From Takakia lepidozioides (lineage: Eukaryota; Plantae; Bryophyta): a stretch of 64,000 bases of DNA. Under the pieces are notes generated by a model that saw only the letters and a program-made list of their open reading frames with translations, was not told the origin of the DNA and ran no database searches. Location: NCBI GenBank assembly GCA_030704615.1, contig CM060731.1, positions 66,340,001 to 66,404,000 on the forward strand. Reading direction: 5' to 3'. Shown here piece after piece: positions 1-64,000 of this stretch (its first letter is position 1; each line of letters begins with the position of its first letter). A program made the translations under genes and the position numbers.

Positions 1-11
1 CCTAGCTGCAG

Positions 12-1913
12 TCACCTCGTGGCATGTCGGTGTGCCCCATTCCGACATGGGCCAAGGCACAAGTGGCTGCCATCACAGCCAGGGCAGTAATAGTGAGTAC
101 GAACTTGACACACAACACACAAACGCCGCCTTGTCGTGTGAAGGCACTTATGCACAAACGTGCATTCCACATCCCCAGTGGTGTCCATGTTGTTAGTGCA
201 GCAGCCCGCTGTCAATCCGTATGCCAAAACCAGATTGAATTCGAGATGTGTCATGACCGGGCGCCCCATCCTTCTCTCCATTGCAGAATGCAATATATAC
301 GCATTCACCACTGTGGTATCCAGAAGAAAGAAAACCCCACGATGCCACCACTTCTTTGTGCGCAGTTGCAAGCTATACGCACCCCTCAGCTGGTCCTGCA
401 CATCTACTCCTCGCATATACGTTTGGTATTGCACGTGAGCAGGCACGGATGACACAGACACTCTTTGGTTTCCCACAAAACGGTGTACAGTCACAGGAGA
501 GGAAGGGCTGCATGTTGGCCCGGCTGCAGTGACAGTAAAAAAACCCCATTCTTCTCCCACCATAACAAAGCAGCCACCTCCCTTGAATCATGCATCCTGT
601 ACCATGACTGCCCTTGCTTGACAGTCTTGGATTTCTTCATTTTCAGCAAAGAGGGAGGGAGACCCTTTCGGTTCAATCTGACTGTGCCAGTGGCCCAAGT
701 GCCAAGCTTCGCCAAGTCATACAGAAGCTGACCAGAGGTAAAGTAATTGTCAGTGACAGTGATATGGCCCAAACCATGCAGCCCTTCAGTCAGCCGGCAA
801 ACAACATCGTACCCTTCTCCCTTCCCACTTTTCTGCCTCTGGCCATCTGGCCCTCCTGCATTCTTACCAGAGTAAAAACAGAAATTGTAGACATATGAAG
901 TCTCCGAGTCAGCAGTGGCCCACACCTTTATGCCCCACTTGCATGGTTTCTTAGGCATATACATCCTAATTGGACGACATCTCCCCTTCTAACGAATCAT
1001 GACCTCATCAACGGTCACCATTTTGTTTAGATTCCAAAGGCTTTTACACCTATCAACAATCTCATCACACACCCACATTAGCTTTCCAAGCTTGTCGTAA
1101 TTGCGATTTTTCCGATCCGCCACCAAAGTGGCGTTGTCAACAAGATGCAAACAGCGGAGGATGGCCTCGTACCTATCTCTCATCATCACTTTGCGGATGA
1201 CAGGACAAAAGAAGAATTGCTCCGAATGTTGCCAGTACAAGCGAGTTCGGGGTAGCTTCTTCATGCCCATGAAGACACAAATGCCAATCCAAGCCCTCAA
1301 CTCACGAACAGTGAGGCTCTTTCCACTTAGGCCCCCCACGAGTGCCCGCACCCAAAGCCTCACATGCATAACGATTGGACTCCCTACATATCCGTGCAAG
1401 CACATGTTGTCTCCAAAACAAACGAAAGAACCAAACAAGATGTGAGCCCTTTATATCTGGCAGGCAAGGACCAGGTACAGGGCCAGTAACAACACCTCTA
1501 TCAATTGCAAACTCAGAGCAAACATTGGACTCCCTAGTCACATGCTTGAATATCTTGACAAAATCGGCGGTTGGCTCCTCATTGCACTCCATGTCAATCC
1601 CATCATTCTCCTAGTTGCATTCATCGGCAGAGTCCCCCATGTAGCCATCGTCACCCTCAAAATCCTCATCCATGTCCGACGAGGCCTCATCATGCCCAAA
1701 ACTCCCATTAGTAGACCCCTCCCCAAAATTCACAGTACCCCGCCCAGCACCCCCAGTATTGGGATGCAACTCCCCCAAAGCCACCCGACCCACGGCCACC
1801 ATCCTCCCCGGACTCAGAGACCCGCCAACACACCCCACATTCACCGGCAGACCACCAGCCTCTCCCCCAATCCCAGAATTCACTCCATGACTAGTTTTTT
1901 TTCCTGATGACAC
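12..1913 (-). pseudogene. piggyBac (PGBD4-like) DDD transposase, disrupted
   Basis: ORF pieces 1611-1913 and 1302-1592 share a frame (stop at 1611); 989-1438 and 491-964 share a frame (stop at 989); frameshifts near 1315 and 540 join the rest, ending in 12-563. Motifs: VTVDE, YMPKKPCKWGIK, TVTDNYFT, GTVRLNRKGLP, GVDVQDQL, KKWW and a C-terminal Cys-rich domain (CVVC...CPGC...LC...C). Confidence 0.9.
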
Positions 1914-1978
1914 CCTTGGGAGGTGCTGTCACACTTGTAGGAAGAGACCTCTTTGCACGAGCCAAAACCTTCAGACGA

Positions 1979-2338
1979 CTAACTGTTGGCATCGGGCCAA
2001 ACATCTTCTCTCAATACAGAATTCACAGCCTCACTAAAACTGTCATTGTCACCCTCCTCTCTTCTCTCTCTCCAACCTAGAACAAGAGCAACTTGACGTC
2101 TAAACAGGAAACGAAAGTTGTGAGGGCGAAGGTGGCGAGGCCAACGATTGGCACCTGGCGGGGGAAGCAAGCTTAACAAGAAGTCAGGAGAAAGATAGCC
2201 CAAGATTACCTTGCACTGCTCCTTAGTGCAATGTTGTTCCTGCATCGCCCATTCTCTTATAACCTGGGCTGCAGCTGCATGCTCGGGTGGAGGAGGTGGT
2301 GGCTCAGGTGCAGCAAGGGCCTTGCGCTTAGGCGCCAT
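1979..2338 (-). CDS. 119-aa accessory ORF inside the piggyBac element, function unknown
   Basis: Uninterrupted ATG-initiated ORF starting MAPKRK (NLS-like) plus poly-Pro, located between the terminus and the transposase, same strand. Confidence 0.45.
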   Translation of the reverse strand: MAPKRKALAAPEPPPPPPEHAAAAQVIREWAMQEQHCTKEQCKVILGYLSPDFLLSLLPPPGANRWPRHLRPHNFRFLFRRQVALVLGWRERREEGDNDSFSEAVNSVLREDVWPDANS

Positions 2339-4109
2339 TGATTCCCTACCAACCCAGACAGCTCACCCCAATCACTACAAGCCTACGTACAGAACAAAAA
2401 AACAAATCTGATGCCCACATCAAGAAACAGAAAACCCAACGGGCGGACATGCAGCCCCCGGTGGCACCCGTCGCCCCCGAACGCATGAACCCCACCCCAT
2501 CCAGCCGGCCACGTGGCAGGTCAACCCTACTGGAGGGCCCCAAATCACTGATTTTTGGGTACCCCCACGCTTTCCAAGAAATCCTGCGGGCAGTCCTTTA
2601 GGATTTTTGGGGTGCCATCAACATAGGGGGGGCGTAGAATTTAAGTTCCTACATTTTTCATTCAGGGCTCGAATTCATCCGAATTCATCTCGATGAGTTT
2701 CATCCAATCAAAATCTTCCGGCAACCTGATTCAGGTCGCCTCGTCCATTAGGGGTTAATTAGATGATTATTAGCATTTCTCCTGTCACTCTTAGCGTGGG
2801 TGCTTGGAAATACCTTTGTAGCATTCGTCACGACGGGTTCGATCACTGGAGTCGGATTTGTGTCACTGGAGTCAGATGAGGAGGCCGTCTTGGTTTGGTA
2901 ATCTGGAGTTATCTTCTGTTGACTTAGTCCCTTTTCATTTGGTTTCCTAACAGCGCTACTCAGAGTATCGGTATGCTGTCTTTCACCTTCTTGAGAAACT
3001 GGACATGACGATATTGTTGTTATTAAAACACATTTTGTTCATGACAAAAGTGAGCTTTAGGATGAGGGACAGGTTCAATTGTGGAGACGTTTATGCAAGT
3101 TGTGGTACTCAGGAGTTTGCGGGTATGAAGGACCATGGTACTGTACGAGGATCGTTCTGTACAATCTGTGGGAGGACGATCAAGGCCAACTGGAGCTGGA
3201 CTTCAAAACAGACCCTGAGTGAACGGTTGCTAGTGCCTGATCATAGTTGTCAGATTTTCTAAGACGGTCTGAATCAAGAATGCTTAGAGGTGTAAACTGT
3301 CGGTAGTGGAGTCTGAAAGAGATCTTCGTCTTACTATCATCGCGGTGCTAATTTGTTGCCATGTTTTCAAGCAAAGTGGGTAGCCATGAATTCTTGTCTG
3401 GAAGACACTCGTTTGAAGCCTGAATGAAGCCAGGGCAACAGTTGTGAGAGCACGCCCGAGTGTACAGGTCCCACAGAAGGCAGAGACAGCCAGGACAGGA
3501 ACATATGTGCCTCTGAAAAGTCCTTTGCCAACACAATATTCATGAGTAGTACTATACGAATGGCTTATAGGGGGTTCCGAAGTGGAGGTACATGTTAGAA
3601 CGGATCAGTACACGTGTGGCCTCGTACTCATGTTAAATGTCTGTTTTGATACTTTTATAGGGAACGCATCAACTTGCCAGAATTCCAGTAGTGTTGGGGA
3701 ACAGGGATTGAAAGGAAGGCATTCTACGTTCTTCAGGAAGACTAAAAGGAACAGTTGGGAGTGTCCTCACCATGCAGCACCCTGTTATAGCGGCGACAGT
3801 CATGGCTACCCAAGGCAAGGAGAGTCCCAGACGCAGAAGTTGTTGCAGAACTGTCTTGCCAAGAGTGGTTGAATCTGTCAATCTTCATGGCAATGGTCAA
3901 CCATGCTAATATTTCATATCCATCACTTTTTTGGGAGGTTTGCACTTTTGCACATCCAGTAGTGAAAAAAAAACTTCGCCCAAGCATCAAATAAAAAGTT
4001 GGCGAACAGCCGTGCAAGGACTATGTTCTTGATGTAAGTGAAGAGGGTCGCTCTCAGATGGGAGTGTACACCGGAAATGTATCAGAAAATGTTTAGTCTT
4101 CAGGCTTCC

Positions 4110-4390
4110 CGCTCGTCGGGCATTGACAGGCTACCTTTCCTCTCTGCATCTGTTTGTTTGTTCAAAGGTACACTCCCCGACCTGCATTTCAATTTCAGTC
4201 TATTGCCAAGAGTAGAGAGAGCGAAATGTACTCATACCATGTTTGCCATTGCATTGTGGCCATTTACCCAGTCCGTGCCCAGTTTGGGCGGAACAGGGAG
4301 GGGTGTGTGTGAGGGAGAAAGTACTCATGATAGCCTTGTGGCCATAGACCCTGCACCCAGATTGGGCAGAACAAAGAGGAAGAGAGAGTC
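4110..4390 (-). mobile_element. LINE family A 3' fragments
   Basis: Matches the RLKFKLRAGSLPL-encoding segment and the GTACTCATA...TTGTGGCCAT..ACCC...CCCAGTTTG 3' terminus seen at 38110-38300 and 39390-39850. Flanked by GA-rich tracts. Confidence 0.75.
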
Positions 4391-7300
4391 ATGACACTGG
4401 TTGCTAAAACCTTGCCAGCCCTAGACCCCGCCCCAAAGCAGAAGATGGACATGGCGAGGAGGAAACAACAAGTAGAACTGCGAAACCACTTCAATCCATG
4501 CCCCCATCAAAGGGACCTATCTTCATTTACAAAGTCAGACTTACCCAGCCAGAGTTACCTTTGAAAGTTCTTACCGTAGCATCAGCTTGGTGCCAACTGG
4601 GGTTCACCGCATATATGACTGAGAGTACATCCTACCCGGAGATATTTCATAGGAGATGTTCTTTCAACTTCCCAAAAGCTCTAACTCTTTGGAGACTCCA
4701 CTGCTTAAGTATTACTCTCGTTCCTCTCCAGAGCTGCACACAGAATTTAAACAAATAGACTGTTACATGCAGCTCCTGCCATGACGTGTTACTGAGAGAC
4801 AGATGTAACAAACTAACTGCCAGCATGCTCATGAGTACAAACAACAGGGCAAAGCTTAAACTACTTTGCATGTCTATTACCTCCTTATCAACTGATTCAA
4901 CTCTGTTTTCCACAACTATATCCCACCTCGAACGAAGACTAAAAGCCCAACTTCAACCTGAGATTTCCTCTTTACTTATTGCATCGAATGCAGGACAATG
5001 TAAATCCCTATTCCTGTGACAAGGAATCTCCCCTAATACAACATGTAAGAGGGTGGTCTGTCTAACAGAGGTTGGAGATAAAGAACAGCCCTTTGTCCAC
5101 TGCGTAGCATCTAACGGTTGCACTTAGGCCCAATTTAAATCGATGTCCCTCGGACAAAACAGGGTACGCGTTCGACATATGACTTACCGTTGTAATTCAA
5201 GAGCTTTTCGATGAGACCCACATGGTCATTAGCATGCGCCGGCAGCAGTAGCGTACCAAACCCAATCCGTCCAGCGCATCTCTGTCCAATATCCAGCCCC
5301 ACACATCCAAGCTCAGCATCTTCCAGTAACAACGTAAGAAAATAACCAATCTGCGAGAAATCGGCAGAAAACTTCACTCGTTGACCTGGCTAAAAGCGAG
5401 TACATCGTCGGGGAATTCCAGGCACAGTACTCTTACCCATTCGGAATACTCGGCTTGCAAAAGGTCCACAGACGTATCCCACTTGTGCCAAATCACATCC
5501 TCCACCAACTCAACCCACAAGTCAGTCTTGCCATCGCCTTCCTTCTGTGTCTCTGTCTGGAGTATACAGTACTCTCCGCCTCCTGCCCGAGATGGACACA
5601 AATGAGGACAGGTCCATGCCTTGCCACAGGTGAAGAAGCATCGCACTGGGATCAGCGAGATGCACCGCCAGCTCCACTCAAGCCGAGCGAGAGAGACAGA
5701 CACTGAAAGCCTTGGAAAAGGAGAGAGAGGACCCAGGGGGCTTTGGATTAGGGTTTAGGAAGACAGTTCATCCAACTTCAAACAGCATTCATCGACTCCT
5801 TGCCTCACACGCTTCATCAACCTATTGGCAGCTTGCAGAGTGATGATCATTGGGGTGGCTGATTGAGAATTTGAGCAAATACAAACAAGAGCCGCAGACA
5901 CTGCAATGCCTATGACGTCTCCACTCTCCACCACCTCGCACATCTCCACTAGAATACCTTATATTCATTGCAGCCGCGCTGAGAATGCTCCACTTGTGGG
6001 GCCCCGAAACATAGATAAATGTTTACAAGAGACAATACCAATCATGCCATCACTCAACCCCAACTCCAAAGCTAGCTAGCTGGCTAGCTCTGTAATCAAC
6101 ACGCCCCACCTAACACCACCCAACTTCGCATTTTGTTGCTCATAATTTCTGTCCAGTGTGGATGTCAGTGCAGACACTGCGCACTGTTGCTAGCGACAAG
6201 CACACTGAATACCTTGTGGGCGGCCACCCAAGATTAGCACCGTACACCTAGTCATTGCGCACTCTGATCTCTCCTCGACCTCTGTGCACCACTGCACCCT
6301 CATACCTCATACCTACACAACACTGCAGACCTCCCCCCTGTGCTGCAGTAAGTATCACTGCAGCAGCCAATAAAACACAGCAGGTGTGAGATCTAGAGAG
6401 AGGAGCTGTTATACTAAGGTTTCCCTATCCTCTAATCGGCTGAGAGTGAAAGAGATTGTGATGTGACGAGGGGAGACGAATTGAGTGAATGATCATTGGG
6501 AGGGTTAGCTACTTACTGTTTACATCAGAAGGCGAGTTGGGAATCGGGATGTTGGGATGCGATAGCAAGTGGATGATCATTGATTAAGCAGACACGCTGC
6601 CTGATCTCCACGCCAACTCTCGGCACGTGCAGAAGATTACAGACTTTACTCGCGAGCGCTGCGCTTCTCACTCGCACTAACAATCTTGTCTTACTCGGCC
6701 TGCGTTGCGATCATAATCACCACAATCTTTGCAGCCCTCGCAGCAGTCTTGCGATCTCTCCATCACTGCACCCGTGATGAGCCTGCTGCAGCGAGAGAGA
6801 CGGGTTAGCGCTAATTACGTGCTAACCTAACCTAACCTAACCCAACCCCGTAGTTAGCGTCCATAACTACCGGCTGCTGTCATAACGCCATTGGCCGCCC
6901 AAAGCAGCTGTAATCTATAAACGGTTAGGCGCCCGCCGAGCTTGACCATTTCCGGTGCCCTACATTTATTTATTTATTACTTCAATATTGGCTTTAATAT
7001 TCATGCAATCATTTATAGGCGAATTAAAAAAAGAGAGTTTAAAAATGATATATCGGTAGGATGAGAAGGAAAAAGCAAAAGGGTTCAAGAATTATTCCGT
7101 GCTCTGGATTCTCTGGAATGTCGTAAAATAATGGGCCCTGCTGTCGCATAAATTCGAAACGCGAAATTCCCTCTATTTTTGAAACGGGCATGATTTATAT
7201 CATTTATGGGGTTTTTTTAGGCCGGCTGAGTCCGGCTGGCAGAGAATAATGGTAATTTCAAAAATATCTAAAAGAAACTATTATCGGGTAGAAAAGCAGT

Positions 7301-7846
7301 TGGCACGTGCGGAGGGGGCCCGGCCCGACCGCGGGCTGACAGGGCGCGGGGCCGTCCGGGATCTTGGTCGTCGGACGGCGAAGGGATCGACGGAGGATAA
7401 AACTCCGGCGATCCGATCGTACGATGGTACGCTGCATATTCCGATCGTGCGACGACGTGGCCGCCGGCGATGCGGTCCCCGGCCGCCGGCATCCTGCGCT
7501 TTTCGTTACGAGGCCGCCAAGCTCGCCTCTCCGAAGGATTTCTTGCTCTCTCTCTCTCTCAGAGAGAAAGCTCGAGAGAGAGATAGAGAGATCTCTCTGT
7601 CTCAAGACTTGGTCTTTCTCGTTGTTGTTTGCAGGTACTTGGTTGCCGAACTTATCTCGGCTGTTCGTTTTTTTCTTATTAGAGCATCCCCATCCCCATC
7701 TCCATCTCCATCCCCATCCGCAGAGAGAATTGTGGTGGAGTTCTGAGTTCTGAGGAGCAAGGTTTGTGATTTGTCTCTGTACTAGGGGATCTTGTGGTGT
7801 GGTAGGAGGAGGGGGTGAAGTGGAGCCCGTTTCTTGTGTGGGAAGG

Positions 7847-9031
7847 ATGGAGGGTGGAGAGGGAGCGTTTGAGAGTAATAAGAAGGCGAGTCAGGCATGC
7901 AAAGCGGGGTTGAATGGAGAGGAGGGAGATGGGCACAAGGTACAGGTAGCGACACAATGTCCTGATGCGGCTTTGTGGACTGTTCTTCCCAAGGATGTGA
8001 TGGAGAAGGTGTTGGCTTTTCTGCCTCTTCATACTCTTTTTCAGGCTCGGTGTGTGTGCAAGGGGTGGCAGAACATCGGTTTTTCGAACAACTTGGTGAA
8101 GTTGCGGTCGGAGATTCCGTCGTCAAGCCCGTACTTTCCTGTGTTTATATCTAAAGGTGACGATCGGCGGTGGTGTGCGTATGACCATGCGGAAAGCAAG
8201 TGGCTGCATCTGCCGCCGCTGACGTTTCTGCCTGGCGAAGCGAAGCGGATTATAACTGGAGGGGGAGGGCTGCTGTGTTTCAGTGAAAGCCCGAATGCTA
8301 AACTGAAGAGTGTGTATGTTTGTAATCCCATGACTAAAAGCTCGAAGGTGCTACCGCCTTTGTCGAATGATTGGGAGCCGGGAATTACGCACATGGTTGT
8401 GGATGCGCAGAAGAATTCCTATAAGGTGATTGTGGCTTGCGCCCAGTACGTGGAGAACACTCATGTGTACGATTCTCAGCGGAATTCTTGGCTGGCGACC
8501 AGTTGCCTGCCCTCCCATTTCCTGTTGTGGGAGAGGCGCAGCAGTGCGTTCTGCAATGGGTTACTGTATTGCGTGGCTCTCGAAATTGGCGGTACGAACA
8601 TGGAAGGGTTGATCGCGTTTGATATGGTGACAGGGGTGTGGACCGATGTGCATGAACTCCCTCGAGGCATAAGAGATGATCCTTATGTGCTGTCCTGTGG
8701 AGGCCGCGTCTTGCTGGTGGCTGCACAGAAGAATACCAATGGCCGCCTAACCAGCATCCGCATAGTTGAGTTCGATCCACAAACCAAGGCATTTCTGGAG
8801 GTAACGGAAATGCCTCAAAACGTCCTCTTAGAAGTCTTCAGGTGCAGGGGAGGTTGGAAACCCGTGGCTCATGGTGACCGCATCTGCGTGGCCTCCCACA
8901 AGACCTTGCAAGCTGCAGTTTATGACATGTCCCGAAGAGTTTGGCTGGAGCTGCCCAAGTGTCCTCTGAAAAATACCAAGGTAGACATCGCTGCATTCTG
9001 CTTTGAACCCAGTTTAGACACTTTGACATAG
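7847..9031 (+). CDS. F-box/kelch-type beta-propeller protein, intronless CDS
   Basis: F-box LWTVLPKDVMEKVLAFLP...ARCVCKGW followed by kelch-like repeats (GGGLLCF, VYVCNPMTK, VYDS...W). First ATG at 7847; probable 5'UTR intron ~7635-7785. Confidence 0.9.
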   Translation: MEGGEGAFESNKKASQACKAGLNGEEGDGHKVQVATQCPDAALWTVLPKDVMEKVLAFLPLHTLFQARCVCKGWQNIGFSNNLVKLRSEIPSSSPYFPVFISKGDDRRWCAYDHAESKWLHLPPLTFLPGEAKRIITGGGGLLCFSESPNAKLKSVYVCNPMTKSSKVLPPLSNDWEPGITHMVVDAQKNSYKVIVACAQYVENTHVYDSQRNSWLATSCLPSHFLLWERRSSAFCNGLLYCVALEIGGTNMEGLIAFDMVTGVWTDVHELPRGIRDDPYVLSCGGRVLLVAAQKNTNGRLTSIRIVEFDPQTKAFLEVTEMPQNVLLEVFRCRGGWKPVAHGDRICVASHKTLQAAVYDMSRRVWLELPKCPLKNTKVDIAAFCFEPSLDTLT

Positions 9032-10979
9032 TGCTTACCACGGCTTGTGTGTGATAAGGATTGGACACCGCTCCCTCGCAACTTGAGGGGCTGATATTTT
9101 GTATGCTTGTCATCAGCTCGTGCCCCCTTAGATAGTTGTAGGGTAGCTCTCGCTAGGAATTTTTTATTTGCCGAGATTCTCATTTTAGAGCCCTGTGATT
9201 GTGGCCTAGCTGCCAGCATGAAGGGTTTCACAGGGATGTCCCGCCCCTGGGACTTGTGAATATCTTTGAAGGGTGTTATATCCTGTCAATGTAGTGCGAG
9301 GACTTGTCAGGGGTTTGGTGATGTTTTTACTTTTATATCACAGGTAAAGTGATTGGAGGACGTCTAGCTTTGCTTGTCATGGTCAGCTTTGTGTGCTTGA
9401 TTGAATGAGATGGTTTTCTTCTCTAATGAGAAGCTTGGAGTCGACAAGGACTGCAAAGTTTGTTCAATCCAGTTCCATTAGTATGTCAAGGAGAGTTAGG
9501 GAAGTCTGTGCAAGACCTTTGTTTGGTCCTCCATCTTTTGTGGCTGCATTCATACTTCTTTAGATTTCATTAGCAGACCACTATGGGATCCACACAACTT
9601 TCACTCTATTGTTAAGACTAGTGGGTGCACACCGCCACAGTAACAGCGCTGCCTCTTTCTGGAATTTCCTGTATTATTAGTCTGCAACTGTATGGCACGT
9701 TTCATCTCAGAGGGGAAACCATTGACTGTTTAGTTGGATCTATGAGTTTATAATCTGCTATTTCTTAATTCTGGAACGTGTGAGGCCTACATGCCTCGAG
9801 TTTTGCCAATACAAAGAGGTGAGGTACCTGCAGAGCATGAAGGGTAGGGGAGATATGCCCACCACTAAGCACCATCCCCGCCCGATCACATGGATCAATG
9901 ATTGTTTGAAGGGAAGGATGCTTCCAGATGGAAATGAAAGTAAAGATAGGAGGGACATTTGGTGATGAGAAACCAAGAGAAACGTGGAGAGTGAAGGATG
10001 AAGGATGCCGGTTGAGTATGCAGCAGTTTGAGAGCAGAGATTTGGTGCACAACTACTCTGACAGGCTATTCAAAGACTTGCAAACAAGTGGATAGGAGCA
10101 TTCAATGAGTACTGTGGTTCACATTCTGTGGGCTGTATAATTGCTAATGAACTCCTCAAATAGAGTCCACCAATGTGCCCTTCTAATTGAGTGGGAAGAC
10201 AGGGCCGGTTAACCCGAATCTAATTAATTCTTGAGAAATGTGCACCCCAGTTTGAAGAGAATTAAATCAGCCAGAGAGATCTGTCATCTTAGAGATGAAG
10301 CTTGAAAAGGTTTTAACTTATGTGTGCAACGACTCTGCTTAAATGTTTATGATCCCCCTTGAGTTTTGGGCAATATGAAATCGAAAACCCTGAGTCCCCG
10401 AAGTTGGAAAGAATGATTCTTGAACTGAGAAACTAGGTGGGTGTTGGCTTCAGCAATGAATTGGGGACATGACTGCTGAACTTGCTCTTTGAGGTCCGAG
10501 GTCCAGAGCAGAGTCCAAAGCTGTCACGCGTATGGAGTACAACTGCAAATCTCCAGGGAAACACATGCTAGCAAGACACTCTGCCGACATCTCAAGCCTC
10601 AACGAAGAAAGGAAAGTGACTCGTGAATTGGAGAAAGTTGATGGTACAGCAAAGGCTCCCACCAAGACAAGCAGCGACTAGAGTGTGAACCAAAGCATGC
10701 GTGTACTATGCTCCCGTCCACACGTCAATTTACTTCTACTGCCATTCTGTTTGGAAAACGTGCTTTCCATTAAAGGGTGCGCTTCAGAGGAGCAGCTTTT
10801 ATTCGCAAATGTGTAGTGCAGACAGTGTCCGGCATTTAAGCGCGCCCAAAAGGAGGCCATGGCCGTGCGAGGCGTGCAAGGCTCGCCATGCTCAACCGAG
10901 TATAAGCAACAGTACAATTCATTCAATATCCTCTCCTAACCAGCACTCCACGCCTCCTCGCAGTTGCCAGAATGCGTTA

Positions 10980-11900
10980 ATCACAGACAGGAAGATGTGA
11001 CTCTTGTCCATTATCTAGAGGCCCAAATCCAAACCTCAGTGCAATAAGATTGGCGTAAGATTGAACCCATGATGAGCTTTGATGCCCCGCTTCTGATAAC
11101 TTGTAACCTCCAGAATGCAAAGGGCTAATGGCAAAAGCGTTAGAGCCCAGTAGTACTGATGAGGCTTCCCGTAGCAACGTGCATAGTACGTGAAGGCTGA
11201 GAATGCCTGCAGCAGCAGATGAAAAGCAAAACCGAGTACCACGGCCGTGGATTGACGGCAGACATATAGCGGATCTAAGACGGTGTTGCAGCGCAGGCCT
11301 CCTATGTTGTATGTGCTCCTTGCCTTTACTGCCCCCGTCCTTGCTTCTGTTGGGCTTCCCTTCCTTCACTCATCATGTCAGTCCCCTCTCTTTCCAGCCG
11401 CCATCTTCACGCCCCTCTTTTTGATTCTTCTGCTATGCCCACTACGGTGGTCAGTGGTGGAGCCCAATTTGGACATGGGGCCGCATTTCAATCCAATCAA
11501 GTTATTCTTGGTCTCATCATGATGTTCTTCACTCTGTCTTTTCCAATGACTCACTCAATCCCGCACAAAAGTCTGCCATAAACTCCTACAGTCTCTCCAT
11601 TGATACTGTCATCTGTGTTTCCAGACATCCTCTTTTCCCACCATCTCAATCAAATGGGTTGTATCCGAATAATGATACTTGGGCAGCCCACATTTGTGAG
11701 TCGTGAGTCTGATGACCCACCCCAAGCATTCAACAAAGTCTTGTAGCCCTCAGAACAACCCAATGACCATCCATTCTTCAAATGGGTATCTTCACCGAAC
11801 CCACAGAACACATAGGCTAATACCTTATGCATTTGCGGAATGGTGGTCCAAAAGTGAACTAGATATGATTCCTGGCTTGCATCATTGCTACCCCTGATTC
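10980..11900 (-). mobile_element. possible decayed retrotransposon gag remnant
   Basis: Broken minus-strand frames give FCGFGED/PFEEWM, LRWWEKR and WQTF pieces reminiscent of Ty3/gypsy gag. Many stops; no LTRs recognised. Confidence 0.3.
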
Positions 11901-12926
11901 CGGGAACTGAATTTGGAATATTGTAGTAATTGCTCCCATGCATCTTCTGGTGCTGGGAATGGAGAGGATTGAGCATCCATCCATTTGCCGGTTGGGGATT
12001 GGGCTTACTGTGGCATTGCCTCCCATTAACTTGCAGTTGCTTATGAGTGCACTATAAGGCTGCACCCAGTCCTTCATCACCATGCCTCACACCACCTTGC
12101 CATTATCTTCTTGCCATTACCTTGCTGGGTAACAAAAGCTTCAACTGTCAACAAGGATACATGTGTAACTGTCGCATGCCAATGTAACAGTTCACATGGT
12201 CAAGGCAAGGACTGTGCTTGCACTCTCATGAATTTGATGCCATATTTTCACACATGTTGCTGGTGTGGGAGTGGGGGCCGTTTGATGATGTGGTTATCAT
12301 GCTAGCAATCAAGGCCCATCCCAAATTCAAGATCATTTTGTAGGCCAGAAGGAGGCCTTGGTGTGAGTGGGCTATCATGTACATTGAAGGATTTCTCTCA
12401 AGTGTACAACTGATGATTTCTCTTGATCATCATAGCTACAGGAAGGATGCCATTCATGACTCTTTGGCTTCCCTTCTATATAACATGGCATCCATGAAGT
12501 TCCAACGGCAATGAGTGTGTCAAGAAGCTTGACTTGATGTGCATAGTGATCCCAATGTTATGCTCATCGTCGGCCGCACACATCTTACTAAGTATCCAAA
12601 CAAAACCTAGGTAACCTTACCTTCAAAGCTACATATGTGTATGGTGGATGTCATTCTAGCCAACCCAACTTGGAAAGGGAGTTCATTGGGTCACCAATAT
12701 GTGGGCTCGCCAGCGCTTTTGATTATGTCCATAAAAAGTTGCCTACATTCCAAACGGGAGGCAATAGAGTGACCACTTGATCCATTTGAGGTTCATACCA
12801 GTGTTGGGCGGGTATGACAATTTGGGCATATTGAAGGGTCCCGGTAAGGCATCTTTGCCTTAAAACGGTGTGGAGGCGGTTATATATAATGTATTATATA
12901 TAATGTAGGGGTTGGGCGGTTACAGG

Positions 12927-13114
12927 AAAGTAGAAAGTAGAAAGTATAACGCCTCCCGAAGGAAGCGTAACTTATGGAGTCACTTCACCCCGAAGGACTA
13001 TTGCCTTCCACTACGAAAGTGGACATCTTCATGACACACCAGATCGTGGTTTGAACCCACAACCAAATCCAACGTGGTATGTGCCCATTACCACTGGGCT
13101 ACATGCTGGTTGTC
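12927..13114 (-). mobile_element. tRNA-derived SINE with 12-bp target-site duplication
   Basis: Minus strand shows A-box TAGCCCAGTGG, B-box GGTTCAAACC and a short tandem ACTTTCT/ACTTT 3' tail. Flanking direct repeat GGCGGTTACAGG at 12915-12926 and 13115-13126. Confidence 0.85.
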
Positions 13115-13519
13115 GGCGGTTACAGGTTATCAATAGAGGGGTCCCCAAAAAAAATTCTCACGTTATCAATATGCCATTATCCAAGTGGAACACCGCCGGG
13201 TCCATACAACGGTTATCAATATAACCTGATTTTCAGTTATGATACATTAAGATTTTGAAAGAAAGAAAAAAACAAAGGGAAAAAAATGAAATATGAAGAA
13301 TCACAATAAAATGAATTTATAGAAAGTTGGGTGCATCACATGTCTTCTCATTCATGGGGGAATGATCCTTACATAGGAGAGAAACCAATAATAAGTGGAC
13401 CGGATTTGGTTCAAAAAAAGAAAAAAAAGAAAAAGAAAAGAGATAGGACTCCTTATGCTTATGAGCTTTGAAGGTTTTGGGTTTTCCTTCCAAAAGCCTT
13501 TGACTAACAGTCCTCTTAA

Positions 13520-14172
13520 CCCTTAAAAACGCCCGGTGCCATAGTTTGACTTTTTCAGAAAACATGACCCCTTAAGTGAAAAAAAGGTGTAACTTTCAGA
13601 AAATTAACTTTTTAAAGAACTTGACCGCACATTAGGTGCATACCTTCCTCCGGCATCCACCAGCCGAATTTGAGGCCAATCAGCCCCAGATCCACAAAAT
13701 GCCACCATTGAATGTGGGCCCCATTTTTGGGGCCCTTTTGAGAAACATATCCATTTTTGGTAATTTCTTAAAGATTTGAGTGACGGGATCAAATGGGATT
13801 GAGGCGAAATTAGCAGGGTTTCATCCCCTTGAGATCCCTCGTCCAACAAGCCAAAAAGTATCCAATTTGGCCAATGCATGTGATGTTGCCACTTGGTCAA
13901 ACCTGGGAAAATCCCATGTTTCTCTCCCTATCTGACACAAGTGTGAAGAATGAAACAACGAGAATTACCTTTATCAAATCGTGACCCCCTGCTTGCCTGA
14001 TGAGACCTCTTTGCAACTTGGCAGATCCGAGGCAATTGGGCAATGAATCTTGGTGTGCCAGGTGCCCAAGAACACTATATTTTTTTTTCACACAATTCCA
14101 TGGAGAATGCAAAAAGTTATTCAGATTTTTCTAAACCCAAAAGCCCGAAACGGGCTACTGGGCGTTGAAGGG
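13520..14172. mobile_element. non-autonomous piggyBac-type MITE (~650 bp)
   Basis: TTAA (13516-13519)|CCCTTAAAAACGCCCGGT ... ACTGGGCGTTGAAGGG|TTAA (14173-14176): imperfect TIRs beginning CCC with TTAA on both sides; no coding capacity. Confidence 0.8.
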
Positions 14173-14379
14173 TTAAATGTGGACCTCATGTGGCTGCATA
14201 ATTACTACCCATGAATACAGCTAGGTTGTAATAAAATCTCAAGGTCTTGTCTAAAAGTTACTACCCGGCTGATTTTCAAGGTTAAAGTAGGGCTCCATGT
14301 AGTAAGCCAAGTTGGCCCTGCCGGTCCAGCTTGGGCCGGGTAACCGGGGAGATGGCCCTCTATGGGTCTAATTGAAAGT

Positions 14380-14470
14380 AGGGTCCACCAAAAATTTGGG
14401 TGGCTGGTCTCAATAGTATCTAACTCAAGCAGGGTGCACCAAAAATTTGGGTGGCGGGTCTCAATAGTAT
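14380..14470. repeat. tandem duplication of ~40 bp
   Basis: AGGGT(C/G)CACCAAAAATTTGGGTGGC(T/G)GGTCTCAATAGTAT at 14380 and 14431. Confidence 0.85.
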
Positions 14471-14663
14471 GATACCCTGATTATTACCTGTCCGGGTATA
14501 TATGTGTTCTTGTCAGAAATGTAGAGTAGAGCATTACCTGGCTTCTTAGTGAAGGTCGATTCCTACTTCATACGTTCATACTAGTGTTGGGTGGGCATAT
14601 TGGTGTATCAGGGTATATTGATATATATATACCCTGGTGTGGCAAGTTTAGGTACTTGGATAC

Positions 14664-15547
14664 GTACCCTTATATTAGGGTATATTTTTATAATATACCC
14701 TTATCCTTATATTTACCTTGCATCAAGAAGTCCATTATACCATACTTTTTTGAAGGGTGTCAGTTAAAATGAAGGGTATATCTAATCAGGCTATATAAGG
14801 TTAACATAGCCACAGCAGTAGCATTCGAGGTGACATTTAGCGTGGAGGTACTTTTTAGGGAATCTCACCCATCTAGCAAATTCATGTAGTTTTTTTTCCG
14901 TCAAACTTCGCAATTGGTGGTGTTCTCATGCAGGATGGGCGTCTAGTGTTGAACCTTTAATTCATGAACATTTTGCTCATTTCCAAGCATAGTACAAACT
15001 CTTGAACCAAAATCTTATAGGTTGCTCCATTTTGCTCCATGTGCGAGATTGAGGCAGGACAGGTTTTGGGGTCGAATTCCTGACATTCGGCACTGGGTGG
15101 GTTAAAATTTTAAATTTTCCGGCAATCTCTTTTGGGATTTAATTATCATCGAACAACGCAGGTACGGTACCCTTATATTAGGGTATATTTTTATAATATA
15201 CCCTTATCCTTATATTTACCATGCATCAAGAAATCCAATATATCATACTTTTCTGAAGGGTATATCTAATCAGGGTATATAAGGTAACATAGCCCCAACG
15301 GTAGCATTCGAGCCGGTAGCATAGCAATGACGGTAGCATTCGACGGCGGTAGTGACATTTAGCGTGGAGGTACTTTTCAGGGAATCTCACCCATCTAGCC
15401 AAATCCTGTAGTTTTTTTTCCGTTCGCAATTGGTGGTGTTCTCATGCAGGATGGGCGTCCAGTGTTGAACCTTTAATTCATGAACATTTTGCACAATTCC
15501 AAGCATAGTACAAACTCTTGAACCAAAATCTTGTAGGTTGCTCCATC
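14664..15547. repeat. two ~370-bp direct repeats, probably internal to a hAT-like element starting at 14582
   Basis: 14664-15030 and 15166-15547 both run from GTACCCTTATATTAGGGTATATTTT to AGGTTGCTCCAT with high identity. Confidence 0.85.
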
Positions 15548-17429
15548 TGCAAAACCTAAATTGTCTTAAGAATAAAAACAAGCGGCTAGTCTAGTCGCGC
15601 ATGGCTCCTCTTTCTAAATAGTGGAATGTACATTCTAAAAATTCATCTGATGCTCAGTAACGGAGATGTTACTTGGAGAAGGCAACATCATGGAAGTAGT
15701 TTTCAGCAAAGGAGACAAGGTGAGGAAGGCACAATAGGGGCTTAACGATTTTTCACATGATGCGTAGTCTCTTCTTTATTCTAAAGAGAAGCCATTGAAA
15801 ATAATTGTGGGTTTGGTAAGACAGATTTTCTAGTTGGGTTACCCAAGATTAGAGTACGGTGGGTTAAGACTTAAGACTTAAGACCTATATTAGTCTAATA
15901 AAACCCATACAATTCCGCCTTCAAATGATCAGCAATTTACGGCGTTCATAAAACTGGACATACATTCGGTGTGTATTCGTTGCGGGATGACTTACAATCA
16001 GCAACTTGTTCCCACCTCCAAACTGATCAACATTGTGCCTTTGGACTTGCATTCACAACTCCTTATACATTGGTTAACTAACCCACATGACCATAAACTA
16101 CTCATCTTCCTTCCCAAGTAGCCCACTTGTGTGTGCAGACAGTGCACCATCCTCCGAGCCTGTGCTTCTTAATGCGCTGCCTCTTCACCATGATCCTTCA
16201 TGCCTCACAGAAAACATTTTGGTGTGCAGTTTGAAGCTGCATGTTGGATTTTCCAGTAGTAATTGGAGTCTGGGGTTGAATGAAATAGTTGCTGAGTTTG
16301 AGGGAGCAGAGTGAAGGACGTGTTGCAGTGATGATGATCTGCAGACTGGGGAAAATAGATGGTCCTTGTGGGTACAATGTTGCTGTTTAGGTACTCTCTC
16401 CGTTGTCAGCCTAACTAAACCTTACCATAATCTGCATACAACTGATTCTAGCTCTGATGGTTATTTGGCCTAAGTGGATGAATGACATTCACTGGCAATT
16501 CTTCCTATCCATCTCCATGCCTTGCTCATCATTTCAAAGTATCTGTGTCACCTAGGGCTGCAAATGACTCTGTGACCGTCATTTGGAGAAGAGTCTGATA
16601 CCCCATTTCCATGCTTCTCTGTTGCACTCACAATAGCTGGGCAACTCTGCAGACAGGTTCTATTGATAAATACAAGCTAGGGACAAATCGTTGCAATTGC
16701 AAGCTACATCCCTTGCCTTTCTTCCATTACCTTGCAATGCATCCAAACATTTTGCAAGAATGCATTGCCTATCAAAACAGTGTCTTCGCTTTCCACGTTG
16801 AGAGAAAAGGGGTTGCAAAAGATGAAGCACGCAGATGGTAACTATCAGATGGTATTACTATTGAGAATGTGGTTTGTTGGCCCTGCCTTCCTCACTTTCA
16901 AGCGCGTCATCATCAACCCTAATGAAAGAGCTGGACTTGCTTTTGATGACGCAGAATGATGCACACCAATAGTCGGAGACCTTTGAGAATGCGCGGGATG
17001 CGAAAAGACACACATACTTGCGATTAGTCTCCGAGTTAGATCGAGATAGGTGTCATTGGAATATTCTGTCCATACTTCTAATGAATGACATCCCTTGGAT
17101 GAACAGTTTTATGGTCACAGCGAGTTTTGTTTGGCCCTTAGGTCTGGAGTTCGACTTCTGGTGCATACCATAAATGAAAGTCAATCGAATATCACCCTGC
17201 GCGCCACCCGAGTGATTCAGGGCTCAAATCCTGTGTTACCGTGATATTTATTAACGGATACTGTGTGATCTTCCAGATTTTTACTACCTATTCATAATTA
17301 CTGAAGGGCAGGGCTTGCATGAATTCCATGCATTTGTTTCCCTCTCATATAGTCCATCTACAAGTTTCGTGCTACAAGTGCAATCGAGGTGTTTCTCAAT
17401 TTCCCAATCAAGCACTCCTAGTATATAAA

Positions 17430-17796
17430 ATCAATATCCATTTTCTGATACATTGTCCGCGATAATGTCACCAGAGAGTGACCTTCTTCATGACAATCAA
17501 GAACATTGTCTCTGCACCTCTGTTCACCAACTTGCAAATCTTGAGGCTGAGCCTAAAGCCCTGTCCCTGTTGGGGTCTAACTTTTGAGCTGGTCACACAC
17601 AGCAGATTGATGCTTGTGTGAAGGTCTTCCTAGAGGATATCTGGAAAGCCCAAACTAATTGTTTGTATCAAGGTAAGTCATACTACCGGAGTGAGCTCCT
17701 CGCAAAGGTAGTTTCTGGTCACTTTCGTTCCGCCCAAACTGGGCGCGAGGTCTATGGCCACAAGGCTGCGGCAAACACAGTCTTATGAGTACATCT
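17430..17796 (+). mobile_element. LINE family A, 5'-truncated 3' fragment
   Basis: Homologous to the reverse complement of 39390-39760. Ends CACAAGGCTGCGGCAAACACAGTCTTATGAGTACATCTATCT. Confidence 0.8.
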
Positions 17797-18223
17797 ATCT
17801 AAAATCAATTGGAACACAGCTCACCAACGGGTACCCACAGAGAGGTTGGTTCACATAAGAGTCATTGCAATACTGTGAGCTCGATTCTCGTACTAGGGAC
17901 TCTCGTGATTCAGATTAAGAGGTCTCAAATTGAAAGCTTCTCCAGATTTTGAGGCAAGTAAAAGGATTTAGGTGTTCGTGCGTTTGAGAGATTGACTTGG
18001 TGATGACCTGTTGAACCTCTGCTGGTGCAGGATATCAACCTTTGAAAGGTCACACGAAGTGTTCCGTCAAAAAGATCCTCTTCAGTAATGTTTTAGGTGA
18101 CTCCACTGGTGCTACTCGATTCGAACTTGAGGAATGATCATCACTCTTTGCTCACGAATATAAGGACAACCTCTCCACCCTCACCTTTGATGTGATGACC
18201 CACTTTGATGCATGTTGATTTTT

Positions 18224-21200
18224 TCACCAGTAATCCCCACAAGAACACATCCCATCTTGAAAGTGGTGAAAGCGGTTTCCATCCCGTACAACAATTTCTC
18301 GTCCAACAATCTTTGAAATGAATTTAGTGGCAGTGTGGCAATCGCCACACACCCGAAGGTTCTTGATTACACGAAGAGCCGTACCAGCGGGAGTGGCGAT
18401 CAGCCCAAAAGCAATGGCCAGCTTCTCACTGTGGTAGCAAAGAGAAGATTCTTTTTGCTCCTCCTCCACGTCATGCAATACAAAGCTGGTGTCGGGTACA
18501 TACCCAGCCTTCTCCATCTGCCCAGACAATCTTTCTAGCTCAGCATGAATTTCCTCAATTTGTGGATGCAATCTGTCATCTACAAGGAATGTATGCACCT
18601 GGTTGTTGACCTCAATGCAGCTTTGCCCTGGCTCTTTTCTGACATCCCTGTCCTTCATCATTTTTCTTACATTTGCTTGATCATCCCACCTGCCAGCAGC
18701 AGCATAGATGTTTGAAAGAAGCACATAAGTTGGAGCCTCCTTTGGATCCATCTTGAGACGGCATTTTGCCACACGTTCTGCGAGCTTCACATCACCATAA
18801 ATTCTGCAGGCACCAAGTAAGGCCCCCCACACAGAACCACTTGGCTCAACTGGCATTTTGTGAATGAAGTCCTCTGCTTCTTTCAATTGCCCAGATCGGC
18901 CAAGAAGGTCCACCATGCAGCTAAAATGTTCGACTTCAGGAGTGAGGTCATGATCTTGATTCATGGAATCAAAGTAGTGGCGGCCTTCATCCACAAGGCC
19001 CCCGTGACTACAGGCAGAGAGAAGACATATAAATGTTATATTGTTCGGCTTCAAGCCTCCCTGTCGCATTTGTTCAAATAGTTGCAGGGCTTCCACTCCA
19101 CACCCATGCTGAGCACATCCTGCAATCATTGCATTCCATGAGACTACAGTTCGGTCAGCCAAGTTGTCAAACACTTGACGTGCATCCCTCAGGCTCCCGG
19201 ATTTTGCATACATGTCGACAAGTGCATTCTCCAGCATGATTTCTGATGTAATTCCAGCTTCGATGATGTCAGCATGGACCTCTTTGCCCTTATCCAGGGC
19301 TGCCAGGCTGGCACAAGCATTGAGAACGCAAATGAATGTGACCCTGTTCGGTATCACCCCTTCCTGTATCATTTGCTCATATGTCTCTAAAGCCTCTGTA
19401 CCACACCCATACTGAACATATCCTGCAATCATTGCACTCCATGAGACCACATCTCGAGTAGCCATCTTGTCAAACACTTCACATGCATCCTTCAAGCTTC
19501 CACATTTGGTGTACATGTTGATGAGGGCGTTCTCCAAATTCACATATGAAGCAATTCCAACTGTGATGATGTCAGCATGGACTTCTTTGCCCTTTTCCAG
19601 GGCTGCCAGGCTGGCACATGCATTTAGAACACATATGAATGTGACTTTGTCCGGCGTCACCCCTTCTCGTATCATTCGCTTATACATCTCAAAAGCCTCC
19701 ATACCACAGTCATGCTGAACATATCCTGCGATCATCGCACTCCATGAAACCACATCTTGATTAGCCATACTTTCAAACACTTGACATGCATCCTTCATGC
19801 TGCCACATTTGGCATACATGTTAACAAGGATATTATCCAGAGTAACGTCTATGGCAATTCCAGCTTTGATGATAGCAGCATGGACCTCTTTGCCCTTTTC
19901 CAGGGCTGCCAGGTTTGCACAAGCATTGAGAACACAAATAAATGTGACTTTGTCCGGCATCACCCCTTCCCGTATCATTTGCTCATGCATATTGAAAGCC
20001 TCGATACCACTCTCATGCTGAGCATACCCTGCAATGATTGCATTCCATGAGACCACATCCCGGTGAGCCATATTGTCAAAGACTTGACGAGCATCCTTTA
20101 TGCTCCCACATTTGGCATACATGTCAACAAGTGTATTCTCCAAATGAATATCTGGAGCAATTCCAGCTCTGATGACATCACAATGGACCTCTTTGCCCTT
20201 TTCCAAAACTCCTAGGCTGGCACATGCATTGACAACGCTAATGAATGTGACCTTGTCGGGCGGAACATCTTTGCGTTGCATTTGCTCGTACAATTTGAGA
20301 GCCTCCCTAGCACACCCATGCTTGGCATATCCTGCAATGATTGCGCTCCATGAGACCACGTTTGGCTTCAAACCTTCGTGTTGCATTTGTTCAAAGAGCT
20401 GAAGGGCCTCCCTACCGCACCCATGCTGGGCATATCCTGTTATCATCACATTCCATGAGACCACATTTCGTTCAGCCATATTGTCAAACACTCGATGCGC
20501 ATCTTTCATGTTCCTGCATTTGGCATACATGTCAGCCAGGGCAGTCTCCAGAATGACATCCGGTGCAATTCCAGCTTTGATAATGTCATTGTGGACCTCT
20601 ATGCCCTTTTCCAGGGCTGCCACACAGGCACAGGCCTTCAGAAGCGAAATGAATGTGACCCTGTTAGGCGTCACATCTTCCTGTATCATTTGATCATAGA
20701 TCTCAAAGGCCTTCCTACCATACGCAGGCTTGGCATATCCAGCTATCATCGTATTCCATGTAAACCTATCTCGTTCAGGCATTTTGTCAAACACTTTGCG
20801 TGCATCCACCACACTCCCACATGTGGCATACATTTTGACAAGAGTGTTGAGTAGAAAGATGGTTGGCTTGAATCCACTTTCCATAATGTGTGCGTGGACC
20901 TGCTTCCCATCTGCTAGGCCTCGCGTGTTGATGCACTGCTGCAAGAGACTGACATAAGTGTCAGTGTCTGCCAAAATGCCTTGTTGATTCAAAATGTGCA
21001 GGGCCTCTTTCACTCGTCCTGCTGTACACAGTTTCTTCACATCACGATACTGCTCTTGATCTTTTATCATGGCGTCTAGCTCTGTTTTCACCCACGGAGG
21101 GTTAGACCAGCTCTCAATCCAAAGGGCCTCCTTCGTGTGCCTATGTCTGAAGTCTGGTGATCTTGGACTATTCTGTGAAAACCAGCCACAGCTTCAACTT

Positions 21201-21524
21201 CAGCATCGTATGTACCAAGCCGACAAGCATCTTTCAAATGACACGCAACAACCTTGAGCAACCTACTTTCAGGCCCTGCTAATAAGGAATGTCAGCAACC
21301 ACAGATAGAAATGCTTTGGCTGTTTTTGGGGACAAGTGAAAGACTATCTTTATTTTAATTTGAGATACAACCCAGTCCAAACAAACACCCTGATGCCAGA
21401 TTCAATCACAAATTCCTTTACGTCCTAAATGACGATAGCCTCACCTTATCAAGCCTGTTGTCCCACCACTGTGTAGGATCTGAGAAGAACTCCTGCCAGA
21501 GCTGATCCACACTGATTGTTTGAC
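18224..21524 (-). CDS. PLS-class PPR-E1-E2-DYW organellar C-to-U editing factor with N-terminal OSB-type PDF motif (5'-most exon not located)
   Basis: Exon 21524-21445 (QTISVDQLWQEFFSDPTQWWDNRLDK), GT-AG intron 21444-21173, then exon 21172-18224 (NSPRSPDFRHRHTKEALWIESWSNPPWVKTEL...). This is followed by 21 PPR motifs (L-S-P triplets with one extra P, ending P2-L2-S2), E1/E2, PGQSCIEV, HSEKLA, CGDCH and terminal DYW. Confidence 0.93.
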
Positions 21525-21629
21525 CTGCGCACAAAACACCACTTCAACATTGATGGTTGTCCATTTCTGAATTAGCATGAGCTTTCCAAAATCTGTCTCT
21601 CTCACAAATGCTCCCTTCCTACACATATC

Positions 21630-22622
21630 TTGGTGTTGATTTTTCCTTCAGTTGTAACTGGGATGCGCATATACAAAAAGGGGTTCAAACCTAAAAGCAA
21701 AGCTCTGCGGCTTTTCCAATGCAGAGGGATTAATACCTCCGTTAAAAGGACCATGCTGACCATGCTTTGCAACGTTATTAGGCTACCTTGGGATACGCAT
21801 GCGCCATGTGGGTGGGCAACTCCAACCGTGATAGAAGTTTGGAATCTATTGAGCTTTCGGTGCTCAAAGAGAGAATTTCAGCGCGCTAGTCTAGAACAGC
21901 TAACGTAACTGTTCGGGGCGAGTTTGGCGTACCGCCCTTGAGCTCTCGATGTGCTGAGTTCAAGGTCAGATGGTGGGTCAGTTGAATTGACCCTAACATG
22001 ATCGACTCTATTTCTTGGAATGAAGACCGTCCTGTTAAACAAACTGAATCCTGGCGGAAAAAGGTAGAGTACAAGTACCTGAATAAGAACTGACCCTGCT
22101 AGACGAAGCTGCCTTGGAGGCGGAAGTGCCTAAGGCCATGTCGGGGAAGCACGAAGAATGTCCGAACCCGAACAAACCGAAGATAGGCATGGAACCTCCC
22201 TGAGCTTGTTTCCAGTTTGTGACATGGGCCTTAAGGATGATCTGAAGGGCATTCTCTCGGTACTAGACTGAAATTTAAACTCGGGGCGGGGAGTCTACCT
22301 TTGAAGAATGCACAGGCGCAGAAAGCAAAGGGAGACTGTCAATGCCCTATGTGCAGGCGGCCTTAAGACAATATCCATTTTCTGATACAATCGAGCGACC
22401 CTCTTCAGGACCATCAAGAACATAATCCCTGCACCTCTGTTCACCAACTTCCAAAAATCTCGAGGCTGAGCCCAAAGCCCTGGCCCTGTAGGGGTCTAAT
22501 TGCCGGGCGGCTCAACCACAGCAGATTGATGCTTGTGTGGAGGGATTTTGTAGAGGAAATCTGGAAAGTCCGAACCAATTGTGTATACCAAGGTTAAGTC
22601 GCAATGTGAGCCCCTCACAAAG
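21630..22622 (+). mobile_element. LINE family A fragment (post-RT region to CCHC), lying upstream of the PDF exon in the inferred PPR intron
   Basis: Collinear with the reverse complements of 38190-38680 and 39480-39860 (e.g. ACTAGACTGAAATTTAAACTCGGGGCGGGGAGTCTACC). Decayed. Confidence 0.8.
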
Positions 22623-23979
22623 TGTTCAAACGTATCCATAAACAAGTTACATATAGATATTGTTCATGACACAATGATCATAACTGAAATGTGGGTTTAA
22701 ATGTACATAGCTCTCTGTCTTGCTCTCTCATTCTTGTTTCGTGAAGCAAGATGATTCGCATCTGCTCTGAAAATTTCGGCTCGTTCAGAGTTCCCCTGTC
22801 CAACTCAGAATTCGATTTCCCTTCTCCATCAGAATTTCCTCGAACAGTTTTCGCCCGGTTCGTCGCTGCAGAGAGCAGTGACAAAGGCCAAACAGAAAGG
22901 ACTTGCAGGCAATCTTAAATTCCAGCTGAATGATACCTACTTTGTTTAGGCCAGTAACAAATGGAAGACAGTGCGACAGATGGAGTATGACCTTTCTCAG
23001 TCCAGCAATGCCTGCCTAACAAGATAACCCAAGCAGTTATAGATCCCATACATATCACTATTTTTATCAAAAACCTCTTAAGAGTGCAGAGCAAAGCGGA
23101 GACAGTATATTCTACTTAGAGACCGCTGAAAAGTTGGAGACCAGTTTAGCGTACAGCAGGCATAGGGTGCTTTAGTGCCATGTCATCGTCCTCTCTTTCG
23201 TAAAACTGCTTGAGTTGCCCAAAAAGAAAACCGGTGTGCAACTCCTTGAACTGTCACGTAACTTGGCATTGAAGCTGCCCATGGACTTCGCTTCTTTCTT
23301 GTGTTCCTTTGTCACGCATGCTCTTCGAGCTTTCCGCATACTTTAAGGTAATTGCATCACCCAACAGTGAATGCGTAGATCTAGCTTAGCTGCTGTGAAT
23401 AGTGCTGGCTGAAGACTTCCACAGTTGTACATATGAGCTTCATAATCGTGAGCGCCAAAAAGAAAGACAGGTACTGGTACTGAACAGCCCAGACAGGTAC
23501 CATTGTCCCCAATTGCCAAAGCACCAGAAGTACCCACTAACATTTTCACCTTGCGGTGCTTCATTGCGGGGACGTTAGAGACCTGGTCTGCGTGAATAGA
23601 GTTTCATGAATATAAGCCAAAATCATCACGACTATTACCACTTGACAGCAATCACCAGCACATTGACATTGTATATATACAGGGATGTGGTGTTCTAAAG
23701 AACAAGTTCTGCATGTCAGTCCTGCATGAGCTGTGGACCCCTTAGGTAAAGAGCCCGTGTGAGGCCCGTGTTAGCCTCGCCACAGTCAGTACAGGAAACC
23801 ACACTATATGATTTGAAGTTTTGAGGGTTTGAAATCGATCCAGCCGTTCACTATCACCCTACAGGGACCATGTACCAATCTGTGACCGCCTAGAAAGAGG
23901 GCCCACTCTGTAATCCTCATCTCTAAGACTTATTCTCTGAGATGATGCCCTCTTGCACAGGTAGAATCAATTGAGCACT

Positions 23980-25500
23980 TTGTGATTCTGAACTGATTTC
24001 TATCACAATTTTGGTGGCTGGATTGCAGGATACCGCTGGAAATACTACTGTGATATTCCCCCTGCTGGAAGAACATCAAGGAGAAAGTAAACTGGTCACT
24101 CCAAAGGTGCCCCTACCCCCAAATCTCTATCTCTAAGCCCCTTGGCTTCATTGGCTGCAACTGACAGGGCTCCACACTTGCGTGAGATTAGGCCCTGTTT
24201 GACAGGAAATGTAATGGTCTGTCTTTTTGCTCTCCCTCCTCACCGGTTGTGTTTTCTCTCACTCCGTAAGTGCAACACTCTATCGAAATCTGTCAATCTC
24301 ACTCCCAAGAATTGATCAGATAGGAAACAGAGTCCTTATGTACCACAAGGAGCTGTATTTCACATGATGCATTGCAATGGGCCCAAAGATGAGAATAGTG
24401 TTCATCTTCTAGATGCAATGGGTTGGACAATTAGATGAGAAGACGAACACTATCCAGGATCTGTACAGGGGCGCTTTCTGCGAATGAGTCTATCATTTTT
24501 GCACCTGTGGGAACTAAGACCTGGATAGTGTACTGCTTCAAGAAAAATAAGAGTGAGTCTACAAATGGTACACAATATTTGTGGGATAGAGAGAAGGGAG
24601 CCACAAGAGATTCCAAAAGTGATGCAGTCACTTCCAGTCCTCTCCACTGTGAGAGCGTTGGTGATGTACACAGAACTCATCATCACATAACAGCTTGCCC
24701 TCTAGAAAGTAAGCTTCAAGGCAAACTATTGAATGGGGACAAAAGAGGTCGACACAACCTCAAACCTTTGGATTGAGCATATGGCCTGTAAGGCTTTTTC
24801 CCGAGTTCTTTCATTGTTTCTGCCAGGCAACAACTCACACCAATTGTAATATAGGTATCTCTTCTCTCTGTCTTTTGTCTCTCTCTACTATATTATAACC
24901 GTGCAACCGGCCTGTCGAGTTTTCTATTGTCTGACACTTATCAGATGTAGCCTCATCAGTCCCCTGCCATCTGATCCATTCCCATTAACTAGCCAATAAC
25001 GGGCATCACACTCTGTCCTTGAGTTTGACCTCTGTGTTCATATGCCAACCCTCTATTTGACACTCAAGCAACCGAATCTCTCCCTTGAATATAGTTGGCA
25101 TTTAAGAGTGCTACGGTAATTTTGGGGTCAGTATTCATGTCCTGATGTGTGAAATGAACTCTGGACTACAGGCTATACATACACTATGCCTTGCCTCTGC
25201 CTTGCAGAAGTGACTTTTAAATTTAGGTCCTGAGGGATGATCTGAACTGATTCCCACTAAATTGTGGTGGTTGGATTGCAGGATACCGTTAGGCAAGGTG
25301 TTGAGTAGTGGGCACAAGCTGCCTTCCACCTCTTTTACCATTGATTCAAGTCCCTTCCTCAAGAACTCAAGGAAAAAATTAACCTGCCTGTCACTTCCAC
25401 TCCAAAGGTGCCCCTTCTCCCAACTCTCTATCTCTCAGCCCATTAGCTCCGTTGGCTACAAATTACAGGCTCCTCACCTGGGTGACATTAGGCCATGTTC
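23980..25500. repeat. pair of diverged ~220-260 bp direct repeats (23980-24200 and 25235-25500)
   Basis: Shared blocks TCTGAACTGATT, GGTGG.TGGATTGCAGGATACCG, CACTCCAAAGGTGCCCCT, CTCTCTATCTCT and ATTAGGCC.TGTT. Confidence 0.7.
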
Positions 25501-26423
25501 TGAAACATCAAATGTTCTTTGATGAAGTGATTAAGTCAACCTAGTCTGTACAGGCCAACTGATGTATGGGCATGATATAATTACACCATACTCTTGCTGG
25601 ACCATCTCTCCACCTTCTGCATCAAATGGCACCTGCAATAACTATGAGTCAGACAAATAACACAAAATGAACCCAATAGGCAAACTGGTTGACCGACAGC
25701 CCTATCGACTGGCCCCACACGACGGCCCACCCTGACTTTCCCCTCGAAGTAATTGATCAATCTCGTGTATTGATGGTAACCGATCAAGGTATCCATAACA
25801 GGGAAAAAATAAAAATTGGCCCATTTGGGTGACCCACCCTCCGCAGTCGCATCGCTGACCGCAGTTCAATACTACAATTACATGACTGTCCATTCCCATG
25901 CCGTCCACATGCCTCATGCCCACCCATGCCCACCACATGCATACATGCACATGAGATTTAGTATGAGATATGACTAGATTCATTGTTTATTGCAAGGATG
26001 GCACCCAAGTGCCAAACGTCTGAATCGGTCTTTGTTCAGTTGCTCCACATCCTCCACTCCCATGGTGCCCTCACAACGTGACTGTGGCCACCACGAATCT
26101 CCATGATCTCTTTCATCTATGTAATCGCCTCGTGTGGCAAGATCTTGTGGAGGAGAATGATCGTAGCCGGTGTCTTTTCCAACCTATTCTATGGAGACAA
26201 TGTGCAAATGAAGCTTGTGAGAATGTCACACTTGCGAGAGATTCACATGTTTCTGTTGTGATCATAGGAGCAACGATCAGCACAACAGCAGAATGAGCAT
26301 CAAGAAGAGGATTACCTACGGTTTGGGGCATTCAAACTCCATGTATTTTTCTTTGTGAGGACTTGTGGGCTTTCAGCGCGATCCTTTTGCTTTGCATTTT
26401 GTAGGCCTTATTAGGTCATTACT

Positions 26424-28645
26424 ATGGTGAACCGGAGCACAATGACTAAGAACATGCGCCAATACCATGAGGAATATGACACTAACGAGTGGGACGACCT
26501 CATTTGCGAGGCCCACTCCAAGGCCAACGTTCAAGAACTTGGTGATCACCACAAGAAACCATTTAAATGTATCCACTGCCACATACGTTACAAAGATAAG
26601 AAAAAACTGAATGTTCACAGGATTAATGGTTGTCCTGAAGTTGACAGGAAACTGAAGAAGTACCCCGTTTTTTAAGCTGGCCAACGAAGCATCGTGGAAT
26701 AGGTTATCATTGACAAAAGCTTCATGCCTAAACGGAAATATGGTAATGCCACGGCCACAGCCAATGTCAGTAAGGGGGGTCCGCAAGAGGAGGTCGTGCA
26801 TGATGTGCAGCGAACACCCGCTAAACGCCGCTAGCAATTGCAGTTGGCCGTGAAAAAGAAAGTGAAGAAGCACACCTCGCAGGAGCCAGCACCTTCCAAC
26901 CGTCCTACATGCACTCACAATCATAGAATGAAAAAACAATAGTCAAGAAGACCACATACGCATTGGCTGGGAAACAGATGAACACCTCTGTGCATGATGA
27001 GGTTTCAAATTTGCTCAAGTACCATGCTTTTCGACAATACATGCAAGTGTATGACCAGAAGTTCCAGGCTGCACAGATAGAATTACTTGGATTGAGGGAG
27101 ACGTTTGTGAAATCAAAATTGGAGGAGTGGGATCAGAGGAGGTTCCGCGAGGAAAAAAAACAACAAAGGGGTTGGTCTCCGATATAGGTCGTAGTAACCA
27201 CAGACCGCCCGGACTATTTGAGCACTTACTGCTGGAATCATTCAGAGGAAGAATGCAAACATGTCATGGACGTCCTCGCGGTGGCTAGGTGAGGAGCAAA
27301 CACCAACGACCTGACCACATCCCCTATGATCCTCAGATTGATCCGCATCATGTGGATGACCCAGGTGGACGTGAACTTGCCTATTCCCACCATTTTTAAT
27401 AGTCATTTGTTAAACATGCTTCAAATATTATTTGGTTCTGAAGCTGGCCGTAGGGTTGTCCGAATATCTGCTACTACGCTGCTCAGTTCAGGGTCTCTCA
27501 TGTTTGGCAATATGCCAGATCACCTCATTCATGCCAAGTTTGAATTGGACGAAGTTGTACATGCTCTCATTGGAAAGAATCAAGCCCAACGCAAGTGTGC
27601 ATTGTAGAAAATACATGCAAATGTTTCTGTGATCAGAATACGAACAATCGGGGACATGGCAATTGCATTTCCCGATCACTTTCATACACTGTGGTGTGGG
27701 ACCACAAATCATGATGCCAGGGAATTGGCTGCCCTGGATCAATTTGAGAAATGTCTCAAGCAGCAGGATGATTTGTGGATCGGTTGGATGCGCATTTCAC
27801 CTGGTACGCTCCATTCGCCTTTTTCATTTCCTTCTGCACTTTCCCCTACTCTTCATGTGATTCCATTTTTCATTCTCATCAATGCATTGTCGTGCAGGTG
27901 ATCAATACATATTTATGAATGCTGCCATACATGAAGCCACAACCCTGGCCCGGAACAGCTTGCGAGCATTGTGGAGTAATGTATGCGAAGTAGACAAACT
28001 CTCATTTGGCGTTGTGGAGTATTGTATGCGAAGAGGACAAACTCTCATAATGTATGGTAGCATTCATAACTGTGTCTCGATCACGTGCACGACAATGCAT
28101 TGTCCGTACAACCTGTAGGTGTGGATGGGCAGGACCATATGTAGCAACGAGTTGAGCGCATTGTCCAGGCTGGTCCAGCTGCTGCACAAGAACATGTTTT
28201 TCGTGATGCACAAGTGACAGTGGTGGTTGAAAAGCAACAACTGACTTGTGACAAATCAAACCCATCTCCAATAAGTAATATGCTTGAACACCTCCATCTC
28301 CCAACTGCAAATTGTGTAGAAATTCATGTGGTGCGAGAAGAAGTCAGCCTAACAACTGTTGGAGCTGCCAACCCTGTAGAATTGTGCTCCTGGAATGAGC
28401 CATCTAGCACGTTGACAACGAGGCGTTTTGACGAGGATGTTCTTGCAGGAAGCGCCCACCAGGGTGTGCAAAGCCTTCAAAATTTTAGGCTGCAACCATT
28501 ATCTTTCCTGCAGAAACTGAAATTGCTCGCAGCTCCCACATCTCCACTAGCATTAGCCAAAGAAGCTCAATTAGCATTGGAGGATGCGCAAAGCATCAAG
28601 GTTGAGAAGAATCGGGGGACGGGGGGAATCCAAAACCAACAATAG
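26424..28645 (+). pseudogene. decayed MULE cargo/second gene including a C2H2-like zinc finger
   Basis: ORF 26424-26675 has KPFKCIHCHIRYKDKKKLNVHRINGC. Further exon-like fragments (26963-27187, 27629-27790, 27898-28020, 28214-28645) carry stops and frameshifts. Confidence 0.45.
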
Positions 28646-28994
28646 AGTTATCGTAAAGTGAGCCTGAGTTTGGTACCCTGTTACGGGTTTCATCCTGAGT
28701 TTGAGTTAATCCGTAAAGTGCAGAAAACTGAGCACGAAGTCAGAAAAGAGGGCACCAAATCATAAACTGGGGATGAGGGCAACCGCTGCTATGGCGCGAG
28801 CTCGTGAGCTCTGACCGCCGACTAACAAAACTCGGCACCAAACTCCTTTCACCCCCATTTTCCTAGTCCTGGCAGTTTGGTCCCGTGTTTTTTTCTAGTC
28901 GTACCGCTTGATCCTGAGTTTCGAGTTTCATACCGAGTTTTGGCCAAACTCGGGGTTCTCATGCCAAGTTTGGGACCCTTTACGGATAACTCTA
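28643..28994. mobile_element. MITE (~350 bp) with TAGAGTTATC(C)GTAAAG TIRs
   Basis: TAGAGTTATCGTAAAG (28643-28658) and CTTTACGGATAACTCTA (28978-28994). Internal GAGTTT(G/C)G subrepeats; no 8-bp TSD visible. Confidence 0.75.
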
Positions 28995-29029
28995 ATGTAG
29001 TAGGTAATTGTTACTCATTTACAACCTGA

Positions 29030-30480
29030 CATTGCAGTTTGGGGTGTGCCAATTGCCCATGATGGCTTTTATCTTAGCATTTGCATTGTCTACAATGAAC
29101 TGGTACGGACGCCAAAGCGACCGCGCATTGGTCATTCGTTGTTTTAACGCCACTGATCGAAGACCATCATGATGTATATTAATGGATACTGTAACAACAG
29201 GGTAGCAATTGTGAGTTCATATATGATAGGGCAAGCAAATCATCAACTCATGGATCCAAGTATTTATTAGAACGTAAGTTCAAATCCCATTGAGTCCGGT
29301 ATGCAGCATGAGCGGCTCAAAACATATAATATAGATTGTTTTGCCTTCCGTCACTCAGAAATGCAATGGAGTCATATATGCCACAAACAAGAGATGTAGA
29401 GGTGTGGAAAAGAGGAGAGAAAGATGATGGGAAGGGTATGCACAAGTTAAATAGTGGAGTAGAACTTAGCACACATAATAGAAATCACAGTTTCAAAGAG
29501 CATATGAAGTAGTACACGACCTTCTTTTCATTTGTATCGAAGGTTGCGTCGCGTGCAACAATTCTACCATGTCCAAGGTCAAGCATATGTTCTTTCTGCC
29601 AATATTCTGTTTGTATGCCCAGTACAAAATGGCAGATTAAGCTTGCGATCGCTTGATATCCAGGCCGGGTGAACGACTTCTTCTTGATAGTAGAAGACAC
29701 TGTTCAGATTTTCGGCCACCTACATTTAGACACTTAGAGCGTCGATAGGATATTTTCTGAAAGTCTCATCGTCACATTTGTTGGCAATGTTTTTGATATC
29801 ATGCGACAAGAGGAATGTGTCTGGGGTAACTCCAACCCGCCTTCCATGATGTCTTTCACTTTTTGTGTGTGGTTTGCCATTATTTTGTTAATAGACAGAC
29901 CTAGGTGCAATTGGTGTACGATCCACGCTCTCATATCGTTACTAAGATGAGATGCGAGAGCATGCCGTGACTTCTTATAGGAAGGCCTGTGAACATGAAC
30001 ACCATGTCTATAGACGTGGCTCTTCTGGTAGTACACCAACATAACGATTCTGGGATCAAGATAACATTATTTTACTATGAATCTGCATGTACAACCTTGT
30101 TTGATGCCCTCCTCCCCTTTGTTCCTTGTTATTCTTTTTTGTTTTGGTTTCGGTTCGACTGTAACAGACGTAGACGCAGTTGACATCTTTTGTGCTGGTT
30201 TTTTTGGAGGAGGTCGTTTCCAAATTAGACAAAGAATAGAGGTTCACAGACACGCATTGAAAAGAATTCTACATACTAGCCTTATCATTTGCATGCAGCT
30301 GTTCATCCGTGGAGCCAACATGGCAACTTCGTGGGTGACAGATTGGCATTGTTTGGCGAACTCACAAGGGGCATTTGAGCGAGCCGACTTTCCTGCAATG
30401 AAGTCATCAACCCTATCCCACGGAACAAACGCGAGGCTCTCCTATAGTCAGGTGCACCTCCGTGCCATTGGGACCTCCAC
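29030..30480 (-). pseudogene. MULE/SWIM-family transposase pseudogene, C-terminally truncated
   Basis: Fragments SLAFVPWDRVDDFIAG, ASHLSNDMRAWIVHQLHLGLSINKIMANH, FVLGIQTEYWQKEHMLDLGHGRIVARDATFDTNEKK and WRPYQFIVDNANAKIKAI match the pattern of plant MULE-SWIM proteins (DATF and IVD acidic positions). Confidence 0.7.
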
Positions 30481-31081
30481 GTCAAATACATGGTGTGTGA
30501 ACGTGCCTTGGGATAGGGGTTTGCATTGCACCTTGCAATTGTACGACCAGACAAGGAACGACAACATCTCGCGAAAGGTCAATGGGCATGCATGCAGTAC
30601 ACGAGGGTGCAATGGTTGAAATGACAGCAGAACGTACCTATTTGGAAGCGTAATGCAATGCAACAGCGTGAGAGGCAATGTAGAGATGTGAGGGCGGGAA
30701 CAACCGCAGCCTTTTTTGCATTTTCAATCTGAAACTTGAATTTCAAATACCTTCCATAAATGAGGCATGTATTTTGTGCAGTTCATGTGTGAGTTGGACA
30801 TGGATGGGGTGCAAGCATTGATATGGGCATGCATGCATGTGGACGGCATGGGGATGGACAATCATGTAATTCTAGTATTGATGTATTAAACCGTGGACGG
30901 GGAACTTAAGTTTAATCCAATTGGTCACTTCAAATATTTCAAAGAAAGAAAAGGTGGAAAAGAAGAAGAACTGGGAGAACCTAATATCATCACTGTGGGG
31001 AAGAAGATGTCTTCCAAAAATCAGACTGGTTCTTTTCTTAAATGTTTCTGTGCAAATGCAGTGTGTTTTCATGCATTGAAG

Positions 31082-31120
31082 ACTGAATCTGAATCTGAAT
31101 CTGAATCTGATGATGATGAT
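31082..31120. repeat. (GAATCT)n(GAT)n microsatellite
   Basis: Seen directly in the sequence. Confidence 0.9.
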
Positions 31121-31603
31121 CTCTCCACACCCTCACCTGAGCTCTGAGATGTAGAGATACAATAAGAGTGTGTTCTTTGAAGACTGGAACACACTGGGTT
31201 CTGGCTATTTCCACCCGACACTCTGTGATCTCGGAACGCTCTTGTTCATGACTTGCTACATATTGAAAGTCACACTTTTGTCTTTTGTGTGTGGGTATGC
31301 TTCATCTGCTGGGGTGTTTGACACCACCCTCTCACCCTCTTGGAAGTTGGAGAAAGAGCAGCCATGGCGATGCACAAGTCTCCCGGAGGATACGTTTGCA
31401 AACCTGGCCATGGGCGGAAAGCTTCAAGAAGGTGTGGGCCTCACAAGATCTACGTTCCTGTGCATTTTCCAAACCGCATTACATTGAAATTTGTCTCCAA
31501 CAGTTTCAAGCCAATTGCGGTGTAGTGGAGATCACCGGATTATGGACGGGGGGTTGGGAAAGGAGGCAATCTGGAAGTGGCCAGAAAAAAGTGGCCACGA
31601 CCC

Positions 31604-34600
31604 ATGGTTACATGGAGCACGGAAGTTGCCAACACATGCAAATATCCCAAAAGCCAGAATAGAGACCAGGAGAAGCCTGGTAACGAATATTTTTCAAACC
31701 CCAGTCAGTGGTGGGACAAGCGAGGCAATAAGGTGAATGTCTGTTATGTTAGAGTAACAAGATGTATTGAAAAGATTTCTCATCAAGTAGTAACAGCGCC
31801 CACGCTCTCTCGCTCTCTCCTCGTTCCCTTCTCCTGATCACAGTGCAACTACTTTCACATGGGCGACAGATGTTGCAAGCTAGGAGCGGATTGGATAAAC
31901 TTTAGCTTTCTAGGTCGTGGGCAATACCAACGCATGAATCTTTACTTAATTTCCTGTGACTGCACATCCTAATTCACATGCATCACATTTGTTGCAAGCT
32001 AGAGGGCTAGAGGAGTAGTGCTGGAATGCAGCTCATGCTTTCTGATGTGTTGAAACTGAACGACTGACCACTGAAGGTTATGTAACCAGTGGGGATAAGT
32101 CTCTATGTTGTATGTGGTCTCTCTCTGCCTCACACACATTCTTGCTTTATTGCCACATTGAGCATAAGAACTAGTGTCTGATAGGTAGAATGGGAGGCAG
32201 GGATAGCTGAAGATGGCAGGGACCAAATGTGGGCGCAGATCAATTCTAGAGGACCCGATTTCAAGTACAAGAGTTCCAACAAGGTGCTGTGGATTGATGG
32301 CTGCAAGAATCCTGCCTTGGTTGATGGTCAACTGGAAGAAGCAGCAGCACAGTTGTTTGGATCAGATACCTTCACCTTGCCAACTGCTTCTGAAAGAGGA
32401 CCAAGAGTCCACAAGAACTCTGCTGGCACTTGCGGGAATGTGCAGACACTCTGTAAGGCAGGACAACTGAAAGAGGCGCTGCACATCTTGAACCAAGGAG
32501 GCATTTTAGCAGACTGCAAGACTTATGTTTGTCTTTTGCAGGCGTGCGTCAGGAAGAATTCCCTAGCAAGTGGAAAGCAGGTACACGCCCACATTATTGA
32601 AACCAGATGTAAGCCAAACATCTTTGTGTTCAACACCCTCATCAATATGTATGCCAAGTGTGGCAGCTTAGTGGAAGCACGCCGAGTATTTGACAAAATG
32701 CCTGAACGAGATGTGTTTACGTGGAATATAATGATAACAGGATATTCCAAGAATGGGTGTGGTGGGGAGGCCTTCCAGATCTATGAGCAAATGATATGGG
32801 AAGGGGTATTGCCTGACAGGGTCACGTTCATCTGTATTCTCAAGGCGTGTGCTAGCCCGGCAGCCCTAAGACATGGCAAGAAGGTACATGCTGACATTAT
32901 CAAAGCTGGAAGTGCTCCAGATATCATTCTGGAGAACTCCCTTGTCAACATGTATGCCAAATGCGGGAGCATGAAGGATGCACTCCAAGTGTTTGACAAT
33001 ATGGTGCAGCAAGATGTGGTGTCTTGCAGTGCAGTTATTGCGGGATATGCCAAGCATGGATCTGGTAGGGAGGCTTTGGAGATGTATGCACGAATGATAG
33101 GGGAAGGGGTGACGCCTGATCAGGTCACATTTGTCTGTGTTCTCAATGCATGTGCCAGTCTAGCAGCCCTGGAAAAGGGTGTGGATGTCCATACTGACAT
33201 CATCAAAGCTGGAATTGCGCCAGACTCCATTCTGGAGAACACCCTCATCAACATGTATGCAAAATGTGGGAGCATGAAGGATGCATGTCGAGTGTTCAAT
33301 AGTATGGCTTCAAGAGATGTGTTCTCATGGAGTGCAATGATTGCAGGATATGCTCAGCATGGATGTGGTAGGGAGGCTTTAGAGACCTATGAGCAAATGA
33401 TACAGGAAGGGGTGATACCTGACACAGTCACATTTATCTGCGTTCTCAATGCTTGTGCGAGTCTGTCAGCCCTTGAAACAGGCAAAGAGGTCCACACTGA
33501 CATCATCAAAGCCAGAATTGGGGTGGATATCATTTTGGAGACGGCCCTTGTTGCTATGTATGCCAAATGCGGGAGCATGAAAGATGCTCGTCAAGTGTTT
33601 GACAATATGACTCACCAAGATGTGGTCGCATGGAATGCAATGATGGCAGGATATGCCCAGCTTGGTTTTGGTAGGGAGGCTTTGGAGACCTATGAGCAAA
33701 TGATAGTTGAAGGGGTGACTTCCGACCCGATCACATTTGTTTGCATACTCAATGCGTGTGCCAGCTTGGCAGCACTGGAGAAGGGCAGAGAGGTCCATGC
33801 TGACATTATGAAAGCTAGATTTGAGCCAAATGTCATTCTAGAGAATACCCTTGTTGACATGTATGCTAAATGTGGGAGTCCAAAGGATGCACGGCAAGTC
33901 TTTGACAGTATGACCAAGCGAGATGTCGTGTCATGGAATGTGATGATCGCAGGATATGCTCAGCATGGGTGTGCTAGGGAGACCCTGCAAGTATTTGAGC
34001 AAATGCAAGAGGAAGGGTTGAGGCCAAATGTCATCTCCTTTATATGTGTTCTCTCTGCGTGTAGCCATGTGGGCCTGGTGGAAGAAGGCCGTCACTACTT
34101 TGATTCCATGAGTCGATATCATGGTGTCACTCCTACAGTGGAGCATTTTGGCTGCATGGTGGACCTTCTTGGCCGTGCAGGGCAATTGAGAGAGGCAGAG
34201 GATTTTATTAACAAAATGCCAATGGAACCAGGTACTGGGGTGTGGGGGGCTTTGCTTGGTGCCTGCAAAATTTATGGCAATGTGGAGATGGCAGAATTGG
34301 CAGCAAAATGTATTCTCAAGTGCAATCCACATGATGCTCGAACTTATGTGCTGTTATCAAATATCTATGCTGCGGCTGGCAGGTGGGATGATGCAGGAAA
34401 GGTGAGAAAAATGATGCAGGACAGAGGTTTCAGGAGGAATCCAGGGCGCAGCTGCATTGAGGTGGACAACCAGGTGCATACATTCGTCTTTGATGACAGA
34501 TTGCATCCACAGATTGAGGAAATCCATGCTGAGCTGAAGAGATTGTCTGAACAGATGGAGGAGGCTGGGTATGTGCCTGACACACGCTTTGTATTGCACA

Positions 34601-34848
34601 ATGTGGAAGAGGAACTGAAGAAATCTTCTCTTCGCCATCACAGTGAGAAGCTAGCCATTGCTTTTGGGCTCATCAGTTCGTCCCCTGGGACTCCTCTCCG
34701 GATTGTCAAGAATCTTCGGGTGTGTGGTGACTGCCACACAGCTACCAAGTTCATATCAAAGATTGTTGGGCGAGCAATTGTCGTACGGGATGCTAACCGC
34801 TTTCATGACTTCCAAGACGGGGCCTGTTCTTGTGGGGATTACTGGTGA
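31604..34848 (+). CDS. PLS-class PPR-E1-E2-DYW editing factor with N-terminal OSB-type PDF motif
   Basis: Exon ending at 31732 (...NEYFSNPSQWWDKRGNK), GT-AG intron 31733-32238, then exon 32239-34848 (INSRGPDFKYKSSNKVLWIDGCKNPALV...). This is followed by 17 PPR motifs, E1/E2, PGRSCIEV, HSEKLA, CGDCH and DYW. Start is uncertain: ATG 31604, or ATG 31364 separated by an in-frame TAG at 31523. Confidence 0.92.
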
Positions 34849-36469
34849 ATAAAGCAACATGCCTGAAAGAAGTGCAGCTTGGAAAGGTCATCATTTGTCC
34901 TTACTTATGTAAGTAAAGATCAAAGTTGAATGAAATTGTTATTTGTTTTATCATCGGCATTGTTGGCATTGCCAGGGGCAGCGAAATTGTCAAACAAAGC
35001 CTGAAGATTTGTCAATAAATGCAACCATCAGTACCATACTTTCTGCGAGCTGCCAATGGGATGATGACGCTTCAAGTATAATTGGCAGAGCCCAAGGAGT
35101 TGTCGACAGATTTTGCTACAAAAGAAAGACCTGAAGTAAATTCTGTAGTGATGGAGGTTGAAAGCTGGTCACCAGAACAGGTTCAACAAGTATATCCAAA
35201 ATATCAGGAAATAGTCTCAAAAGCAAGTTTCTTTAGAGTGAGTGGGAATCCAGTATTTAGATACCCATTAAGGGCTTATCATCACAAATTTACTGTCCTT
35301 GTGTAGGTGTTTGGAGCAGTCTGTCACTTCCTAGTCTGGACTTTCACAGGAAGATTCCTACAACATGAGTTCTTTCCAACTCAGGTCCATGCACACTTTA
35401 GAGGCGAAAGCTATGTGAGTGTGACAGCAGGAGCTGGTTGTTCTTGGAGAAACAGCACACGCATAACAATTTTGCTGCAACATTTTGGCAGCCAGTGTGA
35501 GATTCCTCCGGTTTTCTTGGTGAGCAAACCCCTGCTAAGCAGAGTTGAATGCTTCCTGTCCTTCAGTGTGTTTGTTTTGGTGCTTATTGGGCCCTCTTCT
35601 ATCTTTCAGCAGCAGCTTCTTTCAGTGCTGGTGGATTAACAGAAATTGATTGAACAGAATATGTCGATCTGACTTACTGGATGTTTCAACCTGTGAAAGA
35701 TGTATTTGTCTCTTTGAGACTGTCAATGACACTATTGGATCAGAAGGTTGGCTTCTTTGAGGTTGTGCAACATCACCTTTGTGCTAATACAATGGCCATA
35801 CCCTCATTTATTAGGTGCTACTCTGACTGTGGATCAGTTTTGGCATTGAAAACAAAGAAAAAGTAATTGACTTCTATAAGAAAGAAGTTTGCTTCACTGT
35901 AGTCCTCTAGTGATTTCCTGCCAAACTAGCATGGAGGGCGGTTGAAACTATTCTGATTCTGACGTGCCTGCGAAGTGAGAATGGAGTGCGAGAAGACTGT
36001 TTGCTTGGAGGTGGTGGTGCAGTACCCAAGTGTCTGTCAGTGTACATAGACAGATCGTGTGAAGAAGTACCTCCACGTCACCAGCGCAACCACCATGATA
36101 GAGCTGTTTCAAAAGCCAAGTATTTTATTATCAGAGTGACAGGCAGCCTAAAAGAGCAGGTATAGGCCAGTGAGAAGATACAGATGAGAATGAGCCAGAA
36201 GTCTTCATCTATAATGAAATGTCAGGTTTTGGCTGGTTGACCAACATGCTGTATCAGCTCGTCTGTCACAATGGCATCTACATAAAATTGCATCTCATCT
36301 TTATCTTTGGAAAGAGAGAGGAGAGAGACTGTGTTCACCATTGCTGGAGGTACAAACCAGTTTGTATCATGAAGAGACAGGCACAATGTGAAGCAGTCCA
36401 TTGGATCAACAACAAACATTACTTAATAAGATAAACCTAGATGAGATATCGAGCACAAGTAGGATAGAA

Positions 36470-36760
36470 CGTACTCATAAGACGTTTGCCGCAGCTTGTG
36501 GCCATTGACCCTGCACACACGACGGGACAGAAACTACCTTTGTGAGGGGCTGAAGCCGGTCACAGACCTTGGAACAGACAATGAATCTGAGCTTTCCAGA
36601 TATCCTCTAGAAATCCACTTTCAAAGTTGGTAAGCAGAAGCTCAGGCACAATTTCCTTGATGGATTTGAAGAGGGTGTCTCTCTCGTGAGACAATTGAAT
36701 CAGAAAATGAATATTGTCTTCAGGTTGCCCACACAATGGGGAATTGCAGAAGAGAGTTTG
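36470..36760 (-). mobile_element. LINE family A 3' fragment, internally deleted
   Basis: GTACTCATAAGACGTTTGCCGCAGCTTGTGGCCATTGACCC terminus plus a CGQPEDNIHF-encoding segment. Confidence 0.8.
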
Positions 36761-37234
36761 ACTGACATCTCATTTCGAGCTCCCTGTCTACCCATCTTCT
36801 TGAGTCCTTCCACCAAGGGGGCTTGTAGCATAGGCCACTCTTACATAGGGAGCTTAGATGCATGAGCTTCAGGGTTACATGTAGTATAGAGCCTTTGCCC
36901 TCACAGGGAACCTTGGGCGTAGGCTTTATACCAAACAGTCTTTGACAGTAGCTGTTACACTGGAACAAGTGAACTTCAACTACCTGGGCTTGTTACTCTG
37001 ACAGGCTCTGATTATACAAACTCTGACATTATGAGCTTCCTGCCAGCACAGACACGGTGGCTGCACTCTCACTTCAAAGATGTCCTTCAACCCTAAAAAG
37101 ACAACGGGGCACCTTGCGTCAATGAGGCTAAAACTGAGAGAGAAAACTAGTATGTGAGCAAGTGATGTGGTCAATGCGTTGTCCCCTCTCCTTGACCGAT
37201 GTCCTAACCCACCCAGCTGAAAGACTGACACCAG

Positions 37235-37395
37235 CTAGTGAAACAAACGAGGCCGTGCACGCAAAGGCACTTTGCCCTCTAGCTTTAGGCGTCGGTATGC
37301 CTCACGTATGTGGCACGGTCTGATAGGGCCGGTCTCCTGCCTCTCAGTCATTACAATTCTTCCTGCACCAATACAACACACCAATTTATCAATTG

Positions 37396-37443
<48 letters not shown>

Positions 37444-40400
37444 GTAACGTCCCCAGAGGGCCACAAGGACCGATGGACAAGCTAGAACTGCTTGAGGATA
37501 CATCAAGAGTCACCTGAAGACGACGTGCCTCACAGGTAGGCCATGAGGCTCTTAAGATCTACACGATGAAGGACAAAATGTGCTTACAAATGATGTCATA
37601 ATCTTGTTGCTTTGGAGGGGGCAGCTTTTTAAGCTAGAGTGGCAATATCAGATGCAACTGCACGACATTGCATCAGAAAATGGATAATTGTCTTCAGGCA
37701 GCCTGCACATCGGGCATTGACAACCTCCCTTGCCTCTCTGTATCTGTTTTTTATCCGATGGTGGACTCCCCAACCCAAGTTTTAATTTCAGTCTAGTGGT
37801 GAGGGTAGGTACGCCCTCACTCCAGCAGTGGGACTTACCTTGATACAAACGATTACTTCGGCTTTCCAGATTTCCTCTAGAAAGCCTCTAGAAAGTCCTT
37901 CACAGTAGTGGACTTATGTACTCATAAGACGTCGTTTGCTGTAGCCTTGTTGGACTTGGAGGTCGTACTCTTAAGACTTTGTTTGCCGTAGCCTTGCGGC
38001 CATAAACCCTGCGCCCAGTTTGTGGGAGAAATGAAACTTTATAACGTCTGCAGAAAGCTCAACGAGCTTATGGCACAAAAGGAAAACAAAGCAACAAGAA
38101 GAAGAGAATGTACTCATAAGACGTTGTTTGCCGTAGCCTTGTGGCCATTGACCCCGCGCCCAGTTTGAGCGAAATGAATATTGTCTTCAGGTTGCCCACA
38201 CAACGGGAAATTGCACTCTCCCTTTCCTCTCTGCTTCTGTTTGCTGTTCAAAGGTAGGCTTCCTGCCCTGAGTTTAAATTTCAGTCTAGTGCCGAGAGTG
38301 GGTAGACCCTTGAGGTCATCCAAGATGTCCTCCCCCATGTCACAGACTGGAAACAAGTTCAGGGAAGTTTTCTGCCTAACTTCATTTTCATCAGACAATC
38401 TCATGGCAACAGACATGTGACATACACTCCTTAAGCACCCCCACTTGAATGGATTCTAGAGACTTAGCCTGGTTGGAGTTATCAACCCATATAGCAGATC
38501 CGTACTCCAAGGCAGGTCTAATAACGCAACAAAGCATGGTTTTCTTAACCTCAGAGTTGACCCCTCTGCAGTGGAAAAATTTAGTGAGCCCCAGAGCTTT
38601 GCCCTTGCCAGTTTGAACAACTTTCCGGATATGTGCATCCCAATTACAATTGGAGGAGAACTCAACGCCCAGGTAAGTGTAGGGAGGACCGGGATCTCTT
38701 GGCTACCCCACTGCCACTTAAGATCACTTCCTCCCTCTCCTCTGTCGTTGAATGCTACCACTGCACATTTGCTGCCATTAGCCTCTAGCCCCCAAAGATC
38801 AAAGTATCTCTTCGCGCAATCAATCAACTCCTGGAGATTGGTTGGAGTCTCCCCTATGCCTGCGAAGTCATCCGCAAACATAAGGGCTGGTATGGTGGTA
38901 TCACCCACCCTTAACCCAAATCCCTCACTTTCCACATCCTCGAGGAGTTGATCGATGAAAACATTGAAGAGCAGAGGGGAGAAAGTACATCCTTGAGCTA
39001 CAGCTTGGTCTATGTCAAAGAAGTTGGACTTCTGTCCGTTAACAGTGACACAGCTTTTGGTGTGAGCATACAAGTTGTGGACAACTCTCCACATCTTTCC
39101 CTTGATCCCACAAGACCAGAGGCGGAACCATAGGCCATCTCTCCACACTGTGTCATAAGCCTTTTTGACATCCAGGAAAAAGACATAAGTGGGTTTCCCT
39201 TCTTTTTTCCTTCCCTGGATAATCTGGCTTAGAGTGAAGATATGATCCACACAGCCCCTGTTTCGCCGAAAGCCAGCTTGGCCTTCGTGGAAACAACCTC
39301 TAGACTCCAGATCAACCTCGAGACGAGTACTTATAACTCTGCAGAATGTCTTGCCAACAGCATTGACAAGAAGAAGAGAGAGAGAGAGATTGTACTCATA
39401 AGACATTGTTTGCCGTAGCCTTGTGGGCCATTGACCCCGCACCCAGTTTGAACAGAACATATAGGGACAGAAACTACCTTTGTCAGGGGCTGACGCCGGT
39501 AGTACGATTTACCTTGGAATAAACAGTTGATCCAAGATTTCAAGATATCCTCCAGAAATCCCTTCTCACAAGCATCAATCTGATGTGTGTGATTTGCCCA
39601 ATAGCTAGACCCCAAAAGGGCCTGGGCTTTTGGCTCAGCCTCAAGATTTTCAAAGTTGTTAAACAGAGGTACAGGCACAATTTCCTTGATGGAATTGAAG
39701 AGGGTGTCCCGTTGGTGAGAGTACCCAGGACAATGAATCAGGAAGTGAATATTGTCTTCAGGTTGCCCACACAACGGGCACTTACAATCCCCCTTTCCTC
39801 TCTGCGACTGTTTGTTGTTCAAAGGTAGGCTACCCGCCCTGAGTTTGAATTTCAGTCTAGTGCCGTGGGTGGGTAGACCCTTGAAGAGAGAGAGAGAGAG
39901 ATGTAGGGGGTGTAGGGGTAGGGGTACGGGGTGGGAGACTTAAAAGTGGCTGCTGAGGAAAGCGTACCTGTCTCCACCAGCTCCCCAACAAACATTTTAG
40001 ATATGCCTGACATGACGATAGTCATGGGCACGGAAATTGGGCACCCTGCCACACCCTGCAACAGCTGCCCATCCCACCCCACATCTGTGAAAAACAAAAT
40101 TCAATAACGGTTTTAAGGTTTCTCAGCTTCTCCCTCTCTTCCAAGTACCCCCTAGCTTTATCATGCCCCACTCATGTGCCTCCCCCAAGAATCTACATAT
40201 CACAGATCCAGTGGAGAAATTATGGCCATAAGAGCACAAGGAAGAGGGGAAGGCATCTACCCGTCGCATATTGGCGCGTTGAAAACCTGACCGTCGGTAG
40301 CATTCATACCGGCTCATTTGCTCGGGAGTGAACTTGGCTAGCACAGCTCTGTCACCACCAATAAACTGCAAGTTAATGAGTGGTCGATTGACACGTATCC

Positions 40401-41372
40401 TTATTTATGCCTGTATGGGATTGCACTCTGGCAGAGTGGATAGAGTGTTCCATAAGACAAAAGCACACAAAAAAGCACCAATATTGAAGACCAGGCAGGA
40501 TATCAATGAATGAGAGAGAGAATGTACTTATAACACATTGTTTGCCGCATCCTCGTGGCCATAGACCCGCGCCCAGTTTGGGCGGAACAAGAGGGAGATT
40601 TTCAGTATGAGAGAGAGCCAGAGAGGGAGGGAGAAACTGGCCTGAGGCAGTGAGAACAACTTACCGCATCTTGTCAGGGTCAACCGTATGATATTTCCCG
40701 AACTCCAACTCCAAATTCTCCTCTTCTTCCTCTTCTTCTTCCTTACCCCTATCCCCTTTACCCCCAGCCCCGCCTGCTGTACTCGGACCGACTCCTGGCC
40801 TCAAATCAGCCTCACCTGACCTCAAATCACCTTCATCGTCACTAAACCCAGGGCTGCCCACTTTGCCAATTCCTTTCTTGGACGCCTTACTACCATTAAC
40901 CTTTGGCCCCACTTTAGCCTGCTGCCCAGAAGCTCCAACTCCACCGGATTGAGCACCTTCCGTCTGCACCCATCCTTCAGATCCACCTGCCACAACGTTT
41001 TGCTTACTAGCGTGCACTTGGACTCCAAACAAGCTGATGGACTCAAACCACTTCCACGACCATTCCTCACACCCGAGAGCCATACTACACCAACAGCCAG
41101 CAACGATTTTTCTTCTTTCTAGGTCTACTCTGCACGAATTCAGAGATTTTTTCCGCGACTTCAAATTATCTGAGAAATTCGACAAGATTGGAGAGCCTAC
41201 CAAACTCTAACATTTCAGTAGGAGACAAAGACTAACCTCGAGATTCTGGCGAGTCCATGAGGGCAGGGGATCCAGAGGGATCCATGTCACGATCGTGCGT
41301 GAGGTTTCTCTTCTTGGCGTCGACGCCATGGTCGTCGTCCTCCCCTGCGCTGCCCTCTGCTTCCCGCTTCAT
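37235..41372 (-). CDS. TAF11: TFIID subunit TAF11 (TAFII28 histone fold), 5 exons
   Basis: Exons 41372-41237, 40986-40665, 40348-40261, 40064-39968 and 37362-37235 with consistent phases. Protein includes FTPEQMSRYECYRRSGFQRANMRR, IVMSGISKMFVGELVETGRIVM and GPIRPCHIREAYRRLKLEGKVP. Confidence 0.93.
37400..37439. repeat. (GA)n microsatellite, ~20 units
   Basis: Seen directly, in the last TAF11 intron. Confidence 0.95.
37650..38105 (-). mobile_element. stack of short LINE A fragments and 3' stubs plus a LINE B 3' stub
   Basis: CQCPMCRLPEDN fragment (37650-37830); termini GTACTC(A/T)TAAGAC at ~37918 and ~37965; 38025-38105 matches the LINE B 3' end at 45856-45945. Confidence 0.75.
38110..39374 (-). 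mobile_element. LINE family A copy with reverse-transcriptase domain, 5'-truncated and internally deleted
   Basis: RT motifs QAGFRRNRGCVDHIF, FLDVKKAYDTV, VAQGCTFSPLLFNVFID and LMFADD, then a frameshift. C-terminal ORF 38114-38416 ends NNVL* a few bases before the CT-rich tail. Confidence 0.92.
39375..39885 (-). mobile_element. LINE family A 3' ~500 bp (CCHC zinc knuckle) bounded by (GA)n on both sides
   Basis: Encodes CPLCGQPEDNIHFLIHC; GA runs at 39375-39389 and 39886-39900. Confidence 0.9.
40512..40600 (-). mobile_element. LINE family A ~70-bp 3' stub in TAF11 intron 2
   Basis: GAGAGAGAGAATGTACTTATAACACATTGTTTGCCGCATCCTCGTGGCCATAGACCCGCGCCCAGTTTGGGCGGAAC. Confidence 0.8.
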
Positions 41373-41971
41373 GCCACCCTCACTCTCTCCGCTGCACACG
41401 ACAAGACCCCGAATCCCAGAAACACCGTGAACAGGATCTCGATACTATGTTATTGTTCGCGTTTGTGGATTTGAGCCCTGCACCACTCTGATGAAGTTTG
41501 AGATCCTCAAATTGGACACGTCGTCGTCTTCTGGGCTAGCTGGCCTAATTGGAATCTCATTCCAGATCCCAGTATTTCATCTGGCTTCTCAATCTGATCC
41601 TTGGTCGCCGTTTGAGATTCTCAAATCGGACACATCGTCGTGTTCTGGCCAGCTGGCTTAATTGGAACCTCATTCCAGGTCCCAGGATCTCTTCTGGCTT
41701 CTCAATCTGCGGCTTGTCCGTCGTGGTGCGATCGTTGAGCTACGGTGTTGTTGCGGGAGCACGATGTTGGCCATTCCAGGTGGCTTCCCAATCTGATCCC
41801 TGGTCACCGTTTGAGGTCCTCAAATTGGACACGTCGTCGTATTCGGGCCAGCTGGCCTAATGGGGATCTGATTCCAGGTCCCAATATTTCATTTGGCTTC
41901 TCAATCTGATGCTTGTCCGCCGTGGTGCGATCGTTGAGCTACGGAGTTGTTGCGGGAGCACGATGTTGGCC
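41373..41971. promoter_or_regulatory. ~600-bp head-to-head TAF11/alpha-galactosidase intergenic region built largely from tandem repeats
   Basis: Start codons at 41372(-) and 41972(+). A ~100-bp unit (TTTGAG..CCTCAAATTGGACACGTCGTCGT...GGCTTCTCAATCTG) occurs at ~41497, 41611 and 41810; a ~62-bp unit occurs at ~41712 and 41911. Confidence 0.7.
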
Positions 41972-44900
41972 ATGGCGGACTGTAGATTCTTTCCGATTCT
42001 TTTTCTGCTGGCACTGGGAATGGTGCATCATTCGTTGGCTTCTCGCAGTAGGATTTTGTTGCCACATTCTGGTATCTCATTCACTAGGGGATCGGTGGAC
42101 AGTCGTGTGAAGCTTGACCACGGACTCGGGCTTACTCCTCCCATGGGGTAATTTGTCTGAATGAGATGATAATGGATTCCGGATGATGCTTGCACAGTTT
42201 TGTTTCTTGCATGAATTGTCGGAAATGGTCGGTATGGCTGGATTGCATGAACATACAACTTTACCTGCAGAGTGTTGAGCTCGGATTAAATATCGTATGC
42301 GTTCAATTACAGTTTTGTTCATAGTCGTTTGATAAAACATCTTCCCGACACGTCCAAATTTACGTAGAATTGTGCTAATACGCGTTTCATATAGTTCTTT
42401 CATGAGGACAATAGCATCTCTGACAAGGAGGAAGACAGTTTGATTGCCTTCGAAATCGCTACATTGTGATTGGTTAGAGTATCGGTTGAACGGACCGAGT
42501 ACTAAGCTTATATACGTCACGGGTTGCTTGCGTGCAATGGCAGCAGGAAATAGCCTAAGGCTGCAAGATCTCAATCTACGCGTTGGCATACGTAAACAGT
42601 TGTGTTCCAGATTATTCTTTATGATCCTAATTTGGGAAAGTGTAAGGGCCACCTAGCTGAATCACACTGCACTGCAAGAATATACAGTGATCTTTGTCCC
42701 TGTCCGCTTCTTATGTAATGAGTGATCGAGTAGCAAGAACATGAAGCTAGCATTGCTGGTTACGCGTCAATCTGTTGACTATAGAGCTTTCATCAAAGTG
42801 TTAATTTTTGCTGTCAGTTGGAATAGCTGGAACTTTTTTGGCTGCGATGTTGACGAAACGGTGATATATGAAACAGGTAATTAAGACCTTGTTTCCCCTA
42901 GCAACGATTCCATATGCTTACCACACCTTGTTTAATTTAACATAAAGCATCTGAACACCTTTTCATTCTGGAAGGGGCAGTTGATGGAAGGATACAGATG
43001 GAAAGGCATAAAACCTGCACTGTGTTTGGGTGTGCAGCTGATGCTCTGATCTCCACAGGCCTTGCTGCCAAGGGTTACACCTACGTCAACATAGGTATTA
43101 TCTCCTCTTAAACCTGAACTGACATACTCCTTGTTTGAAATTTCCTAAATGGTTTTGGAGTGTTTCACTTCCTGTCACACTAGAATACAATGGAGGAGCA
43201 CTGGATACTCAGGACAGCACTTTCTTGAGCACAATTGTTTCGGAAACTTTTATAATGTGTCTAAATCTTTTCCTTTGCTCTTTGTGATGACAGATGACTG
43301 CTGGGCTGCCCCTGAACGTGACAGGAAGGTATGCTAACATGTTGCACTCTAAGGGTACCTCCTGGACTAAGGCCTTCTGTTCTTTCTTCTGTATTCACTG
43401 TTAACTCCATAAATTTATTGCACCACAGGCAAAACTGGGCCTTAGAGTGATTTGGTGGTGGCGGGGATGGAGTCTATGACAGGGTAACCTCCAAGCACGG
43501 CCCGAGACCTTTCCTTCAGGTATCAAGGCAATTGCTGACTATGTACATGGGAAAGGTCTGAAGCTCGGAATTTATTCTGATGCAGGGTGAGCATGACATA
43601 CTACATTATCTCTTACTACTCTCTGTTACAGATACTACTGGAAGAGGAAACTAGATTCCTGTCATGTTAGAGCTGATACAGGATTCTTTTCCCCTTTTCA
43701 ACACATCATCTTGGATAGACTGCTGACTGTATGCTTAAAGTTGTCAGTTTTAACATATTTAGTGCAAAAATTTTACAGGCATGCTGCTTCTAAGATCAAT
43801 GCAGTCTATGTATTTGTCCATCCAGAAGCAAGAGTGTGACTTTGATTTTCATGTACTACTGATCTGGGGTTTTAGTGTGTGGCCCTTCCATACTTCTAGC
43901 ATCTATGCATTGAGCTCATGTGGTCTACCTTCGTTTCTTGGGGGAAACAGTTCCAGCACAAGTTTGTCAGTGGACATATTTGCTTGGGATCCAAAAGTAA
44001 CTGTTTCTTGGATCAGCCCTGTATAACTCTGCCAGACAGAAGGCAGTAGCCCTACTGGTGAAGTGACATCAGAAGTTACACTTGCTTTGGCCAGAGTTTT
44101 CCTTCTTAACTCTGCCAGGGTTGCTGGAAAAATCTAGTCTTTCTCACTAAGCGGTAATACTCTAAGCTTCATTTGTGGTGGTGCAAGGTACTTTACATGC
44201 GCATTGACACAGCCCGGCTCATTGGGACATGAAATAGACGATGCTCTGACTTTCGCCTCCTGGGTGAGTGTGGTTTGACGGTACGCAATCTGTTTACTTC
44301 AAAACCATAGCTGGATCAAGCTTCAGCATCATTAGGGGGAATCTTCTCCTCTCACCTGAATATCTTTTTAGATCAGTTTTCTTTCTTAGCTGTTATGTTG
44401 TCCGTCCAAATATCAGCATTGTGTGGTGTTCCTGTCATGTAACTTGTCTCAAGATCTTCTGATTCCAAGGGTTGCAACTGTGGTTAGTGCCAACTAGTGA
44501 TGGAGATCACAGATTTACCTTGTATGTGTTGGCACTTCCTGTTGTTTTGGAAGATCTTACTGGGAAAAACAAAATTCTGGTTAATGATGAGCCGTAAATG
44601 GCCTTCATATAGCCTGCATTATTGTTTGCCAGAGTATCATCAGCTATAGCAGGCCAAGGTAGATAACAAATCTGTTATGAAACTCAATTAGCTCTTTGAA
44701 GTTTCTCCTTCTCCCTCAGGTTCAATATAGCTGTTGCCTTACGATTGTAACTCTACAATGGGATGGCCTTCAATCGCAACCTCAGACCACAGATGCTTTG
44801 CTTCTGTGATCAAAGCTTGGCAAAGACCTCAAGACATTGTGATGTATGAGGGCTCAGTAAGGACTTGAAACTCAGGGTAAACAGGAAACTGCACAACTGT

Positions 44901-47900
44901 GCACATTCTTTGGCAAAAGGAGGGTGAGAAGTTATATGAGATAAAGCTACCCAGGCATTATACAAACTCAGATATCTCATCGGTGTGTACTGACAATGTC
45001 ATACTTTGAGTTTTGCTTTAGGAGGTAGACTATCTGAAGTATGACAACTGCAACCATGATGGAACCAAACCTGAGATCAGGTGAAGACTGTTCATACCCA
45101 AAGGGCTGCGTCCTTATTTTCTCTATCTCAAGAGTGGCAGAGTATTTGAGAGCTTGTCTCAGCAAATAAAATTGATTCCTTCACTGTTATATGCTTGGCA
45201 GATGGTTGATTTGATCACCTTCCATAAAGCAATTACTCTCTTTCAGTTGTTATGGAGTTGCTATTTCTCTCTCTCTGTGTGGGTGGTTTCTTTTGGTTTA
45301 TACTAAAAAACGTAAGAAGTAGAAGTAGGGAAAGAGTGAGACAATTTGGTACAGGGTATTAAGGAGGGTTGTACGGAGCTGAATGCTAGTGACAGTTGCT
45401 CTGTTCATTGAAAGATCTTAAGTCTTAAGTTCTGACATGGGGTTGAAATATCTAATTTGGCTTGGTGGGCTATGGCAGATATCTGGTCATGAGTGATGCT
45501 CTAAAGAAGGCTGGTCGCCCAATTTACTACTCAATGTGTGAATGGTAAGAGTCTGAATAGTACTCACTTTGAATTCGGAGTCTCTCGAATGGCCCAGGCG
45601 ACATTACCATTAGGCCTTGACAGTAGTGAAAGTGTAAGGTTACAGTCTACCAGAGAATGAAATCTGTCCTAGAGTTGCCCTCAAAAGTTGTTAGGATAAT
45701 CAAGGGAGCTGGGTAATGACTGGCATGAAGAACTTAAAAGGAGGACCTGCAATCAAACACCGTCGATGTAGCCTTCCTCAGGAAAAGATGTGAGAGGTGG
45801 CTATGGTTGCATTGCGAGTCATGCTGTAGTGAGCATATGACACAGAGGTGGGAGAGAAATGAAATGAAATGGTGCTTTATAACGTCCGCGAAAAGCTCAT
45901 AGAGCTTATGGGACAAAATGGAAAGAAAAACATGAGAGGAAACAGGAAACCAGAGTCAGAGAAAAGAACTATTGTTCGAGTGATTGTCTAAGGGTGAATG
46001 CCTTGTGCAGGTAGGCTGCCAAGCATTTCTGATCTTCATAGTGAAAGACTTCAGTGAGAGATTGGGTTCCACGGAATAGACAATGGAATCTCCCACGGAT
46101 CTCATAGTATAGAGGGCAATAGAAGAAGAAGTATTCTTCAGTTTCAATTTCCTGGTTGCACCCTGTGCAAGCAGAGGCGGTCCTCCCGCTGCAGGTTTTC
46201 CCATCTGCCAGTCTCTATCCGTAGGTTGTGGGAGCCCACCCTGAACCGCCCCAAAGCCCTCAGGAGAGAAGGAGATAAAGAGGCCGAAAGGTAATTGGGC
46301 CACAAGATTCTATCATCTCGGAGAACCAAGAATGTTTCTCGATAGAAATGGAGCTTTGTCGTGAGGTTGGGTAACTTCCAAGTTCTCCTGACATGTAGCT
46401 CCATGAGCTCCTTTCTAATGAGTTGGTTGCGGTCGTGCTTGGATGTGATGTCCACCTCTTCTGGGTTCACTCGCAATAGTGAAGCAATAGAGAGTCCATG
46501 GCGTTCAAAAAAGGTATCCACACGAGCGTACCAGGATTGTTTGAAACCTGCATTTTTGAGTCTAATAGATGAAAGAGAGATAAAGCAAGAAGCAGCGGAA
46601 GCTGCTGGTTGTTTTAACTGATCATGTCTGGACTTCGAGAAGCAAATGAAGTGCACTGTTGCTGACTTATGTAGGACTCTAAATGTGGATGTTGCAGGGG
46701 GACTGATGACCCAGCAACATGGGCCCGTGATGTTGCAGACAGTTGGCGAACAACAGAAGATATTTCTGACAATTGGGAGAGGTAAACAAAGCACCTACCT
46801 AGATTTCCCTGTTGTTCAGAGGAAAATGAGAAGGACATCAGAGATTATTTTTGTGGGAACTTGGGAAAAAAATAGGAAACAGTGGGGTGAGACTCATCAG
46901 CACCTCTGGAAGGATTTTTTGGGTCCTTAGGGGCAACTGGTAGGTGACCTGCGGCTACATAGACACCACGGGATATTCAGTTGATGTGGGACAGAGCAAA
47001 GTTATACCTTGTGTAGCAGCCAATATTGTACAAAGAATCTGAAATCTTCAATAAGACCAGCATATCATTTCAGTAGCTTGTAAGGAGTTTCATACTGCCA
47101 ATAAATGTTAGCAGTGAAGACTTTCCAGTCAGGTAGGGCCAAAGAAGCACGGCTTGAGAAGCTTGCTTTGGTTAGAGGGTTCTCTGATACAGATTTACTA
47201 TTTTAAGTTTTTGAGAACTTTATTCTTTGCAATCTGTTTTATCTTTTTGGGGTGGGGCTCCTGTTGTGCAGCATGGTTCAGATTGCTGACTCGAACAATA
47301 AGTGGGCAGATTATGCTGTGCCTGGTGGTTGGAATGGTGAGACCAACAATTGGCTTGGAATTGCTGCTGGAGAGCTGGTTGATTGAGCACACTGGTTCTT
47401 GTTGTGGGTAGCTCAATATCGACTCCCCGTAACCATCAGTATTTAAGTAGTGTCACTGATTCAGATGACAAGTGATTGACGATATTGATGTCAAACTTGG
47501 GGATTCTTGGGGATGCAGATCCTGACATGTTGGAAGTTGGGAATGGGGGTATGACTGTGGAAGAATATCAAGCCCATTTTAGCATATGGGCAATTATGAA
47601 AGTATGCTGCTCAACTTTTTGCAGTTTTTGTTGTCGTAGATTGGCTTCTTCTGCATCGCTAGATTCGGGGCTTCATTTGACAAAATAAGTTTGACCTGGG
47701 TGCATAGACAATTCATCAGGGCCAGACAAACATTAAGGGTTCACTGACTCAACCTAATGTGCTCTACTGCTTGTGGAAGCACCAAAGAGCGAGTATCCAT
47801 TGGCTATTCCCTGAAATGTTGGAGCTGCCATTTGAGGACATACTCCCACGGGAGTATGAACCTCCCTAAGCCAGTTGTGGGATTTCTGCCAGTGTAACAT

Positions 47901-49794
47901 GAATCATGGACTCAACTTTGCCATAGCACTTGGCACAGCCAGCAACAATTCAGCATAAGGAATTGTATATGGAAATCAGTGTTTGGTGTTTGGCGCTCCT
48001 ATAGACATCATGCTAGAAAGTTGATTGTTGCACTGCTTGCTCCACCTTGCTACTGCTCCATGAAGAGATTATGAGGGACGGGGTTGACAAGGCCAGGGTA
48101 AAGTACATTGATAAGTAGCCTCCATCTGCAGGCACCACTTCTGATTGGGTGCGATGTGCGGAATGCAAGCGAAGAAATAATTGGATTATTGTCTAATGAG
48201 GAGGTTATTGCTGTCAATCAAGGTAACCCCTCGGGTGATGTGTGATATGTGCTGATAGTGACTCTAAGCTTTTCTCCCTCTCTGCCTCTCTGCAACAGCG
48301 GGATCGCCATTGTCAGACCATCACCTCTGTAGGGAAGCCTGAGGGCAGATTGCAGGAATGGCAGCATCTGCTTGTCATGGGGCATCCTGCCTGTGGAGCA
48401 GACTGTTGTGCGTATCTCTCTCTTTCTGTGTGTGGCCGTGCCTCGGCATGAACGTCTAACAAGTGGTAAGTAGGGCCTGGCATAGCACTGACCAGTTATA
48501 CACTAACCAACCCAGGCAAGTCGGGGTGCCTATAAGGCCTTTTCTTATTAATTGGTTGATCAGACTAGATGCTTGAGTTCATATGCTGTACATGCCCCTT
48601 GGATTTCCTTTCTGCAGATCGATTAGGGGTGCAGGGAAAAAAGGTTGCCAAGCAAGGCATCCACAATGACCTTGAGGTGAGCATTCATTGTCCACACTCT
48701 TTAGAGCATTAGAGTATTCAGAAATTTTCCTCTAGAAATTCATCATTAATCCATCCTTGCCCTGAATTGAGTTGAGTAGCATACGACACAATCCAACATT
48801 TCCTCCCTTTTGTTGCCCTGCACAAGTTCGCTGCAAGGAGAGAAAAGATTCCTTTTGAAGCATGCTTAACCTAGAAATCTACTAAGGTGGGGTCTACTAG
48901 GGTTTCAGAAGCAGAACATTGCTATAGCCAATAGCTGAATGTCCAATGAAGCATCACTACGTGGCTAGCATACCAGAAAGCATTAGATTGATAAGTGACA
49001 TTGAAGCAGATGGAATATATGTCGCAGTTTGGTTGTACTACTAGATACACATGTTGAGAGAAAGAGAGGAAAATTTACTTCAATCAAGGTGAGCATGTTG
49101 TACATTCCAGGTATGGGCTGGACCCCTCTATGGGGGGCATCTTGTTGTGGTGCTTTGGAACAGGAGTAACCACACAGATTCCATCACTGCAACATGGAAA
49201 GACATTGGCCTGGGGAGAGGCGCCTCGGTTTTCATCCGGGATCTTTGGAAGGTAGGGTACACCCTTCTTTTCGTCACTTCTGTAATTGAGTGTTGCAGAT
49301 GTCAATTGGAACATTCAAATAGAAATTGAAATGGTAGAACCCCCGAGTCTCAGATGCTATCCACAGTCAGGCTTCACTACATGGGCTTATGCGCTGAGAG
49401 ATTCTGTCACATTGCAGGTGGCTCCAGTATTTTCAAGAGCATACACTGGCATCTCACTTGTCTGTCTCCTGCTTTTGAATCTCATAAGGCTCTCACAATG
49501 AGAAAGGTTTCAATCTTCGAAGCTTCCTATTTCTGTGGGATTACAGTGCCACACCAGTGAGCTGAATATATGGTACTCCTGGAAGTCCTCAGGGAAAATC
49601 TAACTCTTCCTCATTTTTGTTGATTGCAGCACGAATATACGACTCAGAAAAAGGAGAAGGACAAACTAACCTACGATGTTGATGCACATGCCTGTAAGAT
49701 GTTTATCTTGACTCCGAAGAGATGCCTCACTGATCCTGGCATGTTGAGTAGCCCACTGGGAGATGAGCAAGTGACGGACATGCTTGAGTGTTGA
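41972..49794 (+). CDS. alpha-galactosidase (glycoside hydrolase family 27) with signal peptide, 15 exons
   Basis: Exons 41972-42147, 42818-42876, 43038-43094, 43294-43328, 43483-43586, 44188-44263, 45022-45080, 45479-45544, 46698-46781, 47272-47336, 47519-47601, 48132-48222, 48618-48676, 49111-49251 and 49630-49794. Motifs [49 protein letters not shown] and [13 protein letters not shown]. Confidence 0.95.
45856..46570 (-). mobile_element. LINE family B 3' fragment with (CATTT)n-like tail, in alpha-galactosidase intron 8
   Basis: Encodes [31 protein letters not shown] (post-RT region of a non-LTR element). 3' end TTATAAAGCACCATTTCATTTCATTTC on the minus strand. Confidence 0.8.
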
Positions 49795-50517
49795 AAATGG
49801 TGGTAGGCCTTTTGGTGGTGAGCCTTTTGGGAGTAGGCCATGCTTCGTGCCTCAAAAGTTGAATGACAATCTTCCTTCCTCTCTCTCTCCCTCTCTCTCA
49901 ATTTGATGCCTTCCATGACCCTCAGTAACTTATTCTGTGATGCACATACACATTTAGGAGTTGTGTGTGTGTGTATCTCTGTCTTTCTGGGTCTGTTTGC
50001 AATCCCCTCCAAGCGTGGTGCATGTGATTGAGACTGATGTGCCTGCTCAAAGAGAGCAAGCAGCCTGGCACACATCTCTTCTGAGCTTCTTTGATATCTT
50101 TCAGTGGGAGACACTGACTGATGGGCTACCATCCCCAAGAGCACAAGTGGTACAGATACAAAGGGTTATGGCAAGTGTACAATGAGTACATCCTGAGGCC
50201 TGAGGCCTGAAGCCTGTCTGTCCATTGAAGGTGTTTGTACATGTTAAGTAGCTCAGGGATTACGCACATCTCTACGTGGAGCTCTCTTAGACTTGTTGAA
50301 GTGCTACTGTACACCATCTCCTCAATATCCTTCATATTCCATCGAACGCAGCAGCAGGGTCTAGACTCAAAAGTCTGTGACATCCGGAGCAAGTTACTCT
50401 TTACTCTCCTCTTACAAACATATCAACTAACCAAGTCCTCTGCAAAGTTTCTCACAAAATTAACTCACTGAGCACTAATCTGTCAGTAAGCTCATCTCAA
50501 CAACACATGTGTCAACC

Positions 50518-52458
50518 CTACACAGAAACCTTAGGTTCCTCCGCGAAAACCAGCTGCTTTGATGCTCGAAAACCCAGCAGCTTGTTCATAGCACTAACGT
50601 AGGCTCGCACACTGGACACCACCACATCTTGTGATGCTCCTGTACCACTGAAAGACCGCTGCACTGGCTTCCCAAATTGGGCATGTGTGACAGTGAGGTC
50701 TTGAGAACGAATGACTACTCGGGTGTGTGCCAAAGCATCAATCCCCTCCGTCACACCATTCATGGTGTACTCCACCAGTGTCACTGGTGCCTTCACAACA
50801 GAATCAACAGCCTTGTAAGCTGCATCCACAGGACCAGTTCCAACTGATGTGCCGACGTGCTCGAGGCCATCAGGTCCAACAAGCTTCGCAGTGGCAGTGG
50901 ACAGGCCCATTGTCCCACACACAGCTTGCAGGTCAGTAAGAGCCCATACCACCTGAGGCTGGAAAACTTCATCTGAAAGCAGCACTTCCAGGTCTTCGTC
51001 TGATATATTCTTCTTCTTCTCGGCCACAGCCTTAAATCTCTGGAAGACATCGTCCAGTTCCCCACCATCAAGCTCGTAGCCCAGCTCTATTAGCCGTGTT
51101 TTCAAAGCATGTCGCCCACTGTGCTTTCCAAGAACAATGCCGGATGCATCTGCACGTACTAATCCAATGTCATCAGGTGACAGAATCTCATAGGTGCCCT
51201 TGTGCTTCAGCATTCCATCCTGGTGGATACCACTCTCATGTGCAAATGCGTTTGCCCCCACAATTGCTTTGTGTGGTTGCACTACCATCCCTGTGAAGTC
51301 AGCCACCATTCGACTAGCCATCACAATGTGCTTGGTTCTAATACCAGTGTATAGACCTCCCATTTGCTCCTGACCTCGGCACCTCATTGCCATCACAACC
51401 TCTTCCAGAGAAGCATTCCCTGCTCTCTCACCAATGCCATTGATTGTCACTTCCACTTGCCTCGCACCCGCATAAGCACCTGCAAGAGTGTTGGCAGTGG
51501 CCAGGCCAAGGTCATTCTGACAGTGGGTGGAGAATATGACATTTTCGGCACCGACTACATTTGCTCTTAGCTTTGCAATGAGTGCCCCAAACTCAGTGGG
51601 TAAATTGTACCCAACTGTGTCTGGTATGTTCAGCGTAGTGGCTCCTGCCTTAATCACCTCTCCAAGAATTCTATAAAGGAACTCTGGATCAGACCTTCCA
51701 GCATCTTCAGGGCTGAATTCTATATCCTGGCATCCTAAGCTCCGGGCGTATGTGACCATCTGTGTAGCAATTCGCACAACCTCATCAGGAGTCTTCTTCA
51801 GCTTGTACACCATATGAATCTCACTAGTGGCAAGGAATGTATGGATGCGTGGTCGCACCGCATGCCGCACTGCCTCCCAGGCTGCATCAATGTCGGCCTT
51901 GTTGCACCGTGACAAGCCACAAATGACTGGAACATACCCCTCATCATCTACATTGTTACCCACCTCTCGTGCAATCATGCGCACAGCCTCCAGATCATCC
52001 GGGGAAGCTATGGGAAACCCTGCTTCTATGATGTCCACCCCAAGCTTTGCAAGCTGCCTGGCTATGTCCAGCTTCTCCTTGCTGGTTAGGGTAGCGCCGG
52101 GCGACTGCTCCCCATCCCTCAGTGTAGTGTCAAAAATGCGAACATAATGGGGGTCATCAATTCTGTGAGGAATGTACTGGGGCCGCTTTCTCTCCGATTG
52201 AAGAGCACACGCAATAGGTGTCGCCGCGCTCATATGGGTCTCTGACTTGGGGACCCTCATCAAGAGCTGCCTCTGTGAACTCAAAGGTGTGAAGGAAGAG
52301 GATAGCACCGAAGAGGCTCCATGGGTTTGTAGGTGTGAGAGTGAAGACGGCGCATGGCGAGGCACGCAGCTCCGTACCTGGTTCTGCTGCATGAGCCGGA
52401 CGGAAGGAGATGAGCCCGCAGGCCCAACCAGGAGGGCGTTCGACCACGCACACGCCAT
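50518..52458 (-). CDS. IPMS: 2-isopropylmalate synthase, plastid-targeted, intronless
   Basis: Ser-rich transit peptide, [43 protein letters not shown] and the C-terminal regulatory domain (GTGPVDAAY). One uninterrupted 646-aa ORF. Confidence 0.97.
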
Positions 52459-54432
52459 AGCCGCTGAGCTTGCTCAAGACAAGATTCAAGAAGAAGACGA
52501 CGCTGGAGAAAACTAACAAAGTCGTCCCAACTCTCCCCTGCTCTTCAGCCCACGGAAAAATGCCGCCCAAAGCCTGTAAGTACTATCGGGCGGCCAGCGA
52601 AAGCTTCAGCCCCCCGGGCAGCCTACTGTGCGGAGGAAACTTGCGCCCCACCTCACCAAGCTTCCTTACACATCCATTACACCCGCACAGCAGCATGCAA
52701 TCTCCACAAACCTGCTCTTATCTTCCTACGTTTTCTTCCTTCAACTCGAAGACACCAGAGAGCAGACAAGGCTGGAGCGTTTAGCTATGTGATGATTCTT
52801 TCTCTGTCCTCCAGCTTTGGCAGGTGCAGCTATCCATCTCCTCATCTCTTCATCGAACATCTCCAGCAGACTCTCTTCTCCCTCTCCCTCTCCTTGAGGA
52901 TTAGTATTACCCACCTGCTGCCACGCATTCCTCCACTCATTTTCCTCCCTCGCTCCACCTGACGTTGGCAACACCTCATTAGGGTTTAGCGTTAACCCCT
53001 TATCTTCTTCTTCTCTGTCCTGGCAGGAAGAAGTCGATGGAGTACCGGTAGCCTTGTCTGATGAACCCCATTTTGTGGGCAAATACTTATGGGCTGCATG
53101 CCCCTCTACTTTGTTCCTCTTCTCCTGTATGCCTCTATCATCCTTCAATGAAGGAAATCTCACCCGAAGGCCAAGGAGCCACCATGTCAGACAGTATTGA
53201 TCCTGAGGGAAAAGACAAAGACCCATGGAATCAGCCTGCACCGGTGATCTGATGTCTGGGTTTCGAACCCAAGATCAACTGGACTGGTCCATGAAATCTG
53301 AACAGTGTGTTTGAATATAAGTGTGGGGCACGCATTCCCAACTCCCTGTTTAATTCTACAGTTTTCTAACGTTGTGCACACAGTCTTCCATAACAGCTTC
53401 AGTTTGACCACTGCAAATGTCTGAGGCATTGGAATTACAACTCACTGAGAGTATATCACTTACATACCGTGCTGTAGTATGCTATATGTGAGCTCAAGAA
53501 CTGAAGTTCAGGGTCTGAGAGTGGTACAAGTTTGCATGTTCTTTCTCTAAAGAATGTCTCCCTCTCCCTCTCAAATCGTCCGTTTGTGCCTGATAGATGA
53601 CATCGCAAGTGAGAAGATGGAACAAATTGAGGGTGTGGTGAGCAAGCCATCCATGTCTTATAGTATTAGTCCGTAAAACAATGAACAGAAGGAAAAAAGC
53701 TGATGGAATGTGTTGAACCGGAATCTTTAATTCAGATGTTGGTAGTTCGAAATTTTCCGTGCAGTATGTGCAGGAGGAGGTACGTATCAGTGGTAACTAG
53801 TTAAGAAGCTAACCTTCTTTCTATATCATAAAATTTCCTGATCATTCCTAAAGGACAGTGATCTGAGGCACTATTTGTATCTCTACTCCGGGAAGTATAT
53901 CTCTCGACCTTCTCCCTAAACCATCAGTTGTAAGTGCAGTTTGACACCCAATCTGCGCCGGTTCAAAGGAGGTATGTTTCTGTTGGACGGGGTAACCAAA
54001 GTTGATTTCTGCCATCTATCAAGGGTAGACCCCTTTGTGACTTTGGATCTGCTAACATCCTTTCTGTATACAATTTGCTAGTGGGGACGAACTAGTGTAC
54101 AAAATGTAAACTGATCTGTCTGATGCTCCTCAAGGCAGTCCCATGCGTAGCTTGGATCATATTCACAGTAATGATCATCGCCTAAACTGGACCCCGCAAC
54201 TTGTCCAGAAGAGAGTTTGACGCTGCACTCGATACCCGACGTCGACATTCACTCCTTCACTGAGTTGCAAGTGAAGTTGTCAAAGATTGAGTCTCTGAAC
54301 AGCCCATCCAGTGACACAGCTCTCACCAGCTTGTTCACACAGATGTCCGAAAGAAATCACCGTAACAGCTACGCGCCGTCTGTCATTGGAGAATCGTACT
54401 TGGAAGACTAGAAGCAGTTCGTCCACCACCAC

Positions 54433-55110
54433 CTAATTACTCAAAAAGCTGTGTACTTGGCTCTTGGAGCCTCTTGTAGTTCTTCCCCGTACGAAATTCT
54501 GTATCCTCCTCCTTGCACCGACCTCGTGGATGGTTTCTAGCCTGGGTTTCCAGGAATTACATCGAACAAGGCTAGGTTGCGGGCCGGCAGCATACATACT
54601 GCGTAGATCCGGTGTGGAATAGCTGATGATGGGGTCGTGGTCCGCGTCCTTAGAGAACAGTTTGGTCACATCTTGCCCACGCAATGTGACTTTTGCACTC
54701 CCAGGCCCCTTCCATTGTTTGATCTCAAATGTTTGGCCCTCCCCCTTCCTTCCAAGTTCTGCATTTTTAACTCGATCCTGGGCCTCTTTCCACTTTTTCC
54801 CATCACTCTTTGAATCGGCGGCCTCAAGGGATGGAGAGCCAGATCCTTGAAACTTGTGGCTGGGAAGAAGGTAGTACAAACGCCCTGGCTCCAGTTGCAT
54901 CGCCGCCGGAAGGATAGATTTCTTCGAAAGAGAGGTGAGTGCGCTAGAGTGGCACAAAAGGTGCTCCGGGTGCTCCAGCAACAGTTCTCCTACTGTCACT
55001 GCCCGCCTAAATTCTTCCACCGTTCCATCTGCGAGGACGACTTTCACACTGGGACGACCTCGCTCACTACTGTCGTGAATCTGGCCTCCCGCGCACATAT
55101 AATTCCCCAT
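54433..55110 (-). CDS. DUF4228/PADRE family protein
   Basis: MGN N-terminus, VKVVLADGTVEEFRRAVTVGELLLEHPEH, LEPGRLYYLLP and C-terminal WKPRLETIHE. Confidence 0.9.
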   Translation of the reverse strand: MGNYMCAGGQIHDSSERGRPSVKVVLADGTVEEFRRAVTVGELLLEHPEHLLCHSSALTSLSKKSILPAAMQLEPGRLYYLLPSHKFQGSGSPSLEAADSKSDGKKWKEAQDRVKNAELGRKGEGQTFEIKQWKGPGSAKVTLRGQDVTKLFSKDADHDPIISYSTPDLRSMYAAGPQPSLVRCNSWKPRLETIHEVGARRRIQNFVRGRTTRGSKSQVHSFLSN

Positions 55111-57059
55111 GCCTTCCCGAACTTTCTAACCGATTAAGAGTCGATTCTGGAAACCACCAACCCACGACCGAAAATAAAAGAACCTGTGTAAACTCGACTT
55201 CCCCTTTCCAGCAAGTCCTTTTACACAGCCTGCACTAACTCACACCAATGAACGCCTGTGGCTAGAACGCAACCCTGGCCCTCCTAGCAGAAACTTCGCC
55301 TTCCTGATCTGTCCCCCGCTATATCACCTCCCGATCTGCAACAAAGTATCCTGCAGCTCGCTCTCCCAACTCCGTCTTCAGACAATCGGGAGACAATCCA
55401 ACAGCTCCGGATTCAAACAGGTCAGTTGTAACTCGCTTAACTTCCTCCAACTCAACACAGATGGGACACAGACACACAACCTCCGACTCTAACAGTTAAT
55501 GCTGCTATACATCACTTAGTCTCTTCAACTGCAAACTTTGCGGTCACTGGTGGAACTTGGAAGCACACATAATGAGAATTCCCCTACAGAGAGACTGTTG
55601 CTCTCTCTTCTGCTGATGCGAAGGCTGATGAAGCAGGCTGTGAAAGGCAGGCAGGGCGAGCGTGGTATAATAAAGAGGTAGCAGGTGTGGCAGTCGCAGC
55701 TTTGACTGACCTTCTCTGACCACCGCTCCCCTGCAGCGACATCCACCAATCAAACCGCTTTTCCTGGAACCTCTTTCTGCTGCTCGCCTCTCTCTCTCGC
55801 TCACCGAGTCCGCGTGCACGTGGATTTCTTCCCAGCACACGCTCCCCCGGATCATCCAGTTGATCCGCCAACATCGGACGGTTCATACACCACGCTCTGG
55901 ATTTGGTCAAGCTGACTACCTCACCGACACGTGTGATCGCACGCTCGGATACGGTACCGAAATACGTGTTCTTCTTTTTGTTTTCTTTTACCGCACACCG
56001 ATTACAGACTCCTCCACCAGGATCTTCCCACGCGTCACACGATAACATTGCCGTAATTTGACTTAGACTCTGACTGCAAACGTGGCGTGGCGGGATTAGC
56101 TTGGGACCGACAGTCATTCAACCCACCGACCGTATGTATTACGTACCTGTCTCCCATACCATGTCCGCGTGTAGAATACACCGTACATATCCACCTACTA
56201 TCGTGTAGGTATGGTCGTATGGTCGTATGGTCCTGCTCTTACCTTTTCAACGGACAGAATTACATCCTTGAGAGTCTGTTCATCCACGTATCTCTCCAAC
56301 TACCCAGTTATACTGAGACACGGGGCTGATGGCCCTGTCCGGTCTGGGACACGTGATGTCCCACCACACCATTTTTTCTGCTGCTTACTGACACCTGGCT
56401 GACGTTCTTTTATGGAATCTGTTTTTCTGTAAATACCAAATTTTAGTAAACGTTGCACTGTGACTTATTACCAGCAGTCGGTAAGCTTGACCGACTGCCG
56501 GTAAGCTTGAACGCTTGAACCCAGGTGTGCCTGGGTTCAACTCCTGCTGCCCTGTTGGGGGTGGTATAATATAATCTTCCCTTGGTCGGTGTCCAACGAC
56601 TCACCTTGTGCTAGTGGTTACTTGGAAAGAGCTTATTTTCTACTCTCACTTTAATTAACGGGGCTGATTTGTGCCAAGTGACTTGCGATCGTTCGGGGCA
56701 TTTCCCTTTAGAGAAAATGAAAAGGAAAAAACAAACAAATATGACTCAAGCGGCTTGGAGATTATTTGTTTCTTATAAGTGCTCTCAGAATTCAAAGAAA
56801 CCGACCAACTAATTAAGTTGGGCAGTCCAAGCGTTGACGAATAATATTCCTAACGACTGGTCAAAATTTGGCCACGTATCCACAAGTGATTGACTTGTAT
56901 GCGCCATACCGTCCCTGGACAACCGTTTTCCACGGGGCCGTTTTCCTCCTTTATTCACTGACAAGTAATATTTATGTTTATTAAAACAATTCCAAAAACA
57001 ATTCCTCGGTTCAAGTCGTCCGGACTCCGACCCATTTAAGAACAACTATATATGCACAT

Positions 57060-57221
57060 GGGCTGGTAGCTCAGCTGGTAAGTGCACAATGTGTCGCCCT
57101 GGTGGTTCAGGGCTCGAACCCGCTGCCCTGCGCGGTGTGTGGATTGTTCGTGACCAGGTGGTCTGGTGGTGATGTTCCCACCTGTGTGCCTAATGGATTA
57201 TCTGAAAGGGGGTTAATTTTT
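57060..57221 (+). mobile_element. tRNA-derived SINE-like element
   Basis: A-box TAGCTCAGCTGG and B-box-like GGCTCGAACC with tRNA spacing, then a non-tRNA body ending in a T-run. No complete cloverleaf. Confidence 0.6.
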
Positions 57222-57826
57222 CCCCCTCCCTCAGGGGCCTGAATTGTGAGCAGTCGCTCCCAGGTTTCCTTTTAAAATATATATACACATATATGTATAT
57301 ATAGTAAAACAGAATAAAATAGGCCTTGGTAGATGGATGGGAACAAAGTGGATGATAAATGTGGTCTCGCAGCCGGAGAACGGAGAGCTTCTAGAGTGTA
57401 GACGAAGCTGCTGCCGACCAAAAAGCAGAAGCACACGTGCGGAGCACACGCCGTCGGGACTCGACAATGACGTGTGGTCAGATAAATGTTTTGTGTCGCT
57501 GTATCGCAGTGGGGATTAAGTTAGACCATCGGCTAATAGTAGACGACTGCGCTACTCCGTTGACGAGCGTTAACATCTCGTCCATGTATCGACGTGAGAT
57601 AGTTTGTGTTTCAGTCGGAGGGAGAGAGACGATGGAGAGAGGAGCAGAGATGCGGAGGCGATCGATTTTGCTGGCAGGGTTCGCAAATGCTGAAGGACGA
57701 ACTGCGGGATGAGAGAGTGAGGCTTAGTACTTGATGCGAATGTAGCGCAACGGTGTCTTTCTTCCGCTATCTGCCTCGGTGGTTCTAGAAGAGAAAACCT
57801 CCGATTTCTTCCGTGTGTCGCTCTCC

Positions 57827-60800
57827 ATGGCAGGTATGGGGGGCACTTCAGCGGGGGGAGGTGGCTCAGGTCCGAAAATTCTTCTAGCGAAGCCCGCAGT
57901 TCCACGGGCGGAGGGGGCGGGAGGGGGAAGCGGCGCCGCTGGCATGGTGAAGCTGATGCGCGATCGGGACGATGACAGTGCTGCCCGAGCTCGACTTCCC
58001 CACGGATCTCTCAACCTCTTGTCCGATTCGTGGGAATTCTTTCCTGATCGCCTTCTTCCTGTAAGTGCAAACCGTGGACCTTAAACCCTAACCCTAATTG
58101 AACACTCATGCTCGGACTCTGTTTTCAAACCTGTGTTGAGTTTTATTCGTCTTCACCAAGTTCTTGCTTGATGAGGAAGTCTAGATTTGAATTAAGCCTG
58201 TATTTGATGGAGGGCACAGGTCATAGATTTTCACAGACCACGGAAAAACCTGAAGAGAAACTGGCATTGCATCTCTGGGCCTATTTATCAACCAGGAACG
58301 ATCTTACTTTCCTGGTGTGTTTGTGTATGGCCCATCTCAATGTGTATCCTGGACACCTGCATTCCCGAGTCGGATGTTCTGAAGACCAAGGAATCTTAAG
58401 TGTTCTCACAGCTCTGAAAACAAAGTGCTCACATCTACTAATAAGTCTGTAGCTCTAATTTGAATGTGCAGCTTATGTCAGATAATACAGATTTCACAGT
58501 GGTGGGTGTGCTTGGAGCGCCCGGCGTTGGGAAGTCCACTATAATGAATGAACTTTATGGATTCGATGGAACATCTTCAGGTGAGTGTGTACTGGATTAT
58601 TATGATCGTCAAACAAGAGCTTCAATTCCTTGAAATTGGCAGCATCCTAACAAAGATTATTGGATGATGGACATGATGGCTTACAGTAGATTTTGGTGCG
58701 TTCTATTCTTCAGTAACAACTACCATGTATCAATCATGTTTAGAAACTCCTTCCTATTCATGCTGCTGTCTAATAGTGTGTCAAGAAGCGGCTATCACCA
58801 CATTGTAGGACTCACTTTGGGTGCTGATATTGAAGGGTGTTGGTAGGAGTGTTGCCACCATTTTCATTGCAATCTGAGGAGACACGGGCTGCAGCTAGAC
58901 ACTGCTCTGTGGGCATTGAATTGCGTATGTCCGTTGAACGGTTCATTCTCCTGGATACCCAGGTTTGTGTTATTTCTCTCCATATCTCATGTGCATTAGA
59001 TTTGAGCTCATGCTTCACATTTATCAAAGCTGCACTGAGGACATGTATGCGTGGCCACTATGCCGGAGCAGTCTGAGCACCAGTTTGAAAACTCAGCATA
59101 CCTAGACGTACATATATATATTTCTAGGATTATGACCTAATCTTTTGGGTTTCATGATGTTGTGAAAACTGCTGGAACTTTTCTGGAGATTTATACGAAA
59201 GCTTTATTGCTTTCAGTAATGTCTGTTGTTTGTGGATGGATGCAGCCAGTTTTCAGTTCCTCCATGCTTGCAGATCTTATGCGTCCTGATGGATCGTCAG
59301 CCATCTCAGTAGTTGGTGGGGACTCCATGTCTGCTGAGCTTGCCCTGGAGCTAATGGGGCTTCAGGTAGTACCGCTTTATTATATAGCAATGTACTGTTG
59401 TTTTGTGTTGCAGCTTGTTGTGCAGAAAGAGAGACAAAAAGGAAGGATATGGACTGACTTTTCGTCTGGTGTGGGGTTATCCAAATTACACCCATAGCTT
59501 GGTGTGTTCCTGTGTTCGGTCTGCCATGTCGTCCTCCTCGTCACCGAAGGCCTTCATGACATCAGTCTTTGGCGCCTGATGCAAACTGTAGGCACTCTCT
59601 CTCACTCCCTCATTCCACATTGTACCTATGAGCATTCCCAGTGGATATTATAAAATTTATTTTACTTTCCTTGTTCCCTCTTTCTTTCTCTCTCTCTTTG
59701 TTTAAGAAAGAGGAATCCTTGTAAGCAATGACTACTAGAGCTGATGTCTAGTTATGAGACGGCATTCTTTTCTTGGTGTACAATGTGCTTTGTGGCCAAT
59801 TAGAATTGCATGCAGCATGTGAAGATGTAGTTTGGTTTTCAATGCCACAACACTATTCTGATCTCTAAAGTCGATTTGTCCTGGACAGGTGGAAATGCTG
59901 AAGCAGGGAATACCGGATCCATCAATCACAGCATTAGCTGGAAGCCATCCTCAAGCTCCGCTCACTTCCACAGTAGAAAAGGACGATGATGATAGCCTGC
60001 AAGATGAGCAACCAGATTTTTTTGCAGATGCTGTTTTTGTGCATACCAAGTTTGTGCCTAACCTTCTTTTGGTATTGTGGGGGCTAAGGCTCTTGAAAAA
60101 GGGGAGTGGTTGGATATGAGAGGGCTAGGGGAGTTCCATTTGACATTGCCACCCACCCAGAAGGTGGTATAACCAGGGAGTCAGTAATGGTCAGGCTACA
60201 GCATCTGGAATGGTCAAAGACATGTAGATTTGAACTGGAATGTAGTCAATAGTGTAGGATTCCTTACCTTCCTGCTCACAATTTTTTTCCATTTGCAAGT
60301 TGAGCTCCCGCAGTATACAACGACCCACGTGACAGTGGCCATGTCCAGGGGGGTGGGACGGGGGAGGGAGAAAGCACACCTGGAATAGGCCTGACCAAAG
60401 CAGATAATTTTGGTGGTGTTGTAGGTTACATGAATCGGAGTGCACCTGGTCTGAAATCTGGCGTTTGCAGTCTGCACTGTCTCTTTTCTTCCCAACGCCA
60501 GAATTTCGAAAAAACTCCGCCGTGCACTGTTTACCACAGTTCCAAGCTCATAATCAAGGGAGGAGTGCAATTGGTGGGCCACCAGAACGAGGCACCTCTC
60601 ATTGTGAAGAAGGGGTCATATCACTCGGCAAATCCACACCTGCTGACAAGGTGGACACTGAGAATGGACCTAGTTCCACAGATAATGGGGGCTTCCAGGG
60701 GAAAGAAGATGGAGGAGGACTTCGTTCATTTGACGATTCTACATTTGTGAATTTTTTTGTGCTTCCAGCGAAGGCGTCCAATGAGCTCAGTAAAAAGCAG

Positions 60801-61494
60801 CATGAGAGCTATTCTTCACTGCTCAAGCAGCTTCGAGACCAGGTGTCCCTTTATTTTTCTTTCCCTCTCACCCTTTCCACCTTTCTGATCTGTCCAAACT
60901 GTGTGTGGGGTCAACGATTTGAATGGCTTCCCTCTTGCTATGGCCACCATTACTTCAGGGTCACCTCCAACCAGAGTGACAAGTCGCATGTGTGCTCAGT
61001 TAAAGAGGGCTACCTTCTGCCTTTTAGGTATGTCAGTGTCACATCAAAAAGCAACATGCGACTGTTGTGGTGAGGGTCTTTCTTGTTATTCAAATTCTCA
61101 AGACCTTCGACATAGATCCCTAAATAATCCCTAAATAGTAGTGTTCAAGACTGTTGACCACAAAGGTAGTGAGTGGTTAAGACAAGGATGTATTGTGAGA
61201 AATGAGAACTTTTACCGAAACATGCCCCCTTACACATACAGCCAATGCCGTCATCCATAGTTTCGATGCTGAGGTCAGTCAAAGAAGTATCAACAAAATA
61301 AACAAGCTGATGACCTTTTTCTGGTGTTTGGGTTGGCTCAGGTGTTGGCAATGCCACGCCGTCCATTTGCAAAACCTATGTCGGAACGTGATTGGCTAAG
61401 AAGTGCATTTCGAACCTGGGACCTAGTTAAAAAATCACCAGTGCTTGCTGATTACAGTAAAATGCTTCAAGGTTCTGGGCTATATCGACGGTGA
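57827..61494 (+). CDS. SMG9: nonsense-mediated decay factor SMG9, 8 exons
   Basis: Exons 57827-58060, 58472-58580, 58847-58962, 59246-59365, 59498-59587, 59889-60049, 60425-60842 and 61342-61494. Motifs KILLAKP, P-loop VVGVLGAPGVGKST, ILLDTQPVFSSSML and SERDWLRSAFRTWDLVKKS. Confidence 0.92.
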
Positions 61495-62010
61495 CTTGAT
61501 CGTCACAGGTATTTTGAGACATTCTAACCAAGGCTAAACTTCCATATGTGCAAGTTCAAAACAAGCCAATTCTGGGTTGTGTGTACTCATGGACCTTTCC
61601 CTGTCTAATGTTTGTGGCTGTAGACCTGCCCAATCTTTGACTAGATGCACTCATGATATCTGAAACTTGAGAGGCACTTGGCAGTTGTGACCGTCCCACA
61701 GTACAATGTTAATTGGTGGTGTCATGCAACTGCAGCAGAGATGACTATATTACCAGCTGAGTCCCCAAATATTGGTTTGTGACTGATGGTTCTCAGAGGC
61801 CAGGCTAGTCCTACATTAGTTATTTAGTAACCAGGTAGTCTGGGAATTGAGGTTTCTTCAAACACCAATAGACAGTGGTTTGTAGAGGGTATAGCCATGG
61901 CCAAGCAGAGTTCAACTATTTCACTGCACTGACAATGCATCTTTTGATGTTAAACTTTGTCTGCCAACACATTAGTGATATAATGTCCCTGAACTATGGT
62001 AGGTCATTAC

Positions 62011-63072
62011 CAATGTTGGGCGGTTATTTGAGTGATAATTGGCGATTGCAGTTGCTTCACATTTTAGGAAACTTCTATTTGCAGTTATTAAAATTTTTGA
62101 CTAGATATAACCTACGGTTCCAGTTAGTTGCAAAAACCTTAGATAATCTACGGTTTTCAGCAAATAATCGTGGGTATTGGGTGGTTCCTTAAGGGAAGAC
62201 ACTAGACATAGGATGGGAGTTAAATGCGCCTGTGGGCCTACAGGCCGGGACGCCCTTGGTGGGGCTTGCAATCAAATCTCCACCTCACCTCAGCCTCGCC
62301 CTTGTGCCAGTATTATTGAATAAACATTAAATTTTTGGTTATTGGCAAGAAAGTGGCTTGGTGTTAGGGGGCATTGATTCATATTGAAGGGGTTCCTTTG
62401 TTCAAACTTCCCTTGTTTCCGCTCCCCTATTATTGCTTCTGCTCCCTTGTGTTCATGCTCCCACCTTACTGCTGTCCTGCTCTTTCCCTTGTTAGCGCTC
62501 CCCAGTTACTACTCCCACACCCCTGTGTTATTGCTCCCACTTGCCCTTCCTCATAATTATTATAGGGGGCCAGTCTTTCTGACACAGCAGACACACAGGG
62601 GCACATGTCTTTCTTGCATCCCCAGAAGCAGCAGTCCAAGAAAAGGGAGCGGGGGAGTTGTAACAAGGGAGTGGGGAACAAGGGAGCAGGAGAACGGAAA
62701 TATGGGAATGACACAACGGGAGCAAAGGATGGGGAACATGGAGCAGGGGAACTGGGCGTGAAGTACGAAGGAGACGTGGTACAGGGGTAGGGATTTGACT
62801 GCAAACCCCGAGGGGCCTCTCCAACTCGCTCTGATGATCGTACTGGCAAGGCTCGTCCACGCACATTCAACTCCCACCCAATGTCTAGTGCAAACGCGCA
62901 AACCTTCTTTACAAGGTTCTTTGCCGGGTTATTTGCATGCCCAACCTCCACTAGTTCCTAAACTGACCGGTTACTTCATTTTTTCACCTCTGCCGGTCAT
63001 ATAGATATGTACACACACCTATAATCGGATAGGTAGCTCCGATTAGAGAGATAAAATAATCGCCCAACATTG
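62011..63072. mobile_element. non-autonomous hAT-type element (1062 bp) with perfect 8-bp TSD
   Basis: TIRs CAATGTTGGGCGGTTATTT and AAATAATCGCCCAACATTG; GTCATTAC duplicated at 62003-62010 and 63073-63080. Confidence 0.92.
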
Positions 63073-63424
63073 GTCATTACGTACTTCAATCTCTAGATGA
63101 AAATGCCAACAGAAGTAAATTTAACTCATCCTTCTAGGTCTTGATTTGCAGCTAGCCCCTATGCAAGGAGGATATCTTCACAGAAGTATTATCCCAGCAA
63201 GTATCGAGATACATTTAAGGTAGTGCAGTCCCAATAAGTGCAGATGGTGAAAGTGTCAGGGTATCGCCGGTGTGGCTATAATGGGTGGTACAGAGTCCTG
63301 ACTCAAGAAACCAATCAGCTCACCCGTCCTCCAGAACATAATTCTCACCCTTCAGCGCATACCTGACACTCATAATTTGAACGACACAAGCAACTGCCAG
63401 AAAAAAAATGTTGCCACGTAAGGT

Positions 63425-63929
63425 TCACAAAAGATTGGGTACAAGGCCATCCCATAGATGCTGCCGACTTGGACATATGTCGTTTAGTAATCTCTGCATG
63501 CTGTCTGACACAGTTGCTGAGGTTCCATTCTTGTCAATTCCTTTCTCCGGTACATGATGCAGCCTCTGATTACATGCCAGCGATCAAGTCAATATTTTGT
63601 TCAAGAAATGGGTAGCAACTTGGAAGACACTACAACACTGAGTCAGGTTAGAGAGAGAGAGAGAGATCACAACTCACCAATGAGAAGATCCACAGCTTAT
63701 AGGCGGCTGCGAACTCACATTGACTGGTTGCGTCCCCGATAAGGTCAGAGTTGCATACGGTCATGCAGAAGTCTGCAAACTGAAGTTCCTTCCTTGCAAG
63801 TTCCATTGCTTCCTCAAGGTGCTCTTGCTCATAGGCTCTTTTGGTAACACTAGTTGGTCTAGAATCTGGCTGTAAAAGCTTGCAATGGCTCAAGCCACGG
63901 AGTAGAAAACGTCGATGAACCCACAATGC
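63425..63929 (-). CDS. 3' exons of a protein prenyltransferase alpha-subunit repeat protein (PTAR1-like); 5' part outside the window
   Basis: Exon 63929-63678 (ALWVHRRFL...AAAYKLWIFSL) and last exon 63565-63425 (...CPSRQHLWDGLVPNLL*), with phase-0 GT-AG junctions. Confidence 0.65.
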
Positions 63930-64000
63930 CTGTGACATCAACTGGCTTGTCAGCTCAATAATCATGAAAAACATACAGTAGTTGAAGGAAAAGGAAAATG

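Follow-up and report, generated by a model that had tools for sequence, protein, structure and literature searches.

Our analysis of a 64,000-nt stretch of Takakia lepidozioides DNA (the window) showed that the minus-strand gene at 18224-21524 carries a PDF module derived from OSB proteins ahead of a PPR tract and a cytidine deaminase domain that are both intact, and that its exons are spliced. Judging from the sequence, we give a probability of roughly 0.55 to the reading that its product is a sequence-specific organellar C-to-U RNA editor, to which the PDF motif would contribute sequence-independent binding of single strands. Such a protein would be imported into plastids or mitochondria and would work as other PPR-DYW factors do, its PPR tract reading a specific RNA sequence and its DYW domain converting a single C to U. 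The PDF motif would then hold the editor at the nucleoid or the nascent transcript or, alternatively, add grip on unstructured RNA, a job for which flowering plants use separate cofactors. A tethering or avidity role of this kind is reasonable. Single PPR-DYW proteins are sufficient for C-to-U editing (PMC6397227).

The last exon of the gene, on the minus strand, begins at 21172 behind an AG acceptor (21174-21173) and reads through 982 codons before its stop at 18224. A GTG inside this frame is where the ORF caller begins its 955-aa PPR protein, and the first-pass annotation, which had described the frame as open upstream of that GTG to an AG acceptor, was correct in both coordinates and translation. 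It had also placed an in-frame 80-bp exon at 21524-21445. This exon (21445-21524, minus strand; AG at 21526-21525 and GT at 21444-21443) comprises 2 nt and 26 codons and encodes the first half of the PDF motif (LW..FF.DP..WWDNR..K); the second half (P..PDF....ALW......PPWV) lies at 21080-21172 on the same strand, both halves being profile matches. Between them runs a 272-nt GT-AG intron (21173-21444) that interrupts the motif in phase 0. Splice evidence came from contigs of two public runs (X1 and X2), presumed to be RNA and placed on 20400-26300, which give neither transcript starts nor levels. The proposed 21445/21172 junction was indeed present in three contigs, two from X1 and one from X2, which skip the 272 nt between GT and AG on the minus strand; these short contigs were placed at 90% likeness and could derive from close paralogues. 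Numerous neighbouring joints to 21445, differing by a few letters, indicate that paralogous transcripts share this intron position. In addition, three X1 contigs are 100% identical to the locus, with 0 mismatches (20851-21022, 20993-21164 and 22077-22288).

The remainder of the last exon has the layout of a PLS-class PPR-DYW protein, with a P/L/S array ending in P2-L2-S2, E1 and E2 motifs, and a DYW domain with HxE(x)nCxxC and a terminal DYW. The PPR tract (18839-20965, minus strand; Pfam PPR and motif reading) consists of 21 motifs of 35/35/31 aa that follow one another as L-S-P, apart from a single additional P, and its P and S motifs carry the canonical code pairs ND, NN, SD, SN and TN. It is followed on the same strand by the E1 and E2 motifs (18632-18838) and the DYW cytidine deaminase domain (18224-18631), both identified by Pfam, the latter with the PG box PGQSCIE, HSE, CGDC, the terminal DYW and the stop. 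The Pfam matches in this exon were PPR, E (E1), E+ (E2) and DYW, with PF20431, PF20430 and PF14432 at full length; the SSB-like OB domain (PF00436) had no match in the exon, so the gene product is not an OSB protein. The catalytic HSE and CGDC and the terminal DYW are intact. In the PG box tryptophan is replaced by cysteine, both here and in the paralogue in the window (PGRSCIE), as against the canonical PGxSWIE and the W of the other DYW sequences compared. Measured against this paralogue, dN/dS was 0.13 in the DYW domain and 0.13-0.23 over the DYW domain and the C-terminal 300 codons.

PDF is a 50-aa motif of OSB proteins which, on its own, binds ssDNA in AtOSB1 (PMC4166229, PMC6963530). We searched for it exon by exon rather than on the joined spliced model. 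A profile of three second-half PDF pieces matched 457 proteins and, among the best 150 of these, 53 proteins combined an SSB-like domain with PDF motifs, one being named OSB3-like and others coming from Riccia, Ginkgo and Diphasiastrum. An OSB-only profile built from the 91 PDF motifs of these 53 proteins scored 30 bits on the 80-nt exon (positions 2-22) and 46 bits on the next exon (24-54). When all six frames of the 64 kb were scanned in this way, only four matches were significant, namely the two halves in this gene and the two halves in the paralogue (31.7/32.2 kb), which argues that the match is not due to chance. Furthermore, all invariant positions of a 110-motif PDF alignment are kept here, with K35 present as R, and the basic and aromatic positions (WWDNR, K, PDFKHK, LW, PxW) are equally conserved in fusions and OSBs. 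Tandem arrays of 8-14 PDF motifs were also seen in P0039 and P0040, one from Kingdonia uniflora; the arrays described so far hold one to three.

To these data we can add a predicted fold, obtained with AlphaFold2 on a natural lycophyte fusion motif (P0156:22-82) rather than on the Takakia motif: a compact arrangement of a helix, three short strands and a helix, with a pLDDT of 94. In the ESM Atlas this fold matched an SSB+PDF cluster (TM 0.90) and three plant clusters of PPR/DYW proteins with 127, 63 and 57 members (TM 0.87-0.91). The first-pass annotation had claimed an OSB-type PDF motif before a PLS-E-DYW protein; comparison with OSB PDF motifs by profile and by the predicted fold supported this, and the intron position and the contigs agree. 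The motif is otherwise hard to see. PDB structure searches with the predicted fold returned nothing above Z 2.9 and no solved match, Pfam and PDB sequence searches and ESM Atlas feature searches with the motif gave no match, and neither did a word-index search, a method of limited sensitivity, with the first 45 residues. Annotation misses the module because Pfam has no PDF model and because the intron splits the motif. Two clusters of tailed-phage hypothetical proteins also matched the predicted fold in the ESM Atlas (TM 0.73 and 0.67 over 58 residues), as did a plant cluster to which no Pfam family is assigned. Judged by these modelled folds, PDF may have come from phages, as have other plant organellar DNA proteins.

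The fusion is not confined to a single gene. PDF motifs precede a PLS tract in 45 long proteins of Diphasiastrum complanatum, 12 of them with a Pfam DYW match, each carrying one to three PDF motifs, and PDF-PPR fusions were also found in the fern Adiantum capillus-veneris, in a three-motif transcript contig and in metagenome contigs. The window itself holds a second paralogue (31655-34848, plus strand), sister to the gene at 18224-21524 in the DYW-end tree. Its PDF first half ends at 31732, the intron occupies 31733-32238 and the last exon (32239-34848) encodes the second half of PDF, the PLS tract, E and DYW. The PDF motif of this copy is eroded, two conserved Trp being missing. No seed-plant fusion appeared among the best 150 of the 457 profile matches or in the protein search that gave the 45 Diphasiastrum fusions, both non-exhaustive. 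Counting PDF+PPR+DYW proteins in this way supports, at the level of sequence, an expanded PDF-PLS-E-DYW family of seedless plants that is common there.

Conservation within this family bears on what the module does. In 46 Diphasiastrum paralogues mean identity was 80% in the PDF motif, 56% in the linker and 72-77% in the first PPRs, which indicates that the motif is conserved rather than drifting. PDF could nonetheless have been kept for a role other than nucleic-acid binding, such as self-association, docking on OSB or nucleoid proteins or helping the first PPRs to fold, or it could be a passenger that came with the OSB promoter and targeting exons and has little effect on editing. AtOSB2 is a tetramer (PMC6963530), ssDNA binding is known only for the PDF region of OSB1, and the copy number varies from 1 to 3 with erosion in some copies, all of which would suit such a role. 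A passenger, however, would decay like the linker, and the basic and aromatic positions would hardly be as well kept in fusions as in OSBs, so we regard this explanation as quite improbable.

The intron inside the motif is informative about how the fusion arose. It falls in phase 0 after WWDNRxxK. OSB genes of Riccia, a liverwort, and of Platanthera, an orchid, have it at the same codon, as does an Adiantum PDF-PPR gene in both of its PDF motifs. The same position was found in another plant, from a genomic contig with the acceptor (L001) and a near-identical spliced contig (L004); in a Sinapis OSB gene the intron is absent and must have been lost. Since the intron lies at an identical codon in OSB and fusion genes, the PDF module appears to have been captured from an OSB gene as DNA and not by way of a processed mRNA. 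Moreover, the second PDF motif of the Adiantum gene begins on an 80-nt phase 1-0 exon, as in Takakia, and each unit there spans from phase-1 intron to phase-1 intron. With a phase-1 intron at its start and, in arrays, another at its end, the PDF unit is symmetric and would be easily shuffled or repeated, which would explain the presence of one to three copies per protein.

Whether the fusion arose once or repeatedly is less clearly indicated. Lycophyte fusion motifs resemble the 80-nt exon most, at 85% identity versus at most 65% for OSB motifs, and this sequence likeness hints at an old shared fusion. A tree of the PDF motifs (55 columns) gave one fusion group when few non-seed OSBs were part of the set, and five changes when they were added, with weak support; the DYW-end tree did not separate a single from a repeated origin. 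Between the two window genes, 9 of 17 synonymous codons differ in the PDF exons (21445-21495 and 21080-21172 versus 31682-31732 and 32239-32331), as against 60 of 218 across the C-terminal body (p of about 0.02). This is a weak hint, at sequence level, that PDF cassettes and PPR-DYW bodies have recombined.

The 5' end of the gene is its least regular part. The search for a first exon revealed a transcribed upstream exon at 22079-22288 (minus strand), which reaches at least 22288, is matched by a contig with 0 mismatches over 22288-22077 and ends at the donor CAG/GTACTT in phase 1; the native first exon was not found. The length of this X1 contig points to a 554-nt GT-AG intron in phase 1 (21525-22078): 212 of its 291 nt could be placed, and 210 nt up to the donor at 22079, the 80-nt exon and 1 base add up to exactly 291, so the contig most likely spans the upstream junction too. 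Homologue N-termini, including those of OSBs, had no match in 21530-31640 that could represent a native targeting exon. The heavily covered stretch 22300-22560, with an Arg-rich 42-aa ORF from 22423, was considered as a shared targeting exon and ruled out as an antisense LINE 3' end with many copies and indels. Farther upstream, a 46-nt AG..GT segment ending in phase 1 (25587-25632, minus strand), with some contig depth in X1 and X2, is a candidate native upstream exon. Each of the two PDF-PPR-DYW genes is preceded, in its own orientation, by a 58-bp element (25866-25922, minus; 30824-30881, plus; 91% identical), which may be the relic of a regulatory sequence or exon that both genes share, or else a frequent repeat.

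A decayed 3' part of a LINE (21614-22622, plus strand), comprising late ORF2 and the CCHC knuckle, runs antisense to the gene and contains the upstream exon together with part of the first intron. It was recognised from DNA matches of 68-81% with other copies in the window, where it has at least six relatives, one of them inside an RVT_1 ORF. The exon has in-frame ATGs at 22190 and 22139, an in-frame stop at 22265-22263, and out-of-frame ATGs at 22252 and 22225, ahead of the first in-frame one. Starting at ATG 22190 gives a 1046-aa model with a LINE-derived, Ser-rich leader of 37 aa (10 Ser, 1 acidic residue), which from its composition might act as a cryptic transit peptide. The start codon and the targeting of this PDF-PPR-DYW copy are uncertain because its upstream exon is an antisense LINE relic with upstream ATGs, and its protein may be poorly translated, untargeted or started at ATG 21070 without the PDF motif.

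These features lead to the alternative that the family is real but that, in this copy, a LINE took the place of the native first exon or cut it off by its insertion, leaving either a plain PPR-DYW protein without PDF or transit peptide, started at ATG 21070, or a message suppressed by upstream ORFs. The position of the exon in the LINE relic, the stop at 22265 and the two out-of-frame ATGs speak for such a loss, together with the low contig depth (7-11) and the changed PG box. Against it, the 982 codons have stayed open, the catalytic residues are intact and every invariant PDF position is kept; both splice sites are used, the in-frame ATGs before the PDF motif yield the 1046-aa frame with its nearly acid-free leader, and a native exon further upstream could join 21524 in other isoforms. 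We therefore hold the loss of the PDF form to be unlikely. The preferred reading, an organellar RNA editor with a single-strand-binding PDF motif, is nevertheless weakened by some of the same observations, and we counted against it the LINE-derived 5' exon with its upstream ATGs, the absence of a native targeting exon from 21530-31640 in the N-terminus search, the PG box change, the eroded PDF motif of the paralogue and the occurrence of DYW in only 12 of the 45 Diphasiastrum models.

The LINE family has left many 3' fragments in the window (3996-4212, 17476-17707, 21614-22622, 36624-36746, 37667-37883, 38172-39460 and 39478-39865), with an RVT_1 ORF at 38456-39460 and a CCHC knuckle; several fragments lie beside (GA)n runs, and the family is abundant in public contigs. 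From their translations, other features of the window are broken piggyBac-like transposase pieces (12-1438, minus), an F-box protein (7766-9031, plus), a single-ORF 2-isopropylmalate synthase with a transit-like leader (50518-52458, minus) and a DUF4228-like protein (54433-55110, minus).

A further alternative concerns the substrate. OSB1 and OSB2 prefer ssDNA to dsDNA and RNA (PMC4166229, PMC6963530), and the DYW domain could be imagined to deaminate dC to dU in organellar ssDNA that the PDF motif and PPR tract hold at bubbles, R-loops or replication forks. The ssDNA preference of PDF (PMC4166229) would fit this, as would the binding of ssDNA by designer PPRs with the same code (Spahr 2018, as relayed in PMC11094755 and PMC9508816) and the action on DNA of a DYW-like bacterial deaminase (PMC11789416). 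However, both DYW domain and PPR code belong to the ordinary PG type, many family members have no DYW domain, and a site-specific C to T change would become fixed in the genome, after which the protein would no longer be needed; in addition, our searches found no paper in which a plant DYW domain edits DNA. We consider deamination of ssDNA very improbable.

Tentatively, and with less confidence than in the reading of this gene, we suggest that seedless plants possess a large, overlooked subclass of editors with their own OSB-derived module, which would couple editing to the nucleoid (co-transcriptionally, at bubbles or R-loops) and take the place of the cofactors of the MORF type that seed plants use; in the most far-reaching case, some members might deaminate ssDNA, and the PDF fold, which lacks a solved structure, may have phage relatives. 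To our knowledge, PLS-DYW factors are taken to carry only a transit peptide before the repeats, and the dozens of lycophyte paralogues and the Takakia copies with a conserved module before the PPRs run contrary to that view. The fusions allow a direct test of where and when editing takes place (in the nucleoid, during transcription) and of DYW action on DNA, and they bear on how the cofactor-free editors of seedless plants gain affinity. PDF could also serve as a small portable module for engineered PPR editors.

Lastly, the Takakia gene can be set beside three known systems. With PLS-class PPR-DYW (DYW:PG) factors such as Physcomitrium PPR56 and PPR65 and Arabidopsis OTP86 it shares P-L-S triplets, P2-L2-S2, E1, E2, a PG box, the HxE + CxxC zinc site and the terminal DYW; unlike them, it has a 54-aa PDF motif, predicted to be folded, on separate exons before the PPRs and the W to C change in the PG box, and its only candidate transit peptide is the LINE-derived leader. 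With OSB1-4/PTAC9, which are organellar ssDNA-binding proteins (Zaegel 2006, cited after PMC4166229 and PMC6963530), it shares the PDF motif, as judged from the profile, the predicted fold and the place of the intron, but its protein has no SSB/OB domain and carries PDF at the N-terminal rather than the C-terminal side, joined to PPRs and a deaminase. The third comparison is with RRM-PPR, RRM-DYW and MORF-P fusions, in which, as here, an accessory nucleic-acid-binding or cofactor domain is built into a PPR protein. We found no paper describing the combination of PDF and PPR in the literature searched, most subscription journals being outside its reach, and a 2026 survey of editing-factor fusions, in which accessory RRM, MORF or zinc-finger domains are rare, never names PDF or OSB (PMC13386178). 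In contrast to those rare fusions, PDF-PPR fusions occur by the dozen per genome, as in Diphasiastrum.
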